Positions 1 through 64,000 of a stretch of DNA of 64,000 nt are shown here, in pieces. How positions within the stretch are numbered: position 1 is the first letter of the stretch; each line of letters opens with the position of its first letter. The notes under the pieces were generated by a model. The model ran no database searches. It was given only the letters and a program-made list of their open reading frames with translations, and was not told where the DNA came from. Made by a program: the position numbers and the translations under genes. Source of the stretch: Candidatus Eiseniibacteriota bacterium (GTDB lineage Bacteria; Eisenbacteria; RBG-16-71-46); NCBI GenBank assembly GCA_031364845.1, contig JANLWX010000065.1, forward strand, positions 39,665 to 103,664, written 5' to 3'.

Positions 1-2
1 GA

Positions 3-818
3 TTCCGGCGGTGGGCACTGGACCAGATCGATGATGAGCTGGCGCAACGTTTCTGGACCCGGACCTATCTGGCTTACGCGCGGGATAGCCACATCCCGCT
101 GGTTAATCGCCTTTCGCGGTTCCTGCGACCGCGATTCACGCGTTCCTTGATGTGCACGTCGGGCTCCGGACTGAACATTCGCCGGTGCATGGACGAGGGG
201 AAAATTATCTTGCTCAACGCCTCGGACGGCATCTTGGGTCAGGAGAACGCGGAGATTGTGGGACAGCTGTTCACCTCCAAGCTGCAGCTCGGATCGATGT
301 CTCGGGCGGATACGCCCAAGGATCAACGCCGGCCGTTCATGGTGTACATCGATGAATTTCCATTCTTCTGCAATGTCGGCGCGACCAGCTACGAGCGGAT
401 GTTCAGTCGCAGTCGCAAGTACGGCCTGGGGCTGACGCTGGCGGCACAGCATCTGGGGCAGATTCCCGAACCTCTCCTGCGCGATATTCTGGGCACGATT
501 GGTTCAATCACGGCGTTCCAAGTCGGTTCAACCGATGCCCGCCGGCTCGCGCGAGAATTCGTGGGTGAGCGCAACGGCGAAACGCTCGCAATCGAGCCGG
601 AGACATTCTTGCGTCTCCCTGTCGGCCACGCGGTGTGCCGCATCGGCCGCCACGTCTTCCGCCTCCAGACGCCTTCCCCTCGAGCCGGTGGCTGTGACGC
701 CACACGCAAGACTGTCGAAGCCCTATCGCAGCAGGTTCATGGCGCCCGCCCCCGAACGGTCGCGAGCGGCGATCGTCCAACTCCCACCGCCGCCTTTGAT
801 CCCGCGGAGGTGTTTTGA
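3..818 (+). CDS. Type IV coupling protein / VirD4-TraD-like ATPase, C-terminal part (5' truncated by the window)
   Basis: Frame is open from position 3. Walker B 'FMVYIDEF', 'SRSRKYGLGLTLAAQHLGQ' and 'AFQVGSTDA' are typical of TraD/VirD4 C-terminal domains. Confidence 0.8.
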   Translation, partial: FRRWALDQIDDELAQRFWTRTYLAYARDSHIPLVNRLSRFLRPRFTRSLMCTSGSGLNIRRCMDEGKIILLNASDGILGQENAEIVGQLFTSKLQLGSMSRADTPKDQRRPFMVYIDEFPFFCNVGATSYERMFSRSRKYGLGLTLAAQHLGQIPEPLLRDILGTIGSITAFQVGSTDARRLAREFVGERNGETLAIEPETFLRLPVGHAVCRIGRHVFRLQTPSPRAGGCDATRKTVEALSQQVHGARPRTVASGDRPTPTAAFDPAEVF

Positions 819-1690
819 GCCGCGCGGGATTGCAGATAACTGAGCGGGACAGGACCTTGCTGACCACTCTTGAGCGGTATCGATTTCTGACGGCCGCCCA
901 ACTGCAGCGTCTCAGCTTTCCTTCCAAACACACCTGCTTGCGGCGCATTCTCAAGCTCGAGGCAGCCGGATTAGTCGCGCGTACCCGCGCGGACTCCATG
1001 CTACAGCCGCTGGTCACCCTCACCCGGCGCGGTGCCGCCCTCATCGGGAACGACGTCTCTGGTGCGAAACGCATCGTCTCTGACCTCTTCCTTCGGCATG
1101 CTGTGGAGTTGAACGACTTTCGCATCGCCCTTGAGCAAGCGTGTGCGCAGCGGTCGGACGTGCAACTTGGTGGGTTCGTGCCTGATCTCGCCTCGCATGC
1201 CTCCCGTGGGCGTCAACCCGAGCGGGTCCTCGGGAGCGGAGTCTTCGGTGGCGCCGTCGGATCACACACGCCAGATGCGGCGTTCGTTCTTCAGCGTGAA
1301 GGTCGCGCCGCTTTGTTCTTCCTAGAGATCGATCGCGGCACCGAAGTCATTGGCGATGTGAAGCGCGGAGTGGGCCGAGCGATTACCTACTACCTGCAGG
1401 CCTTCGCCGGAACCGGATTCCAAAGCCTCAGTAGTCTCTTTGATCTGCCGGAGCAGTTCCGCACCTTCCGCGTGCTGTTCGTCACTACGTCATCCGCCCG
1501 GATTAAAAATATTCGCACCCGGTGGGGGGCCGGCGCCGGAACGGCTGATCGGCGCTTCGTGTGGTTGGCGACTAAGGCCGTGTCCCACACCACCGACCTC
1601 TTCGCGGAGGAGTGGGTGACGCTCGAATCGAGCGATGCGCACGCCTACACGATGATGGGCCGCCCGCGGGAGGCAACGCATGCTGCGTAG
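815..1690 (+). CDS. Replication-relaxation (Replic_Relax) family protein
   Basis: N-terminal wHTH 'ITERDRTLL..LERYRFLTAAQL', then 'H..ELNDF' and 'PDAAFVL...FFLEIDRGTE'. Overlaps the coupling-protein stop. Confidence 0.8.
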   Translation: MSRAGLQITERDRTLLTTLERYRFLTAAQLQRLSFPSKHTCLRRILKLEAAGLVARTRADSMLQPLVTLTRRGAALIGNDVSGAKRIVSDLFLRHAVELNDFRIALEQACAQRSDVQLGGFVPDLASHASRGRQPERVLGSGVFGGAVGSHTPDAAFVLQREGRAALFFLEIDRGTEVIGDVKRGVGRAITYYLQAFAGTGFQSLSSLFDLPEQFRTFRVLFVTTSSARIKNIRTRWGAGAGTADRRFVWLATKAVSHTTDLFAEEWVTLESSDAHAYTMMGRPREATHAA

Positions 1691-2195
1691 TCTCAACCCG
1701 CACGACCTCATCGATTGCCAGGTGTTCCTCGTCCAAGGCGCTGGGGAACACGAAGCCACCATTCTCGAAGCCATCGAAAACCGCCTTGAGAACGCGGCGA
1801 TCGGTGACTGGACCCACTGGACGACTACCGATGTTCGCTTGGGTCGGTGGCCATTCGCGCGGCCGGTGAGGCACCTCATCGTTGGACACCGAAGCTTCGG
1901 GGATATCCACGTGCTCGTCGGGGCACGGGGCTATGGAACGAGCCTTGAGCTTTCATTGCTGAAGGCGATGACACCGAATCTGATCAAGCGTCGATTGGCC
2001 GCACTCATGACCGGGGGTGATGAGTCGGCGTGGTCGCGGCCGCGAGGGCTGGCTCAGGAGCGTGAGTTTCAATCATGGGTGTCGGTCGTGGAGCAGTGCG
2101 TTCAGTCGGCGGCAAAGGACCTGGCCAGAAAGCCTAGGAGCGCGACTCCGCCTTTCGCCGGCGGCATGTCCGACGGGGACGGTCAAGTTGTCTAG
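1680..2195 (+). CDS. Hypothetical protein (element accessory)
   Basis: 171-aa ORF overlapping the relaxase stop, with a GGAGG SD upstream. Confidence 0.6.
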   Translation: MLRSLNPHDLIDCQVFLVQGAGEHEATILEAIENRLENAAIGDWTHWTTTDVRLGRWPFARPVRHLIVGHRSFGDIHVLVGARGYGTSLELSLLKAMTPNLIKRRLAALMTGGDESAWSRPRGLAQEREFQSWVSVVEQCVQSAAKDLARKPRSATPPFAGGMSDGDGQVV

Positions 2196-2248
2196 TAGTG
2201 AAATCAAGAGTGGCCGGGTCGTCAGCTTACGATTAACCAAGAACGACC

Positions 2249-2563
2249 GTGAAACACCTCGTTTGGAGAACGATCCTATGGACGCTGTTGCTGGTGCCAG
2301 TTGGCACTGGACGACTGCTGTGGCAAACGGCTCGGACGATTGTGGGCTTCCGTCCGCAGACGCTGCTGATGTTCGTCGGGTTGGCGGTGGCTTTGAGTTT
2401 CCCGAATCCCGTGACCGCGCAGCTAGCTCAAGCCGAGGTCTGGCCCCCGGGGCAAATGATCTTGGTCAGGCTGCTGCCGGCACTTGGGGCGGGGGTGCTC
2501 TACCACGGACTGCGCTCGCCGATGCAGCGACGGCTCTGGCGGAGGTTACAACGCTCGAGTTGA
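2249..2563 (+). CDS. Small hypothetical membrane protein
   Basis: 104 aa with 2-3 hydrophobic segments, co-oriented within the element. Confidence 0.5.
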   Translation: MKHLVWRTILWTLLLVPVGTGRLLWQTARTIVGFRPQTLLMFVGLAVALSFPNPVTAQLAQAEVWPPGQMILVRLLPALGAGVLYHGLRSPMQRRLWRRLQRSS

Positions 2564-2699
2564 GCCACCAGCAGAGTCCTTTGCGACAGGTAACGGGCGC
2601 AGATCCTCCGACGTCTCTCGATGCGGCGTCCGTGGTCCCTAACGGGGACTCGCGGGTTGACGCTTCCCGGCCAATTTCTCTTCGGCGCGGGTGTTGACC

Positions 2700-2912
2700 A
2701 TGCCTGCGCCTTCGCTCGTGCCCGCAGTTGAGCGGCTGCTGTGTGTCCGCGAACTGGCGGATTTGCTGCAGCTCCATCCGAAGACGGTCGAGCGCATGGC
2801 CCGCGCCGGTCGGCTGCCTAGCCTTCGCGTGTGTGGCCGCCTAAGATTTCGACCGAGCGACATCGCTTCGTGGTTGGCGGCTCGGGAGGACCGCACATGC
2901 CACGACTCATGA
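2700..2912 (+). CDS. Excisionase-like helix-turn-helix protein
   Basis: 'LLCVRELADLLQLHPKTVERMARAGRLPSLRVCGRLRFRPSDIASWL' matches the HTH_17/Xis pattern. Overlaps the integrase start. Confidence 0.85.
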   Translation: MPAPSLVPAVERLLCVRELADLLQLHPKTVERMARAGRLPSLRVCGRLRFRPSDIASWLAAREDRTCHDS

Positions 2913-3955
2913 AAGGCCTTCGCCAGCGCGGCCGGAGCTATTACTTCCGGATTCGCGATGGAGAAGGAGAACAAAGCATTCCCCTCGGTCGGGACTTTGA
3001 TCGCGCCATGACGCGCGCATTGGGGATCCGCCGCCGTCTGAAAGCCGGCCTACCGCCCACGGAAGAACGGTTGGCCACCTTCACCCTGCGAGACGCCGTG
3101 GAGCGTTGGTTGGAAGATCACGTGCGGCATGCCCGCCATGGAGCGTTTGCGGACAACACGCGTTCGCGCTGCGAACGGGTGCTGCTGCCGTTCATGGGGG
3201 GTGTCCAGATCGAGGATGTCACCGCCAGCAGGCTGTATGCCTACCGCAACCACTTGGTTGTGCTGCGCAGCCGGCGCGGTGGCCCGCTATCGGCCGCGAC
3301 AGTGCGGATGTTTCTCGGTGACGTGCGAGCGGTGCTGAATCACGCCCTGACACTGCAAGTGCTGGATCGCTCACCGATCCCGCGCAAGTGGCTGCCACGG
3401 CTACCGGAGCAAGCTCCTGATGTGCTGTCCCGAGATGAACAGGCGGTGCTGCGAAATTTGCCTGATGACTTCGGGCGGACCTTGCGGCTGCTGCTCGGCA
3501 CGGGCATCCGCTGGGGCGAACTCGACCGCGCTCAAGCAAGAGACATCCAGGCCGGCAAGCTCGTCATCAAGCGCAGCAAATCTGGGAAGATTCGCCGCGT
3601 GCCACTCCCGGCTGATGTGCTGCACGAGTGTCGCGGGCGCGTGGGCCAGCTATCGCCGTTTCGCGATGCCTGCCAATTCAACAAGAGCGTGCGGAAGCTG
3701 TCGGGGATTGTTCGGTTCCACTCGCACCTGTGTCGGCACACCTTCGCGACCGAATGGCGAGAGGCCGGGGGATCACTCGCAGCTCTCCAAGCGATCCTTG
3801 GTCACGGGAGCATCGCGGTGACAGAACGCTACGGCACGATCGGCGATGACTTGGTGGATCGCGAGGCGCAGCGGGTCGCCGAGTACCGCGTTTCGAGGTC
3901 GGCCCCGTGCAAACGGGACAGAAAACGGGACAGGTCACCGTTGTCCGTGAGCTAA
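2897..3955 (+). CDS. Tyrosine recombinase / integrase
   Basis: Catalytic residues present: R (TGIRWGE), K (KSGK), HxxR (HLCRH), H (LGH), Y (TERY). GGAGGA SD before ATG 2897. Confidence 0.93.
   Translation: MPRLMKGLRQRGRSYYFRIRDGEGEQSIPLGRDFDRAMTRALGIRRRLKAGLPPTEERLATFTLRDAVERWLEDHVRHARHGAFADNTRSRCERVLLPFMGGVQIEDVTASRLYAYRNHLVVLRSRRGGPLSAATVRMFLGDVRAVLNHALTLQVLDRSPIPRKWLPRLPEQAPDVLSRDEQAVLRNLPDDFGRTLRLLLGTGIRWGELDRAQARDIQAGKLVIKRSKSGKIRRVPLPADVLHECRGRVGQLSPFRDACQFNKSVRKLSGIVRFHSHLCRHTFATEWREAGGSLAALQAILGHGSIAVTERYGTIGDDLVDREAQRVAEYRVSRSAPCKRDRKRDRSPLSVS
3911..3933 (+). repeat. Tandem 11-bp direct repeat AAACGGGACAG (candidate integrase arm-binding sites)
   Basis: Exact copies at 3911-3921 and 3923-3933, about 25 bp from the tRNA 3' end. 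Confidence 0.55.
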
Positions 3956-3957
3956 GT

Positions 3958-4033
<76 letters not shown>

Positions 4034-4073
4034 ACATTTCCGGTTCGCGTGCGGAACGCGAAAAGCGCCGCGT

Positions 4074-4103
4074 AATTTACGGTCGAAACGACGCTCGCGT
4101 CAA
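4074..4103 (-). promoter_or_regulatory. Putative sigma70 promoter of tRNA-Lys
   Basis: Minus strand TTGACG-18 nt-TAAATT, about 40 nt upstream of the tRNA. Confidence 0.55.
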
Positions 4104-4275
4104 GCTGGATTCGGATTCTCGTCGATTCCGTGGACCCGGGCACTGACCGCGGTAAGCGGATGTCGCGCTCCCCGCGGAGGGACCGAGTGTACTGCCGCGC
4201 AACCAGGCGGGGGATTACGGTACCTTCTCCGTGCCGAGCTCGAACCGCAGCACTCCATCCACCCGAGACCGCAGC

Positions 4276-5514
4276 ATGGTTGCTCAATCCACCGACGAAT
4301 GGACCGCCACCGAACTCTTCGAACGCCTGATGGCGCGCGAGAGCTTTATGCTGCTCGACGTGCGTGCGGGGGATGAGTTCGAGGAGTGGCGCATCGAGGG
4401 CCGCGAGCCGCTGGCGACGCGCAGCGCGCCGTACTTCGAGTTGATCGAGCGCGCCGAGAGCGACGATCCCAAACAATGCGCCACTGCGCTCATCGCCATG
4501 CCGGATGCGGTGCCGCTGCCTAAGGACGTGCCGATCCTGGTCGCGTGCGCCAAGGGTGGATCCTCTGCGTTCATCGCGGACGGCCTGCGCCAGCTCGGGT
4601 ACCGCGCGGTCAACCTCGCGGGAGGAATGGAGGCGTGGTCGCACACGACGTTCGCGATGCCGGTTGTGCGTGGGGCGCGGCGTACGGGTGACATGGCTGT
4701 GGGCGCAAGCGAAGCATCCTCGACGATCTTTCAAGTCGGCCGCCCATCGCGCGGATGCCTCAGCTACGTCATCGTCTCGGCGGGCGAGGCCGCGATCATC
4801 GATCCCCTGCGTGATCCCGAGCCGTACCTCGCGCTGCTGGATCGCGAGTCGTTGCGCGCGGCGTTCGTGCTCGACACGCACGCGCACGCCGACCACGTGA
4901 GCGGCGGGCCCGCGCTCGCGAAACGGCTGGACGTTCCGTACTGGCTTCACCCGTACGACGCGATCCACCCTATGGACCTGGTGCCGGGGAGCGTCGCCTA
5001 CGAGCCGCTGCGCGATGATCAGACATTGAAGCTGGGTCAGGCGACGATCGAAGTGCTCCACATCCCGGGACACACGCTCGGTAATGTGGCGCTGCGCATC
5101 GGCGGGTCGTTGCTGTCGGGCGATAGCATCTTCATCGACTCGGTCGCGCGCCCCGATCTCGGGGGACGCGGCGAAGCGTGGGCAAGGCTCCACTGGCGAT
5201 CGTTGCGCCGGTTGCTCACGCTCGCAGACGATGTCACGGTGCTGCCGGGACACGTGAGCACGCTCGCCGAGGCAGACTCCGAAGAGCGGTTCGCTGCGCG
5301 ACTCGGCGACTTGCGCCGGTCGAACGAAGGCCTGCGGGAAGCGCAGAAGAGCGAGGACGAGTTCGTCGCCTGGATCATGAGCCACGCGGCGGAGATTCCA
5401 CTGCGCTACATCGACATCAAACGCGTGAACCTCGGGCTCAAGCAGGTCGACGACGATGGCGCCGCGGAACTCGAGATCGGCAAGAACGTCTGCGCGATGG
5501 CGAACGCCCGATGA
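4276..5514 (+). CDS. Rhodanese + metallo-beta-lactamase (persulfide dioxygenase-like) fusion
   Basis: Rhodanese 'LLDVR..EF..W.I' with active loop 'CAKGGSS'. MBL motifs 'DTHAHADH', 'PGHT', 'SGD' and 'LPGH'. Confidence 0.88.
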   Translation: MVAQSTDEWTATELFERLMARESFMLLDVRAGDEFEEWRIEGREPLATRSAPYFELIERAESDDPKQCATALIAMPDAVPLPKDVPILVACAKGGSSAFIADGLRQLGYRAVNLAGGMEAWSHTTFAMPVVRGARRTGDMAVGASEASSTIFQVGRPSRGCLSYVIVSAGEAAIIDPLRDPEPYLALLDRESLRAAFVLDTHAHADHVSGGPALAKRLDVPYWLHPYDAIHPMDLVPGSVAYEPLRDDQTLKLGQATIEVLHIPGHTLGNVALRIGGSLLSGDSIFIDSVARPDLGGRGEAWARLHWRSLRRLLTLADDVTVLPGHVSTLAEADSEERFAARLGDLRRSNEGLREAQKSEDEFVAWIMSHAAEIPLRYIDIKRVNLGLKQVDDDGAAELEIGKNVCAMANAR

Positions 5515-5566
5515 GGCACCGCGATGGGACAGGCGCTGTGCGTGGCGCAGTGGCGAGGAGGAACGC

Positions 5567-5815
5567 ATGACCCACTTTGATCGCACTCTCGATGCGCGCG
5601 GGCTCAACTGCCCGATGCCGATCATCAAGGCTCGCCAGGAGCTGGGCATGATCGAGCCAGGACAGGTGCTGCAGATCCTGAGCACCGACCGCGGGTCGGT
5701 GAAGGATTTCCAGGGCTGGGCCAAGACCGCGAAGAATGTCGAACTGGTCGCACAGGAAGACGCGCAGCAGGACGGCAAGGCCGTCTACGTGCACTACGTG
5801 AAGCGCGTGAGTTGA
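5567..5815 (+). CDS. tusA: TusA-family sulfur carrier
   Basis: 'LDARGLNCPMP' CPxP motif. GAGGAG SD. Confidence 0.9.
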   Translation: MTHFDRTLDARGLNCPMPIIKARQELGMIEPGQVLQILSTDRGSVKDFQGWAKTAKNVELVAQEDAQQDGKAVYVHYVKRVS

Positions 5816-5826
5816 AGGGGAGGCAC

Positions 5827-6399
5827 ATGACGACGACCGCAGCAGGCACCACCCCGGCCTCCACCGCGAGTGTCGAGGAACGAATCGCCGCACTCGAGCG
5901 CAGACTCGCCGAGGCGGAAGAGCGGCTCCCCGAGGATCGCGTGACGATCGTCGTGTTCTCGGGCGACCTCGACAAGGTCATCGCCGCGCATGTGATCGCG
6001 ACGGGTGCCGTCGCGATGGGGCAGCAGGTGAGCATGTTCTTCACGTTCTGGGGCCTGAACGCGCTGCGCACCGGCAAGACACTCGAGGGCAAGCACCTGT
6101 TCGAGAAGATGATGGCGGTGATGTCGCCCGGCGGATCGACTTCGCTGCCGGTCTCCAAGATGAACTACTTCGGAGCCGGGGCGATCATGCTGCGCGAAAT
6201 GATGAAGAACAAGAATGTCGCTTCGCTCGAGGACATGATGCAGATGGCGCGCGATATGGGGGTGCGCGTGATCGCGTGCGAGATGTCGCGCGATGTGATG
6301 GGGATCACGGATGCCGAACTCGCCTCCGGAATCGAGTGTGGGGGCGCGGCGTCGATGCTGGCCGACGCGCTGAAGAGCCGGGCGACGCTGTTCATCTAG
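5827..6399 (+). CDS. DsrE2-like (DsrE/DsrF/DrsH) sulfur transferase
   Basis: 'IVVFSGDLDK..A...IATGA.AMG..V.MFFTFWGL' and 'IACEMSRDVMGI'. Confidence 0.88.
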   Translation: MTTTAAGTTPASTASVEERIAALERRLAEAEERLPEDRVTIVVFSGDLDKVIAAHVIATGAVAMGQQVSMFFTFWGLNALRTGKTLEGKHLFEKMMAVMSPGGSTSLPVSKMNYFGAGAIMLREMMKNKNVASLEDMMQMARDMGVRVIACEMSRDVMGITDAELASGIECGGAASMLADALKSRATLFI

Positions 6400-6501
6400 G
6401 CCGCGATGTCTGCGGGACCACCGGCCGTGCTATCTTCGCCTCCCTGTGCATCTGGTGGCGCGCGGCCCATGCCGCGCGTGCAATCCCCCATGAGGAGTGC
6501 C

Positions 6502-6906
6502 ATGGACGTGGGACTCCCGGAACGGCGGTCGTCATCTTTTCTGCGCTACTGGCTTCCGGCTCTGATCTATGTGGCGGTGATCTTCACGCTCAGCGCCCAG
6601 CCGGGGCTGCGGGCGCCGCTCGAGTTCAACAACTCGGACAAGTTCTACCACCTGCTCGAGTACATGGGGCTGGGCGTGCTGATCGCGCGCGTGCTGGCGC
6701 ACGTGATGCCGGCGCCGCGGCCGGTGCCCGCCGCGTTGCTCGCGATCGCGATCGGTGCGCTGATCGCGACCTGCGACGAGTTCTTCCAGTCCACGGTGCC
6801 CAATCGCCAGTCGAGCGTCTACGACGCGCTCGCGGACACGCTCGGGTTGGCACTGGGGCAGCTGCTCTACTGGCGCTGGCGCGCGCGCCGCGCGCGGCCG
6901 GAGTGA
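6502..6906 (+). CDS. VanZ-like membrane protein
   Basis: 'SDKFYH..EY..LG' and 'DEFFQSTVPNR..S..D..AD..G'. GAGGAG SD before 6502. Confidence 0.85.
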   Translation: MDVGLPERRSSSFLRYWLPALIYVAVIFTLSAQPGLRAPLEFNNSDKFYHLLEYMGLGVLIARVLAHVMPAPRPVPAALLAIAIGALIATCDEFFQSTVPNRQSSVYDALADTLGLALGQLLYWRWRARRARPE

Positions 6907-6910
6907 CGCG

Positions 6911-8257
6911 ATGAAGCATCAGGCGCCGCGCGGCACGCGCGATCTGCTGCCGGGCGACATCGAGCGCTGGCAATGGGCCGAGGCCCAGGCGCGCGGTGTG
7001 CTCGATCGCTACGGATACCGCGAGATCCGTACGCCGATCTTCGAGGACTACGAGTTGTTCGCGCGCACGAGCGGCGAGTCTAGCGACGTGGTCCAGAAGG
7101 AGATGTACCGGTTCAAGGATCTCGGCGACCGCGATCTCGCGCTGCGTCCCGAGGGTACGGCGGGCGTGTGCCGGGCGTATCTCGAGCACGGCCTGGGCGG
7201 CCGCTCGCGCATTCATCGGCTCTGGTACATGGGCCCGATGTTCCGTTACGGGCGTCCGCAGAAGGGGCGCTATCGCCAGTTCTGGCAGATCGGCGCCGAG
7301 GTGATCGGCACGCCGGCGCCTGCGGCGGACGTCGAGATGATCGCGCTGTTCGTGGATCTGTTCGAGGCGTGGGGCTTCAAGGATCTCGTGGTCGCGGTGA
7401 ACAGCGTGGGAACGCCCGAGACGCGGCGCGCGTACGGCGACGCACTGCGCGCGTGGCTCGCTCCGGTGCGCGAGCGGCTGAGCGCGGACTCGCAGGCGCG
7501 GCTCGAGACGAATCCGATGCGCGTGCTGGACTCGAAGAGTCCGGGGGATCTGGCACTGCTGCGCGGTGAGTGGAATGCGGAGGCCGGCGCGGTCGCGGCA
7601 TCGAACGCGACGCCTTCAGGCCCGCTCCCGCGCATGCTCGATGTGCTCGACGAGGAATCACGCGCGCACTTCGCCGCGGTACTCGAAGGGCTCGACGGAT
7701 TCGGCATCACGCACGAAACCGATCATGGACTGGTGCGCGGGCTCGACTACTACACGCGCACGGCGTTCGAAGTGCACGATCGCTCGCTCGGCGCGCAGAG
7801 CGCGCTCGGCGGCGGCGGGCGCTACGACGGTTTGATCGAAGCGCTCGGCGGCCCTCCGACGCCCGGTGTGGGGTTCTCGATCGGCCTCGATCGCACGATG
7901 CTTGCGCTCGATGAGCGCGGGGTCGCGGCGCCCGCGGCCGCCGACGGTGTGTTCGTAGTCACGATGGACACGACGCGGCAGGCGGCACTCGGCATGATCC
8001 GCGACCTGCGTCGCGAGTTCACGGTGACGACCGATCTCGACGGCAAGGGTTTCAACGCGCAGATGAAGTCCGCGGGCAAGAGCGGCGCACGGTTGCTCGT
8101 GATCTGCGGCGATGACGAATGGCAACGCGGCGAAGTCGTGGTGAAGAACCTGGGTGACGGGAGCCAGACGACGGCGACGGTTGCGGGACTTCACGACGTG
8201 CTGCGCGCTCGCCTCATGGAACCGGCCGCTGCAACGGCGACGCAAGGAGAGAAGTAA
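6911..8257 (+). CDS. hisS: Histidine--tRNA ligase
   Basis: 'PRGTRD', 'LRPEGTA', 'RYRQF.Q', 'VRGLDYY', 'GGGRYDGL' and a C-terminal anticodon-binding domain. Confidence 0.97.
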   Translation: MKHQAPRGTRDLLPGDIERWQWAEAQARGVLDRYGYREIRTPIFEDYELFARTSGESSDVVQKEMYRFKDLGDRDLALRPEGTAGVCRAYLEHGLGGRSRIHRLWYMGPMFRYGRPQKGRYRQFWQIGAEVIGTPAPAADVEMIALFVDLFEAWGFKDLVVAVNSVGTPETRRAYGDALRAWLAPVRERLSADSQARLETNPMRVLDSKSPGDLALLRGEWNAEAGAVAASNATPSGPLPRMLDVLDEESRAHFAAVLEGLDGFGITHETDHGLVRGLDYYTRTAFEVHDRSLGAQSALGGGGRYDGLIEALGGPPTPGVGFSIGLDRTMLALDERGVAAPAAADGVFVVTMDTTRQAALGMIRDLRREFTVTTDLDGKGFNAQMKSAGKSGARLLVICGDDEWQRGEVVVKNLGDGSQTTATVAGLHDVLRARLMEPAAATATQGEK

Positions 8258-8490
8258 TGGCGTTCACTATCACGATCGTCGACGACTCCGGCCGCGGTAT
8301 CGAAGGTCTGCGCGTGACGCTGCGGTTCGTCGAGCCGCTGCGCGGCGATCCGCCGACCGAGTACACCGACGAGAACGGTCGTGCGGAATTCGAAGGCTTT
8401 GATGAGGGCGAAGTTCAGGTGTTCGTCGACGGCGTCGACTGCGGCGTCTACAACTACGACGACGGCGAGACCGTGACGATCACGCGATAA
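8257..8490 (+). CDS. Small acidic beta-rich hypothetical protein
   Basis: 77 aa, TAATG coupling to hisS. 'VDDSGRGIEG..V', 'TDENGRAEF' resemble a prealbumin/carboxypeptidase-regulatory-like fold. Confidence 0.7.
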   Translation: MAFTITIVDDSGRGIEGLRVTLRFVEPLRGDPPTEYTDENGRAEFEGFDEGEVQVFVDGVDCGVYNYDDGETVTITR

Positions 8491-8554
8491 TGAAGGATGG
8501 CGCGGACCGGCACACGCCGCACGCTGCCGTATACGGAAACGGAAAACGAATCCC

Positions 8555-10366
8555 ATGACCGACACGACCACGACCAAGGATCTGAAGCTCGAAGGCATCG
8601 GCGACTGGCGCCGCTCGCATACGTGCGGTGAGTTGCGTGCAGCCCAAGCGGGCTCGCACGCGACGCTGATGGGCTGGGTGCATCGCAGCCGCGACCACGG
8701 CGGTGTGCTGTTCATCGATCTGCGGGATCGCTATGGCATCACGCAGGTGGTCTTCCGCCCCGAGACGAGCGGTGCGGAGTTGCTCGCGCGCGCCGAACAG
8801 CTCGGCAGCGAATGGGTGATCGCGGTGCGCGGTGATGTCACCCGCCGCCCGGCCGATGCACTCAACACCGAGCTTCCGACCGGGGAGGTCGAGCTCGAAG
8901 TGAAAGCGCTCAAGGTGCTCTCGGCCTCCGATCCGCTGCCGTTTCAGGTCAACGACGAGACGAACCTCGCCAACGAGGATCTGCGGTTGCGCTATCGCTA
9001 TCTGGATCTGCGGCGTCCCGAACTCGCGGCGGTGTTCGCGCTGCGTCATCGCGCGGCGATGTCTGCCCGCAACTACCTTTCGAGTCAGAACTTTCTCGAG
9101 ATCGAAACTCCGCTGCTCGTGAAGCCGACGCCCGAAGGCGCGCGCGACTACATCGTCCCGAGCCGCATTCATCACGGCAAATTCTACGCGCTGCCGCAGA
9201 GCCCGCAGCTCTACAAGCAGACGCTGATGATCGCGGGCTGCGATCGCTACTTCCAGCTCGCGCGCTGCCTGCGCGACGAGGACCTGCGCGCCGATCGCCA
9301 GCCGGAGCACACGCAGATCGACATCGAGATGAGCTTCGTCACCGAGGACGACGTGTTCGATGCGGTTGAAGGCCTGTACGTGGCACTGTGGCGCGAGTGT
9401 CTCGGTGTCACGCTTCAGACGCCGTTTCCGCGCATGACGTTCCGCGAGTCGATGAGCCGCTACGGCTCCGACAAGCCCGACGTGCGGTTCGGCCTCGAGT
9501 TCGTGGACGTGACCGACATTTCGGCGCGCTCGCCGCGCAACGTGATCGCGAACGGCGCCAAGGCCGCGGGCGGAACCGCCGCTGCGATGGTGATTCCGGG
9601 CGGGGCCGAAATCTCGGGCACCCAGCTGCGCAAGTTCGAGGACATCGTGAAGTCGGCGGGAGCGGGCGGGCTCACGTTCTTCAAAGTCCAGGACGCGGAT
9701 CGCGAGAAGCAGCAGGTGATCTTCCCGGGCGAGTTTCTCGACGAATTCTACGCGCGCGTCCAGGCGAAACCGGGCGATGCGGTCGTGTTCACGAATGGGC
9801 CGTGGGAGCAGACGTTGAAGGCGCTCGGCGTCCTGCGTTCGCATCTGGGCAAGGATCTCGTGAAGGGTCGCGAGAACGAGTGGGCGTTCCTGTGGGTGCG
9901 CGAGTTCCCGATGTTCGAGTACGACCCCGATCGCAAGAGCTGGGTTGCGCGGCACCACATGTTCACGATGCCGAACGCCGAGCATCTCGACATGCTCGAG
10001 AGCGATCCCGGCAACGTGTACGCGCAGCTCTACGATCTGGTGCTCAACGGCAACGAGCTGGGTTCGGGCTCGATCCGCATCCATCGCCCCGAGATCCAGG
10101 AGCGCGTGCTCCAAGTGTGCGGCTTCACGAAGGAGCAGGCGTACGAGAAGTTCGGATTCCTGATGGATGCGTACCGCTTCGCTTCGCCGCCGCACGGTGG
10201 CATCGGGATGGGCTTCGACCGGATCGTCATGCTGATGGCGGGCCGCGACAACATTCGCGACACGATCGCGTTCCCGAAGAGCGCGAGCGCCGCATGCCTG
10301 ATGGACGGGAGCCCGGACGTGGTCGATGGCCCGTCGCTGAAGGAGCTGGGAATCCGGCTCGAGTGA
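8555..10366 (+). CDS. aspS: Aspartate--tRNA ligase
   Basis: 'RSHTCGEL', 'RDHGG', 'TPEGARDY', 'LPQSPQ', 'RDEDLRADRQPE', 'PPHGGIG.G.DR'. Confidence 0.97.
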   Translation: MTDTTTTKDLKLEGIGDWRRSHTCGELRAAQAGSHATLMGWVHRSRDHGGVLFIDLRDRYGITQVVFRPETSGAELLARAEQLGSEWVIAVRGDVTRRPADALNTELPTGEVELEVKALKVLSASDPLPFQVNDETNLANEDLRLRYRYLDLRRPELAAVFALRHRAAMSARNYLSSQNFLEIETPLLVKPTPEGARDYIVPSRIHHGKFYALPQSPQLYKQTLMIAGCDRYFQLARCLRDEDLRADRQPEHTQIDIEMSFVTEDDVFDAVEGLYVALWRECLGVTLQTPFPRMTFRESMSRYGSDKPDVRFGLEFVDVTDISARSPRNVIANGAKAAGGTAAAMVIPGGAEISGTQLRKFEDIVKSAGAGGLTFFKVQDADREKQQVIFPGEFLDEFYARVQAKPGDAVVFTNGPWEQTLKALGVLRSHLGKDLVKGRENEWAFLWVREFPMFEYDPDRKSWVARHHMFTMPNAEHLDMLESDPGNVYAQLYDLVLNGNELGSGSIRIHRPEIQERVLQVCGFTKEQAYEKFGFLMDAYRFASPPHGGIGMGFDRIVMLMAGRDNIRDTIAFPKSASAACLMDGSPDVVDGPSLKELGIRLE

Positions 10367-11052
10367 GCGGCCCGGCGCGAACCGCCATCGGCATGCGCGC
10401 GGCCGCGATCCTGTGGCTGTCGTCCGTCCAGTTCTTCATCATGCAGCCGATCGTCCAGTCCGCATGGACGACGCCGTTCAGCCTCACGCAGAACTTCATC
10501 AGCGATCTCGGCAACACCGCGTGCGCGCCGTATCCGCTCGGGTCCGCCAGCTACGTGTGTTCGCCGTGGCACCTGGGGATGAACACGTCGTTCGTCCTGC
10601 TCGGGATCACGATTCTGATGGGCGTTGTGCGCGCGCGCGCGGCGTTCCGGCCGGGCTTCCTGCGTGAGATCGCGCTCCTGCTGCTCGCGCTGGCCGGCCC
10701 GGGATACGTCGCGGTCGGCCTCTATCCCGAGAACGTCGACATCACGCCGCACAAGATCGGCGCCGGGTTCGTGTTCGTGAGCGGCAATCTCGGGCTCGCG
10801 CTGCTCGGTTTTGCGATCCAGCAGACGTTCCAGCGCACGCGGCTCGCTACCTCGCTCGCAGTCCTCGGAGTTGCCGGATTCATCGCCACCGTTCTGCTCG
10901 TGACGGGCCGATACATGGGTATCGGCATCGGAGGCATCGAGCGGGTCGCCGCCTACCCGTTGCCGGTCGGACTGATCATGGCCGGGTACTTTCTCTGGCG
11001 CCGCGGCCACGTCACGGCCACACATCCATCGACACCACGGAGATCCGGATGA
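10363..11052 (+). CDS. DUF998-like membrane protein
   Basis: 'S..NFISDLG', 'SPWH..MN..F', 'G..P.N', 'G..ER'. About 5 TM segments. GTGA overlap with the aspS stop. Confidence 0.75.
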   Translation: MSGPARTAIGMRAAAILWLSSVQFFIMQPIVQSAWTTPFSLTQNFISDLGNTACAPYPLGSASYVCSPWHLGMNTSFVLLGITILMGVVRARAAFRPGFLREIALLLLALAGPGYVAVGLYPENVDITPHKIGAGFVFVSGNLGLALLGFAIQQTFQRTRLATSLAVLGVAGFIATVLLVTGRYMGIGIGGIERVAAYPLPVGLIMAGYFLWRRGHVTATHPSTPRRSG

Positions 11053-11345
11053 CCGAGTGGATCGGATTCATCGCCGCCGCGTGCACGACGTTCGCCTTCG
11101 TTCCGCAGGCTGTCCGCGTGTGGCGGACGCATTCGGTGGAGGACATCTCGCTCGCGATGTACTTGATTCTGGTGACCGGGATCGCGATGTGGATCGCTTA
11201 CGGCATCCGGATCAACTCGACGCCGGTGACGGTGGCGAACATCGTCACGCTCGTGCTCGCGAGTGCGGTGCTCGTAGGGAAGCTCAAGTTCATGAACGAG
11301 AACCGCGGGAGCGCCAGCGCCGGGAACCGGCGCGTCGGAACGTAA
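11049..11345 (+). CDS. SemiSWEET / PQ-loop transporter
   Basis: 'IGFIAA.CTTFAFVPQ', 'DISL.MY', 'W..YG', 'ANIVT'. Confidence 0.9.
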   Translation: MTEWIGFIAAACTTFAFVPQAVRVWRTHSVEDISLAMYLILVTGIAMWIAYGIRINSTPVTVANIVTLVLASAVLVGKLKFMNENRGSASAGNRRVGT

Positions 11346-11372
11346 GGTCCCTCGACGCGCCGTTCTCCGCGC

Positions 11373-12272
11373 TCAGCTCCCGTGCAGCTCAGGAGTCGGC
11401 AGGCTCGCGAGCACGGCGGTGATCAGGAGCACGACCGCTGCGAGAAGCAACTCCGTGGTTGCCGAGCGGCGCAAGCCGACCGCGCCGGCTTCACTGCCCA
11501 GTCGCGGTTTCACGCGACGCCAGTTCCACGCGCCGACCGCGACCACTCCCGCCACCACCACCAGCTTCGCGATCAGGGCGTAACCATAGGGCGTGGTCCA
11601 CAGCGCGGCGACGTACTTGAGATTCAGCCATGCGGCAACCACACCCAGAAACACCAGCGCCCCGCTCGCAATGAGCGCGAGCGGCGAGAACCGGTTCACC
11701 ATTTCCGCCACGACGGCCCCGCGACGGTCCGAAGACAACCCGCTGCGCAGCACGATCGCGAGTCCCACGACGACGAGGACGAAGAGGGTTCCGATCCACA
11801 GCCCGCCTGCGAGCATGTGCGTCGGCTTCACCATTCGCGTCCACTCCCCGAACAAGGCGCCCCGCAACGGAATCGCGATGACGGCGAACACGGCGACCGG
11901 CCAGCCGGCCGGCCGGCGAATCGCGGCGAAGGTGAAGCCCAGGAGGGAGGCGATCGTGAGCCCGACCTGGATTGCGAGCATCGGAGTGCCGGCGATCAAG
12001 GCGGGCACCGTCAGTTGCTGTCGCGCGGCGTTCGCGGGAAGCCGGCTCGCGATCAGCATCACGTTGATCAGCGCGCCCATGAGCCCGAGTGCCGCGGCGC
12101 GCACGGAGATGCGTTCGAACACGCTGCGCTCGTCGGCGCCCGCGTGGCGGCCGGGCATGCTCCGGAGCACCGAAATCCACAGGCCCGCGGCTCCGGCGGT
12201 GAGGAAGGCGGCGATGAAGCTGGTCAGTTCGAGAATCGGTTTCGGCCACTCGATCAGCGGTTCGGCTGCCAT
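11373..12272 (-). CDS. CopD-family copper-resistance membrane protein
   Basis: 'H.LAGGLWIG.L', 'RFS..A', 'LWTTPYG..L.AK', 'N'. Multiple TM segments. Confidence 0.8.
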   Translation of the reverse strand: MAAEPLIEWPKPILELTSFIAAFLTAGAAGLWISVLRSMPGRHAGADERSVFERISVRAAALGLMGALINVMLIASRLPANAARQQLTVPALIAGTPMLAIQVGLTIASLLGFTFAAIRRPAGWPVAVFAVIAIPLRGALFGEWTRMVKPTHMLAGGLWIGTLFVLVVVGLAIVLRSGLSSDRRGAVVAEMVNRFSPLALIASGALVFLGVVAAWLNLKYVAALWTTPYGYALIAKLVVVAGVVAVGAWNWRRVKPRLGSEAGAVGLRRSATTELLLAAVVLLITAVLASLPTPELHGS

Positions 12273-12408
12273 GTTCGGACTCCAGGAAGTAGTGAGAACG
12301 AACGACCGCTACACTATGCACGAACGGCCCCGGAGTTTCCTCCGAGGCCGTCGTTCCCTCGCTCGTCTTCGCCGCCGCCGCGCGCCCGCGGGCGTCAGGC
12401 CAACCCGT

Positions 12409-14802
12409 TCACATCTGCCACAGGTAGCTGACCTTCGTGAAGATGCTGCTCTGGCTCGATTGTAGATCTCGCGTCTCTTCGCCGTTCAGTAGCGAACCGT
12501 AGCCCAGATACACCACGGTTCCCGGCCGCACGTAGTAGCTCATGAGCACGTCGGGGCTCAGCGTCTGCGAGCGCGACGTCCGCACGCCGTTCGTATCGAA
12601 CCCCTGGCGTCCGCGCAGTTCGGTGATCCAGCGCAGCGACAGCTCCTTGTTGAACTGATAGCTCAGGCGCAGGCGCGGGATGAACACCTCGGCGAACTTC
12701 GAATCGTTCTCGCGCCACACGGTGCTCCCGCGCAGGAACACGCCGCCGTCGAACTGCGGGCCGAAGCGGAAGTCGCTCCATAGCTCCCAGCGCTGATCGC
12801 GGCCGCGGACCGTCTCGGCAAACACGACCTGGTCGCCCCACACGTAGAGTCCGCCGGCGCGAATCGTTGTGTAGCGCTCGCTGCCGGCCCACACCGCGTG
12901 GCGATAGATGTCGTCGAACTTCTCGCCATTGTGGCGGATCATGCGGCGCACGTGCTCCATGCCCGCCCACGAGTTCTTCGGAAAGTTTACTTCCTGCACC
13001 AGCGACAGGACTTCGTCGGTGAGCACCTCACGGTCGTAGGTGTAGTTGCGCTCGTAGTAGATCGGGAAGTGGATGCCGGTGTACCACTGCTTCTCCTTGC
13101 CCCAGATGTGCGGGCGCACGTAACCGGACACCGCGAACAGATCGGTGCGGCGGATGAATCCCATGTCGGCCGAGAACTCCGGCGAGTAGCCCGACACCGT
13201 CGCGCCGAGGCCGAGCTTGCGCGTGTTGCGGGCGAGCTCGGTGTAGAACGTGTTGCCTTCGGTCTTACGCCCGGTCTGGCCCGCGACCTCGCCGGGCAGG
13301 TCCGCCTGCTCGGCCGGCGACAGTCCGGCGATCGCCGAGCGGAAGTCGTGATCGCGTCCCCAGCTGTGGGCGCCCTGGAATGTGAAGCTGTACTTATCCT
13401 TCCAGCTCAGCCGGCCATCGGCGCCGATGCCGCGGTTGTATTGGTCCTCGTGCGTGCGATCGCCCATCAGGAGCCCGACGTAGGAACTCTTGAACACGTC
13501 CTGCTTGAAGCGCGCGATCGTGTACTGCGCGCTCTGGTCGATGTAGGGATTGAGAGTGTTCGAGAAACCATCGATGCCGCGCCCGGCGCTGCGGTCGGCG
13601 GCATTGAGCACGCCGATCGACGTGCGTCCGACCTTGCCGGTGAGCTTTGCGCCGTACAGCGGATCGACGATGCGCCGCGTGTAGACCAGGCTGATCGGGC
13701 TGTTGAAGATGTCGCTGCCTTCGAGAAAGAACGGTCGCTTCTCCGGGAAGAAGATCGCGAAACGTTCATTGATGTCGACCACTCCGGCGTCGGCTTCGAC
13801 CTGGCTGAAGTCAGGCGTCATCACGCCGTCGGCGATCAGATTGCTCGTGAGCCCGACTTTGGCGCCGATGCCGAATCGTCCATTCGGCGCGTCGTACGTG
13901 AAGCGGTCGCCTTCGCGCGCGCCGAGCGTCGAAGTCGTGTGCGTGGGATTGATCTCGACGTTGCGTCCCGGGCGGATGCCGGTGAGGTTCTGAAGGCTGC
14001 CGATCTGCGAGTGATAGTTGTCCACGTTGCGGGAGATCGGAGCCCAGTACATGTGCGTGCCGTCGCGGCGCACGTCGCGGATCGCATTGAATCCAAACGT
14101 GACCTGTTCACCCGGATTGAAGCGCAGCGTCTTGAACGGGATCGCCATCTCGACGTCGTATCCATCACCGGTCACGCTCCCTTTGCTCGTGAATTGGAAG
14201 TCGGGAGCCATGTCGGTGTCGCGGCCCTCCTGATCGACTCCGTCCATCTGGATGCCGAGCGGATTCGAGCCCAGGAAGAACGACCGCTGCTGGTCGTTAT
14301 AAGTATCGATCGAGACGCCGACCCAGTCGCCCTGTCCGATCTGATCGCGCGGCACGACCGGAGCCTGCACCTTGCCCGGATCGTCCACCGCGTGAAACGC
14401 GACGTAGAGGTTGTGGTTGTCGTACATCACGAGCGTCGTGGTTCCGAGCGAATCCCTCACGCCCTCGACCGGCCGGCCGTGAGTGAAGGCTTCGAGGCGC
14501 GCCGCCTGCGACCACACTTCGTCGTCGAGCCGGCCGTCGATGCTCGGGCCATCGGTAACGTGCGGCGGGGAGAACTTGAGATTGCCGCCGGCTCCTTCGA
14601 GCACCAGCGTGGCGCGCATCCAGGGCGCAATCGTGATCGATGCGCTCTCGGCAGGATTGGCCGCCGAGGCGAGCAACTCACGGGAATTCGTGGAATCCGG
14701 GCGGGCCGCGGACTTCTTCTTCGCTGCAAGCGCTTCTTCGGGCGTCGAGCCGAGTACCGCGGCGAGCGCGATCAGTGTGAGTGCGGGAGCAAGGGGCTTC
14801 AC
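12409..14802 (-). CDS. Secreted CBM9-like + DUF5916 outer-membrane protein
   Basis: Signal peptide after GTG 14802 (GGAGGT SD). 'IDGRLDDEVW', 'EMAIPFKTLRF', 'PDFSQVEAD', 'FPEKRPFFLEG', C-terminal 'FTKVSYLW'. Confidence 0.82.
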   Translation of the reverse strand: MKPLAPALTLIALAAVLGSTPEEALAAKKKSAARPDSTNSRELLASAANPAESASITIAPWMRATLVLEGAGGNLKFSPPHVTDGPSIDGRLDDEVWSQAARLEAFTHGRPVEGVRDSLGTTTLVMYDNHNLYVAFHAVDDPGKVQAPVVPRDQIGQGDWVGVSIDTYNDQQRSFFLGSNPLGIQMDGVDQEGRDTDMAPDFQFTSKGSVTGDGYDVEMAIPFKTLRFNPGEQVTFGFNAIRDVRRDGTHMYWAPISRNVDNYHSQIGSLQNLTGIRPGRNVEINPTHTTSTLGAREGDRFTYDAPNGRFGIGAKVGLTSNLIADGVMTPDFSQVEADAGVVDINERFAIFFPEKRPFFLEGSDIFNSPISLVYTRRIVDPLYGAKLTGKVGRTSIGVLNAADRSAGRGIDGFSNTLNPYIDQSAQYTIARFKQDVFKSSYVGLLMGDRTHEDQYNRGIGADGRLSWKDKYSFTFQGAHSWGRDHDFRSAIAGLSPAEQADLPGEVAGQTGRKTEGNTFYTELARNTRKLGLGATVSGYSPEFSADMGFIRRTDLFAVSGYVRPHIWGKEKQWYTGIHFPIYYERNYTYDREVLTDEVLSLVQEVNFPKNSWAGMEHVRRMIRHNGEKFDDIYRHAVWAGSERYTTIRAGGLYVWGDQVVFAETVRGRDQRWELWSDFRFGPQFDGGVFLRGSTVWRENDSKFAEVFIPRLRLSYQFNKELSLRWITELRGRQGFDTNGVRTSRSQTLSPDVLMSYYVRPGTVVYLGYGSLLNGEETRDLQSSQSSIFTKVSYLWQM

Positions 14803-15087
14803 TGCGGACCTCCGGGGGCAACGGCAAATGCGCGAGACGACGCAGCATCTGACCGGCACGCTACTCAAATCGTTGGCGGAAATCTTCATGGATTCGACAC
14901 GGGATGCCGAGCGCGGGGGATTGGTGACACCGGCGCCGGGTTTCGAGCGCCTGGGCGCCGCCGCTGCCTCATCGCGCCGCTGGGCCTTCATAAGAAATCA
15001 AGTCCCGCCGCGCGCGGGCCGATAACCCCCATGAATCCATCCGGGTAACGCACCGTTCGGCGGAAGTCCTTGCGAAGAGGGTCATTC

Positions 15088-16620
15088 GTGTCCACCGAAG
15101 CCTCGCGCCACGCGCGCAATTTGTCCTCGATCCTGCTCGAAGCAGGGGTCGTCACGCCGAGTCAGGTCCAGATGGGACTCGAGCATCAGCTCGAGATGGG
15201 CGTGCGATTCGGCGAGGCCCTCGTCCATATGGGCGCGGCGAGCGAGAGCGACATCGGCTGGGCGCTGTCGCGCCAGCTCGGAATCCCATTCATCGATCTG
15301 CTGCCCGAGGCTCTCGACCGCCAGCTCATTGGCAGCTTTCCCGAGGCCACGCTGCGACGGCTGCTCGCATTGCCGGTGGTGCGCGACGACGATTCGATCT
15401 CCATCGCGTTCGGCGATCCCACCGACCTCGAAGCGATCTCGGAACTCGAGACCCTCGCCGGTGTTCGCGTGATCCCGAGCGTGGCGACGCCGTCCTCGAT
15501 CCGCGCGATTCTGGACCGCGTCGCGCGTGGCCACTCGGATCACTCGCGCATCGAACCGCACGTCTACTACTCGCGCAAAGGTGAACGCGCGGGGGCCGCG
15601 CTCCTCAACCTGCATCTGGGTCGCGCGATTGCCGCGGGCGCGACCGAAGTCCACTTCCTGCCCGCCGGCAGCACGGTCAGTGTGCGCTACCGCGTCAAAG
15701 GCAAGTTGATGATGGCGGGCTCCGAGCCTGCCGCCGCGATCGACGATCTCATCGCACGGCTCGAAGCGCTGGGCGGGCCGCTGTTCGAAGGCGATGTGCT
15801 CCATGCTTCCGGCCGGGTGACGTATCCGATGGGTGATCAGGAGCGGGAGATCGAAGTCTCGCTGCTCGGCTGCGAAGAGGGGCTCGCGGTGCGGCTCGGC
15901 CTCGCAACCGCATCGCCCGCCCTGCCACTCGAAAAGCTCGGATTCGACCCGCTGGATCTTTCGCGGCTTCGTTCGGTGCTCGATCAGCCGGCCGGGCTCG
16001 TGCTCGTCTCGGGCCCTCCGGGATCCGGATGCTCGACCACACTGCGCGCGCTGGCTGAGGCCTGCTCCGCTGAGTCGAAACTCACCGTGGCCTTCGAAGG
16101 CCATGGCGAACGCCCGTTCGGCGCCGGAGTGCATGCGCGCCTCGATGCCGTGCGCGCCCGCGAGAACTGGGCGGAAGTCTCGGTCGCCCAGAACGCGGAC
16201 GTGATCGTGCTCGACGGCGTGCTGAATGGCGAATCGGTCGCCGGCGTGCTCGCGAGCTCGGTCTCGGGCCGCCGGCTGCTCGCCTCCACCGACTGGTGCG
16301 ACAGCTTTGCGCTGCTCGACTATCTGATGACGCGCCCCGCGGGCGCTGCGGCGATCGCCGACCGGCTCCACGCGGTGATCGAGCAGCGCATGCTCGAGCC
16401 CGATGGCGAGCGCACGCCGATGACATCCACACCCAGGCCGCTGTTCGAAGTTCTGTTCGTGAGCGATCCCATGCGCGAGCGCCTGCGCTCGGGCGCGCGG
16501 ATCTCCGACCTTCACGCACTCGCCCGGGCCGACGGACACCGTCGCCTCGCCGATCGTGTTCGCTCGCTCGTCGAGGACGGCCGCATTTCTGCGGCCGCCG
16601 CCTCGCGGCTGCTGGCCTGA
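15088..16620 (+). CDS. PilB/GspE-like protein with MshEN-type N-terminus and degenerate ATPase motifs
   Basis: N-terminal 'RFGEALVHMG...ALSRQLG'. 'GLVLVSGPPGSGCSTT' has Cys in place of the Walker A Lys. Asp box, Walker B Glu and His box are not conserved. Confidence 0.75.
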   Translation: MSTEASRHARNLSSILLEAGVVTPSQVQMGLEHQLEMGVRFGEALVHMGAASESDIGWALSRQLGIPFIDLLPEALDRQLIGSFPEATLRRLLALPVVRDDDSISIAFGDPTDLEAISELETLAGVRVIPSVATPSSIRAILDRVARGHSDHSRIEPHVYYSRKGERAGAALLNLHLGRAIAAGATEVHFLPAGSTVSVRYRVKGKLMMAGSEPAAAIDDLIARLEALGGPLFEGDVLHASGRVTYPMGDQEREIEVSLLGCEEGLAVRLGLATASPALPLEKLGFDPLDLSRLRSVLDQPAGLVLVSGPPGSGCSTTLRALAEACSAESKLTVAFEGHGERPFGAGVHARLDAVRARENWAEVSVAQNADVIVLDGVLNGESVAGVLASSVSGRRLLASTDWCDSFALLDYLMTRPAGAAAIADRLHAVIEQRMLEPDGERTPMTSTPRPLFEVLFVSDPMRERLRSGARISDLHALARADGHRRLADRVRSLVEDGRISAAAASRLLA

Positions 16621-16628
16621 GGTTAACG

Positions 16629-17783
16629 ATGTCCTTCGATCTCACTGCGCTGCTCGGATTCGCCAAGGATCAAGGAGCTTCCGACCTGCACATCTCGGCC
16701 GGCATGCCGCCGATTCTGCGGCTCAACGGCGAGATGGTGCGCCTCGAGATGCCGCCGTTCACGCGCGAACAGGCGCACGATGCGCTCTACGATATCCTGC
16801 AGGACGATCAGAAGCGCCAGTTCGAAGAGCACATGGAGATGGACTTCGCGTTCGAGATCCCGGGCCTCGCGCGGTTCCGCGCCAACATGCTGATGCAGTT
16901 GCGCGGCGAAGCCGCGGTGTTCCGGCTGGTCCCCACGCAGGTGAAGACGCTCGAACAGCTCGGGATGCCGGATGTGCTGCGGCAGCTCTCCGAGAAGGAG
17001 CGCGGCCTGGTCGTGGTCACCGGACCCACCGGCTCGGGCAAGTCCACGACGCTCGCCGCGATGGTGAACTACGTCAACGAGAATCTGAAGGGCCACATCG
17101 TCACGGTCGAGGATCCGATCGAGTTCGTGCACGAATCCAAGAAGTGCCTGGTGACGCAGCGCGAAGTGCGCGCGCACACGCACTCGTTCTCGAATGCGCT
17201 CCGCGCCGCTCTGCGTGAAGATCCGGACGTGATCCTGGTCGGCGAGCTGCGCGACCTCGAGACCACCCAGCTCGCGGTTTCGGCCGCCGAGACGGGCCAT
17301 CTCGTGTTTGCGACCCTGCACACCAATTCCGCCGCCAAGGCGATCGACCGCATCATCGACATCTTCCCCTCGGGGCAGCAGTCGCAGATCCGCACCATGC
17401 TGTCCGAGTCGCTCGAAGGCGTGGTCGCCCAGATGCTGCTGCCGGCGAAGGAAGGCAACGGCCGCGTGGCCGCGATCGAAGTGCTGGTCGGAGTGCCCGC
17501 ACTGCGCAACCTGATCCGCGAGGACAAGAACGCGCAGATCCTGTCGGTGATCCAGACCGGCTCGGCGCACGGCATGCGCAGCCTCGACCAGTCGCTGCGC
17601 GACCTGGTCATGCAGGGCAAACTGTCGCGCGCCGAAGCGATGAAGCACGCGTCGCATCCGAATCTGTTCGAGAACGCGGCCGCTCCGGGACAGGGATCAT
17701 CGAACGCGCCCGGCAGCTCCGGTTCGGGACGTCCCTCGGCATCGGCTGAGCCGGCGAAGCGCCCCGGGCTCTTCTCCAAGTAA
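16629..17783 (+). CDS. pilT: Type IV pilus retraction ATPase PilT
   Basis: 'ASDLH', 'GPTGSGKSTT', 'TVEDPIE', 'LREDPDVILVGE', 'TLHT', 'ALRNLIRE'. Confidence 0.95.
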   Translation: MSFDLTALLGFAKDQGASDLHISAGMPPILRLNGEMVRLEMPPFTREQAHDALYDILQDDQKRQFEEHMEMDFAFEIPGLARFRANMLMQLRGEAAVFRLVPTQVKTLEQLGMPDVLRQLSEKERGLVVVTGPTGSGKSTTLAAMVNYVNENLKGHIVTVEDPIEFVHESKKCLVTQREVRAHTHSFSNALRAALREDPDVILVGELRDLETTQLAVSAAETGHLVFATLHTNSAAKAIDRIIDIFPSGQQSQIRTMLSESLEGVVAQMLLPAKEGNGRVAAIEVLVGVPALRNLIREDKNAQILSVIQTGSAHGMRSLDQSLRDLVMQGKLSRAEAMKHASHPNLFENAAAPGQGSSNAPGSSGSGRPSASAEPAKRPGLFSK

Positions 17784-17792
17784 TCGCCGCCG

Positions 17793-18905
<1,113 letters not shown>

Positions 18906-19042
18906 CCTGCTGGTCCGCGCCCGCGCCGGCTGGTAGGGTCGTCGCGCAAAGCGATCAACATTCCGCCGGATCGCACGGTCGTCACTCCGGCATCGGGTAG
19001 TCGCTTCCACGCGTGCGTGGTGGCCGCCGAGGAGAGAGTCGT

Positions 19043-19885
19043 CTGAGCCCTTCCCGAGTCCCTGAAGGCCGCACGCGCGGTTTCATCGTCCCGATCGGCG
19101 GAGCCGAAGCGAAGGTCGGTGACGAGACCATTCTGCGGCGCTTCGTCCGGGTGTGCGGCGGCCGCGACGCGCGCATCGCCGTGATTCCGACGGCGTCCGA
19201 GATGTCCGACACCGGGCGGCGCTACGAAGAGATCTTCCGCGGCATGCGCGCCGCGAAAGTGTGGGTGCTGCCGTTCGACTCGCGCCCCGCGTGCGAGGAC
19301 GAGGAAGAACTCAACGTCCTGCAGAAGGCGAACGGCGTGTTCCTGACCGGCGGCAATCAGCTGCGTCTGAGCACCACGCTCGGCGGCACTTCGGTCGCGA
19401 AACATCTGCGGCTCATGAACGCCGCCGGTGTGCACGTCGCCGGAACTTCCGCCGGAGCCGCTTTCCTGTCGGAGCACATGATCGCCTTCGGCGACGAAGG
19501 CGCGACACCGCACGCCGGCATGGTGCAGCTTGCGCCGGGGCTCGGTCTCACCAATCGCATCGTGGTCGATCAGCACTTCCGCCAGCGCGACCGGCTGGGC
19601 CGCCTGCTGACCGCGCTTGCGTTCAACCCGTTCGCGGTGGGCGTGGGCCTCGACGAAGACACCGCGGCGTTCATCGGACCCGACGAAACGCTCGAAGTCG
19701 TCGGCAGCGGCGGCATCACCATCGCCGATCCCGCTCACATCGAATACTCCTCGATGGACACGGCGAAGCAGGGCGAGGCCGTGAGCATGATCGGCCTCAA
19801 GCTCCACGTGTTGGTGCGCGGCGGGACGTTCAACCTGCACACACGCGTGGCGCTGGCGAACGCTTCTGAGGTGGACGAGGCGTAG
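19043..19885 (+). CDS. cphB: Cyanophycinase
   Basis: 'PIGGAE', 'IPTAS', 'TGGNQLRL', catalytic 'GTSAGA', 'DQHF.QR.R.GRL', 'GLDEDT'. Start uncertain (CTG 19043 after GGAGAG, or GTG 19013). Confidence 0.93.
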   Translation: MSPSRVPEGRTRGFIVPIGGAEAKVGDETILRRFVRVCGGRDARIAVIPTASEMSDTGRRYEEIFRGMRAAKVWVLPFDSRPACEDEEELNVLQKANGVFLTGGNQLRLSTTLGGTSVAKHLRLMNAAGVHVAGTSAGAAFLSEHMIAFGDEGATPHAGMVQLAPGLGLTNRIVVDQHFRQRDRLGRLLTALAFNPFAVGVGLDEDTAAFIGPDETLEVVGSGGITIADPAHIEYSSMDTAKQGEAVSMIGLKLHVLVRGGTFNLHTRVALANASEVDEA

Positions 19886-19902
19886 GATCTGGCATTCGCT
19901 TC

Positions 19903-20210
19903 CTAACGGTAGACGTCCTTGCGATGCCCAACCTTGATGACGGTCACGACGATCCGCCGGTCCTCGACGTCGTATAGGACGCGGTAGTCACCCACTCGAA
20001 TCCGGTACGTGTTCGTGCTCCTCTTAGCTTTGAACAACCATCGGGGCGCGGATTGTTGGACAGCGCATCGATGCGTGCGCCCACGCGCTTTTGCGTCTTC
20101 GCGTCCAGCTCGGCGAACTCGTTCGCGGCCACATTCAGGAACTCGATCGAGTACGTACGTCTTTGAGACGTCGGGGCCGGCTCGCGTTTTGCCCGCGGTC
20201 CCTTGCTCAC
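19903..20210 (-). pseudogene. RelE/ParE-family toxin, frameshifted
   Basis: N-half 'YSIEF...A..E...LD...KR....I..L..NPRPDGCSKLRG' and C-half 'TNTYRIRVGDYRVLYDV.D....V.VIKVGHRKDVYR' are in different frames, joined by a 1-nt shift near 20017-20022. Confidence 0.85.
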
Positions 20211-20219
20211 GCGGCTGCC

Positions 20220-20474
20220 TCAGATGCCGTGACGCTTCTTGATCGCCTCCCACGTGACACGCTTCTTTCCTCGCTCGGCACGCAGGCGCTCGCGTACGGC
20301 TTCGAGGTCGACCTGGTCCTCGAGCTCTTCGAGCATCTCCAGGTCAGCGAACGGGATGACCGCGAACTGTGGACGTCCATGCCGCTGCACAACGATACGT
20401 TCCCCATCATGGGCAACCCTCTCCGTGGTCTGGCCGAATTTTCTCTGAAATTCGGTTGCTTCAACGACATTCAT
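20220..20474 (-). CDS. Phd/YefM-family antitoxin
   Basis: 'VEATEFQRKFG...ERV...GERIVVQRHGRP..AVIP..D.E.LEELED..D'. GGAGGAG SD. Upstream of relE. Confidence 0.88.
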   Translation of the reverse strand: MNVVEATEFQRKFGQTTERVAHDGERIVVQRHGRPQFAVIPFADLEMLEELEDQVDLEAVRERLRAERGKKRVTWEAIKKRHGI

Positions 20475-20514
20475 GGGTCTCCTCCGGGGCGGGTGGGACG
20501 GCTCCAGATTACTG

Positions 20515-20557
20515 ATTATCCGTACAATACACAATATCGGAATTATCCGTAAAATAC
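20515..20557 (-). promoter_or_regulatory. AT-rich TA promoter with two 16-bp direct repeats (candidate antitoxin operators)
   Basis: ATTATCCGTA(C/A)AATAC at 20515-20530 and 20542-20557. Each contains a GATAAT -10-like box on the minus strand. Confidence 0.6.
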
Positions 20558-20669
20558 TTAACTTCATTCTTTGACGGACAGATCAGACCGGACTGAAATC
20601 GTCCTAAGCCACTCCGCAGTCACATGACGTGACGTCTCGCACTCTACGTAGCCGACACCGCGTCAGCCT

Positions 20670-21305
20670 CTATTTCTTGGTGTTGCGGCGGATCCAGCTT
20701 CGTTCGGCGACGACCACGGAGTCCCGCGCCGGGAGCAGTATTGGGACTTGGACCTCGTAACCGATCTCGTAGGGAAGTCCGAGGAAGGAGAAGACCCCGA
20801 TAAGCCGGTCGCTTGCGGGGACCTCATAGAGACGGATCATTCTGAGCGAAGGATCCAGAAACGTCTCGGCCGTTACTCTTCCTTCGCATGCGCCATTGAA
20901 CCATCTCACGCTCGTGCGATAGCGGGGCCAGTTGCTGCCATGCCTTCTCAACGTGTCGAGCAGGACGACCTGGCTGAGTTGCGGAATGGTTGTCGTCAAC
21001 CGCTCGCGAAGCGGCCTCAGCCCCCGCGTAACTGATTTCAAGCGCGCCCGGTACATGGAGTCTTCGGACACTTCGACGCTCCAATCCAAGGGCATGAATC
21101 GATTCACTCCGCGTCCCTTCAGCCGAAGCACTGAGGGGGCGTACCCACTTTCATTCATGGATATGATGCGGAAGAACACGTCACCGGTCCTGGGCTCGTA
21201 ACCGAGAGGCTCGGCGAGGTCGGGACCGCCGACGGTTGCGAGAACCAGCGCAGACGAGCAGAGCAACGCTAGTCCCGCCCATATGACAGTCTTCGCGGGT
21301 TTCAT
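20670..21305 (-). CDS. Hypothetical exported protein
   Basis: 211 aa with an N-terminal signal-like segment, inside the TA islet. Confidence 0.55.
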   Translation of the reverse strand: MKPAKTVIWAGLALLCSSALVLATVGGPDLAEPLGYEPRTGDVFFRIISMNESGYAPSVLRLKGRGVNRFMPLDWSVEVSEDSMYRARLKSVTRGLRPLRERLTTTIPQLSQVVLLDTLRRHGSNWPRYRTSVRWFNGACEGRVTAETFLDPSLRMIRLYEVPASDRLIGVFSFLGLPYEIGYEVQVPILLPARDSVVVAERSWIRRNTKK

Positions 21306-21354
21306 CGGCTGTTATCCACGGTCGGGTTTGTTTTGGCGGGCAATATCGCCGAGC

Positions 21355-21933
21355 TCAGACATCTGCGGCCTGCTCTCGGGCACGTCTCAAAAGGTCTGCC
21401 AGGTTGAGTTCCACGGCCCAAGAGTCGAGGTACGTGGTGTCCAAAGAGCCTCGTCGCGCGACCAAAATACCCAGAACGTCCCGCCACTGATGATCGGATG
21501 CCTCGCCGCCGAGGCGGAACCACTCGAGCTTGCGAAGGATGGTGTCTTCGGGACTCAACAACCTGATCGGCGGAGAGTCGGCTCGGCCAAGGAAGTGGTC
21601 GACACTGCGTCTGAAGGCTTCACGATCGTATGGTCGATCCCCAACGATGAAGAAATCCACCTTGTACGGAGTGTCCAGTGAGATCGCGTTGAACGAACTG
21701 CGATGCTCGACTGCTTCTCGAATCGCTTCACGGCTCAGGTAGAATTCAGGCGCGAGCACTTCGGCCAATTTATCTAGCTTCCCAAGATCTGCATCGATCA
21801 CGACATCGATGTCGACAGTGGTTCTTGGTTGTCCGTGCCACGAACTGGCAATCGAACCTGTGAAGTGATGGGCGATCTCGAGCGAGTCCAGAATGAGAGC
21901 GACCCTTCTGACCAAGTCCAGCGGCGAAGTCAT
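21355..21933 (-). CDS. Nucleotidyltransferase-fold protein (putative TA component)
   Basis: 'GSIASS.HG.PR.T.DID' (GS...DxD), 'KVDFF', 'SPED.IL.KL.W...G..S..QWRD'. Confidence 0.8.
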   Translation of the reverse strand: MTSPLDLVRRVALILDSLEIAHHFTGSIASSWHGQPRTTVDIDVVIDADLGKLDKLAEVLAPEFYLSREAIREAVEHRSSFNAISLDTPYKVDFFIVGDRPYDREAFRRSVDHFLGRADSPPIRLLSPEDTILRKLEWFRLGGEASDHQWRDVLGILVARRGSLDTTYLDSWAVELNLADLLRRAREQAADV

Positions 21934-22205
21934 GGCCGTTCGGTAGAGGGACGCTCGGGACGGATTCGATCGCGGTAATCGAGGACCTTCGTCGCGAGTT
22001 CTGATCCCAGGATTACCCGGAAATATTCTGCCTCGAGTTCCGATGCGCTCGCCTCCGGAAACCGCTCTCGAATGCCCGCCTGAACCAATGTGTGCGTCAT
22101 GCGGGAGAGCGCATCCATCGCTTCGAGTTTCTGCGCTCCTGAGAGGCTACGGAGCACGCGCGCCTGAACAGCCCGGGCTTCAGGAGTCGTATCGCGAGAG
22201 AACAT
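21930..22205 (-). CDS. Small partner protein of the nucleotidyltransferase
   Basis: 91 aa 'DTTPEA..VQ...LR......K......S......AGIR.R.P.AS..E'. ATGA overlap with the NTase gene. Confidence 0.72.
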   Translation of the reverse strand: MFSRDTTPEARAVQARVLRSLSGAQKLEAMDALSRMTHTLVQAGIRERFPEASASELEAEYFRVILGSELATKVLDYRDRIRPERPSTERP

Positions 22206-22384
22206 GCGGTGAGTCTACTCGATTGCCCGCCTATCTGTTCACTCTCAGCCCTCCATCGATTGCCCGCAACGAACTGGCTCTGGAACTGTCCGCCCGGTGA
22301 GTCCACGCACGCCTCGCCGTGCTACTCTGCGGTCGTCCCGTACCCGCGCCCGCCTGCGCCCGCAACCCCTCAGGAGCCGCTCCG

Positions 22385-25174
22385 ATGAAGGTCCTCGACT
22401 CGTCGGTCTATTTCGGACCCAGCATCTACGCCCACTTCCCGGTGATCCGGCTCACGCTGGACCTCGGGCATCTCGAAGAGTGGCCGACGATGAAGCTGGG
22501 CCCGGAGTACGTGAACGCTCTGCTCGAATCGCTGCCGGGGCTCCGCGAGCACGGATGTTCCTATGGCGAGCCGGGCGGGTTCGTGCGCCGCATGACCGAA
22601 GAGGACGGCACCTGGCTCGGCCACGTCCTCGAGCACGTCGCGATCGAGCTGCAGAACGTCGCGGGGGCGAAGGTCACGTTCGGGAAGACTCGCGGCGCGG
22701 GTGCGCCGGGCCACTATCACGTCGTCTATCAGTACGAGCAGGCGGAAGTCGCGCAGGAGGCGGGCCGCCTCGGCATGCTGCTGCTGCTCTCGTTGTTGCC
22801 CGAGCAACTGAAGCCGCCCGAATCGGTGCCGGCCGACTTCGACTTCGAGGCGCAACGCGACGACTTCATCCGCTTCACGCAGCGCCGCGCGCTGGGTCCG
22901 AGCACCGCGGCACTGGTGCGCGCGGCGGAGCAGCGCGACATCCCGGTGATCCGTCTCAATCATCAGAGCCTGGTTCAGTTCGGACACGCGCGTTATCAGC
23001 GCCGCATCCAGGCGACGATCACGAGCGAGACTCGCCACATCGCGGTCGAGATCGCTTCCGACAAGGAAGAGACCAATCGCATCCTCGGCGATCTCGGGCT
23101 GCCGGTTCCGCAGCAACGGCTGGTCTACTCCGAGGAAGAGGCGGCGTTTGCGGCGCAGAAGCTGGGCTTCCCGGTCGTCGTCAAGCCGTACAACGGCAAT
23201 CACGGCCGCGGTGTCGCGCTCGATCTGAAAGACGGCGCTCACGTGCGCGAGGCGTTCCGCCAGGCGCGCGAGATGAGCCGCGCGGTGATCGTCGAGACAT
23301 TCGTCACCGGGCGCGACTATCGGTTGCTGGTGGTCGATGGACGGCTGATCGCGGCCGCCGAGCGTGTGCCGGGTCATATCATCGGCGACGGCAAACACAC
23401 GGTCGCCGATCTCGTCGACATCACGAACCACGACCCGCGCCGCGGCATCGGACACGAAAAGGTGCTGACGCGTCTCGAACTCGACGCGCAGGCCGATCGC
23501 TGTCTCGCGGACAAAGGCTACACGCGCGAAACGGTGCCCGCGGCGGGAGAGGTCATCTACTTGAGGCTCACCGGCAATCTCTCGACCGGCGGCACGGCGA
23601 TCGATGTGACCGACATCATCCATCCGGACAACGCGGAGATGGCGGTGCGGGCGATCAAAGCGATCGGGCTCGACGTGGGCGGCGTCGACTTCATCCATCC
23701 CGACATCGCGCGTTCGTACAAAGAAGGCGGCGGCGCGATCTGCGAGGTGAACGCGGCTCCCGGATTCCGCATGCACGTGGCGCCCAGCGAAGGCACGCCG
23801 CGCGATGTTGCGGGGCCGGTGATCGACATGCTGTTCCCGCCCGGCACACCGGCGCGCATTCCGATCGCGACCATCACCGGCACCAATGGCAAGACCACGA
23901 CCGCGCGCATGCTCGCGCACATCTTCCGTCTCGCGGGACGGCATGTCGGGCTCACGACCACCGACGGCGTCTACATCAACGGACAGCTCACGGTGAAGGG
24001 CGACATGACGGGTCCGGTCGCCGCACGCATGGTGCTGCGCGATCCGCACGTCGAGATCGCGGTGCTCGAAACCGCGCGCGGAGGCATCCTCCGCCGCGGA
24101 CTCGGTTATCGGAAGTGCATGGTCGGCGCGGTGCTCAACATCAGTGCGGATCATCTCGGGTTGAAAGGCGTCGACACGCTCGAACAGCTTGCGGAAGTGA
24201 AGCGCGTGGTGGTCGAAGTCGCGAAGGACACGGCGGTTCTGAACGCGGACGATGAGCTGTGCCTCAAGATGGCGTCCCACACCGACGCCAAGCATCTGTG
24301 CTACGTCACGCTGCGGAGCAACTATCCGCTGGTGAAGGAGCACATCCGCGCGGGTGGCCGCGCGGTGGCGCTCGAAGAGGGCGTGAACGGCCACATGATC
24401 ACGCTGTTCGATCGCGGCGCGCATCTGCCGTTGCTGTGGACGCACGCGATTCCGGCGACGCTCGAAGGCCGTGCGACGCACAATATTCAGAACGCGATGT
24501 TCGCCGCGGCGATGGCGTTCAGCATGGGTGCGACGGTCGAGGAGATCCGCCAGGGTCTGCGCACGTTCGACATGACGTTCGAACAGGTGCCGGGGCGCAT
24601 GAACGTGCACGATGCGCTGCCGTTCCGCGTGGTGATGGACTACGCGCACAATCCGGCGGCGGTGCTCGCGATGTGCGAGTTGTCGGACCGGCTCGAAGTG
24701 AAGGGCCGAAGGATCTGCGTGCTCGCTGCACCGGGCGACCGGCGCGACGAGGACATCGCCGAGATCGGCCGCACCGCGGCCGGGCACTTCGATCACTACA
24801 TCGTGCGGCGTGACGACGGACTGCGCGGTCGCAAGCCCGACGAGATCCCGCGCATGCTGCGCTCGGCATTGCTCGAAGCGGGAGTTCCGGCACAGGCGAT
24901 CGACGTGATTCCCGACGAGCAACGCGCGGTCGAGGCGGCGCTGCGCCTGGCGAAGCCCGGCGACCTGCTGCTGGTGTTCGCCGATGCGCTCGCGCGCACC
25001 TGGCAGCAGGTCACGCGTTTCGTTCCCGAGGGCGCGTCGAGTGCGCCGGCCGGGCAGGCCGCGGCGCCAGTCGAAGTCGATACGGGTGCCCAGGCGGTGC
25101 TCGACGAAGGCCGCATGCTGGTGCGCGACCGCCGCGGCGTGCGGCTCGCGCGCGAGCCCGAAGTCACCGACTGA
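22385..25174 (+). CDS. cphA: Cyanophycin synthetase
   Basis: N domain 'CSYGEPGGF..R....GTWLGHVLEH'. ATP-grasp 'VVKP..GNHGRG', 'NLSTGG', 'EVNAAPG'. Mur-ligase domain 'TGTNGKTT', 'ETARGG', 'DYAHN'. Confidence 0.95.
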   Translation: MKVLDSSVYFGPSIYAHFPVIRLTLDLGHLEEWPTMKLGPEYVNALLESLPGLREHGCSYGEPGGFVRRMTEEDGTWLGHVLEHVAIELQNVAGAKVTFGKTRGAGAPGHYHVVYQYEQAEVAQEAGRLGMLLLLSLLPEQLKPPESVPADFDFEAQRDDFIRFTQRRALGPSTAALVRAAEQRDIPVIRLNHQSLVQFGHARYQRRIQATITSETRHIAVEIASDKEETNRILGDLGLPVPQQRLVYSEEEAAFAAQKLGFPVVVKPYNGNHGRGVALDLKDGAHVREAFRQAREMSRAVIVETFVTGRDYRLLVVDGRLIAAAERVPGHIIGDGKHTVADLVDITNHDPRRGIGHEKVLTRLELDAQADRCLADKGYTRETVPAAGEVIYLRLTGNLSTGGTAIDVTDIIHPDNAEMAVRAIKAIGLDVGGVDFIHPDIARSYKEGGGAICEVNAAPGFRMHVAPSEGTPRDVAGPVIDMLFPPGTPARIPIATITGTNGKTTTARMLAHIFRLAGRHVGLTTTDGVYINGQLTVKGDMTGPVAARMVLRDPHVEIAVLETARGGILRRGLGYRKCMVGAVLNISADHLGLKGVDTLEQLAEVKRVVVEVAKDTAVLNADDELCLKMASHTDAKHLCYVTLRSNYPLVKEHIRAGGRAVALEEGVNGHMITLFDRGAHLPLLWTHAIPATLEGRATHNIQNAMFAAAMAFSMGATVEEIRQGLRTFDMTFEQVPGRMNVHDALPFRVVMDYAHNPAAVLAMCELSDRLEVKGRRICVLAAPGDRRDEDIAEIGRTAAGHFDHYIVRRDDGLRGRKPDEIPRMLRSALLEAGVPAQAIDVIPDEQRAVEAALRLAKPGDLLLVFADALARTWQQVTRFVPEGASSAPAGQAAAPVEVDTGAQAVLDEGRMLVRDRRGVRLAREPEVTD

Positions 25175-25187
25175 CGCCGCTCATCCC

Positions 25188-27029
25188 ATGCGCATCCTCG
25201 ATTCGCGGCGACTGACGGGCGCGAGCCTGTGGCTCGATCGTCCCGGAGCGATCCTCGATGTGTCGCTCGAGGGGCTCGACGTATCACGCGTACTCGCTTC
25301 GTGGATGGAGAGCATCGCGCGCCTGCGCGATGCCGTGGGCTGGGAGGCGACCCCGATCCACATGCGCATGCACGCGGCCGGCGCGAGCCTCGCGTTCGAA
25401 GCGCCGTTCGATGCGCTCTACGCGGCGACCGAGCTGAACGAAGCGGCGTGGTACGCGGCGGTTGCCGCGACCGGCGGCGATGTCTCGCAGGTCGGCGGCG
25501 AGAACGTGCCCGAGGATGCGCCGTACGCGCCGCATCCTTCTGCGACGGCTGACGGATCAGAGCAGCCCACCGATTCCGTGATCACGCCGCCGGCAGACGC
25601 TGCGACGATCGTCTCGTGGCTGCGTGACCGCATCGCCGCCGAGCGTAATCCGGCACTCGTCAAACTCGCCGATGAAGCGCATCGCAGGGGCGTGACACTG
25701 CTCGCCGACGACGAATACGTGTCGCTCGGGCTCGGGCAGGGATCACAGACGTGGCCGGTCGCAGAGTTTCCGCGAGATGCGGTTGCGGTGAACTGGGACG
25801 GCGTTCACGACATCCCCGTTGCGCTCGTGACCGGGACCAACGGCAAGTCGACGACCGTGCGTCTGCTGGGTGCGATCGCGCGCGCCGCCGGGAGAACGGC
25901 CGGCGTCACCTCGACCGATCGCGTGACGATCGGCGACGAGATCGTTGCGACCGGCGACTATTCGGGACCGAGCGGCGTGCGCACCGTCGTGCGCGATCCG
26001 CGCGTCGAGATCGCGATGCTCGAGCTGGCGCGCGGTGGCATCCTGAGGCGCGGGCTCGCGGTTCCGCGTGTGCGAGTGGCGCTGGTGACCAACGTCGACA
26101 ACGATCACCTGGGCGAGTTTGGAATCTTCGATGTGCCGGCACTCGCGGACGTGAAGCTCGTGGTCGCGAAGGCGGTCGACTCTTCCGGCATGGTCGTTCT
26201 CAATGCGGACGATCCGCTGCTGCTCGAGCGCGGCCGTGCGCTCGCAGTGCCGGTGCTGTGGTTCACACTCGATCCATTGCATCCGCATGTCCGCACCCAC
26301 GTTGAGGCGGGCGGTGACGCGGCGATGCTCGACGGCGATACGCTCGTACTGGTGCGCGCGGGGAAGCGTGAGGTCGTGACGTCGGTGCGCGACGTGCCGA
26401 TCACGTTCGACGGCGTCGCGCGCCACAACGTCGCGAACGCGCTGGCCGCGATCGGCGTGGCGAGCGTGCTGGATTTGCCGGTCGCCGCGATGAAGGCGGG
26501 CCTTGCGAGCTTCGCGAATTCACCCGGCGAGAATCCGGGCCGCGCGAACGTGTGGGAGCTGGGCGGGGTGCGCGCGATCGTCGACTATGCGCACAATCCT
26601 TCGGGCGCACGCGCGCTGGCGGCGATGGTCGCAGGACTCCCTGCGAAGCGGCGCGGGCTCGTGATCGGACAGGCCGGCGATCGCAGCGACGAGGCGATTC
26701 GCGCGTTCGTGAACGAGTCATGGACCATGAATCCCGATCGCGTGTTCGTGAAGGACATGGAGACCTTCCTGCGCGGCCGCGAGCCTGGCGCGATCCCACG
26801 GTTGATCGAACAGGCGTTCGTCGCCTTCGGTGCGCGTCGGGATCAGATCGAGCGGCATGCGACGGAGTTCGATGCGATGACCGCGGCGCTCACGTGGGCG
26901 CGCGAAGGCGATCTGCTGCTGCTCACGACGCATGCGGAGCGCGAGCGTGTGATTGCGCTGCTGGAACGTTTGCGCGAGGGCGGTTGGAAGCCGGGCGAGC
27001 CGCTCGGAGTCGAAGCTCCAGACGCTTGA
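25188..27029 (+). CDS. CphA-like protein: degenerate N domain + Mur-ligase domain, no ATP-grasp
   Basis: N-terminus parallels CphA. 'VTGTNGKSTT', 'LELARGGILRRGL', 'DHLG', 'LNADD', 'DYAHNP' are present, ATP-grasp motifs are absent. Confidence 0.85.
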   Translation: MRILDSRRLTGASLWLDRPGAILDVSLEGLDVSRVLASWMESIARLRDAVGWEATPIHMRMHAAGASLAFEAPFDALYAATELNEAAWYAAVAATGGDVSQVGGENVPEDAPYAPHPSATADGSEQPTDSVITPPADAATIVSWLRDRIAAERNPALVKLADEAHRRGVTLLADDEYVSLGLGQGSQTWPVAEFPRDAVAVNWDGVHDIPVALVTGTNGKSTTVRLLGAIARAAGRTAGVTSTDRVTIGDEIVATGDYSGPSGVRTVVRDPRVEIAMLELARGGILRRGLAVPRVRVALVTNVDNDHLGEFGIFDVPALADVKLVVAKAVDSSGMVVLNADDPLLLERGRALAVPVLWFTLDPLHPHVRTHVEAGGDAAMLDGDTLVLVRAGKREVVTSVRDVPITFDGVARHNVANALAAIGVASVLDLPVAAMKAGLASFANSPGENPGRANVWELGGVRAIVDYAHNPSGARALAAMVAGLPAKRRGLVIGQAGDRSDEAIRAFVNESWTMNPDRVFVKDMETFLRGREPGAIPRLIEQAFVAFGARRDQIERHATEFDAMTAALTWAREGDLLLLTTHAERERVIALLERLREGGWKPGEPLGVEAPDA

Positions 27030-27057
27030 TTGCGTCGCGGCCTGCGGCCGCGTCGCT

Positions 27058-27732
27058 TCATGCCTCCGCGATCACCACCGCGATCGCGAACCCGTCGTGT
27101 CCCTTGCTTCCGACCGTCTGCACCGCCGTCGCGTTCACGCGCGGTTCCGCCGCCAGTACCTCGAGAAATCGGCGCGTGCCGAGCACGTTCGCATCACTCG
27201 ACGCCGGATCGGCGACCGCGCCCGACCGTACGACATTGTCGACGATGATCACCGTTCCGATCCGCGCGAGTTTCAACGCCCATGCGAAGTACTCGGTGTT
27301 CGAAGGCTTGTCGGCGTCGATGAAGATCAGATCGAAGGGTCCGCGACGCTCGGCGGCGAGTTGGGCGAGCGATTCCAGCGCGGGTCCGACGCGCACTTCA
27401 ACACTGTCCGACAGCCCCGCGCGCTCGAGATTCACCCGCGCGACCGCAGCGTGGCCGGCGTTGATCTCGAGCGTCACGAGCGTGCCGCCATCGCCCAGCG
27501 CGCGCGCGAGCCACATCGTGCTGTATCCGCCCAGCGTGCCGATCTCGAGGATCTTCCGCGCCCCGATCGCGCGCGCCAGCACCTGCAGCAGCTTGCCCTG
27601 ATTCGGGGCGACCGCGATCGCGGGCATCCCGGCGGCTTCGCTCGCTTCGAGTGCCGCATCGAGCGCCGGATCAGAAGGAACCAGCAGACCGCACAGGAAG
27701 CGGTCCACCTTCGTCCATAGAGCGTCGTTCAC
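27058..27732 (-). CDS. O-methyltransferase (caffeoyl-CoA/catechol OMT-like)
   Basis: 'ILEIGTLGGYS', 'FDLIFIDADK', 'IVDNVVR.G', 'KGHDGF'. Confidence 0.92.
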   Translation of the reverse strand: MNDALWTKVDRFLCGLLVPSDPALDAALEASEAAGMPAIAVAPNQGKLLQVLARAIGARKILEIGTLGGYSTMWLARALGDGGTLVTLEINAGHAAVARVNLERAGLSDSVEVRVGPALESLAQLAAERRGPFDLIFIDADKPSNTEYFAWALKLARIGTVIIVDNVVRSGAVADPASSDANVLGTRRFLEVLAAEPRVNATAVQTVGSKGHDGFAIAVVIAEA

Positions 27733-29090
27733 GAAGCCTCCGGACTCGTTGCGGGCGGCACCACGCTCTTGAGTTCCTCGACATCCATACGCTTCACGTA
27801 CGCCTCGGCGAGCGTGATCAGCCGCTCGATCTTTCCGCGGTCTTCCGACAGCGCGATGCTCTCGGTGACGCAGCGCCCCGCCAGTTCCGCGGCGGTGTGC
27901 CAGCACACCGCGCGCATGCCGCTCCACGGCGCCGAGCAGCGCGCGTACTCCGCATGGAACGCCTCGAGAGCTTCATCGAAAGGAGCAGCGTCCAACCCGC
28001 TTGCGATGATGGCGGCGTGAACATGCGACGCGAATCGTCCGAGATCGCGCGCCGGATCGCCGAGGATCGGCGGGCCGAAGTGCACGAGCCCGACGCGGGG
28101 ACCATCGATGAGGAACACGTCGGGACGAAAGTCTCCATGCAGCGACACGTCCACCGACTTGAGCGTTGGCTGTGATTCCGCGAGCCATCGCAACACTTCC
28201 GCCTGGCGCGCGCCGAGTTGCGGGTCAATTGCCGCCACCGGCTCCGACGCGGCGGCAAGCGCCGGCTCCGCATCCTTCTTCTTCGCCGCGAGGCCGTTGT
28301 GATGGAGATCCGCGAGCGCGCTCGCCATCTGTTCGAAGACCGCAACGGTCGCGAGGTTGGGGTAGACATTCCAGAACGGCTCGCCTTCGAGCGTGGATTC
28401 CCACGACAGCCGCCGTTCCGCATCGTAGAAATGCGGGCGCGGAAGAGTCCAGTTGCCGGAACGCAACGGCAGGCTCTCCCACAGGCGCGTGAGGTTCTCG
28501 ATATGCAGCGAGCTCCCGTCGATGCGTGTCTTCGCGATCAGGCGGTGAGGGCGCCGCACGCCATCACGCTCGAGCACCACGGTGAAACGCAGCGTGCATG
28601 CGCGATCGGGTTCGTAACGAAGCACTTCGTAGGCGCTCTCGACGACGCTGCAGCCCGCGAAGTCCGGCGCCTTGGCGATGCACGCATCGAGTGCCGCGCG
28701 TGAGACGCAGTCTCCGAGCAGCAGCAGCCGGGCGTCGTTCGGGAACGCGAACAGCACCATGTCCATCTCGGGCAGGAAGATCAGCGGCAACCCGCACACC
28801 GGCGCGGCGAGCGGGCGGCTGGCGTGTGCGGCGAACAACTCGCGAGCGTTCGTCACCATGTGTCCTGCGTAGAGCTGAACGCCACGCGTCCCGGTCGCCG
28901 CTTCGACGAAACCCACGCGGTAGCACGTGAGCAGCCCGTCGTCATCGTCGCCCGAAAGATCTTCGACGAGCTTCAGCGACAACAGTTCACACGCTTCGAC
29001 ATCGATGCCTTCCGGCAATTGAGGCTGCAACACCTGCCGCAGGCGCTGCGTGTCACGCGCCAGACTTTCGTGTTCGGTCCAATCCACCAC
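27729..29090 (-). CDS. Aminoglycoside-phosphotransferase-like (APH fold) protein, possibly inactive
   Basis: 'FPND..L', 'RY.P..ACT', 'HGDF', 'GDPARDLG.F'. The DFG-equivalent reads HFG. Confidence 0.7.
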   Translation of the reverse strand: MVDWTEHESLARDTQRLRQVLQPQLPEGIDVEACELLSLKLVEDLSGDDDDGLLTCYRVGFVEAATGTRGVQLYAGHMVTNARELFAAHASRPLAAPVCGLPLIFLPEMDMVLFAFPNDARLLLLGDCVSRAALDACIAKAPDFAGCSVVESAYEVLRYEPDRACTLRFTVVLERDGVRRPHRLIAKTRIDGSSLHIENLTRLWESLPLRSGNWTLPRPHFYDAERRLSWESTLEGEPFWNVYPNLATVAVFEQMASALADLHHNGLAAKKKDAEPALAAASEPVAAIDPQLGARQAEVLRWLAESQPTLKSVDVSLHGDFRPDVFLIDGPRVGLVHFGPPILGDPARDLGRFASHVHAAIIASGLDAAPFDEALEAFHAEYARCSAPWSGMRAVCWHTAAELAGRCVTESIALSEDRGKIERLITLAEAYVKRMDVEELKSVVPPATSPEAS

Positions 29091-29168
29091 GAGTGCTCCT
29101 GCCTCTCCATGTGTGTCGAAGCGAGATGCCAGCCCGATAAGTTTGAAGACAGGCTGGAAGAAAGCGTT

Positions 29169-31259
29169 CTACTTGATCGCGAACGTGCCCGAACGCACTC
29201 GGCTGTTGCCCGCGCGATCCGTGGCGACGACGCTGTATTGATGGGTGCCGGACGGGGGCCGCTTCAGCGGGCGCCAGCGGAGCACGCCGGCCTCCGAGTC
29301 CCACTCCGCCGCCACGCGTTTGCCGTCGACGATGAAGTACGAACCGCGCGCGTCGACACCGCTGCCGCCTTCCGCCAGCGCGGCCTCGATCGCCCAGCGC
29401 GGATAGACTTCGTGCTTAGGAACGCGCGGAGCCGCGCGCAATGTGATGCGTGGCGCGAGCGTGTCGCTCAGGATCGCGAACCAGCCCAGCGAACGCGTCG
29501 ATGCCGTGAGCCGCCCGCGCGCGGCGTCTTCTTCGGAGGCGACCCACGACCAGCCGTCACCGTCGTTGCGGTAGAGCCCGGCGTGCGGCGTGCCCGAAGG
29601 CGGCCGCGCGATGTCGAGCGCGATCGAGCGGCGCAACACCTGGGTCTTCGGACCGAGGTGGCCCAGCCGCCGCACGATGGCGAGTTCCGCGGGCGGCACC
29701 GGAGCACGGCTCACGGTGTCGCGGGCGATGATCGGGCCGTCGAACGCCGCACCACGCTCGATGCGCCAGCGCAACGCGGAGGTACTCGTGCTGTCGCCGC
29801 CGCCCGACGAGACCGTGATCGCGGGGCCGCGTCCTTCCCAGGCGCGGCCTTGCGCATCGATGCCGCGCGCGATGAACGCTCCATCGGCGGCAACGCCTTC
29901 GCCCCACGGAAGCACCGCGGTCCACGCGCGTGCGCGAAGCGAAGCGGTCCGCGCGCGGGCGTCGATCGTGTTCCACCCGAGCACGATCTCTCGAACGCCG
30001 TCGGGGATGCCTTCGCAGCGAACGCGCAGGTCGTAGTTCGGAAGCACCGTGAGCTCGAAGACGAGCGCGGCGCCGGATGTCACCGCCGCACCGGCCGGCA
30101 CCGCGGCCGGCGTGCGTGCGGCGGCCGCGCGGATCGTGATCGCGCGCTCGGTGCCATGGCCGGCAGCATCACGCGCAATCAGTCGCAACGTACGCGGCGC
30201 ATCCTCCGGACGAACGAAGATCGTGCCGGCCTCATCCGCGAGCGGAGCCTCGGTGCGCATCACGCGCGGCCGGAACCCGGCCGGAGCCCACAGCACGATC
30301 CCCTTGTCGCCGATCACGCGGCCCGCGTCGTAGACGTAGTCGCTCTCCGACATGTCGGTCGCCCACGACACGCTGTCGAAGCGGCACTCGGTTTCTCGAC
30401 CGTCCCACACCATCGATGTGGACCACGGCACCATGCGATCCACACCCGCCCACACACCGTCGCGCGAGTCCACGATCGCGCGCACGCGCCCATGCACCGC
30501 GAGCGTTTCGGCTCTCGCGCCGAGCGACACCGTGACCGGACCGCTATGACCCTCGACATGGCTGATGTCGTCGAGCGGCTCCAGCGTGACGCGCGCGATC
30601 GTGGGCGCGCTCGCATCCTTCACCGTGAGCCCGGCCCGCTGCGGGTGATACGTCATGTCGCCGCGGCGGATCTCGAAGTGCATGTGCGGGCCGCCGGCGC
30701 CGCTGTTGCCCGACCACGCGATGCGCTCGCCGGCCCTCATCGGAAACCGCCCGGCCGCCGGCCACAGATCCTGCTCGTACTGTCCGGAGGAGTCCTGCAT
30801 GAACGCGGCATACGCGGCGACCGCACCCGTGAACGCGTCGAGGTGACCGAACTGCAGCAGTCGTCCGTCGCGCGCGCGCAGGTAGAGTGATCGGCCATAG
30901 CCGACGCCCGACGTGCGGATGCGCTCGATATGACCCGAGAGCGGCGCATACACCGGTGCGCCGATGTGGCCACCGGTGCTGAAGTCGAAGCCCGCATGAA
31001 AGTGCCCGATGCGATACTCGCAATAGCCGCCGGTGATGCCGAGCGACGGGGCGAGCGGGCCGCGCACGAGCGGGGAATCGAAACGCGGGGCAGGCGTGAG
31101 TGCTGGCGCGGCTTTGGAAACAGGCGCCGGTTGAGCCGCCGTTGCCTCGTGGAGGATGCCGCTGGCGACGATCACGGCGACGATCATCAGGAGGAAGCGC
31201 GCGATTCCCCGCACGCCTGTGGTGCTGTCGATCCGTCGCGTGCGCGTGGCCATTTCCAT
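29169..31259 (-). CDS. M23-family metallopeptidase
   Basis: 'HFHAGFDF' (HxxxD), 'GYGR..Y', 'GHL', 'GNSG..GPHMHFE'. N-terminal TM/signal segment. Confidence 0.85.
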   Translation of the reverse strand: MEMATRTRRIDSTTGVRGIARFLLMIVAVIVASGILHEATAAQPAPVSKAAPALTPAPRFDSPLVRGPLAPSLGITGGYCEYRIGHFHAGFDFSTGGHIGAPVYAPLSGHIERIRTSGVGYGRSLYLRARDGRLLQFGHLDAFTGAVAAYAAFMQDSSGQYEQDLWPAAGRFPMRAGERIAWSGNSGAGGPHMHFEIRRGDMTYHPQRAGLTVKDASAPTIARVTLEPLDDISHVEGHSGPVTVSLGARAETLAVHGRVRAIVDSRDGVWAGVDRMVPWSTSMVWDGRETECRFDSVSWATDMSESDYVYDAGRVIGDKGIVLWAPAGFRPRVMRTEAPLADEAGTIFVRPEDAPRTLRLIARDAAGHGTERAITIRAAAARTPAAVPAGAAVTSGAALVFELTVLPNYDLRVRCEGIPDGVREIVLGWNTIDARARTASLRARAWTAVLPWGEGVAADGAFIARGIDAQGRAWEGRGPAITVSSGGGDSTSTSALRWRIERGAAFDGPIIARDTVSRAPVPPAELAIVRRLGHLGPKTQVLRRSIALDIARPPSGTPHAGLYRNDGDGWSWVASEEDAARGRLTASTRSLGWFAILSDTLAPRITLRAAPRVPKHEVYPRWAIEAALAEGGSGVDARGSYFIVDGKRVAAEWDSEAGVLRWRPLKRPPSGTHQYSVVATDRAGNSRVRSGTFAIK

Positions 31260-31349
31260 TGCCGGTCGTCCTCTTCTTGAGTCCTTCATTCGTCAGAACC
31301 ATCGCGGCGCGAGCTTGAAGTGGCTGGCTGAGTGTCGCACATTCCGCCC

Positions 31350-32342
31350 ATGCCTCTCATCGTGCCGACCCGCATCCTGCTTCGCAGGGCCGCACTTCTC
31401 GTTTCCGGACTCGTGCTGGCGCTGGCCGGGTGCGCCAAAGTGCGCGAAGAGCCGGCTCCGCAGACTCCGGACAGTGCGGTCGTGGTTCCGGGGCCCGACA
31501 CGATCGCGCGCGACACCGTCGTCATCCCCGCGTTCGAGCCGCGCTACGGGCGCTTCGCGGTCCAAAGGCCCAAGCGTCTGAGCGCGCTGCTCGATTCGAT
31601 CGGCCCGGCGAACACGTTCGAAGTGCTGAAGCTCAACCGCGTCGACCTCGCGCACATTCGCGACCGCGACTCGCTCGTGGTGCCCGAGGCGTTCGGCGAC
31701 TCACTGGACTTCGCACCGTTCCCGCGCGCGATCGCGGCACTGCGCGATTCGGCGAAAGTGCTGCTGATCTCGCTGCGCGTTCAGGCCTTCGCCGCTTACG
31801 ACAGCGGCCAGCTCCGGCGCTGGGGGCCGACCAGCACCGGGCGCCGCGACATGCCGACGCCGACCGGGCTCTACCACACCAACTGGAAAGACAAGTCGCG
31901 CATCAGCACGTTCGACGACGAGTGGAAGCTCGAGTGGTACGTCAACCTCGACAACTTCCAGGGCGTGTCGCTGCACGAATACGAACTGCCCGGCTACCCC
32001 GCGAGCCACTCGTGCGTTCGGCTGCTCGAAGCCGACGCGATCTGGATGTACTCATGGGCTGAGCAATGGCGGCTCGCGGCGGACCGCCGTGTGATCGCGC
32101 GCGAAGGCACGCCGGCGGTCGTGTTCGGATCCTGGGCGTGGGGCGAGCGTCCGCCGTGGAAGCGGCTGCCCGAGGATTCGCTCGCGACCACGATCCTCGC
32201 GACGGAGATCGACGACGCGTTGAAGATCCTGAACGATCGCGTGCGGCCGGTGTACCCGCCGAAGCAGGCGCGGATCGTTTCGGTGTCGGGGGATTCGCTG
32301 GGGAGGAAGGCGGCGCCGGCGGATACGGGGGGCGGTCGCTGA
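31350..32342 (+). CDS. L,D-transpeptidase lipoprotein
   Basis: Lipobox 'LAGC', 'STG....PTPTG', 'LH.Y.LPGYPASHSCVRL'. Confidence 0.88.
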   Translation: MPLIVPTRILLRRAALLVSGLVLALAGCAKVREEPAPQTPDSAVVVPGPDTIARDTVVIPAFEPRYGRFAVQRPKRLSALLDSIGPANTFEVLKLNRVDLAHIRDRDSLVVPEAFGDSLDFAPFPRAIAALRDSAKVLLISLRVQAFAAYDSGQLRRWGPTSTGRRDMPTPTGLYHTNWKDKSRISTFDDEWKLEWYVNLDNFQGVSLHEYELPGYPASHSCVRLLEADAIWMYSWAEQWRLAADRRVIAREGTPAVVFGSWAWGERPPWKRLPEDSLATTILATEIDDALKILNDRVRPVYPPKQARIVSVSGDSLGRKAAPADTGGGR

Positions 32343-32386
32343 CGCGCAAAACGCATAGTGGCGTCGCCGCGCCACATGGCAGCGGC

Positions 32387-33124
32387 TTACGCTTGCAAGT
32401 CGAGACTGACCGCGGACCGCGGGGCGAAGTGCCGATCGTAGAGGTCTTTGTCGAAGTAGGTGGCTGATGAGACAGACTCAAGAGGCAGGACTAGCTGAAA
32501 GTGTGCGGGTTCCGTTTTCAGTTTCTGTCCCCTTGACGCTTGAGAGGTCAGGTCCAGATAGACCGGTGCATAGTCAGTGGTCCATCTGATCGCAAGATCA
32601 TCGGTGCTCCGGTAACCGGAGAGGGTCGGGAAGATGACCAGATAGGTAGGTTTGCGAAGTTGCGGGGGAGTGTAGATCCACCCGACGTAAACCTTTCTCG
32701 TGTTCAGAGTCAGCATCACCGCGCGCTTCTCAATGTGGGCGTCCATGAGAAGGCTTCTCAGACTGCCCCCATGATGCTTCGTTGCGAGGGCCAATGAGCG
32801 CTCCTTTGACCAGATCGCGTTCACGATTGCCGCGACCAAAACGCCGAGCAAGGATGATGCAATGATTGACCCGGCGAACGGCTCCCGATCGAGGAAATTC
32901 GGGATGGGCTGGAAGAACGGCCTCAAGGATTCAGGGATTGATCCGACGAGAGGCGTAATCAATCGGGTCACGCCGAAGAGGACAAGGCCCGCGGCGGTTG
33001 ATTCGAAGATGTTCTGCTGCCATTCGAGCGCATCCCAGCGAAAGCTGGTCTTGTGACAGCAGTGTCGCAATAGGACGTAGCCGATGACGCTGAGGACAAC
33101 AACGAGAACAGCGCCTCCACTCAT
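32387..33124 (-). CDS. Hypothetical membrane protein (about 3 TM + soluble C-domain)
   Basis: 245 aa. Motifs 'TLNTRKVYVGWI' and 'P.LSGYR....L....T.Y' resemble a prophage/island membrane family (recalled as YmfE-like, unverified). Confidence 0.7.
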   Translation of the reverse strand: MSGGAVLVVVLSVIGYVLLRHCCHKTSFRWDALEWQQNIFESTAAGLVLFGVTRLITPLVGSIPESLRPFFQPIPNFLDREPFAGSIIASSLLGVLVAAIVNAIWSKERSLALATKHHGGSLRSLLMDAHIEKRAVMLTLNTRKVYVGWIYTPPQLRKPTYLVIFPTLSGYRSTDDLAIRWTTDYAPVYLDLTSQASRGQKLKTEPAHFQLVLPLESVSSATYFDKDLYDRHFAPRSAVSLDLQA

Positions 33125-33336
33125 TTCGATGAATGCTCGGCGGCGCTCCCATTCGAGTCGCGGTCTCTGGCAATGTCTTCTCGGATCTTGGCGATGTCCT
33201 CCAAGTGACGCTTCGCGGACTCGCTACCGATGATGGACATCGGATCGACGATTCTGCGGCCGTCGGGCATGATCTCGATCACCCGGGGTTCCCGGTCACC
33301 CTGGTCGGTCGGCGGTGCACTTCTATCGTGAGTCAT
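33121..33336 (-). CDS. Small hypothetical protein coupled to the membrane protein
   Basis: 71 aa, GGAGG SD, ATGA overlap with the downstream gene. Confidence 0.65.
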   Translation of the reverse strand: MTHDRSAPPTDQGDREPRVIEIMPDGRRIVDPMSIIGSESAKRHLEDIAKIREDIARDRDSNGSAAEHSSK

Positions 33337-33480
33337 GGTGCCTCCTGCATTGATCCTGTTGGGTCGCCAGAGTAGCGCTTCGACTCCTGTCAGATGTCAG
33401 GTAGCAGGCGTTCAGGTGGAACGAGCGATGACAGGTTTGGAAACGAAGTGTGTTGGCCAGCCCAGACCTCACTTCCTCTG

Positions 33481-35553
33481 TCAGCCCATCAAATCGTCCA
33501 GAAACTCAGACCCAGGCTCCACCGCGGTCACCAGAAGTTGATCCCGCGCCCGCGTGCAGGCGACGTACAGCAAATGCCGTTCCGTGTTGTAGACCTCTTC
33601 GAGGTCAGCATCGTCGGCTACGCTTGAGATGCGCGCCTGCAAGGGAACGATCTCATCGTCGCAGGCCATTACGGCGACGGCTCGGAATTCCAGGCCCTTT
33701 GCCAGTGGCATCGTGCCGAGCGAAATGTGCCCACTCACCGTCTCGACTCGCTCGTCCAACACCGTGAACCGCAGGCCAGCGGTTTCGACCGCGCCCCGCG
33801 CACGCACCAACTCTGAATCGGACCGCACAAAGACCACGATCTCATGGAGCGCCACGCCTTCATCGCGGCGGGCGATCAGCCACGTTCGGACGGCGTCGAT
33901 CTCCGCGGCCTCAGTCCCAAAGGTCTGGATCACAGGGGCCGGTCCGTTGAACACCGAGATCGTCCCGCTGCGCGACTCGGTGTTGCCGTCGACATCCGTG
34001 ACTTCCTTGCCCATCAGTCGGTCGGCCTGGGTTCGGATCTGGTGTGAGGTCCGGTAGTTGACGCGCAGCGTGCCCGAACGGCCGCGGATATCGACGCCGA
34101 GCGACTTCCATGAGAACGGCAACTGAAAGATGCGCTGGCCCAGGTCTCCCGCGAAGAACAGGCTGTCGGGTCGGCCGGCGCCGAGCGCCGCCACGAAGCG
34201 AAGCTGGGCCACGCCTACATCCTGCGCTTCGTCGACCACCACGAAGTCATAGGGCGGTCGGTTGCCGTGGGACAGGTGTGCGGCGAGCCGGCTGTACATC
34301 TCGGCCTGTGTGGCGAGGCCCCTTTCGCTCAAGGCCGCGCGCACGGGCTCGAAGATCGACCACAACGCCTGCCGCTGCTTTTCAGGGAGGCGGGTCTTGC
34401 GCCCCAGGCGCGCGACGTCGCGATACGCTTCCCAGGAATCGAGCTGCCACTCGTCGACGATATCGCCCCATTCGGAGACCAGAAACGGGAGCGAGAACTT
34501 CTGTTCTGCGATGTCACGCGCAGCGTCGCGGACGATGCCGTGCACAATCTCTCGCGATGCGATCGCCGCACGTCCCGGCAGTCTCCCGTAAAGGCGACGA
34601 GCCACAATGTCGAGGGCGTCGACCTCGATGCGTTCGGCAAGCCTGGGCTCGGTGCCGATCAATCGCTTGAGCTTGGTCCGAAGCGCGCTCGCCAGTGTCT
34701 CCGAGAATGTGGTCAGCAGCACTCGGGCATCGGGGTTCGCGCGCGCAAGGGCCACCGCGCGATGGAGCGCCACGATGGTCTTTCCGGTCCCGGCCGACCC
34801 CGAGACGCGTGCCGGACCGCCGAACCGCTTCTCCACCAGCTCGCGCTGGGAGGGGTGAAGAAAGACCGTCCACTTGTCCCACGGGTACTCGAGTGCGCGG
34901 GTCAGCTCTTCGACATCGCTCATCACGCGGAAGCGGCGCTGAGCGTCGGGATGCTCGAACGGACTCTGAGTCGCCGCGATCGGCTGCCTCGGTCGCGGCC
35001 GGCCACCGGTCGCCAACTCGAGCAGCGCTTCCGCCGCCTCGTCCGGCAAGTGCTCCACAAGCGTGAGCACGCTGTCCTCGGTCGCCGTGCGCGTATCTGC
35101 AAGCCACTCGGAAGGAACGCCAAAGCTCAGCAACTCGTCGTCCGACATCGCGGCGAACAGCGGCAGTTTCGCCGGCGCCACCCTCGGGGTCTCCACGTAA
35201 CTGGGAACGACGATTTCCTGCACCCGCTCGCGGATCTCGACGAGCTGGGCGGCGCCGGTCCTGGGGTGCGTTTCGAGTCGGCGGCGCTCGGCCCAAGCGT
35301 ACGCGCCGTCGTGGTGATCGACGTAGCACAGCAGCAGGCTTCCGGCGGTCTTGTGGACGATCAGGCGGATGTCGCTGCTCACCCGCACCGACCAGAAGTT
35401 CTTGTCCTTCGCCTTGTCGAGCTTGTGAAAGCTCATGCCGGGGTTCGCCGGATTGATCTGCAGGTCGAAGGCCGTCGTCTTGGTGGCCTTCTGTTCGTCT
35501 GCGCTCAGGCGAGCAAGGCTATCGGTGAAGGTGTCGGCGATGCGGAATTCCAT
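33481..35553 (-). CDS. UvrD-like SF1 helicase with N-terminal RelE-like domain
   Basis: N-terminal 'NPGMSFHKL......FWSVRV..DIRLIV...YVDHHD.AY.WA'. Helicase motifs 'GSAGTGKT', 'VVDEAQD', 'GD..QRI', 'NYRT', 'KGLEF', 'LLYVACTRAR'. Confidence 0.9.
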   Translation of the reverse strand: MEFRIADTFTDSLARLSADEQKATKTTAFDLQINPANPGMSFHKLDKAKDKNFWSVRVSSDIRLIVHKTAGSLLLCYVDHHDGAYAWAERRRLETHPRTGAAQLVEIRERVQEIVVPSYVETPRVAPAKLPLFAAMSDDELLSFGVPSEWLADTRTATEDSVLTLVEHLPDEAAEALLELATGGRPRPRQPIAATQSPFEHPDAQRRFRVMSDVEELTRALEYPWDKWTVFLHPSQRELVEKRFGGPARVSGSAGTGKTIVALHRAVALARANPDARVLLTTFSETLASALRTKLKRLIGTEPRLAERIEVDALDIVARRLYGRLPGRAAIASREIVHGIVRDAARDIAEQKFSLPFLVSEWGDIVDEWQLDSWEAYRDVARLGRKTRLPEKQRQALWSIFEPVRAALSERGLATQAEMYSRLAAHLSHGNRPPYDFVVVDEAQDVGVAQLRFVAALGAGRPDSLFFAGDLGQRIFQLPFSWKSLGVDIRGRSGTLRVNYRTSHQIRTQADRLMGKEVTDVDGNTESRSGTISVFNGPAPVIQTFGTEAAEIDAVRTWLIARRDEGVALHEIVVFVRSDSELVRARGAVETAGLRFTVLDERVETVSGHISLGTMPLAKGLEFRAVAVMACDDEIVPLQARISSVADDADLEEVYNTERHLLYVACTRARDQLLVTAVEPGSEFLDDLMG

Positions 35554-35602
35554 GGGGGGCGCGTTGCTCCGGTCCAAGGTCCTGCAAGCTAAACCGCCTG
35601 CC

Positions 35603-36445
35603 TCATCGAGCCCACATCACCTTCAGTTGACCGAAGCTCACGGGGGCAACCGTGGTTTCGGTCGTTGGCGCGTACACGAGCACGCGCGAGTTTGATAGCA
35701 CGTAGACCTCGCCGGCGTCGCTAACCGCAACATCGCGCGCAGCGACATCCCATCCGGTCACAAACTTGTCTCCCACGTACTGCTCCACTCGGGCTCTATC
35801 GCAAATGAATACGGACCCTGCCGGGCCTACTGCAACCCCCACCACGTCGGAGCCCGGCATTCGGTACTCGCCGGAGTTCGCTCCGTCTGAATTGAACCTG
35901 TGCACCCACCCAGGCCCGTCATTCCCGCCACCGAGGCCGGCAACGTAGACAGACCCATCGGCGCCAACCGTAATATCAAGTCCATTCTCAAAAGATCCGA
36001 ACGTAAGTGGATTCGCGTTGTCATGACCGAGGCGGCTGATCGTGCGGTAACCGCTTGGACCATCAGCCATCGCATAGATGTTGCCGGACGCGTCGACGCC
36101 GACCCCGCTGTCATGGAAGCCGTCCCCGTCCGCATCCTCCGCCCAAGCATCCAACACTGTGCCCAGTGCATCGAGCTTCCTGATTTCTCCGGCGTTCACG
36201 TAAATGTATCCATTTCCATCCACGGCAAGGCTCGGGCCATCTTGCGCCTCGGCGGCAATTGAGCCGAGGGCGGAGCCGGTGGTCGAAAACAGATCGACCG
36301 CGGGTGCGTTGAGGACGTAGACCATAGTGCCTCTGACTGCGATCGCCGTTCCTACGGCGTTCCATTGGCGAACGAGTTGGTACGTCTCGGCCGAAGCAGG
36401 AGGCGAAAGCAGAGTGGCCAAGGCAAGAAGCACGAGAGTGCGCAT
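35603..36445 (-). CDS. Secreted NHL/beta-propeller-like protein
   Basis: Signal peptide 'MRTLVLLALATLLSPPASA'. Repeats 'AVD.NG.IYV', 'VDASGNIY', 'VG.DGSVYV'. C-terminal 'VSFGQLKVMWAR'. Confidence 0.75.
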   Translation of the reverse strand: MRTLVLLALATLLSPPASAETYQLVRQWNAVGTAIAVRGTMVYVLNAPAVDLFSTTGSALGSIAAEAQDGPSLAVDGNGYIYVNAGEIRKLDALGTVLDAWAEDADGDGFHDSGVGVDASGNIYAMADGPSGYRTISRLGHDNANPLTFGSFENGLDITVGADGSVYVAGLGGGNDGPGWVHRFNSDGANSGEYRMPGSDVVGVAVGPAGSVFICDRARVEQYVGDKFVTGWDVAARDVAVSDAGEVYVLSNSRVLVYAPTTETTVAPVSFGQLKVMWAR

Positions 36446-36608
36446 CGTTTCTCCGGCGATAAGGTGTCGGCAATGGCTACGGTTTTCGTTGTCTGCGAAG
36501 CATAAGCACTGCACCACGCATGCAACGTGCCCGTCCGACTTAGGCAATCCGCCTAATTTGCCTAAACTCCCTCAAACTGGCCGCCCGACGACTCCTTGCT
36601 CTCGCTGT

Positions 36609-39449
36609 TTACACCCGGAACACCTTCATCACCTCATCGCCGAGGTGGTTGATCACTTTGACCGCGATGCGTCCGGACTTGGGCTTGGGGAACGCCCGCG
36701 ACGTATCGCTGTGCAGCGTGGCCCAGGCGTCAGCGTCGATCTCCGCCTTGAGCGTGGTCTTGAGCGATCCGTACGGATCGTTGGCGCCGAGGAAGTAGGC
36801 GTGGCGCACGAAGAAGCTCTCTTCGTTGTAGTCGGTGTCGATGAACCAGCACGCGATGCCGTCCGGTCCGTCGCTGCGGACTTCGCCCGTGTTCGGGTGA
36901 AACACGTCCACGCCGTTCACCTTGACCCTCACGCGGTCGTCCTCGGCGGGGAGGAGGCTGATGTCGGGTTCCCCGAAGATGACGAACAGGTTGCCCTTGC
37001 CCGTGTTCTTGAGGTCCTCCGACATGTGGAGGTCGGCGTTCATGCGCGCTTTGAGCACCGGAATGCGTCCGAGTTTGCTGAACTCGGTGGCGTGAGCTTC
37101 GTAGTTGAAGGCACAGGCGATCAGCACATCGAAGTCGGCGTCGCCGGCTTCACGGGCGGCAGCGACCAGATCGGGACGGGTGACCGTTCCGAACTCGGGG
37201 CCGATGAAGATCGCTGCGCGCTTCTCGGTACCGGATTCCTCGCTGCCCTCCATGTACCGACCTTCGGCGCAGACCAGTTCGCCGGGCCATGGGCTTAGAG
37301 CGGTGAAGCTGATCCGATCTTCCTTGTGCGCCTGCTGCACGCCGGCGGCCTTCAGATTCTCGAGGATCATCTGCGGGAAGGTTTGCTTGGCTGCGTAGTC
37401 GGTGGAGCCATCGGTGACCCGATCGATCAGTTCGTCATTCTCGTCCACTCCGAGTACGCGATGCGGCGACAGGCTCTCGACCGTGAATGGGCCCGCGACG
37501 CGGACCTTCTTGCTGTCAGTGTAGGGCTTGTCGAAGAGGTTCTCGTATTCCGCCTTCGCGGCGATGGACGCGTCGATTTCCTTCTGGCGTGCGATGCGCG
37601 CCTGCCACCAGTCGGCGTGGAGCTTCTTCGCGGCGTCGGGCCACTTGGGATCGGTCTCGCGCGGGAGTTCCCACTCCTGCCACGTCTGCTTGAGAGCGGT
37701 GTTGAGTTGCTCGCGAATCGGTTCGAGCGTTGCCTGCCACTTCTCCCAGATGACGTCGATCTCTGCGTTGTTGGCGATGGACTTGAGCGTGATGTGCGGC
37801 ACGCGCTCGTATACGAAGCCCTGACGAATGTTGCCGCGGGCTGGCTGTGATGAGGGCATGGAGCCGGTGACATCTGCCTCTTTGAGCTGGCCTTCGCGCG
37901 AGTCGGCGAGCAGGTAGTACGGATAGCGGGCGCCCATGACCCTTGCGCGAGCGAGCGCGAGCGCAACGCGCGAGGTGTCAATGGTAATCCAGCGGCGCCC
38001 CCACTGCTCGGCGACGGTGCAGGACGTGCCTGAGCCGCAGGTCGGATCGAGCACAAGGTCGCCGGGGTCCGTGGCCATCAGGAGGCAGCGCTGAACAACC
38101 TTTGAACTAGTCTGGACTACATAAACTTTCTCCTCGGCGCGACTGCTCAACAAGACGTCATCCCAAGAATTGCCAATTGGAGTAACCGAGAAGTCGTCAA
38201 AAAACCGTACATAGGAGAGTTGCTTGCCACGCGGTTCAAGTCGACCAGCTCTTAGCAGCTTTCCCATTCCGGCAATCGTGGTCTTCCAATGGGAGCTTGC
38301 GTTCGGTTGATATGAAGCGCCGAAGGCATGGAAAGGAACAGACAGGCTTTCGGAATACCCTGTCGAGATAATGTTGTCTTGCCGATAAAAGCGGGCGATT
38401 GTGAGGTTGTCCGTGTCAGCTCCCGCTTCATCGTTTGTCGAGAGAGAGCGGCGTGTCCCGTCAGGAAGTTCAATGCGTTTGTATTCACTCTTGCCTCCAA
38501 ACTCCTTGACTCGCATTGGCTGGCGATACTTAACTCTCGAAAGATCTCTCGCATACCATATGACATAATCGAAGAGGTCGCCGATCACGTTGGTTTTCGC
38601 TTCCGGGCTACTCACTGCGGATGTCTTGATGAAGGCCATCTGCGCGGCAAAATTCGCATCCCCAAACACCTCATCCATCACCGCCCGGACGCGGTGGACA
38701 TTTTCATCGCCGATCTGCACGAAGATGGAGCCGGACTCGGTGAGGAGATCGCGGGCGACGGTGAGCCGATCCCGTAGGTAGGTGAGGTAGCTGTGGATGC
38801 CGTCGCGCCAAGTGTCCCGAAACGCCTTCACCTGCTCCGGCTCCCGCGTGATGTGCCCCGCGTTGCCGTCCTTCACGTCGCGACTCGTCGTGCTCCACTG
38901 GAAATTGCTGTTGAACTTGATCCCGTAAGGTGGATCGAAGTAGATGCACTGAACCTTACCGCGTAGCCCTTCGCGCTCCGCAAGACTCGCCATCACCTGA
39001 AGCGAGTCGCCGAGGATCATGCGGTTCGACCAGTTCTGGTCGTGCTGGTAGAACTCGGTCTTGTCCACACCGCTCGGGATGCCGTTGAAGTCGGCGAACA
39101 AATCGGCCGCAATCTCGCCGGCGGCATGCTGACTCTCTCGGGTTTGTCGCAGCAGATCATCGATCAGCGCCTTGGGATGGACCTTCTCCTGGATATAGAG
39201 CGGCGGAGCGTGAACGACGAGGTCGCTCCAGTCCTGCACGTCCTTGCCACGCCACACGAGCTGCGGGTCGAGATCGCGATTGCGCCGCTCGTAAGCGACG
39301 CGTATTGGATCCTGCGCCTGCTTCTCGAGCACCGACTGGTATTCCGCGGTCGGAATGTTCTTCCGTGTCGCTTCGTCGTGACGCAGCGCCTCGACACTCT
39401 TCTGGCTCACCGTCTTCGGCGCCTTCGCAGTCTTCGTCGTCTTCGCCAT
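36609..39449 (-). CDS. Type III-like site-specific adenine DNA methyltransferase (Mod)
   Basis: 'NRMILGDSL', 'YFDPPYG' (DPPY), then TRD, then 'VLDPTCGSGT' (beta-class order). 946 aa. Confidence 0.92.
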   Translation of the reverse strand: MAKTTKTAKAPKTVSQKSVEALRHDEATRKNIPTAEYQSVLEKQAQDPIRVAYERRNRDLDPQLVWRGKDVQDWSDLVVHAPPLYIQEKVHPKALIDDLLRQTRESQHAAGEIAADLFADFNGIPSGVDKTEFYQHDQNWSNRMILGDSLQVMASLAEREGLRGKVQCIYFDPPYGIKFNSNFQWSTTSRDVKDGNAGHITREPEQVKAFRDTWRDGIHSYLTYLRDRLTVARDLLTESGSIFVQIGDENVHRVRAVMDEVFGDANFAAQMAFIKTSAVSSPEAKTNVIGDLFDYVIWYARDLSRVKYRQPMRVKEFGGKSEYKRIELPDGTRRSLSTNDEAGADTDNLTIARFYRQDNIISTGYSESLSVPFHAFGASYQPNASSHWKTTIAGMGKLLRAGRLEPRGKQLSYVRFFDDFSVTPIGNSWDDVLLSSRAEEKVYVVQTSSKVVQRCLLMATDPGDLVLDPTCGSGTSCTVAEQWGRRWITIDTSRVALALARARVMGARYPYYLLADSREGQLKEADVTGSMPSSQPARGNIRQGFVYERVPHITLKSIANNAEIDVIWEKWQATLEPIREQLNTALKQTWQEWELPRETDPKWPDAAKKLHADWWQARIARQKEIDASIAAKAEYENLFDKPYTDSKKVRVAGPFTVESLSPHRVLGVDENDELIDRVTDGSTDYAAKQTFPQMILENLKAAGVQQAHKEDRISFTALSPWPGELVCAEGRYMEGSEESGTEKRAAIFIGPEFGTVTRPDLVAAAREAGDADFDVLIACAFNYEAHATEFSKLGRIPVLKARMNADLHMSEDLKNTGKGNLFVIFGEPDISLLPAEDDRVRVKVNGVDVFHPNTGEVRSDGPDGIACWFIDTDYNEESFFVRHAYFLGANDPYGSLKTTLKAEIDADAWATLHSDTSRAFPKPKSGRIAVKVINHLGDEVMKVFRV

Positions 39450-39451
39450 AC

Positions 39452-42400
39452 TCAGCTCCGAATTCCCGTGGGTGGTGCGATTGCCTGTTCGATCATGGCG
39501 TCGAACGTGCCCGCGACCTTTGCCGCGAACTCGGACTCGATCTGATACACCTCGGTGAACTCGGCGAACGACCACCGGCCCAGCGTGCCGAGGTGATTGA
39601 CAGCCGGAATCCAATAAGTGTCCATCGTCGCCTTCTTCTCCTTGGCGTCTTCCCGGCGGTAGCCCTTGATCTCGACCACCAAATGCAGCAGGTCTTCCGC
39701 GCCATGCCCGTCGTCGACCAGCACCACAAAGTCGGGGATGTAGCGGCGCATCTCGGAGCCGTATCGGTACGGCACTTCGAGTCCGAGATTGTGATTCTTC
39801 ACGTACGCCTTCACGCGGGGGTGTGCCTCTGCCACCCGGCAGAACTCGCCTTCCCAGTCGCTGTCGAGCACCACCCAGTTCACGTGGCACCGCGCGGGAT
39901 CCGTCTGCCAGCGGTCGGCCCGCGACGTGTTGAAGCGGACGTGAGCTGTGGAGCCGATCGGGTTGTAGGAGTCGAGCACCGCCTTGATCGGACGTTCGTC
40001 CGCAAACGCCGCGGTGATCCCCGCGGTGATGCGGTTGCACGCCATGTCGGCGAGTTCCTGGTACATCATGAGGAGCGCGGGGTACGTGCCGCCACGGCAT
40101 TCAAGATGGTGTTCGAGCCACTCTCTTGTGATGCGCTTGAGCTGGCCAAACAGGTGAAGCTTGGGCGCCTCACTACCGTCGCGCCACTTGGTATACAGCA
40201 GGCGATGCGTGAGATGGAAGAGAAGGGTGGACGGGCGGACTTCGGCCAGATGCGCGAGGTCGAGATTGGCTGACTCCCCGATGAGTCCAGCGTTCAAGAC
40301 CTTTGAGGGTCCAACGACTTCTGGCGTGAGCACCAGTGTCGAGTCGTCGTTGAACTTGGCCGTCAGTCGCTCCTCGGGAAGCTCCACGCGGTAACCCGCG
40401 ACGCGGGGAAAACTAATCTCGAGTGCGTCGCGGTCTGGACGCACAGCCCTCACCTGAACCGTTTCACGTGGCGGTTGCGCGGGGGCCACGACCGGCTTTG
40501 CGGTGAAGTCGAATGGGATGCCGAAGACGTCGGCGTACTCGACATCGAAGAGGTTGTCCTCGTTGAGGTCGTACGACAGCCGCCGCAACGCTCGCCCGAT
40601 GACCTGTTCGCACAGGAGCTGGGTGCCGAAGGCGCGCACACCGAGCACGTGGGTCACGGTGTTGGCATCCCAGCCTTCGGTGAGCATGGAAACCGACACG
40701 ACACAGCGGATGGAGCCACCGAGCCGGTCCAGTTTTCCGACCGTGTTCATCGCTTCCCGGAGCAATTCTTTGTCGGTGATCGTGTCCGCTGCGTGACGAT
40801 CGCCGGTGCGAGTGATGACCTCGCTTCTGAATTGAGCGATCTCCGCAGCCGCCATGGCCCGGAAATTTTCGTCGAGTGCATCGTCAGATTCGAGCTGTGT
40901 GCTGTCGATGAGCAAGGTGTTGGGGCGCGCGAGGGGGTTGCCATGCTCATCGAAGTTGCGGAAGAGTTCGAGGCGGCCGTTTTCGAGCATCATCGAGCCA
41001 TCCTGACTCTCTCGCTGAAAGCCCGAGACGTACTCGTAGACGAGTTTGGACGTCGACGTGTTGTTGCAGACGACGATGAAGCACGGCGGCACACGAATGC
41101 CGGCATCCTGCCAAAGCTTGAACGTCTTCTCGTAGTGTCCGTAGAGCGCCGAAAGGGCTGTCAGTAATCGTACGGGAAGGTCCAGCGGGTTGAGTTCGCC
41201 CGCCTTGCCGCGTCCCTTCTTCGGCATGTCCTTGCGAATGTTCTCCCACAGATTGCGGAACATCGGCATCTCTTCGCCTGGGATGTTCTCGGCGACCGGG
41301 ACGCGTGGCAGCTTCACGATTCCGGACTCGATTGCGTCCATCAGGGAGAAGTCGCTCATCGTCCAAGGGAACAGGGTGCCCTCGGCGTACCCCGAGCCGC
41401 TCAGGAAGAACGGAGTCGCCGACAAGTCGATGACCCGCGCACCGAGTTGGCGCTTCACGATCTCGAGCCCGGAAATCCAAAGGCGGGCCGCCTCGTTGTT
41501 CTTCTCGGCTTCCTTGCGCTCGTCGCCCTTGAGCGCCTCTTCGTCTTCTTCAGGCGGCTTTTCGCGGTAGCAATGATGGGCTTCGTCGTTCAGCACGAGG
41601 ATGTTCTTCATCCCCATCAGCTCGGGCATGACTCGCTGAAGCATCTGCCCTTCGGTTTCGAGCGTGTTCAGTTCGTCGCCAACGCGGCCTTGGAGCAGCG
41701 CGCGGCCTCCCTTCGAAATTTCGATCCGTTCACGAAGCTTGAATGCATGGAAGTTCGTGATGACGATCTTCGCGCGGTTCACTTCGTCGAGCATGTCGGA
41801 GGGGATCAGTTCCCGATGGACGAAGTAGCTCTCGGGATCGTTAGGCTGGAGCACACGCAGCCGATCCTTGATGGTCAGCCCCGGCGTCACGACCAGGAAT
41901 CCCCGCGTGAATCTCTTGCTCTGCGGGTGTCGGACGGCATTGATCGTCTGCCACGCAATGAGCATCGCCATGACCGTGGTCTTGCCGGCACCCGTCGCCA
42001 GCTTGAGCGCCAGGCGCATCAACTCCGGGTTGGCGTCGCGATTGGCGTTGACGAGATGGGCGAGGAACTCATCGCCGGCCTTACCGGCATGCGGGGCAAC
42101 CTCAGTCAGCCAGATCGCGGTTTCGACAGCCTCGACCTGACAGAAAAACGGACGAATGCTGGCGAAGTCGTGATGCCGCCAGTGCTGCAACAGCCGCGCG
42201 GTCTCGGGCGTGACGTGCCAGTCGCTCGGGTTCGGCAGCATTCGCCACCGATCCACCTGCTGGCGCACCGCGTTGATGATCGCGGTGTGATCGTACTGCT
42301 GCTTTTCAGTGGAGAGCCCTTTGCCCTCGTCGAACACGATCGACGATTGCTCCGCCTTTCCCTTTCTCTTCCGCGGCTTCGGTACTGGGGAGACGAATTC

Positions 42401-42544
42401 GGCCCGTCTGCGCTTGTCGAGAATTTGGCCAGTAGGCTGGCCGTGCTCGTCCAATTCCCAGTGCCGCGACGGATAGCCGTAGGGCTCGTTGAGAACGGGC
42501 TTTTCGAAGAACGGGTCGGATGTGGGGCGGGATCCGTCGGCCAT
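39452..42544 (-). CDS. Type III-like restriction endonuclease / SF2 helicase (Res)
   Basis: 'KLATGAGKT', 'DEAHH', 'SATP', 'LTEGWD', 'EQVIGRALRR', C-terminal nuclease 'YIPDF...VEIKG'. Confidence 0.92.
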   Translation of the reverse strand: MADGSRPTSDPFFEKPVLNEPYGYPSRHWELDEHGQPTGQILDKRRRAEFVSPVPKPRKRKGKAEQSSIVFDEGKGLSTEKQQYDHTAIINAVRQQVDRWRMLPNPSDWHVTPETARLLQHWRHHDFASIRPFFCQVEAVETAIWLTEVAPHAGKAGDEFLAHLVNANRDANPELMRLALKLATGAGKTTVMAMLIAWQTINAVRHPQSKRFTRGFLVVTPGLTIKDRLRVLQPNDPESYFVHRELIPSDMLDEVNRAKIVITNFHAFKLRERIEISKGGRALLQGRVGDELNTLETEGQMLQRVMPELMGMKNILVLNDEAHHCYREKPPEEDEEALKGDERKEAEKNNEAARLWISGLEIVKRQLGARVIDLSATPFFLSGSGYAEGTLFPWTMSDFSLMDAIESGIVKLPRVPVAENIPGEEMPMFRNLWENIRKDMPKKGRGKAGELNPLDLPVRLLTALSALYGHYEKTFKLWQDAGIRVPPCFIVVCNNTSTSKLVYEYVSGFQRESQDGSMMLENGRLELFRNFDEHGNPLARPNTLLIDSTQLESDDALDENFRAMAAAEIAQFRSEVITRTGDRHAADTITDKELLREAMNTVGKLDRLGGSIRCVVSVSMLTEGWDANTVTHVLGVRAFGTQLLCEQVIGRALRRLSYDLNEDNLFDVEYADVFGIPFDFTAKPVVAPAQPPRETVQVRAVRPDRDALEISFPRVAGYRVELPEERLTAKFNDDSTLVLTPEVVGPSKVLNAGLIGESANLDLAHLAEVRPSTLLFHLTHRLLYTKWRDGSEAPKLHLFGQLKRITREWLEHHLECRGGTYPALLMMYQELADMACNRITAGITAAFADERPIKAVLDSYNPIGSTAHVRFNTSRADRWQTDPARCHVNWVVLDSDWEGEFCRVAEAHPRVKAYVKNHNLGLEVPYRYGSEMRRYIPDFVVLVDDGHGAEDLLHLVVEIKGYRREDAKEKKATMDTYWIPAVNHLGTLGRWSFAEFTEVYQIESEFAAKVAGTFDAMIEQAIAPPTGIRS

Positions 42545-42720
42545 CGCGCGAGACTATCGGGCGAAAGATGTCTTGTCACCTTCGGATGCACAGCGATTTC
42601 CGTTGCCGCGCCCGCTCGCACAGGAATAATCTTCTTCCTTCCTGATTCCGATCCGGACCTTTCATCCCACCGTCCCAGCCGGCGGCCCATGAATGTTCCG
42701 GCCCCATCCTCCCGCCGGAG

Positions 42721-45700
42721 ATGCCCCCGATGCCCTCGCCACGACGTTCGTCGCGATCACCGCTCTGCGTGCTCGCGCTGGCCACGTTCGCCACACTCCT
42801 GATGCTCGCGCCGCACGCATCGTTCGCCGCGCCCGCCAGTGTCCACGCGATCGTGAACGCGCGCATCGTTCCCGCACCCGGCCGCGTGATCGAACGCGGC
42901 ACGATCGTGATGCGCGATGGCGTGATCACCGCCGTGGGGGCGAACGTCGCGGTCCCGAAAGATGCGCGTGTGTGGGTGGGCGACAGCCTCACGGTTTACT
43001 CGGGCCTGATCGACGCATGTGTATTCGCGCCGGAAGCTCCCTCCGCGCGCGGCGCTGCCGCACCGCCGCGAGGCGCGGCACATGCGCTCGCGACCGTCCA
43101 TCCCGAAACGCGCGTCGCGGAATCGCTCGTGATGCCGGACTCGCTCGCGACGATGCGCGCCGCGGGATTTGCGATCGCCCACTTCGTGCCGCGCCGCGGA
43201 ATCGTGCGCGGGACCAGCGCGATCGTCGGGCTCTCGGATGCGGGCACCACGCGCAGCGTGGTGAAGGCCGACGCGGCACAGGTGATGTCGGTCGAGCTCG
43301 ATCCCAACGGCTATCCGGGATCGCTGCAGGGTTCGATCGCCGTCCTCCGTCAGACGTTCTCGGATGCGGGGTGGTATCGCGACGTGTGGTCTTCGTATCG
43401 CAAGGCGCAGGGCAAGCCGCGGCCCGAGTCCAACGTGTCGCTCGAAGCGCTCGCTCCTGCGATCGCGCGCACGCAGCCGGTATGGTTCCTGTCCGCCGAC
43501 ATGCTGCAGACACTGCGCATCGCGGCGATCGCGCGCGAAGCGGGGATCGATGCGTGCGTGATCGGCAACGGCGACGAGTACAAGCGCGCGGCGGCGATAG
43601 CGGCGACCGGTCTGCCGCTGGTGGTGCCGGTGCGGTTCCCGGATGCGCCCGATGTCAGCGGCCCCGATGAAGTGTCGGAAGTGACGACGGAGGAGCTGCG
43701 CCACTGGAACGCCGCGCCCGGCAATGCGGCGGCGCTCGCGAAGGCGGGAGCGCGCTTCGCGCTGACGGCACACGGACTCAAGGATCCGAAGACCTTCCGC
43801 GCGAACGTCGCGAAGGCGATCGCGCGCGGACTCGATCGTGACGTGGCGCTGGCCGCGGTCACGACCGTTCCGGCGCAGTTGCTCGGACTTTCCGATCGCA
43901 CCGGCACGCTTGCGGTGGGGAAGGCCGCGAACCTGACGGTCACTCGCGGCGGACTGTTCGATGAGAACTCGAAAGTGGTCGAGGTGTGGGTCGACGGCCG
44001 CCGTCACGAGATCGCGGGTCCCGAGCCGGTGAGCGCCAAAGGAACGTGGGATGTGGCGTGGGGCAAGCAGAATGGTCGGCTCGTCATCGCGGCGGATACG
44101 GACACGAGCATCAAGCTGGTCGTCGGCGGAGATTCGCTCAAGGCGACCGCACCGAGACTCGAAGCGAATCGCGCGCGGTTCGATGTGGCACTTGCGACCG
44201 GCAAGGCGAGCTTCGATCTGCGGGCGCGCTCGGAGCGGCTGATGGGAACGGTGAACGGCGCGGCCTCCGCGATCGGCGTGCGCTTCACCGATACGAAGAA
44301 GGCCGACGAAGCGCGCCGCAAGAACGAAGAGCTTGTGCCGCTCGCACCCGCGGTGATGGGCGATCCCGAAGCGTGGCGCGCCGCGCGTCCTGCGGCACCG
44401 CCCGTCGTGCTCGTGCGCCATGCGACGGTGTGGACCGCGGGTCCCGCGGGCACGCTCGCCGATGTGGATGTGCTGGTGACCGGCGGCAAGATCACGAAGG
44501 TCGGCAAGGGTCTGGTCGCGCCGCGGAATGCGATCGTGATCGATGGGACCGGCAAGCACGTCGCCCCCGGCATCATCGATGCGCACAGCCATTCGGCGAT
44601 CCTCGGCGGCGTCAACGAGTGCACGAACAACATCACGGCCGAGGTTCGCATCCAGGACGTGATCAATTCCGAAAGCATCAACATCTATCGCCAGCTCGCG
44701 GGCGGCACCACGATGATGCACCTGCTGCACGGTTCGTGTAATGCGATCGGCGGCCAGGCGGCGGTGATCAAGAATACGTGGGGCGATGCGCCCGATGCGC
44801 TGCGGTTCGCAGCGCCGGCGACCATCAAGTTCGCGCTCGGCGAGAATCCGAAGCAGTCGAATTATGGGTCGGAATCGTCCGATCGCTATCCCAAGAGTCG
44901 CGCCGGGGTCGAGCAATTGATCCGCAGCACGTTCTCCGCGGCCCGCGACTACGGCGCGGCCAGGCAGGAATGGTCGCGTGGCCGCCAGCCGTATCCGCCG
45001 CAGCGCGACCTGCAGAAGGAAGCGGTACTGGAAATCCTCGAGGGCAAGCGGCTGATTCACGCGCACTCGTATCGCCAGGACGAAATCCTGATGCTGATGC
45101 GGGTGGCGGAGGAGTTCGGCGTCAAAGTGCAGACGTTCCAGCACGTGCTCGAAGGCTACAAGGTCGCCGACGAGATGGCGGCACACGGCGCCGGTGCGAG
45201 CAGCTTCAGCGACTGGTGGGCCTACAAGTACGAAGTGGTCGATGCGATTCCTTACAACGGCTATCTGATGTGGGATCGCGGTGTGAACGTTTCGTTCAAC
45301 TCGGACAGCGAAGATCTCGCGCGGCGCCTCAACACGGAAGCAGCGAAGGCGGTGAAGTATGGCGGTGTGCCGCCGGAAGAGGCGATCAAGTTCGTGACGC
45401 TCAATCCCGCGAAGCAGTTGCGCATCGACGATCGCGTCGGCTCGCTCGAGCCGGGCAAGGACGCGGACTTCTCGGTCTGGAACGGCAGCCCGCTGTCGCC
45501 GTACTCGCTGTGCGAACAGACGTGGATCGAAGGCCGCAAGTACTTCGATCGCGCCGCGGATCTCGCGGGCCGCGAGGTCATGGCCCGCGAACGCGACGCC
45601 TTGATAGCGCAGGCGCGCGGGGCGAAGAAGGGAGTGGGTACCACCGGCGACAAGGCCGTCACGCCGCGATATCTCGAGGAAGACAACCACGAGCATGGCT

Positions 45701-45726
45701 GCGACGAAGTGGCGGTGGTCCAGTGA
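42721..45726 (+). CDS. Secreted double-domain amidohydrolase
   Basis: Signal peptide and two amidohydrolase barrels. Only the second has 'IDAHSH'. 'GSLEPGKDAD'. Confidence 0.85.
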   Translation: MPPMPSPRRSSRSPLCVLALATFATLLMLAPHASFAAPASVHAIVNARIVPAPGRVIERGTIVMRDGVITAVGANVAVPKDARVWVGDSLTVYSGLIDACVFAPEAPSARGAAAPPRGAAHALATVHPETRVAESLVMPDSLATMRAAGFAIAHFVPRRGIVRGTSAIVGLSDAGTTRSVVKADAAQVMSVELDPNGYPGSLQGSIAVLRQTFSDAGWYRDVWSSYRKAQGKPRPESNVSLEALAPAIARTQPVWFLSADMLQTLRIAAIAREAGIDACVIGNGDEYKRAAAIAATGLPLVVPVRFPDAPDVSGPDEVSEVTTEELRHWNAAPGNAAALAKAGARFALTAHGLKDPKTFRANVAKAIARGLDRDVALAAVTTVPAQLLGLSDRTGTLAVGKAANLTVTRGGLFDENSKVVEVWVDGRRHEIAGPEPVSAKGTWDVAWGKQNGRLVIAADTDTSIKLVVGGDSLKATAPRLEANRARFDVALATGKASFDLRARSERLMGTVNGAASAIGVRFTDTKKADEARRKNEELVPLAPAVMGDPEAWRAARPAAPPVVLVRHATVWTAGPAGTLADVDVLVTGGKITKVGKGLVAPRNAIVIDGTGKHVAPGIIDAHSHSAILGGVNECTNNITAEVRIQDVINSESINIYRQLAGGTTMMHLLHGSCNAIGGQAAVIKNTWGDAPDALRFAAPATIKFALGENPKQSNYGSESSDRYPKSRAGVEQLIRSTFSAARDYGAARQEWSRGRQPYPPQRDLQKEAVLEILEGKRLIHAHSYRQDEILMLMRVAEEFGVKVQTFQHVLEGYKVADEMAAHGAGASSFSDWWAYKYEVVDAIPYNGYLMWDRGVNVSFNSDSEDLARRLNTEAAKAVKYGGVPPEEAIKFVTLNPAKQLRIDDRVGSLEPGKDADFSVWNGSPLSPYSLCEQTWIEGRKYFDRAADLAGREVMARERDALIAQARGAKKGVGTTGDKAVTPRYLEEDNHEHGCDEVAVVQ

Positions 45727-47021
45727 GCGCGCGCATCGGAGTGTTCGCGCTCGCGTGCGGCGCCGCGCTGGCGCTCGCGGCCGCGCCCACGGCGGCCGAA
45801 ACGGTGGCACTCGTCGGTGGCACCGTCCATCCGGTGAATGCTCCCGACATCGCGAACGGCTCCGTCGTGCTGCGCGACGGAATGATCGAAGCGGTCGGCG
45901 CGGGGCTCGCCGCGCCCGCGGGCGCGCGCGTCGTCTCGTGCGCGGGCAAGCATGTCTATCCCGGTCTGATCTCCGCGAACACGGTGCTGGGCCTCACCGA
46001 GATCGGCAGTGTGCGCGGCACCCACGACGACACGGAGATCGGCGTGGTCAACCCGAACATCCGCACCGAAGTGCAGGTGAATCCCGAGAGCGAGCTGATT
46101 CCGGTCGCGCGCATGGGCGGGATCACAAGTGCGCTCGTCATGCCGCGCGGTGGAACCATCGCCGGCACGCCGGCATTGATGCACCTCGACGGCTGGACGT
46201 ACGAAGACATGACCGTGCGCGCGCCGGTGGCGTTGTTCATCCAATGGCCGGGGATGACGGCGACCACGGACGATCAAAAGAAGACACGCGACCGCGCGGT
46301 CGCCGGTATCCGCGATGTGTTCGAGGAGGCGCGCGCGTACCTCGGAGCGAAAGCCGCCGAAGGCAGCACGGGTGTGCCGCGCCACGATGGCGACATGAAG
46401 TGGGATGCGATGGGCCGGGCGCTGCGCGGCGAGATCCCGGTGATGTTCCGCGCCGCGGGCCTCAATCAACTGCGCGCAGTGCTCGCGTTCGTCGACGAGA
46501 TGAAACTCGAGCGCGTCATCCTGCTCGACGGCTGGGACGCGTGGCAGATTCCGAACGAGATCCGCGCGCGCAACATCTCGGTGATCACGAGCGGATCGCT
46601 CTCCGCGCCCGCCCGGCGCAGCGAGCCCTATGACACACGCTACGCGCTGCCCGGACGTCTGTTCGCCGCGGGGATTCCATTCTGCATCGCCGATCCCGGG
46701 GGACGTGGCGATGCGATGAACACGCGCAATCTCTCGCAGCATGCGGCAATGGCGGCGGCGTTCGGACTTCCGCGCGAAGAGGCGTTGAAGGCGGTGACGC
46801 TCTATCCGGCGCAGATCCTCGGTGTGGCGGACAAGCTCGGGACGATCGAGCCCGGCAAGAACGCAGACCTGATCGTGACCGACGGCGACCCGCTCGAGAT
46901 CACGACTCACGTGGAGCAGGTGTGGATCGCCGGGCGTTCCATTCCGATGGAGAGCAGGCAGACGCGCTTGTTCCAGAAGTACGATGGGAAGCCGCGCGGG
47001 GCGAACGCGCGGGCGCGATAG
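45723..47021 (+). CDS. Secreted amidohydrolase-family protein (likely non-catalytic partner)
   Basis: GTGA overlap and signal peptide. 'YPGLISANT' lacks HxH. 'GTIEPGKNADL'. Confidence 0.82.
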   Translation: MSARIGVFALACGAALALAAAPTAAETVALVGGTVHPVNAPDIANGSVVLRDGMIEAVGAGLAAPAGARVVSCAGKHVYPGLISANTVLGLTEIGSVRGTHDDTEIGVVNPNIRTEVQVNPESELIPVARMGGITSALVMPRGGTIAGTPALMHLDGWTYEDMTVRAPVALFIQWPGMTATTDDQKKTRDRAVAGIRDVFEEARAYLGAKAAEGSTGVPRHDGDMKWDAMGRALRGEIPVMFRAAGLNQLRAVLAFVDEMKLERVILLDGWDAWQIPNEIRARNISVITSGSLSAPARRSEPYDTRYALPGRLFAAGIPFCIADPGGRGDAMNTRNLSQHAAMAAAFGLPREEALKAVTLYPAQILGVADKLGTIEPGKNADLIVTDGDPLEITTHVEQVWIAGRSIPMESRQTRLFQKYDGKPRGANARAR

Positions 47022-47042
47022 AGATTCTTCGCCCGCTCCCAA

Positions 47043-47078
47043 ACGCAACGGCGCGGGCATGAAGCCCGCGCCGTGCGT
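47043..47078. terminator. GC-rich hairpin between convergent genes
   Basis: ACGGCGCGGGC-ATGAA-GCCCGCGCCGT, a perfect 11-bp stem (47048-47074). Confidence 0.65.
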
Positions 47079-47119
47079 CTATCGATCGCCAGTTCGGATG
47101 CCGGCGATGTCGCTGCCGA

Positions 47120-47278
47120 TCAGCCGCCGATCTCACACGAGGTCGCGCAGCTTCCGCTGCACGCGCCGCAGCACCCCGGGGGACAGTTGTCCGCCGCATT
47201 CTGCGTGTCACCCGCGAGGGCGAGTGAGCCGAGCGACAGCAATCCGAACAGCAACGAGACCATCATGGTGCGCTTCAT
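47120..47278 (-). CDS. 52-aa secreted Cys-rich peptide
   Basis: AGGAG SD. MKRTMMVSLLFGLLSLGSLALA|GDTQNAADNCPPGCCGACSGSCATSCEIGG has a signal peptide and 6 Cys in a 30-aa mature part. Confidence 0.8.
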   Translation of the reverse strand: MKRTMMVSLLFGLLSLGSLALAGDTQNAADNCPPGCCGACSGSCATSCEIGG

Positions 47279-47368
47279 GTCGTGAACTCCTGTTTCGTGT
47301 GAACGATGGACCCCGCGGCATCGAAGCCGCGCCGGGTGTTCAGCAACGAGGTGCGAGTTCACATGAAG
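47273..47368 (-). promoter_or_regulatory. Anti-SD / start-codon-sequestering hairpin (candidate translational attenuator)
   Basis: On the mRNA, CUUCAUGUGAACUC (47368-47355) pairs with GAGUUC-acg-ACAUGAAG (47289-47273), covering part of the SD and the AUG of the peptide gene. Confidence 0.7.
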
Positions 47369-47855
47369 GCGGGGCACGGCCCAGCGGGGGCGCGTGGGGC
47401 GCGAGCAGCACCGGCGATTGGAAGACGGTCGTGATCGCGCGCGGCGCCGAGGCGGCGGGCGGCGGAACGACGAGCGGTGGAACGAGTGTCGCGAGCGCGG
47501 GCAGCGCGGCCGGGGGATCGATGTGAAGCGTTGACACCACGAGCGCGTCGACCGGAGGATGCACGCACCATGCGCGATCGCCGAACGGAAGCGGATCGGG
47601 ACTCGGATCGCAGGGCAGCGGACACGTAGCCGTTTTCTGCGTCGCGCAGGCGCCGCCGGAGTTCGTACCCGACATCATGCGCGCGCAGACAGGATCGCAC
47701 GCAGCGCCGGATTCGCAGGTGGTCGATTCGGTCGTGGCGCCCGCGACGAAGTCGGCCCACGAGAACGGGCACCATTCGACCGACGGGAGCGCCGTCCACA
47801 GCGCAAGAACGAGGGCGAGCGGCGCAACGCGCCGGGGGAGCCGACGAAGCATCAT
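47340..47855 (-). CDS. DUF2946/CutF/CruR-like leader protein with C-terminal RAPP arrest motif
   Basis: 171 aa: N-terminal basic/hydrophobic export signal, 10 Cys (two CxxxC), Pro-rich linker, 'APPLGRAPPS' near the C-terminus. Confidence 0.75.
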   Translation of the reverse strand: MMLRRLPRRVAPLALVLALWTALPSVEWCPFSWADFVAGATTESTTCESGAACDPVCARMMSGTNSGGACATQKTATCPLPCDPSPDPLPFGDRAWCVHPPVDALVVSTLHIDPPAALPALATLVPPLVVPPPAASAPRAITTVFQSPVLLAPHAPPLGRAPPSCELAPRC

Positions 47856-47971
47856 GCCGGGATTGTCGGCCCGACGTACTTGTGGACGTGTTCGGGAGCG
47901 GCAAAATATCGCGACCGCCCGGATTTCGTACCGGCCGCGAATGATGCGACACCTCACCAGGGCGGACCTCA

Positions 47972-49018
47972 ATGTCTGACGGACTCCCGGTTCGCCGATC
48001 GCTCGCGCTCGATGCGTTTCGCGGCTTCGTCATGGTCGTCCTCATCGCCGACGGCTTCGGGTTGCATGAGCTGGCGAAGTATCCAGCCTACGCGTGGCTC
48101 GCGAACCAGTGCGTGCACGCGGACTGGGAAGGTGCCACGTTCTTCGACCTGATCATGCCGGCCTTCCTGTTCATCGCGGGGGCCGCGATGCCGTTTGCGC
48201 TGGCGCGCCGCAAGGACCGATTGCGTCACGTGGCGATCCGTTCGCTCAAGCTGCTGGTGCTGAGCCAGCTGCTCGTGGCCATCATGGGCCGCAAGTTTCA
48301 CTTCCAGATGGTCAACGTGCTCGCGCAACTGGCCGTCACCTACTTCGCGACCTATCTCCTGTTGCAACTCGGAATCCGCGCTCAGGTGCTTGGCGCGCTA
48401 CTTCTTCTGGCGGGCCATGGCGCGCTCTTCCACCTGTTCCCGGGCCACGACGGAGCATTCTCCAGAACCGACAACGTCGGCGCCGTGATCGACCGATGGT
48501 GGCTGGGACGCAGCTATCCCGGTTACTACACGACGATCAACTTCATCAGCGCCATTCCGAGCACGCTGTTCGGAGCATGGGCGGGGTTGCTCGTCATGAC
48601 TGAACGAAGCCGCGGGCGCAAGGTCGGCATCCTGGCGTGTGCGGCGCTGGTCGCCTTCGCGCTGGCAATCGGGCTGTCGCCGTGGGTGCCGATCGTGAAG
48701 CGTCTGTGGACGCCGTCGTTCGCTTTGTATTCGACCGGCTGGGTGCTCGTGATGTTCACGGCATTCGTCGCGTTGTTCGACGATCGCGCATCACACAAGC
48801 TGGCGTTCCCGCTGGTCGTCATCGGGATGAATCCGATCCTGGTCTATTCGATCAGCCTGCTGCTGCAAGGGGCGATCGATCGCGCGCTCGCCGTGGTCAC
48901 GCACCGGTTCGAGTGGCTAGGTCCTCCTGCGCCGATCGTTCAAGGGCTGGCGGTGCTGATGATCATCTGGTTGCTGTGCCTGTGGCTCTATCGACGCAAG
49001 ATCTTTCTCAGGCTCTGA
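47972..49018 (+). CDS. HGSNAT/DUF5009-like membrane acyltransferase
   Basis: 'ALDAFRG', 'H..W.G.TF.DLI.P.FLFI.G', 'PIVKRLWT.SF', 'G.N.I..Y'. Confidence 0.85.
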   Translation: MSDGLPVRRSLALDAFRGFVMVVLIADGFGLHELAKYPAYAWLANQCVHADWEGATFFDLIMPAFLFIAGAAMPFALARRKDRLRHVAIRSLKLLVLSQLLVAIMGRKFHFQMVNVLAQLAVTYFATYLLLQLGIRAQVLGALLLLAGHGALFHLFPGHDGAFSRTDNVGAVIDRWWLGRSYPGYYTTINFISAIPSTLFGAWAGLLVMTERSRGRKVGILACAALVAFALAIGLSPWVPIVKRLWTPSFALYSTGWVLVMFTAFVALFDDRASHKLAFPLVVIGMNPILVYSISLLLQGAIDRALAVVTHRFEWLGPPAPIVQGLAVLMIIWLLCLWLYRRKIFLRL

Positions 49019-49091
49019 GCAGAGCGTCGCGGAACCTGCCGGGCGAAACGTCTGGCTCGCCGGCTGTGGAAAGCGCACTCGATCTGTCCGA

Positions 49092-50912
49092 TTACGGAAT
49101 GCGGATGACCCGCCGCGTGTTCTGCCCGCCGGGATGCGCGTACCGGATCAGATAGAGACCCGGACGCGCCTTCTCGCCGCGAACGAGACCGTTCCACTCC
49201 ACCTGATGCAGGCCGGCTGGCCAAGTGCCGCGCGCAGGAGTTGCGACGCTTCGGCCAAGAACGTCGAACACGTCGACTGCGATCGGGCCTGAGCGTGCGA
49301 GCGAGAACGCGACGCGAACCGGTCCGACCCCCGGGCTCGGTCCCACGGAGATCAATTCGAATCCGGGCTTCGCAATCGCATCGACCTTGATCTCGGAACC
49401 GATAACCGCGACGTCCGTGCCTTCACGCGCCATTAGCCGGTAACGGTACTCAATATCAGAGGCGGCGGAGCGGTCGAGTTCGACGATGGCGTCAGCTTCG
49501 ATCGACTGCTCGGTCACGGGCCGGATCCAGGATTCCCCTTCGCTGTTAGCCGCTCGCTCGAGCCACACATCGGATGCCGTTGAACCAGGTCCTAGCTTCC
49601 AGGCGATCCGAACGCCTGCGTGCGCACGCTCGGCTGTGAACCGAAGCACGGTTGTCGCCGTTGACCCACATCCAATGCCGAGAGCACCCACCTGTCCGCA
49701 CCCTGGCCAGTTCACGAGTGGAGAGTCCGACTGGAGATAATAATCGCCGCTGTCGGGGTCACAGAATTGGGGATCTACGGAGAATTCGGTTGCGAATAGT
49801 TCGCGATCAGCGGCTGGCCCGAAACCGTTCTCGAACCAATTGTTGCACGCAAATGTCGCACCTGGTGATACCTCCCAATCCACACCGTACCCACCGTTTC
49901 TGTAGCCGATATTGCCGATGCATTCGTCGCCATCATTGTAGTCGTCGACGTTGATGCCGCCGTAACCGTTGAACGCGACCGTGTTGTTCTTGATCTTGAC
50001 CCCGGGCGACGCGCCGGAGTACCCGATGCCGTAATAACGTGAACCCGTCACGACATTCCATTCGACTACAGGTCTGCTGGACATGATATAGATACCGTAC
50101 TCCGACCCGCTCACCGTGTTTCCAGTAATGAATATCCTGCCGTTCTCGAACTGCATTCCCCCTCTGCAATTGCGAATTACATTATTCGTGATCGTTTTCA
50201 AGTCATGGCCGGAGTCGTAAATCCCTACCTGTGCGCAGTTCTCGATCAAGTTGTTGGTGACGATTGAATTGTAGCTGTTGTCGAGCGTCACGCCACCAAT
50301 GGTTCCGCGAATCGTGTTCCCATCAATGAGAACGTTTTCGGAGAACGAACTTATGCCGTGGCCGGGGCCGACGACGCACCCGCGCACGATAAAGTAATCG
50401 GAGTCGGAAGTAATTCCTCCCACGAGATGGCACGAGTCCACGATGGCGGTCTCAGTGGCGTCGGTTCCCGAATGCTCACTGGTGCTGCACCGCAGCAGCC
50501 ATGACGAGACGACGGTTGAATTGATCCGCGGCATGATGCAGTCAGCGAACTTCAGACGATACGCCCCGACGATCAACAGGTTCGAAGTGAACTCGAGCCC
50601 GCGAAACTCATAGAGCAGGCTGCCGTCGCCGGTGAAATCAAGCCCGCCGATTTCCGGGGGGCCGCCCGCGTCGTCGGAAGCAGTCATCAGCGAGAACTGC
50701 TGCCGAACGACGAGTGTCTCCGGATAGGTCCCGGGCCTGACGACGATCGTGTCGACGACGGCATCGATCGCTTGCTGAATGGTGGGCGCTTGGTCGGGAA
50801 CGATCAACGTCGTGGCCTGTGCCGAGGGGGCGGAGGCCAAGGTAGCGGCGAGTAGGACGCTCAACCTCAGAACAGTCGTGCGCAACGCGGCGTAGCTCAC
50901 AGCGGCCTCCAT
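49092..50912 (-). CDS. Secreted right-handed beta-helix (NosD/pectin-lyase-like) protein with C-terminal FlgD-Ig/T9SS-like domain
   Basis: 'VPDQAPTIQQAID', repeated 'I.NN.I' rungs, 'DPQFC', C-terminal 'VDVFDVLGR.V......G.H.V.W.G...PGLYL'. Confidence 0.8.
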   Translation of the reverse strand: MEAAVSYAALRTTVLRLSVLLAATLASAPSAQATTLIVPDQAPTIQQAIDAVVDTIVVRPGTYPETLVVRQQFSLMTASDDAGGPPEIGGLDFTGDGSLLYEFRGLEFTSNLLIVGAYRLKFADCIMPRINSTVVSSWLLRCSTSEHSGTDATETAIVDSCHLVGGITSDSDYFIVRGCVVGPGHGISSFSENVLIDGNTIRGTIGGVTLDNSYNSIVTNNLIENCAQVGIYDSGHDLKTITNNVIRNCRGGMQFENGRIFITGNTVSGSEYGIYIMSSRPVVEWNVVTGSRYYGIGYSGASPGVKIKNNTVAFNGYGGINVDDYNDGDECIGNIGYRNGGYGVDWEVSPGATFACNNWFENGFGPAADRELFATEFSVDPQFCDPDSGDYYLQSDSPLVNWPGCGQVGALGIGCGSTATTVLRFTAERAHAGVRIAWKLGPGSTASDVWLERAANSEGESWIRPVTEQSIEADAIVELDRSAASDIEYRYRLMAREGTDVAVIGSEIKVDAIAKPGFELISVGPSPGVGPVRVAFSLARSGPIAVDVFDVLGRSVATPARGTWPAGLHQVEWNGLVRGEKARPGLYLIRYAHPGGQNTRRVIRIP

Positions 50913-51181
50913 TTGATCAGCTCACTCCCGGGGAGGCGGGGCTTCCGCATCGGACCCGAAGTTCAGTGAAATTCTAACACCGTACACAGGCGGCCAATCG
51001 CACGAATTCAGGGGGTTCGCCTGGTCGTTTGGGTACCGCTCACCCTCAAACGGCGGCCAAAACATCCTTAAGCAGCTGCGGGAAAGCACCCCATCTGTCG
51101 TATGATGCCCGGCTTCATCCCACCCCACGCATGGCGCGCGTCGCCACCGCCGTGCCTCTCCCTGAAAACGAAGGACGTCTC

Positions 51182-52273
51182 TTGAGTCTCAAGTGTGGAA
51201 TCGTTGGTCTTCCCAACGTCGGGAAGTCCACTTTGTTCAATGCGCTGACCAAGGCCGGTATCCCGGCGGCGAACTATCCGTTCTGTACGATCGAGCCGAA
51301 CGTGGGCATCGTCGAGGTTCCCGATGACCGCATGAAGCCGCTCGCCGAGATCGTCAAGCCGCAGCGTATGCAGCACGCGATCACCGAGTTCGTCGACATC
51401 GCGGGGCTGGTCGCGGGTGCGTCGCGCGGCGAAGGGCTCGGGAATCAGTTCCTCGCCAACATCCGCGAGACCGACGGCATCGTGAACGTCGTGCGCTGCT
51501 TCGAGAACGAGAACGTCGTCCACGTCGCGGGCAAGGTGAATCCGGTCTCCGACGTTCGCACGATCAACACCGAGCTGGCGCTCGCCGACATGAGCACGGT
51601 CGAAAAGGCGCAGTTGCGCCACGGCAAGACGGCGCGCGTAGGCGACAAGTCGGCGGCGAAGCTGCTGGCGCTGCTCACGCAGGTCGCGGCGCATCTCGAT
51701 CAAGGCTTGCCGGTGCGGCTGATGAAGCTCGATGCCGAGGAGCGGGCGCTGCTGGCGCCGCTGTGTCTGCTCACGCTCAAGCCTGCGCTCTACGTGGCGA
51801 ACGTGGCCGAGCATGGATTCGCGGACAACCCGATGCTCACGGAGTTGATCGAGTTCGCGGCCGAGGAAGGCGCTCCGGTCGTGCCGATCAGTGCGGCGCT
51901 CGAAGCAGAGATCGCGGGGCTCGAAGACGCGGACAAGCGCGACTTCCTCGAACACGCGGGGCTCGCGGAGCCGGGATTGAACCGGCTGATTCGCGCGGGC
52001 TATGAACTGCTCGGTCTTCAGACGTACTTCACCGCGGGCGTGAAGGAAGTGCGCGCCTGGACGATCCACAAGGGTGACACGGCACCGGTCGCGGCGGGCG
52101 TGATTCACAACGACTTCGAGAAGGGCTTCATCCGCGCGGAAGTGTTCTCGTACGACGACTTCATCAAGTACAAGGGCGAGCAGGCGGCGAAAGAAGCGGG
52201 GCGCATGCGCGTGGAGGGCAAGGAGTACGTCGTGCAGGATGGCGACGTGATGCACTTCCGATTCAGCGTGTAA
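51182..52273 (+). CDS. ychF: Redox-regulated ribosome-binding ATPase YchF
   Basis: '[19 protein letters not shown]', '[11 protein letters not shown]', 'DIAGLV.GAS.GEGLGN.FL', TGS domain. TTG start. Confidence 0.97.
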
Positions 52274-52316
52274 TCGCCGGTTCGCGTCGACGGCGCGCCG
52301 CGCGCGAACGATCGAA

Positions 52317-53465
52317 TCAGCTTGCGGTGCGCTCCACCACCATCGCGGCTCCCATACCGCCGCCCACGCACAGCGTCGCGAGCCCGTAGCGTCCGCCCGA
52401 ACGTGCGAGTTCGCGCAGCACCGTGCCGACCAGCCGCGCGCCGCTCGCGCCGAGCGGATGCCCGAGCGCGATCGCGCCGCCGTTCACGTTCGTGCGGTCT
52501 TCGGGCAGTCCGAGCTCGCGCGTCACCGCGACCACTTGTGATGCGAACGCTTCGTTCAGCTCGATGCGGTCGATGTCCGCGAGCGTGAGCCCCGCGCGCG
52601 CGAGCGCGGGCGGCACCGCCTCGACAGGGCCGATGCCCATGAACGCGGGATCGACACCCGCGACGGTATAGGCGACGAAGCGTCCGAGCGGGCGCAGGCC
52701 GTGGCGCTCAACGGCCTCCGACGACGCGACCAGCAACGCCGACGCGCCGTCGCTGGTGGGGCACGAATTGCCCGCCGTGACGGATCCATTCGCGGCGAAC
52801 GCGGGCTTGAGCGCGGCGAGTTTCTCGAGCGACGTATCCGGACGGATCGAGTCGTCCTCGATGGCCGGTTCCGCGTCACCGTCTGTCACGGGAACGATCT
52901 CATCCGCGAACACTCCGCGTGCGCGCGCGGCTGCCGCGCGCTGATGCGAGCGCAGAGCCCACGCATCCTGATCGGCGCGCGTCACGCCGTAACGCTTCGC
53001 GACGCGCTCGCCGGTTTCGCCCATCGTGATGTAGATGTCGGGCCGCCGGGCAAGCCAGTCGGGATTCGGCGAAGGATTCGCACCGCCGAGCGGGATGCGC
53101 GACATCGACTCCATGCCGCCGACCAGCACCATCGACGCCTCGCCGAGGCGCACCTTGGCGCATGCGATCGCCGTGGCTTCGAGGCTGCTCGCGCACAGGC
53201 GCGTGAGCGTCATTGCCGGAATCGAAAATGATAGCCCCGCACCGAGCGTAATCGCGCGCGCGACGTTGCGGCCCTGTTCGCCTTCGGGGTACGCGCAGCC
53301 GACGATCACTTCATCGAGATCCGCGGCCGAGGGCTGCAATGACGCCATAATACTGCGGAACAGGCCTGCGAGCAGGTCGTCCGCGCGCCGGTTCGCCAGC
53401 GCACCTTTGGTCGCGCGAGTGAACGGCGTGCGGCGCGCCGCGCAGATCCAGGCGGTCTCACTCAT
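52317..53465 (-). CDS. Thiolase (acetyl-CoA C-acyltransferase)
   Basis: 'RLCASS', 'GG.ESMS', 'ELNEAFA', '[14 protein letters not shown]', 'LCVGGGMG'. Confidence 0.93.
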
Positions 53466-53532
53466 CGCGCGGTGCGCCGGGATGCGTCATGCGCCGCGTC
53501 GGCGGCAAGAGCCCACACCATGATGCGCGTGC

Positions 53533-55056
53533 TCACGACTCGCGCCGCAACTTCCCGCGATCCACTTTGCCGAGATGCGTGCGCGGCAGAGCGTCGACGA
53601 ACGTCACATCGCGCGGATGCTTGTAGGCCGCGAGCCGTTCGCGCACGAACGCGCGCAGTTCCTCGCCGAGGCCGTCGCGTGTCGCGCGCGCCACCACGAA
53701 CGCGATCGGCTTCATGAGTCCGTTGGCGTCGCTTGCGCCGATCACTGCGGCTTCCGCGACCTCCGGGTGTTCGAGTAGGCAGCTTTCGACTTCGGCTGGG
53801 GCGAGCCACTTGCCCGACACCTTCAACATCTCGTCGCCGCGGCCGTGGTAGGTGACGAAGCCGTCGGGGTCCATCTGGATCATGTCGCCCGACACGTACC
53901 ACTCGCCGCGGAATCCGGACTCGGTCTTCTCCATGTTCTGCCAGTAGGCGATCGCGCGCGCGCCGCCGCGCACCCACAGCCATCCGATCTCGCCGCGCGG
54001 CAACTCGGCGCCCGATTCGTCGCACACCTTCACTTCGAAGCCCGGTACGACCTGCCCGAGCGTTCCGGGATGTGCCGCGCCGGGACGGTTCGAGACGAAG
54101 ATGTGCCACATCTCGGCAGTGCCGAGGCCGTCGAGCAGATCCACACCGAACGTCTCGCGCCAGCGCCGGTCGAGTTCGACCGGTAACGCCTCGCCCGCGG
54201 AGGTGCACACGCGCAGCGACGCGAAGTCCTGCGCGGTGGCATCGTCGTGCGACACCATGCGGTTGATCATGGTCGGCACGTTGATCAACACCGTGGGCCG
54301 GTGGCGACCGATGCGCTCGAACAGCACGTCGGCGCTCGCGGGTTCCTTGAACAGCACCGTCGATGCGCCCGCCCGGAACGGGAAGAACAGGTTCGATCCG
54401 GTGGCGTATCCAAAATAGAGCTTGGGCACCGAGAGCGTGATGTCGTCTTCGCGATAGCCGATCACGCCCAGCGCGTAGCATTCGGTGGTGTAGGCGAACG
54501 CGCGATGGGTCTGAACGACCGCCTTGGGGCGGCCGGTGGTGCCGCCCGAGAACAACCAGATCGCCGCGTCGTCGCGATGGGAACGGAAGTTCTCGAACGC
54601 CGCGTCGTGCGAGGCGATCTCGCGCCCCCAGCCGTCGCCACCGGCGACGATCGTGTGCTTCACATGCGGGGCGTCGCACGCGGCGGCAAAGAACGGTGCG
54701 GCGTATTCGTGGTCGACGACCACCACGCGGGCGCGCGTGTATTCGAGCAGCCGCGCGATGTCGGCCTGCTCGAGCGCGGGATTCGCCATCACGACGACCG
54801 CGCCGAGCTTGAGCGTTCCGAACAATGCCGCGACGTAGTCGGCGCCGTCCTGAAGCGCCAGCAGCACGCGCTGCTCGGATTCGACGCCGCTCTTCGCGAG
54901 CAGGTTCGCGTAGCGGTTCGCGAGGCGCTGCATCTCGGCGTAGGTGTATGTGCCTTCGTCGGTGCGCACGGCGATACGATCGCCGCGGCCTTCGCGCACG
55001 CGATCGTCGAGGAAGTAATCCGCGATATTGAATTGTTCCGGCGGTTCGTACGTCAT
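53533..55056 (-). CDS. Benzoate/2-aminobenzoate-CoA ligase family
   Basis: 'FSGGTTGRPK', 'KLYFGYATG', 'SAGEALP', 'DGLGTAE..HIF', 'LPRT..GK'. Confidence 0.88.
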   Translation of the reverse strand: MTYEPPEQFNIADYFLDDRVREGRGDRIAVRTDEGTYTYAEMQRLANRYANLLAKSGVESEQRVLLALQDGADYVAALFGTLKLGAVVVMANPALEQADIARLLEYTRARVVVVDHEYAAPFFAAACDAPHVKHTIVAGGDGWGREIASHDAAFENFRSHRDDAAIWLFSGGTTGRPKAVVQTHRAFAYTTECYALGVIGYREDDITLSVPKLYFGYATGSNLFFPFRAGASTVLFKEPASADVLFERIGRHRPTVLINVPTMINRMVSHDDATAQDFASLRVCTSAGEALPVELDRRWRETFGVDLLDGLGTAEMWHIFVSNRPGAAHPGTLGQVVPGFEVKVCDESGAELPRGEIGWLWVRGGARAIAYWQNMEKTESGFRGEWYVSGDMIQMDPDGFVTYHGRGDEMLKVSGKWLAPAEVESCLLEHPEVAEAAVIGASDANGLMKPIAFVVARATRDGLGEELRAFVRERLAAYKHPRDVTFVDALPRTHLGKVDRGKLRRES

Positions 55057-55135
55057 GATAGGTTCCGTCGTCCGCCGCGCATGATGGAGGCGAGTACTGC
55101 CGCGTGGCAAACGGAATGATTCCGGAGGTGAGTCC

Positions 55136-55894
55136 TTGCTTCACGAGCTGGCGGAGATGACCTACGAGAATGTGCGCGATCTCAATCTCGCGCGCACCGT
55201 TGGCGTGTTGCCGGTCGGTGCGATCGAGGCGCATGGCCCGCATCTGCCGCTGGCGACCGATGTCGTGATCGCGCAGGCGATGGCGCGCGCGGGGGCTGCG
55301 GCGCTCGAAGCGCGCGGCATTCGCGCGGTGCTCCTGCCCGCGCTGCCTTACACCGCAGCACCATTTGCCGCGGGATTCGCGGGAACGTTGTCGATCGCGC
55401 CGCAGACCGTAACCGCGCTCATCGTCGATGTCGCGTCGGAACTCACGCGGCACGGGTTCGCGGCACTCGCGATCGCGAATGCGCATCTGGATCCGGCGCA
55501 TCTCGGCGCGCTCACGGCGGCGGTCGCGACGGCGTCCGAGCGGAAACTGCTTCCCGTCGTGTTCCCCGATCTCTCTCGCCGCCGCTGGGCGGAGCGGCTC
55601 ACCGAGGAATTCCGTACGGGCGCGTGTCACGCCGGTCGCTACGAAAGTTCGGTCGTGCTCGCCGAGCGTCCCGACCTCGTGCGTGAGCCGTTGCGTGTCG
55701 CGCTCGAACCGAACCCAGCGTCGTTGGTCACCGCGATTCGCGAAGGCGCTGCGACTTTCGAAGCCGCAGGCGGCCCGCGCGCCTACTTCGGGTGGCCCGC
55801 CGAAGCCTCGGCCGATGAAGGCCGCGCGACGATCGCATCACTCGGCGAGATCCTGGCCGACGCCGTCGCCGAAGCGCTGAAAGACAACGCGTGA
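55136..55894 (+). CDS. Creatininase-family amidohydrolase / deformylase
   Basis: 'LPVGAIEAHGPHLPLATD', 'F.GTLSI', 'NAH', 'HAG.YESS'. Confidence 0.88.
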   Translation: MLHELAEMTYENVRDLNLARTVGVLPVGAIEAHGPHLPLATDVVIAQAMARAGAAALEARGIRAVLLPALPYTAAPFAAGFAGTLSIAPQTVTALIVDVASELTRHGFAALAIANAHLDPAHLGALTAAVATASERKLLPVVFPDLSRRRWAERLTEEFRTGACHAGRYESSVVLAERPDLVREPLRVALEPNPASLVTAIREGAATFEAAGGPRAYFGWPAEASADEGRATIASLGEILADAVAEALKDNA

Positions 55895-57075
55895 GCGCGC
55901 CGATGCTCGCCGGCCGCCGCGCCGTCGTCACCGGTGGCGGGCGCGGAATCGGAAGCGCGATTGCCGCGGCACTCGCCGATGCGGGAGCGGCGGTCGTGGT
56001 CGCCGCGCGCTCGGAGAACGAGATCGAGCGGGTGGCGGGCGAACTGCGCGCGCGCGGCGCGCGCGCACACGCGGTCACGTGCGATGTGACCGACGAAGCG
56101 AGCGTGAGGCGGCTCGGCGAGCAGACGCGCGAGCATCTGGGCGGGGTCGATGTGCTCGTGAACAACGCCGGCGACGGCGCGGCAGCACCGCTCGCGAAGA
56201 TCTCGCTCGACGATTGGAACCGTATGCTCGCGGTCAACGCGACCGGCGCATTCCTGTGCGCGCGAGAGTTCGCGCCTTCGATGGCCGAAGCCGGCTACGG
56301 CCGCATCGTGAGCGTCGCCTCGGTCGCGGGGCTGGTCGGCGCGCGTTACGTGGCGCACTACACCGCAGCCAAGCACGCGGTGGTCGGCCTCACGCGCGCG
56401 CTCGCGGCCGAGTACGCGGGCACCGGTGTCACGGCGAACGTTGTGTGCCCGGCCTACGTCGACACTCCGATGACCGCACGCACCATCGCACAGGTGCAGG
56501 CGCGCACCAGGCGCACGCCCGAAGCGGCACTTGCGGCGGTGCTGGCGAGCGCGAGTCAGCGCCGGCTGGTGCAACCGAAGGAAGTCGCGGATCAGGTGCT
56601 GGCTCTGTGCGCGGGCGACGACACCGGCCAGGCGCTGGTGCTGAGCGGAGGAGGAACGCAGGACATGCCGTTCGAGATCGTGAACCCGCCCGAGCTGGGA
56701 GAACCGCGCGGCTGGAACAATGGGCTGCTGGCACCGGCCGGCGGCCGCATCCTGTTCATCGCGGGCCAGGCGGGATGGGAAACCGCGAACGAAGCGACAC
56801 CGCCGGGATTCGCGGATCAATTCGCGCGCGCGCTCGACAAGATTCTCGCGGTCGTGCAGGCGGCGGGCGGAACCGCGCAGGACGTCGCGCGCCTCACGCT
56901 CTATGTCACCGAACTGGATGCCTATCGTGCGGACCTCAAGAACCTCGGCCGCCTTTGGCGCGAGCGGTTCGGCACGTATTATCCGGCGATGGCGCTCGTC
57001 GAAGTGAAGGGGCTCGTGGATCGCGGGGCTCTGCTCGAGATCGAGGCCACCGCCGTGCTCGGAGGATCCCGTTGA
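55891..57075 (+). CDS. SDR oxidoreductase fused to a RidA-family domain
   Basis: SDR motifs 'TGGGRGIG', 'NNAG', 'YTAAKH'. RidA domain from 56665 ('LFIAGQ', 'YPAMALVEV..L...LEIEA'). Confidence 0.85.
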   Translation: MSAPMLAGRRAVVTGGGRGIGSAIAAALADAGAAVVVAARSENEIERVAGELRARGARAHAVTCDVTDEASVRRLGEQTREHLGGVDVLVNNAGDGAAAPLAKISLDDWNRMLAVNATGAFLCAREFAPSMAEAGYGRIVSVASVAGLVGARYVAHYTAAKHAVVGLTRALAAEYAGTGVTANVVCPAYVDTPMTARTIAQVQARTRRTPEAALAAVLASASQRRLVQPKEVADQVLALCAGDDTGQALVLSGGGTQDMPFEIVNPPELGEPRGWNNGLLAPAGGRILFIAGQAGWETANEATPPGFADQFARALDKILAVVQAAGGTAQDVARLTLYVTELDAYRADLKNLGRLWRERFGTYYPAMALVEVKGLVDRGALLEIEATAVLGGSR

Positions 57076-57878
57076 GCGTATCGATCCAGCCCCAGTCGTT
57101 CCTGTATGCGCTCGATGCCGCGACCGGCGTCGCCACCATCACGCTCAACCGCCCCGAGCGTTTGAATGCGCTCACGTTTCAGGTCTACGGCGAGCTGCGT
57201 GACACGTTCGCGGCACTCGACACCGAGCCCGGCGTGCGCGCGATCGTGATCACCGGTGCGGGGCGCGGGTTCTGTTCGGGCGGCGATGTCGAGGACATCA
57301 TCGGCGCGCTGTTCGGCCGCGACGCCGCGGGGCTGCTCGAGTTCACGCGCATGACCGTCGACCTCGTGCGCCAGATGCGCGCGTGCCGCAAGCCGGTGAT
57401 CGCCGCGTTGAACGGCACGGTCGCAGGCGCGGGTGCCGTGATCGCGACCGCGTGCGACATCCGGATCGCCGCACCGTCGGCCAAGATCGCGTTTTTGTTC
57501 GTGCGCGTCGGATTGTCGGGCGCCGACATGGGGGTGTCGTGGATGCTGCCGCGCATCGTGGGTCTCGGTGCCGCAACCGAGCTATTGATGACCGGTGACT
57601 TCATCGACGCGGCCCGCGCGCACGAGATCGGGCTCTACAATCGCGTCGTGCCGCAGGAGCAGGTGCTCGCCGAAGCGACCGCACTCGCCGTGCGTCTCGC
57701 GCAGGGTCCGCAGGCGGGACTTGCCGAGACCAAGCGCGCGCTCGATGCCGAAGCGTCGATGGATTTGGATCAGGCGCTCGAGTACGAAGCGGTGGTGCAG
57801 GCGAAGCTGATGGAGCATCCCGACTACCGCGAGGCATACGAAGCGTTCCGCGCCAAGCGGGCGCCGCGCTTCGCATGA
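57072..57878 (+). CDS. Enoyl-CoA hydratase family
   Basis: 'ITLNRPERLNAL', 'FCSGGD', 'ALNG..AGAG', 'GLSGADMG'. Confidence 0.92.
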   Translation: MSVSIQPQSFLYALDAATGVATITLNRPERLNALTFQVYGELRDTFAALDTEPGVRAIVITGAGRGFCSGGDVEDIIGALFGRDAAGLLEFTRMTVDLVRQMRACRKPVIAALNGTVAGAGAVIATACDIRIAAPSAKIAFLFVRVGLSGADMGVSWMLPRIVGLGAATELLMTGDFIDAARAHEIGLYNRVVPQEQVLAEATALAVRLAQGPQAGLAETKRALDAEASMDLDQALEYEAVVQAKLMEHPDYREAYEAFRAKRAPRFA

Positions 57879-59032
57879 ACGTCACACCCGACGCCTCGGC
57901 GATTTGCGCATTCCTCGACGAAGCGCACGTGGAGTTCGCCGCGGCGGTCGGTACCTGGGCCGCGCGCGATCTCGCACCGAAACCCGAGTCCGTGGACGAT
58001 GCGGCCGGACGCATCGAAGCGCGCGCTTTGCTCGCGACGATGGGCGCCGGCGGTTGGTTCGCCCCGATCGGCCGCGGCGACTGGCGCGCGTGCTGCCTCG
58101 CTCGCGAAGCGATCGCCGCGGCGTCGCCGCTCGCCGACGCGGTGTTCGCGCTCCAGGCGCTCGCCGTGGTTCCGCTCCAGCTCGGCGACAACGACGCGAT
58201 GCGCGCGCGCTGGCTCGACGATGCGATCGCGGGCCGCGCGATGGGCGCGTTCGCGATGACCGAACGCGAAGCCGGCACCGACGTCGCCGCCATGGTCACC
58301 ACCGCGCGCCGCGAGGGCGGCGACTACGTGCTCGACGGCCGCAAGGTGTTCATCTCGAACGCCGGCATCGCCGACTTCTACAACGTGTTCGCCACCACCG
58401 ATCCCGCGGCGGGCGGCAAGGGCATCGGGTGCTTCGTGGTGCCGGCGGACGCCAAAGGGTTTCGCTTCGAGCGGCCGTTCGTGCTGTCGTCGCCGCATCC
58501 GCTCGGCGAGATCGTGTTCGAATCGTGCCGCATTCCCGTAGCGAACCGGCTGGGCGCCGAAGGCAAGGGCTTTGCGCTCGGCCTGAAGACGCTCGACCGC
58601 CTGCGCCCGACGGTCGGTGCCGCCGCGTGCGGCATGGCGGCGCGCGCGCTGGCCGAGGCGCTCGCGCATGCGCGCTCCCGCCGTCAGTTCGGCAAGCCAC
58701 TCGCCGAGTTCCAGCTCGTGCAGGAGAAGCTCGCGCGCATGGCGATCGATCTCGATGCCGCGCGACTGCTGGTGTATCGCGCGGCGTGGCTCGCCGACAC
58801 CGGCACCGGGCGCAACACGATGGCCGCGGCGATGGCGAAGTCATTCGCGACCGAAGCCGCGCAGCGCATCGTGGACGACGCGGTCCAGGTGCTCGGCGGC
58901 AGCGGCGTGCTCGCCTCGCATCCGGTCGACCGGCTCTATCGTTCGGTGCGCGCACTGCGGATCTACGAAGGCACCACCGAGATCCAGCACCTCGTGATCG
59001 CGGCACAGTTGCTGGCGGAGAAGGACGCGTGA
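57875..59032 (+). CDS. Acyl-CoA dehydrogenase
   Basis: 'FAMTE..AGTD', 'G.K.FISN', 'R.QFG', 'Q.LGG.G', '[10 protein letters not shown]'. Confidence 0.92.
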
Positions 59033-59078
59033 GATCGAGTCGCGCCCCATTCGCGCACTGCGCCGCGCGGCCGATCGC

Positions 59079-61340
59079 ATGAAGGTCGCGTGCATCGGCG
59101 GCGGTCCCGCCGGGCTGTTCTTCGCACTGCTGCTCAAGCGCGACGATCCGACGCATGACGTCGTGGTTTACGAGCGCAACCGCGCCGACGACACGTTCGG
59201 CTTTGGCGTCGTGTTCTCCGACGCCCCAGAAGAGGCGCTCGCGAGCGCCGACCCCGAGACGATTGCCGCGATGGCGGCGCACTGCCATCGCTGGGACGAC
59301 ATCGAGATCCACTACCAGGGCGAGACGCTGACCTCGACCGGCCATGGTTTCTCGGGGCTCTCTCGCCGCACGCTGCTCGAATTGTTGTCGGGCCGATGCC
59401 GCGCCGCAGGCGCGAAGCTGTGCTTCGAGCACGAAGTGGGTGATCCCGCAGAATTGAAAGCTGACCTCGTGTTCGTCGCCGACGGCGTGAACTCTGCGGT
59501 ACGCGAGAAATATCGCGAACACTTCCAGCCCGAAGTCGACGTGCGCCCGAACCGCTTCGTGTGGCTCGGCACCACGCGTCCGTTTCCGGCGTTCACGTTC
59601 TATTTCAAGCCGAACGAGCACGGCCTGTGGCGGGTGCACGCGTATCAATACGAACCCGACCGCTCGACGTTCATCGTCGAAGCGCGCGAGAAGACGTGGC
59701 GCGCGGCGGGGCTCGAGCACGCGACCGAACAGGACACGATCACGTTCTGCGAGCGGTTGTTCGCCGAGGAACTCGAAGGCCACAAGCTGGTCTCCAACCG
59801 CTCGATCTGGCGCAGCTTTCCGACCATCCGCAATCGGTGCTGGCATCACGGCAACATCGTTCTTGCCGGAGATGCGGCGCACACCGCGCACTTCTCGGTC
59901 GGCTCGGGCACCAAGCTCGCGATGGAAGATGCGATCGCGCTGGCCGCGGCACTCAAGACCCATCGCGACATTCCAGCAGCGCTCGCCGCTTACGAGGCCG
60001 GGCGCCGTCCCGCCGTCGAGAGCCTGCAACGTGCGGCGCAAGCGAGCCTCCAGTGGTTCGAGGACACCGAGCGCTACATGCGGCTCGAGCCGCTGCAGTT
60101 TGCGTTCGCCCTGCTCACGCGCAGCATGCGCGTGACTCACGAGAACCTGCGCGTGCGCGATCCGGAGTTCGTCACTCGAGTCGATCGCTGGTTCGCGGAG
60201 CACGCCGCGCGTCAGGCGCATCCCGAGGCCCGCGCGGCAAACATTCCGGATCCCGCACCACCGCCGATGTTCACGCCGTTCCGATTGCGCGATCTCGTGC
60301 TTGCGAACCGCGTGGCCGTTTCGCCGATGTGCCAGTACCGCGCGATCGACGGCATGCCCGACGACTGGCACATGGTGCATCTCGGATCGCGCGCGATGGG
60401 CGGTGCGGGGCTCGTGTTCGCCGAGATGACCGATGTCAGTGCCGAGGCGCGGATCTCGCCCGGCTGCACCGGGCTCTACAAACCGGAGCACGTCGTGGGA
60501 TGGCGGCGCATCGTCGACTTCGTTCACGCGCAGTCCGCAGCGAAGATCGCAATCCAACTCGGACACGCGGGCCGCAAGGCGTCGACGCGACTGCCGTGGG
60601 AAGGGGAGAACGAACCGCTCACGCGCGGAAGCTGGCCGACGCTGGCACCCTCGCCCATTCCCTACTATCCGCACAGTCCGGTGCCGCGCGAGATGACTCG
60701 TGCCGACATGGAGCAGGCGATCGCGGACTACGTGCGCGCGGCGGGCTACGCGATCGAAGCGGGCTTCGATCTGCTCGAGATCCACATGGCGCACGGCTAT
60801 CTGCTGGCGACGTTCATCTCGCCGCTCACGAACCGGCGCACCGACGCCTACGGTGGCACGCTCGAGAACCGTATGCGCTTCCCGCTCGAGATCTTCGACG
60901 CGGTGCGCGCGGTGTGGCCCGCCGAAAAACCGATGTCGGTGCGCATCTCGGCCGTGGACTGGCTGCCGGGAGGGATGGGCCCCGAGGACGCGGTGGACGT
61001 CGCGCGGCTGCTGAAGGCACATGGCTGTGACATCATCGACGTTTCGGCAGGGCAGACGGTCGCCGATCAGCGGCCGGTGTATGGACGATTGTTCCAGACG
61101 CCGTTCGCCGATCGCATCCGCCACGAAGTCGGCATCTCGACGATGGCGGTCGGAAATATTTCTTCGTACTCCGACGTGAACACGATCCTCGCCGCGGGCC
61201 GCGCTGACGTGTGCCTGCTCGCGCGTGCGCATCTGTGGGATCCGTACTGGACCCGCCATGCGGCACACGAGCTGCGATATCCGCTGCCGTGGCCGGAGTC
61301 GTACGAATCGCTCAATCGTTACCGGCCGCGTTTCACCTAG
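59079..61340 (+). CDS. Anthraniloyl-CoA monooxygenase/reductase (salicylyl-CoA 5-hydroxylase type)
   Basis: FAD monooxygenase 'GGGPAG', '[10 protein letters not shown]', '[17 protein letters not shown]' fused to an OYE-like domain 'SPMCQY', 'HMAHGYL'. Confidence 0.92.
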
Positions 61341-61387
61341 TATCGTCGCGGTTGATCACCCGGCCGAACCCGACACGAGGTGCACCA

Positions 61388-62170
61388 ATGCCTGTGACTT
61401 ACTCCAGCTACCTCAAGATCGACGAACTGCTCGCACTCCAGCAGCCGCTCTCGGACGGACCCGAGCACGACGAGACGCTGTTCATCGTGATCCATCAGGT
61501 CTACGAGCTGTGGTTCAAACAGATGCTGCACGAGATCGACTACTTGAAGACGCTGCTGGTCGCCCACGACACCCCGCGCGCGCTGCACACCTTCAAACGA
61601 CTGCTCACGATTCTCAAGGTGACGGTGGCCCAGGTCGACATCCTGGAAACCATGACGCCGCTCGAGTTCCTTTCTTTTCGCGAACGCTTGGAATCGGGCA
61701 GCGGATTCCATTCGCATCAATTCCGTGAGTTCGAGTTCGTGCTCGGCGCGCGCAATGCCGCAGCACTCGATCGCTATCCGCTGGACAGTGACGCGCGCCG
61801 CCGCATCGAGCAGCGCATGAACGAGCCCACGCTGTGGGATGCGTTCCTGCGTTTCCTCGTGGGCTCGGGCCACGCCGTGCCGGCCGCGGCACTCGATCGC
61901 GACGTGAAGCTCCCGGTTGAAGAATCGCCCGCGCTGCATCCGCTGCTGCTCGACGTCTACCGTAACGATCCCGAGGCACGCACCGTGTGCGAGCGCATGG
62001 TCGATCTCGACGAAGGTGTCCAGGAGTGGCGCTACCGTCACGTGAAGATGGTGCAGCGCACGATCGGCACGCGCATGGGCACCGGCGGTTCGGACGGCGC
62101 GGCGTATCTGATGAAGACCCTCAATCGCCCCGCGTTCCCCGACCTGTGGGCGATCCGCGCGGAGCTATGA
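61388..62170 (+). CDS. kynA: Tryptophan 2,3-dioxygenase
   Basis: 'YSSYL', 'HDETLFIVIHQVYELWFK', 'SGF.S.QFR', 'WRYRH...V.R.IG...GTGGS.G..YL'. Confidence 0.95.
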   Translation: MPVTYSSYLKIDELLALQQPLSDGPEHDETLFIVIHQVYELWFKQMLHEIDYLKTLLVAHDTPRALHTFKRLLTILKVTVAQVDILETMTPLEFLSFRERLESGSGFHSHQFREFEFVLGARNAAALDRYPLDSDARRRIEQRMNEPTLWDAFLRFLVGSGHAVPAAALDRDVKLPVEESPALHPLLLDVYRNDPEARTVCERMVDLDEGVQEWRYRHVKMVQRTIGTRMGTGGSDGAAYLMKTLNRPAFPDLWAIRAEL

Positions 62171-63396
62171 GCTCGCCCCACACGCTCGAGTCGCTCGCGC
62201 GCACGCCGAACTCGCTGGCAGCGCACTACACGCGCTTTCGCGTGAGCGAGCGGCTGCTGCTCACCGGACACTCGCATCAGGCGTGGCCCGATGTCGCGCT
62301 CGAAGGCCAGCTTGAAACGTGGACCGACGCAGCGGCGCACGTCGACGACAAGTGGGAACGCGTCGCACAGATCGGCGAGCGGTTCCGGCGCGGCTTCGCC
62401 CGGCTGATCGGTGACGATGCCGACCGCATCGTGCCCGGCACCAACACGCATGAGCTGGTGATCCGCTTCCTGTCCGCGTTGCCGCTCGAGAGTCGTCCGC
62501 GGCTCGTCACGACGGACGGCGAGTTCCACACACTGCGGCGGCAGCTCGACCGGCTCGCGGAGACCCGACGCATCGAGCTGGTCAAGATCACCGCATGGCC
62601 CGCCGCGACGCTCGCCGAGCGCATCGCGGCTGCGGTCGACGATCGCACGGCCGCCGTCTTCGTTTCCTCGGTGTTGTTCGGCAATGCGCACATCGTGCCC
62701 GGCCTGAGGTCGGTGGCGGAAGCATGTCGCCGCGCCGGCGCCGAATTGATGGCCGACTCCTACCATCATCTGAACGTCGTCCCGTTCGATCTCGAGCGCG
62801 AAGGATTGGGATCGGCGTTCGTGATCGGCGGTGGCTACAAATACTGCCAGCTCGGCGAAGGCAACGCCTTCATGCGCATCCCGCCCGGGCGCGACGAGCT
62901 GTTTCCGATCGTGACCGGATGGTTCAGCGAGTTCGCTCGAATTGCCGAGCGCCCCGGAAGTTCGGTCCCCTACGGCGATGGCATCGCGCGCTGGGCCGGC
63001 GCGACCTACGACCCCACGAGCCACTATCGCGCCGTGCGCGTGTTCGACTTCTTTGAGGCGCAGGGACTCACGGCCACGTTTCTGCGCGACGTGAGCCAGC
63101 ATCAGGTCGGAAGGCTCGCCGAGCGCTTCGATGCGCTGGAACTGGACCCGGCCACGATCATACGCGATCGCCGCGTGCCGCTCACGCAGATCGCCGGCTT
63201 CCTGGCGCTCACGAGTCCGCGTGCGGCTGAGACCTCCGCGGCGCTGAAAGTGCGCGGCGTGTGGACCGACTACCGCGGCGAAAGCCTGCGGCTCGGCCCG
63301 GCGCCGTACCTGAGCGATGCGCAGCTCGATCGAGCGATCGAAGTGCTCGGCGAAGTCGTGCGCGGACTCGAAGCGGCGGAGCGAACGCGGCACTGA
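62167..63396 (+). CDS. kynU: Kynureninase
   Basis: PLP fold 'D.YH', 'GGGYKY', 'GWF', 'D.R...LRLGP'. ATGA overlap with kynA. Confidence 0.88.
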   Translation: MSSPHTLESLARTPNSLAAHYTRFRVSERLLLTGHSHQAWPDVALEGQLETWTDAAAHVDDKWERVAQIGERFRRGFARLIGDDADRIVPGTNTHELVIRFLSALPLESRPRLVTTDGEFHTLRRQLDRLAETRRIELVKITAWPAATLAERIAAAVDDRTAAVFVSSVLFGNAHIVPGLRSVAEACRRAGAELMADSYHHLNVVPFDLEREGLGSAFVIGGGYKYCQLGEGNAFMRIPPGRDELFPIVTGWFSEFARIAERPGSSVPYGDGIARWAGATYDPTSHYRAVRVFDFFEAQGLTATFLRDVSQHQVGRLAERFDALELDPATIIRDRRVPLTQIAGFLALTSPRAAETSAALKVRGVWTDYRGESLRLGPAPYLSDAQLDRAIEVLGEVVRGLEAAERTRH

Positions 63397-63407
63397 TTCG
63401 GGTCCAC

Positions 63408-63431
63408 TCAACTGGCCCCGGGGCCAGTTGA
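63408..63431. repeat. Perfect 24-bp palindrome TCAACTGGCCCCGGGGCCAGTTGA
   Basis: Read directly. Overlaps the stop codon of the HNH-type gene. Confidence 0.9.
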
Positions 63432-63886
63432 TTTCGCCGATACCCGCGCCGATCCCACGGCAGTCTTCGAATCTGCGACGGCCTGGCGCAATGAATGGGT
63501 TCGTCCTCGCGATCCCAGGAATTTGATCGCGGCCCGCAGCCGCTCCTCGATCGAGTCGTCCGGCCGGCTCCCGCAGTGCTTGATCGCGAGCCGAGCCTGC
63601 TCCCCACGGAACCCGAGTTGTGTAAGGCAGTGAATCAGATCGAGTTCGATTTCTCGTTCGGCTGCGGCATGATCTGCGGCTTCGCTTCCGGCTGCGGCAC
63701 GCGCCTCGCTTGCGTGAGCACACTTCGTCGTCGAGTCGTCTTCCATAGTAGCGGGTGAATCGCGAGGGCCTTCAGCGGCACGTTGAGCTCGACGATTGAA
63801 TGCCGCGCGGGGTGCTTCTTCGCGCTTGTGCTGCATGAACTCGGTCCCGAATGCGCGCTCCGCTTCGTACTGATTGTGCGCTCGAC
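63408..63886 (-). pseudogene. 3' part of an HNH-endonuclease-type gene with RuvA-C-like tail, interrupted at 63886/63887
   Basis: '(C)RAHNQYEAER.FG..FM' is the end of an HNH motif and 'L..LGF....A........EE.LR.A...L' is RuvA-C-like. The upstream in-frame sequence is unrelated. Confidence 0.62.
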
Positions 63887-64000
63887 TTGCGACAGGCAAA
63901 GCCTGAGAAAGGGGGATTCGCTGATGAAGCGGTGAAACCTTTCGCTGGAACCCTGCAGGTAACCAGTCCTGCCCGGTCAAGGCTGGCAACCAACCGGAAC
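63887..64000 (+). mobile_element. Probable 5' end (domain I) of a group II intron
   Basis: Begins TTGCGAC (GUGYG-like boundary) exactly where the expected HNH Cys codon breaks. GGTGAAA.C and CCGGT...ACCGG stem elements resemble intron domain I. Confidence 0.5.

Follow-up and report, generated by a model that had tools for sequence, protein, structure and literature searches.

A close described counterpart of the locus reported here is CutF-cutO of Rhodobacter capsulatus, in which a Sec-exported, Cys-containing upstream ORF ends in a Pro-rich stall motif and a stem-loop hides the next gene's Shine-Dalgarno (SD) sequence (10.1101/2022.11.11.516240; 10.1101/2025.02.05.636593). As modelled in the later report, a disulfide joins the first and last Cys of CutF; copper blocks its closure, and this failure prolongs the stall (10.1101/2025.02.05.636593). 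CruR (Bp2923) of Bordetella pertussis, a member of DUF2946 (PF11162), is likewise a small upstream ORF with an export signal, and its conserved Cys stand a set number of residues ahead of a C-terminal RAPP motif; its CxxC lies 45 residues (within 1-2) before RAPP, its control runs through Rho-dependent termination and its target is a TonB receptor (PMC9426467). The separation of ~45 residues between Cys and motif that CruR and CutF share places the Cys motif in the SecY vestibule (PMC9426467; 10.1101/2022.11.11.516240). ApdA, ApdP and a set of proteins from Streptomyces lividans are also small secretory proteins with a C-terminal RAPP or RGPP and a same-strand gene downstream, and the first Pro of RAPP occupies the P site in ApdA/ApdP and in CruR (PMC10951233; PMC12992588). 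All seven Streptomyces RAPP/RGPP proteins tested, and CruR, arrested in vitro, and the target classes named in the same survey are sec genes, TonB receptors, YcnI, PCu(A)C, PepSY, DsbA/thioredoxin and sigma factors; because annotation was the basis for grouping the targets there, the survey would miss unannotated peptides (PMC12992588).

We have analysed a stretch of 64,000 nucleotides from a Candidatus Eiseniibacteriota bacterium (contig JANLWX010000065.1, positions 39,665 to 103,664; hereafter the window) in which an initial annotation had proposed that an exported Cys-rich leader stalls the ribosome at RAPP and so controls a tiny secreted peptide. The leader is reproduced from the sequence and its translation, with 10 Cys, two CxxxC and RAPP followed by 8 residues (Table 1). 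The peptide ORF, with 6 Cys and a clear SD, starts 61 nt past the leader stop and 100 nt past the Arg codon of RAPP. The two genes stand alone as a unit, flanked by a divergent NagX-like gene upstream and a convergent amidohydrolase gene downstream. We find that this two-gene cassette is real and conserved, and that it probably functions as an arrest-peptide switch.

Table 1. Features of the two-gene unit, in positions of the window.
Feature	Position	Strand	Basis or remark
Promoter-like motif, upstream box	47888..47893	-	17 nt before second box; by eye
Promoter-like motif, downstream box	47862..47870	-	Ends 6 nt before leader start codon; by eye
Leader ORF, 171 aa, exported Cys-rich putative arrest peptide of an unnamed Eisenbacteria family	47340..47855	-	ORF, profile, homologues
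N-terminal export signal, residues 1-23, basic then hydrophobic	47787..47855	-	Sequence, alignments, AlphaFold helix
Cys-rich putative sensor domain, C29 to C97, 8 Cys	47565..47771	-	Alignment of 66 sequences; AlphaFold
Pro-rich linker of fixed length (ruler), last conserved Cys to arrest motif	47379..47564	-	Relatives
RAPP putative arrest motif codons, residues 160-163	47367..47378	-	Sequence; invariant R160, P162, P163
Predicted anti-SD arm, begins in last Pro codon	47355..47368	-	MFE and ensemble folds; shuffling
Inner GC-rich spacer hairpin	47315..47330	-	Folds; 13 aligned cassettes
SD (47291-47287), spacer and start codon (47278-47276), 3' arm of the stem	47273..47291	-	Sequence, fold
Target ORF, 52 aa Cys-rich peptide	47120..47278	-	Homologue in 29/29 cassettes; pN/pS
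Strong 3' hairpin closing the two-gene unit	47042..47078	-	Same GC-rich arm in 27/29 cassettes

The leader had been likened to DUF2946, and in this respect we disagree with the initial annotation. Although it shares a C-terminal RAPP with CruR, none of 66 aligned leaders hits the PF11162 profile at E<=1, CxxC is absent from the window leader and present in 5 of 67 relatives, and ~63 rather than 45 residues separate the last Cys from the motif; we therefore reject membership. A PF11162 search of the source genome (G000) did not list the window locus and weakly found another leader of that genome. No Pfam or NCBIfam family is reached at cut-off, and Foldseek finds no match in the PDB; one leader of the 66 meets the BufA2 model at E 0.29, which we take as chance, and the ESM Atlas places the leader near unnamed clusters (0.95), with two hits in which 33% of members carry DUF6769. 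By these sequence comparisons the leader is a new family with a ruler different from that of DUF2946.

Members of this family are mostly 150-200 aa long (135-200 aa overall) and have 6-12 Cys. The export signal is read from the sequence, its hydrophobic block is kept in the alignments, and AlphaFold predicts a helix at residues 8-22. What is conserved is a Trp-Cys right after the hydrophobic segment, a last aromatic-Cys and an Arg-x-Pro-Pro: C57 is invariant and W28, C29, C70 and C97 stand at >=90% among 66 aligned sequences, the Arg and both Pro residues are invariant in the same 66, and RAPP or RGPP lies near the C-terminus in 66 of 67 relatives. The span from first to last Cys varies (mostly 42-113 aa), whereas the distance from the last Cys to the Arg of the motif is 58-64 residues in 61 of the 65 measurable relatives (67 examined) and 63 in the window, counts that, like that of RAPP, are partly selected, as the leader profile included RAPP and the spacing. 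The CxxxC pairs to which attention had first been drawn are present in the window leader but are not a family feature, as 22 of 67 relatives have none and their columns are not fixed; the conserved Cys are C29, C57, C70 and C97. The Cys count of the leader domain is odd in 38 of 63 leaders counted, so that no even-number rule applies, and the AlphaFold model (pTM 0.33) contains only two strands, 25-32 and 94-99, which hold the first and last Cys.

A search with the leader alone gave matches in 6 of 60 relatives, one of them spurious. A profile of 66 leaders, run against incomplete metagenome-assembled genomes, matched G000 and 25 of 88 Eisenbacteria genomes of the same family (one match, in G003, being a spurious non-homologue), and matched none of 117 such genomes from 17 other families. 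A search among 1.84 billion representatives returned 69 hits, 67 of them shorter than 300 aa, and these 67 comprise 58 with RAPP, 8 with RGPP and 1 fragment. For comparison of whole cassettes we used 29 distinct ones, 24 from genomes and 5 from metagenome contigs, after setting aside duplicates (L038-L040, L043), a near-duplicate (L045), leader pieces at contig ends (L024, L025, L027) and spurious hits (L002, L012, L033, L034, L073, L097-L099); two later finds, L096 and L100, stand outside the cassette statistics. In all 29 the leader is paired with a secreted-type Cys peptide of 43-117 aa, so that co-conservation of leader and peptide is borne out and a small secreted Cys peptide follows as the candidate regulated gene in every cassette with readable downstream DNA. 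The reverse search, with a peptide profile, returned mostly known loci, together with L096 and L100, which have RAPP or RGPP upstream, and three unrelated hits. Both ORFs are under purifying selection, with pN below pS in 7 of 7 close pairs (for the leader, over the last 69 codons); between the window and its close homologue L041, the target ORF has a pN of 0.052 and a pS of 0.393. Among the 66 flanking ORFs scanned, of 77 predicted, there is no third conserved gene and no metal gene as conserved neighbour; the recurrent neighbours are TlpA-like thioredoxins (4 loci, in one genus) and EttA (4 of 29 loci).

The proposed stem over the ribosome-binding site (RBS) of the peptide is present in the minimum free energy (MFE) fold of 47400-47260. 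In that fold the arm 47368-47355 pairs with 47289-47273, a segment that takes in the spacer and the AUG together with part of the SD, by the 14-bp complementarity with a 3-nt bulge that had been pointed out beforehand, and the stem encloses the inner GC hairpin expected in the spacer. The predicted unpaired probability is ~0.00-0.01 at the SD and start bases, apart from 0.94 at the leading base of the SD, a G, and 0.22 at the A of the AUG. Taken alone the fold exceeds chance expectation only modestly (z -2.19; 7 of 200 shuffles reach the same stability), and the weight of the evidence for the stem lies with the homologues. In the 29 cassettes the Arg codon lies 89-111 nt from the peptide start (sd 6.3 nt), whereas the leader stop lies 18-66 nt past the Arg codon and the gap from stop to start ranges from 21 to 90 nt (sd 14.6 nt); because the first distance is the tighter, the position of the peptide start is set from the stall site and not from the stop. 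We also find, for the 33 nt that follow the Arg codon, stronger pairing with the RBS of their own cassette than with those of other cassettes (-14.4 versus -11.4 kcal/mol; 0 of 100,000 permutations as low, a p-value overstated, as are the others here, by the non-independence of related genomes). This cognate advantage is confined to the test segments that begin 0 nt (-1.9) and +12 nt (-2.3) from the Arg codon and is absent from 14 others (largest -0.85).

We modelled the footprint of a ribosome stalled, like those on ApdA/ApdP and CruR, with its P site on the first Pro. With this footprint in place, opening the RBS becomes cheaper by >1 kcal/mol in 20 of 29 cassettes and costlier in 1; in the window the cost falls from 12.6 to 5.3 kcal/mol. 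An earlier run with a wider folding span and 17 cassettes gave opening in 10. A block placed only upstream does not change the cost consistently (7 of 29; Wilcoxon p 0.34). When the arm is shuffled, the opening cost falls in 26 of 29 cassettes, and in the window from 12.6 to a mean of 6.1 kcal/mol, with 0 of 15 shuffles reaching the observed value. Thus the idea that a ribosome stalled at RAPP would free the SD is supported by the modelled opening, by the fixed distance from Arg codon to start and by the match between each arm and its own RBS, but in 9 of 29 cassettes no modelled opening above 1 kcal/mol is seen. The match of arm to RBS holds across cassettes, but a column-by-column stem does not, as RNAalifold on 13 aligned cassettes recovers no outer stem and only 3 pairs of the inner hairpin, each of which has both of its bases changed in some of these cassettes. 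A six-pair helix that we named is 73% paired, with only 2 pairs covarying, and the register of the stem shifts between homologues; in L041, relative to the window, U-A takes the place of one G-C pair in the anti-SD stem. Comparison across homologues thus establishes the anatomy of the unit, its conservation, its spacing rules and the arm-RBS match, and from these we consider it highly probable that the unit is a stall-and-stem switch. The type of mechanism is already known, and stalling in the Eisenbacteria leader family is inferred.

Measured against the operational rules used for CutF-like proteins (10.1101/2022.11.11.516240), the window leader has its PP within the permitted 15 residues of the C-terminus and a same-strand gene well within 1000 nt; an SD-shielding stem is opened by the stalled ribosome in silico in the 20 cassettes noted above, with weak column-wise conservation; and its length of 171 aa lies outside both limits (<150 aa for list B, <170 aa for list A). 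The rules also name CxxxC, of which the window leader has two and 22 of 67 relatives have none, and a Sec signal cleaved by SPase I, for which a hydrophobic N-terminal helix is seen here. The two systems also differ in that CutF has PPP where a full RAPP or RGPP is found here, four Cys where these leaders have their 6-12, ~45 residues from last Cys to motif rather than ~63, and a DUF2946 assignment that has no match here. The target of CutF is a multicopper oxidase or a transporter operon, whereas here it is a peptide that ends the unit. CruR differs by its shorter ruler with CxxC, by its TonB receptor target and by acting through Rho-dependent termination (PMC9426467), where an apparent anti-SD stem is found here.

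The target peptide begins with 22 signal-peptide-like residues, followed by a 30-aa acidic core of the form C-x3-CC-x2-C-x3-C-x3-C, which packs 6 Cys into 17 residues and lacks both His and aromatic residues. Its homologues share the signal-peptide-like start and have 3-7 Cys, with six in 22 of 29, and fall into a short size class, to which the window peptide belongs, and a longer one with two three-Cys clusters; 7 Cys occur in 5 of 13 relatives. None of 17 peptides reaches a Pfam or NCBIfam family at cut-off, and similarity in the ESM Atlas is at most 0.82, which, like the Atlas result for the leader, we treat as a lead. A hit to 'Cys-Xaa-Xaa-Xaa radical SAM target' (E 0.02, 3 of 17) was taken as composition. 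The bacterial metallothioneins SmtA/BmtA and MymT, which are cytoplasmic and transcriptionally controlled, are like the peptide very small, Cys-dense and poor in aromatic residues, but the peptide differs in its predicted signal peptide, its lack of a Pfam match and its apparent translational control. By composition the peptide might be a metallothionein-like metal binder. The bufferins (BufA1/DUF2282, BUF_6/12Cys) are also small Sec-exported Cys-rich peptides, with six Cys in BufA2, and bind excess periplasmic copper; they differ in needing an MNIO (DUF692) enzyme and in being under ECF sigma control (PMC11626156), whereas no modifying enzyme flanks the unit here. A bufferin-type RiPP was rejected for G000 (97% complete), as PF05114 (MNIO, DUF692) has no match there or among the 66 flanking ORFs and none of the 17 peptides matches the DUF2282 or BufA2 models. 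A selenocysteine or read-through fusion at the invariant TGA of the leader was likewise rejected, as the distance from Arg codon to start takes all three frames.

No RAPP- or CutF-type system with a tiny Cys-rich secreted peptide as target was found in the accessible literature, which included few subscription papers, and no mention of Eisenbacteria was found there for such systems. The accessible supplements of the RAPP survey hold no Eisenbacteria and no metallothionein, and one leader motif is not among the RAPP entries listed (PMC12992588). As far as our searches reach, the sensor family, the longer ruler and the peptide target are undescribed.

The ends of the transcription unit can be proposed from sequence motifs. 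A strict match to the downstream promoter-like box stands 6-7 nt before the start codon in 16 of 25 cassettes with a candidate start (by eye), and the leader has no SD upstream; together these suggest that the leader mRNA is leaderless. The 17-nt spacing of the two boxes is reminiscent of alternative sigma factors, and a sigma-70 promoter scan of the window called none. After the peptide, the same GC-rich arm of a 3' hairpin recurs in 27 of the 29 cassettes, although one of these hairpins folds poorly, the exceptions being a cassette at a contig end and a variant hairpin missed by the pattern; the convergent amidohydrolase gene ends at 47021, beyond this hairpin. No U-tract terminator was called in the window, and the hairpin is a probable transcript end or stabiliser. 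Its assignment to a REP-type repeat family was rejected, with 26 pattern matches in G000 against ~15 by chance.

We propose that the unit is a self-contained sensor and sponge, in which a CutF-like switch turns ON a metallothionein-like peptide of the periplasm; here stalling, the disulfide, the metal signal, the polarity and the function of the peptide are what we infer. The leader would be exported co-translationally, and the ribosome would stall at RAPP with its P site on the first Pro, at which point the last conserved Cys would lie ~65 residues from the peptidyl transferase centre (PTC), just clear of SecY. The Cys-rich domain would then close, by pairing of the strands that hold the first and last Cys and probably by a disulfide, pull the chain free and so release the stall; the ribosome would terminate and the stem re-form over the SD and start codon of the peptide. 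If a soft metal such as copper occupied the thiols, the domain could not close and the stall would last, the stalled ribosome would cover the 5' arm and free the SD, and the 6-Cys peptide would be synthesised and exported, to serve without modification as a metallothionein-like metal sink in the periplasm. Free thiols would be oxidised in the periplasm unless reduced or metal-bound, which counts against this proposal. A periplasmic domain has been reported to pull on an arrest peptide at ~70 residues from the PTC (10.1101/2021.02.06.430026), an extended chain of ~50 residues is long enough to reach the periplasm, and disulfide-linked pulling is DsbA-dependent (PMC7513700); with a ruler of ~65 residues, sensing of periplasmic folding fits, and closure of the modelled leader domain could release the stall. 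G000 has an ORF that combines VKOR and thioredoxin_4 (DsbA-type) domains, and DsbB was not found in that genome. We put forward the sensor-and-sponge explanation as a whole, a metal-induced periplasmic sink, tentatively, at somewhat short of an even chance. The more specific reading, a stand-alone metal-stress circuit that joins an unmodified peptide to a nascent-chain sensor reading fully in the periplasm, with its 63-residue ruler tuned to disulfide-linked folding, is possible but more doubtful.

We favour a soft metal as the signal because of the CutF model, because other leaders in G000 head efflux and ZnuA-type operons, and because there is no even-Cys rule, so that thiolate binding fits better than a fixed disulfide fold. 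These other leaders are three exported RAPP/RGPP proteins, heading two TolC/adaptor efflux operons, one with a CusA/CzcA pump, and a ZnuA-type operon; they come from a filter that let through 6 of 604 six-frame motifs, of which two lack credibility. Around the unit itself, the TlpA-like neighbours and the lack of a conserved metal neighbour point as much to thiol redox. It is thus conceivable, if rather unlikely, that the same switch responds to the disulfide-forming capacity of the periplasm or to thiol-reactive stress, with the peptide as a thiol/disulfide buffer or shuttle. The ~65-residue ruler, which matches periplasmic folding and not the SecY-vestibule position of CutF and CruR, would suit this reading, as would the location of the first and last Cys, one in each predicted strand, the TlpA-like genes (after the unit in 3 loci and before it in 1, with AhpC/TSA and DCC1-like neighbours also occurring), the presence of DsbA/thioredoxin genes among known RAPP targets (PMC12992588) and the six Cys of most peptides, which would give three disulfides. 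Nevertheless, the four thioredoxin-linked loci belong to one genus, in G000 the pair sits on another contig, odd Cys counts are common in both leader and peptide, and a non-catalytic peptide would be a poor means of restoring oxidative folding.

The polarity could also be reversed, as in CruR, with metal folding the sensor and releasing the stall, so that the peptide is made at metal scarcity as a scavenger or chaperone. Copper relieves the arrest of CruR at RAPP (PMC9426467), RAPP arrest is strong and EF-P resistant, so that a stalled default is possible (PMC12992588), and polarity is a property that sequence alone cannot tell; but none of the 29 loci has an uptake system linked to the unit, a Cys-rich peptide on its own is better suited to sequestration, and we regard reversal as improbable. 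We think it still less probable that the leader is a secretion monitor of the SecM/ApdP type, whose stall reports the pulling force of Sec, with a structural role for the Cys and with the peptide as a product for envelope stress or signalling. A signal peptide, RAPP and an anti-SD stem are the layout of a Sec monitor (10.1101/2025.02.05.636593; PMC10951233) and EttA adjoins the unit in the loci mentioned above, but no sec or yidC gene is found among the 66 neighbours scanned, and a pure export monitor needs no fixed distance from Cys to RAPP. Least probable is plain translational coupling of two co-transcribed secreted Cys-rich proteins, in which every ribosome that arrives at the leader's end would open the stem and there is no signal-dependent switch: the arm overlaps the leader stop in many homologues (TGA in 29 of 29, pairing with bases before the start), so that a terminating ribosome would also open the stem, but R-x-P-P is invariant in these leaders though strongly avoided in proteomes (PMC12992588), and the start lies at a fixed distance from RAPP and not from the stop.

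Lastly, arrest peptides that respond to an extracytoplasmic signal are known from two copper systems (10.1101/2025.02.05.636593; PMC12992588; 10.1101/2022.11.11.516240). For the study of periplasmic control over stalling, more than 60 divergent leaders with one Cys at a fixed distance from the motif, ~18 residues longer than in DUF2946, form a natural test set; the longer distance predicts sensing by periplasmic folding, and the whole unit, at <900 nt, could be moved into a laboratory strain. The cassette also points to secreted Cys-rich peptides that gene callers and family libraries miss, and such peptides may be periplasmic counterparts of metallothioneins that, unlike bufferins, work without a modifying enzyme. 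On the sequence comparisons presented here, the leader probably switches the peptide on under metal or thiol stress outside the cytoplasm.

Conserved non-coding elements lie on both sides of the leader-peptide cassette. Downstream, a 3' hairpin has a 5' arm whose sequence is kept across genera, beyond what pairing alone needs; the arm might perhaps serve as a protein site or as an RNA stabiliser. Immediately 5' of the leader start is a conserved, promoter-like two-box motif, and it is possible, from the sequence, that the leader is read from a leaderless mRNA made with an alternative sigma factor. The leader stop codon is TGA in all 29 cassettes, often paired with bases that precede the peptide start, and the peptide genes end in TGA (13), TAG (12) or TAA (3), with one cut off.

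Two kinds of gene recur beside the cassette. The gene for the ABC-F translation throttle EttA adjoins it, within about 400 nt or less, at 4 of the 29 loci (the flanks of L026, L029, L052 and L067); these four ettA genes come from four genera and are 84-88% identical to one another. The ettA of G000, the genome holding the window, is on contig C61, apart from the cassette's contig. The proximity of ettA to the cassette could either be synteny inherited from an ancestor or mean that the gene is connected with the handling of stalls. A TlpA/ResA-like thioredoxin gene adjoins the cassette at four loci of a single genus, downstream in L021, L023 and L036 and upstream in L031; in L036 it is followed by an AhpC/TSA-type gene, and contig C110 of G000 carries a pair similar to these two L036 genes. 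G000 encodes VKOR and DsbA-type thioredoxin domains in a single 457-aa open frame, and a search of this genome for DsbB did not find it.

G000 also holds three further RAPP/RGPP leaders (loci L106-L108), putatively exported and by profile unrelated to the cassette leader. The related genome G032 has a second cassette copy (L013, contig C14), in which the leader is split across two frames and RAPP, the predicted stem and the peptide are intact; this copy is either a decayed paralogue or the product of a sequencing error.

Positions of features in the window and elsewhere in G000
Feature	Location	Position	Strand	Remarks
3' hairpin	window	47042-47078
Peptide gene	window	47123-47278	-
Leader gene	window	47340-47855	-
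Two-box motif	window	47862-47893
Other ORFs	window	36609-42544	-	presumably DNA methyltransferase-like and type III restriction subunit-like (from translations)
RAPP/RGPP leader	C36	near 795	+	precedes TolC/adaptor efflux genes, small lipoprotein-like ORF between
RAPP/RGPP leader	C126	near 15245	-	precedes TolC-CusA/CzcA operon
RAPP/RGPP leader	C201	near 5571	+	precedes porin-like gene and ZnuA-type protein; weak DUF2946
VKOR-DsbA-type frame	C53	19206-20318

Lastly, a short Cys-Pro-x-Pro-Cys pattern is common to the Cys domain of the leader and the peptides of several homologues, as if the sensor held a copy of its product's putative binding motif.

Follow-up and report, generated by a model that had tools for sequence, protein, structure and literature searches.

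The gene at positions 55136..55894 (forward strand) of the window, the 64,000-nucleotide stretch of a Candidatus Eiseniibacteriota genome analysed here, encodes a creatininase-family metallo-amidohydrolase. We propose that this protein is an aryl-formamidase replacing KynB, and put the probability of this reading, judged from sequence and gene context, at about 0.7. In the classical order of tryptophan breakdown, N-formylkynurenine must lose its formyl group between tryptophan 2,3-dioxygenase (TDO, encoded by kynA) and kynureninase (KynU). In KynB-less bacteria, the predicted binuclear-metal amidohydrolase would deformylate an N-formyl-arylamine on the way from tryptophan to anthranilate, and the free anthranilate would pass to the adjacent CoA ligase and the abm ring-degradation enzymes. 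Family and fold, conserved metal ligands, a lost creatinine pocket, operon context and near mutual exclusion with KynB are shown by the data; deformylation as the reaction, and the choice of substrate, are inferred.

The creatininase-family gene is the first of seven co-oriented genes (55136-63396), four junctions of which overlap by 4 nt while two have gaps of about 46 nt. Its ORF of 252 aa starts with TTG, with GGAGG 8 nt upstream, and has a GC3 of 0.78. Behind it on the forward strand follow an AbmB-like SDR fused to an AbmE-like RidA domain (55891..57075; PF00106 and PF01042; the gene caller favoured a start at 55903), an AbmC-like crotonase-family protein (57072..57878; NF006107/PRK08258, 369 bits, cut-off 330), an AbmD-like acyl-CoA dehydrogenase (57875..59032; PF00441, PF02770 and PF02771), an AbmA-like 2-aminobenzoyl-CoA monooxygenase/reductase (59079..61340; NF006101/PRK08255, 1139 bits, cut-off 1078), TDO (61388..62170; PF03301, 198 bits; TIGR03036, 268 bits, under its cut-off of 391) and a divergent kynureninase-like PLP enzyme, a candidate formylkynureninase (62167..63396). 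On the reverse strand, 53533..55056 (start from the gene caller) encodes a divergent benzoate/anthranilate-CoA ligase-family protein in the AbmG role (TIGR02262, 489 bits, cut-off 375), which among solved structures is closest to benzoate-CoA ligase 2v7b (402 bits) and anthranilate-CoA ligase 4wv3 (372 bits). A thiolase gene downstream of the ligase (52317..53465, reverse strand; TIGR01930, 458 bits) was matched in 2 of 82 loci and is probably joined to the cluster in some genomes only.

Abm roles were assigned from what we take to be the abm gene set of Azoarcus evansii (aerobic 2-aminobenzoyl-CoA route). The set is complete in the window: AbmA, the PRK08258 crotonase, acyl-CoA dehydrogenase, SDR, RidA and CoA ligase are all present, with PRK08255, PRK08258 and TIGR02262 over cut-off and the other members recognised by Pfam. 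Unlike in the A. evansii clusters, the abm genes here share their cluster with kynA, the creatininase-fold gene and a divergent kynU. The sequence-only reading had described this run as headed by a creatininase-family gene and as holding kynA, which is borne out, and as free of a KynB cyclase or alpha/beta-hydrolase, and none of the seven proteins matches either family. The kynU that it named is present as a kynureninase-like gene, divergent enough to give no TIGR01814 match at E<=1e-3. A promoter and terminator scan gave nothing above chance of use. Among related loci (gene caller, L003-L082; labels in L are our handles for loci, those in G for genomes), 9 have an SDR-RidA fusion like that of 55891-57075 and 64 encode RidA separately. 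The upstream ORFs (42769-52273) are unrelated to the finding; going by the ORFs, they presumably encode two amidohydrolase-like proteins (42769-47021), a membrane acyltransferase-like protein (47972-49018), a secreted repeat protein (49092-50912, reverse strand) and a YchF-like GTPase (51131-52273).

The product of 55136-55894 matches PF02633 over its whole length (profile positions 1-237 of 238; E 8.6e-51, 173 bits, cut-off 31.3). An AF2 model built from a 52-row alignment has a pLDDT of 97.6, and in Foldseek it reaches a TM of 0.76 to both 3lub and 1j2t. At E<=0.001 there are 26 matches, all ahead of the first non-creatininase one; those listed are creatininase-family chains (TM 0.70-0.76, 18-24% identity). 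Pseudomonas putida creatininase (1q3k, 1j2t, 3a6e-l) shares the fold at a TM of about 0.75 with only 22-24% identity. The protein matches neither KynB profile (PF04199, TIGR03035), nor does it resemble KynB in fold.

Residues E31, H33, D42, H117 and E170, together with H165, correspond to E34/H36/D45/H120/E183 and H178 of P. putida creatininase. All six are invariant in 52/52 alignment rows and kept in 75-76 of the 76 rows of a larger alignment. We take the roles of these metal ligands, of the catalytic histidine and of the creatinine-pocket residues (Y121, W154, W174, D175 and E177) to be those assigned in creatininase. The pocket has been lost: Y121 is replaced by L118, W154 by P144 and E177 by C164, which is itself invariant, while W174-D175 are deleted. 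Creatininase E122 corresponds to D119, a position occupied by D in 65 of the 76 rows, E in 10 and G in one, the paralog described below. With its ligands kept and its pocket lost, the protein appears to be a catalytically active metallo-amidohydrolase that works on something other than creatinine. If the mechanism resembles that of creatininase, a hydroxide bridging the metals (ligands E31, H33, D42, H117 and E170) would attack the formyl carbon and release formate, helped by D119 and H165; one enzyme may accept both N-formylkynurenine and N-formylanthranilate.

Several named members of the family were considered and rejected. The protein falls far short of creatininase proper (TIGR04448, 78.6 bits, cut-off 235), of MftE (TIGR03964, 101.5 bits, cut-off 172) and of IolN, the family's ring-opening hydrolase (NF041098, 29.7 bits, cut-off 245). 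MftE is of the same family and its model is the best-scoring NCBIfam model, but both it and IolN score far under cut-off and the labelled neighbours here are abm genes. ArfB (NF033501) gave no match at E<=0.01, so the ArfB/RibFA precedent invoked by the sequence-only reading finds no support in the sequence; BrbF of Sinorhizobium meliloti is the better one. BrbF (SMc02977), annotated as a creatininase, is described in the available text of PMC9478397 as deformylating AFRPP with release of formate and, according to its authors, is without sequence similarity to ArfB. Going by that described reaction, BrbF is a creatininase homologue that takes the formyl group off an N-formyl heteroaryl amine as formate; the same chemistry is proposed for the product of 55136-55894, although BrbF and archaeal ArfB act on a nucleotide substrate in the riboflavin pathway, unlike the enzyme proposed here. 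The 55136-55894 product belongs to a real, conserved and uncharacterised creatininase-family subfamily; an Atlas search returned unnamed creatininase clusters only, and a protein homologue search gave uninformative names and no gene context.

Two related genes were seen in passing. The window's own genome carries a second creatininase-family gene (G000:C210:685-1386, L002) of the NGHGG type, 31% identical over 114 aa, with a weak ArfB match (NF033501, E 0.0038) and an adjoining metallophosphoesterase gene. In G097, a creatininase domain lies at the C-terminus of a 789-aa protein (L154:8299-10668), whose first 530 residues have no Pfam match at E<=1e-5.

The kynB hole noted in the run extends to the whole genome (97.08% complete, 3.66% contaminated). 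PF04199 gave no match, a home-built cyclase HMM gave none at E<=10, and neither did tblastn with four KynB queries and with KMO and HAO queries. The idea of a missed kynB was set aside, the PF04199, cyclase HMM and four-query searches having found none. Weak matches to one alpha/beta-hydrolase family, PF20434, were seen elsewhere in the genome, five in all, so that a Ser-type formamidase is not strictly excluded. The genome also holds a second kynureninase-like gene (G000:C219:22155-23327; L277:3156-4328), located between a LOG-family gene and thyX-fdhD, with an SHSLG motif and a TIGR01814 score of 132 bits, under cut-off.

The gene's distribution was followed in 101 genomes of its own phylum (at least 80% complete), 121 of the phylum of G101, which includes Gemmatimonadales (L029), and 131 of the phylum of G102, which includes Myxococcaceae (L026), both at least 90% complete. 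The creatininase gene was found in 29, 36 and 12 of these genomes, respectively (36-73% identity); up to 20 candidates per genome were scored in one of the runs on these phyla, and up to six in a fourth phylum, with some misses possible. G097 has a 34%-identity match that was left out as belonging to another subfamily. TDO is present in 75 of the 77 carriers, against 161 of 353 genomes overall (38/101, 66/121 and 57/131). The two carriers without it are G112, where the gene sits on a 4.5-kb contig, and G328, in which two further TDO searches found no match; an IDO search of both gave no PF01231 match, with the control silent too. G328 holds the gene, AbmA and a kynureninase of the window's type (L141, L198, L206). 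AbmA was not matched in carriers G309, G227 and G112.

To KynB the gene has the opposite relation. The cyclase profile TIGR03035 was applied to all kynA-positive genomes except G000 (160 genomes). Its scores formed a continuum, and 61 cyclase domains were therefore placed in a tree, provisional in that only the quick search was completed. A single clade (33 rows, support 86) contains all treed genes adjacent to kynA or kynU and all treed rows of at least 170 bits; rows under 165 bits fall outside it, except that of G193, which adjoins kynA. Genes were accordingly counted as KynB-type at 170 bits or more or beside kynA, a rule set after the scores and tree had been seen and applied also to rows of at least 170 bits outside the tree; the split genes of G190 and G204 were counted. 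Of the 75 kynA-positive genomes that carry the creatininase gene, one has a KynB-type gene, against 45 of the 86 that do not carry it. Because the sampled genomes are related, these counts overstate independence and Fisher p-values overstate the contrast. The direction is the same in the own phylum (1/29 against 6/9), the G101 phylum (0/35 against 17/31) and the G102 phylum (0/11 against 22/46), and a plain cut at 150 bits or more gives 4/75 against 47/86. In the fourth phylum, that of G103 (Thermoanaerobaculia), 32 of 401 genomes carry the gene, and 1 of 31 carriers tested has a KynB-type gene (7 of 31 at the plain 150-bit cut). Only G041 and G691, the latter from the fourth phylum, have both. 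The anti-correlation expected by the sequence-only reading is thus seen in all three phyla; nor do clusters with the gene routinely carry kynB, as none of 125 loci has KynB within 10 kb. Each state may be a module inherited as a unit, the types of ligase and of kynureninase differing as well. Neither gene was found in 41 of the 86 kynA-positive genomes without the creatininase gene, so the deformylation step can be met otherwise. The counts include the unpublished genomes G015 and G198 (three-phylum tests) and G500 (among the 32/401), one row each, and no conclusion rests on them.

Many carriers hold other PF04199 cyclases, the activity of which is not known. Mid-scoring cyclases (134-163 bits) were rejected, provisionally, as KynB: most treed ones lie outside the clade, and they occur with and without the creatininase gene. 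In G353, TIGR03035 also failed to pick up a weak cyclase next to HAO. Several outside-clade cyclases have gluconate permease, 6PGD or glucose dehydrogenase genes nearby, and the neighbours 6PGD and glucose dehydrogenase suggest a sugar-acid cyclase subfamily, perhaps annotated as kynB. Four genomes (G147, G109, G174 and G155; L160-L163) have 674-677-aa ORFs with a C-terminal cyclase, and both of those scanned proved to be fusions of a GntP gluconate permease with a cyclase. In G007 (L091), a KynB over the TIGR03035 cut-off lies between the topoisomerase VI B and A genes, and myxobacterial KynB genes often adjoin a LigB-RidA fusion (L094, L098).

The cluster is kept across related loci. Inspection of 82 loci (the best 80 of 276 related loci, mostly from Ca. 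Eisenbacteria and Gemmatimonadota, plus those of the window and its paralog; many contigs are short) revealed the ligase in 79, SDR in 79, AbmA in 53, TDO in 37 and KynU in 36, an arrangement that is not chance. In a wider set of 125 loci (L003-L082, L139-L153 and L220-L249), the gene's direct neighbour is the ligase in 98, SDR in 87 and kynA in six; within 10 kb, the ligase is found in 103, AbmA in 65, TDO in 54 and a window-type KynU in 45. The gene is tied to the aryl-CoA ligase more than to kynA, and 17 of 59 loci with long flanks pair ligase and gene with no kynA within 10 kb. The six kynA-adjacent loci occupy three separate tree places; four, from related genomes of the Acidobacteriota sample, have the order kynU-kynA-gene (L244, L245, L247 and L248), and kynA adjoins the gene in two others. 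No kynA-kynU-gene trio free of ligase and abm genes occurs among the 125 loci: of nine loci with no ligase or abm match of at least 40%, only L248 has the trio, and it carries an abm-type reductase. KMO or HAO lies near the gene in 1 of the 125, and the gene is absent from the five KMO-branch kynA loci examined (L119, L120, L124, L127 and L128), even in the KynB-less G054 and G126. In three myxobacteria (G333, G283 and G318; L156-L158) that carry the creatininase gene elsewhere, a short and divergent TDO (29-32% identity to that of the window) adjoins a gene for a GcvT folate-binding domain; the formyl group might conceivably have a folate-linked fate.

Not all abm clusters contain the creatininase gene. 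AbmA was searched for in 80 of the 86 kynA-positive non-carriers (G198, G231, G247, G267, G288 and G313, none with KynB, were left out) and was found in 16, 14 of which have KynB; the other two, G199 and G322, have neither gene, and in G322 abmA stands alone. Only these 2 of the 35 non-carriers that also lack KynB have AbmA. Genomes running tryptophan into the abm route thus nearly always have either the creatininase gene or KynB. Four myxobacterial abm clusters (L179-L182) have kynA-kynU-kynB inside and no creatininase gene, in the order abmA, crotonase, dehydrogenase, ligase, thioesterase, ridA, a glutaryl-CoA-dehydrogenase-like gene, kynA, kynU and kynB. In one (G343, L179:16750-18636), KynU and KynB are fused in a single 628-aa ORF. 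Across the clusters without the gene (L179-L194), the crotonase, dehydrogenase and RidA are the same and an SDR is usual, and among 31 unlabelled neighbours scanned there the only recurring hydrolase is a 4HBT thioesterase. This thioesterase was rejected as a counterpart, since it also adjoins the creatininase gene (L236, L240). The ligases are 39-74% identical to the window's where the gene is present, against 32-38% in the clusters lacking it. Among plasmid records, 312 hold AbmA, with a best match there to the 55136-55894 protein of 36% identity; the gene is absent from two of these AbmA clusters that were inspected, and the plasmid search found no close relative of the protein in cultured organisms.

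The product of 62167-63396 is not a canonical kynureninase. Besides the missing TIGR01814 match, its PF22580 score is 23.5 bits (cut-off 27), and the motif GHSHQAWPD stands where kynureninases of kynB clusters have GNSLG. Its best solved relative is nonetheless Pseudomonas fluorescens kynureninase 1qz9 (E 1.5e-11), to which the YKY lysine, the GWF tryptophan and a C-terminal arginine align, with PLP-site residues kept, and its Atlas neighbours are named kynureninase. This GHSH type was found in all five distant myxobacterial carriers tested (35-51% identity) and in 12 of the 80 kynA-positive non-carriers, where KynB occurs in 1 of the 12, against 44 of the 68 others. A third type, with SHSLG, accompanies the creatininase gene in L235, L242 and L248 and adjoins KynB in G036 (L096). 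Pairs of TDO and GHSH kynureninase with no deformylase or abm genes nearby occur at L121, L123, L131, L133 and L135. The GHSH type also lies beside TDO in cultured organisms, namely on plasmids of Streptomyces goshikiensis/Mg1 and in Nonomuraea gerenzanensis and Vibrio aquimaris (L217-L219). Plasmid locus L217 (NZ_CP108579.1) lies inside an enediyne cluster and has TDO, GHSH kynureninase and a divergent member of the benzoate-CoA ligase family (45% identity to the window's ligase), but no creatininase gene. The GHSH kynureninase may supply an anthranilate or formylanthranilate moiety.

The claim that the gene fills the kynB hole is partly supported, by its near mutual exclusion with KynB; N-formylkynurenine is one candidate substrate, and the proposed aryl-formamidase could act at either of two points. 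Acting late, it would follow a GHSH kynureninase that first cleaves N-formylkynurenine to alanine and N-formylanthranilate, and would deformylate the latter for the ligase. We consider this possible. Some kynureninases cleave formylkynurenine, and activated N-acyl-anthranilates cyclise, with benzoxazinone formation; our literature searches gave no support on either point. The late position is favoured by the preference for ligase and SDR over kynA as direct neighbours, by the ligase-gene pairs with no kynA nearby, by the near absence of the KMO/HAO branch, which needs kynurenine itself, and by a GHSH motif that accompanies the gene's clusters, as GNSLG does the kynB clusters, and avoids KynB even where the gene is missing. 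TDO and GHSH kynureninase pairs persisting with no deformylase or abm genes point the same way, as they would still yield alanine, but such remnants could also come from block deletion of the abm half. Against it stand the gene's use with the SHSLG kynureninase, a type found beside KynB, the frequent absence of any known formamidase among kynA genomes, and locus L217, where ligase, TDO and GHSH kynureninase do without the gene. Acting early, as a true kynurenine formamidase between KynA and KynU, the enzyme would explain the kynA-adjacent loci at three tree places, the pairing with two kynureninase types and the near mutual exclusion with KynB; the lack of any ligase-free and abm-free kynA-kynU-gene cluster and of the gene at KMO-branch loci, two of them in KynB-less genomes, leaves this order somewhat doubtful. 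We rate the two orders nearly alike and slightly favour the later step: since the gene follows ligase and abm genes rather than kynA and is accompanied by a distinct, KynB-free kynureninase, deformylation after KynU fits as well or slightly better. The corresponding reversed route, with a GHSH formylkynureninase, a creatininase-fold N-formylanthranilate deformylase and no kynurenine intermediate, is put forward only tentatively, and a formylated CoA ester as the substrate is very improbable.

The sequence-only reading had also offered hydrolysis of an amide later in the anthraniloyl-CoA route. A lineage-specific hydrolase of the downstream abm pathway might act on the C-N bond of 2-amino-5-oxo-cyclohexene-carbonyl-CoA, the AbmA product, or be an IolN-like ring-opening C-C hydrolase, the exclusion of KynB then reflecting shared ancestry. 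The tight link of the gene to ligase and abm genes agrees with this, as do its operon with a glutaryl-CoA-dehydrogenase-like gene in four myxobacteria where AbmA stands alone, its presence in G328 with no detectable TDO, and the ring-opening hydrolase within the family, weakly matched as it is. The alternative is weakened because abm clusters that lack the gene share the downstream set and show no substitute hydrolase that recurs, the thioesterase being found next to the gene too; the AbmA plasmids and the TDO of nearly all carriers also count against it, and we judge it improbable. Less probable still is an accessory role, such as a broad N-acyl-anthranilate amidase that scavenges substrates from outside, or damage control, with deformylation left to an unlinked hydrolase or spontaneous, a non-enzymatic step being invoked in the available text of PMC7448278. 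The many kynA genomes with neither gene, the weak alpha/beta-hydrolase matches in the own genome and the two carriers with no TDO match would suit such a role; so few KynB-less non-carriers having AbmA, and full-route genomes nearly always holding one of the two genes, would not. That either gene is nearly always present in full-route genomes, and that the abm route works without the creatininase gene, favours a deformylase over a ring hydrolase, though the two states also differ in ligase type.

As an aryl-formamidase, the protein would parallel KynB in reaction and not in descent. KynB has the cyclase fold with a binuclear zinc site, and aryl-formamidases are known with this fold and, in eukaryotes, with a serine-hydrolase fold, according to the available text of PMC4243253. 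KynB (PF04199, TIGR03035) and the creatininase-fold protein are unrelated in sequence and fold, yet both belong to binuclear-metal amidase chemistry, share a predicted reaction class (EC 3.5.1.9), occupy the same slot beside kynA in a few loci and are complementary in distribution. KynB also serves genomes of the KMO branch, which the creatininase-fold gene approaches in a single locus. A literature search, covering few subscription journals and little older biochemistry, found no link of the creatininase family to kynurenine or formylanthranilate deformylation. If the proposal is correct, a creatininase-fold aryl-formamidase would be a further independent solution besides the two known folds, and a large subfamily now named creatinine amidohydrolase would be re-annotated in Eisenbacteria, Gemmatimonadota, Myxococcota and Acidobacteriota. 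A gap in the pathway would thereby be closed in bacteria that are abundant and mostly uncultured. If deformylation follows KynU, these bacteria would break down tryptophan in a kynurenine-free order, and the divergent kynureninase family would gain a function.
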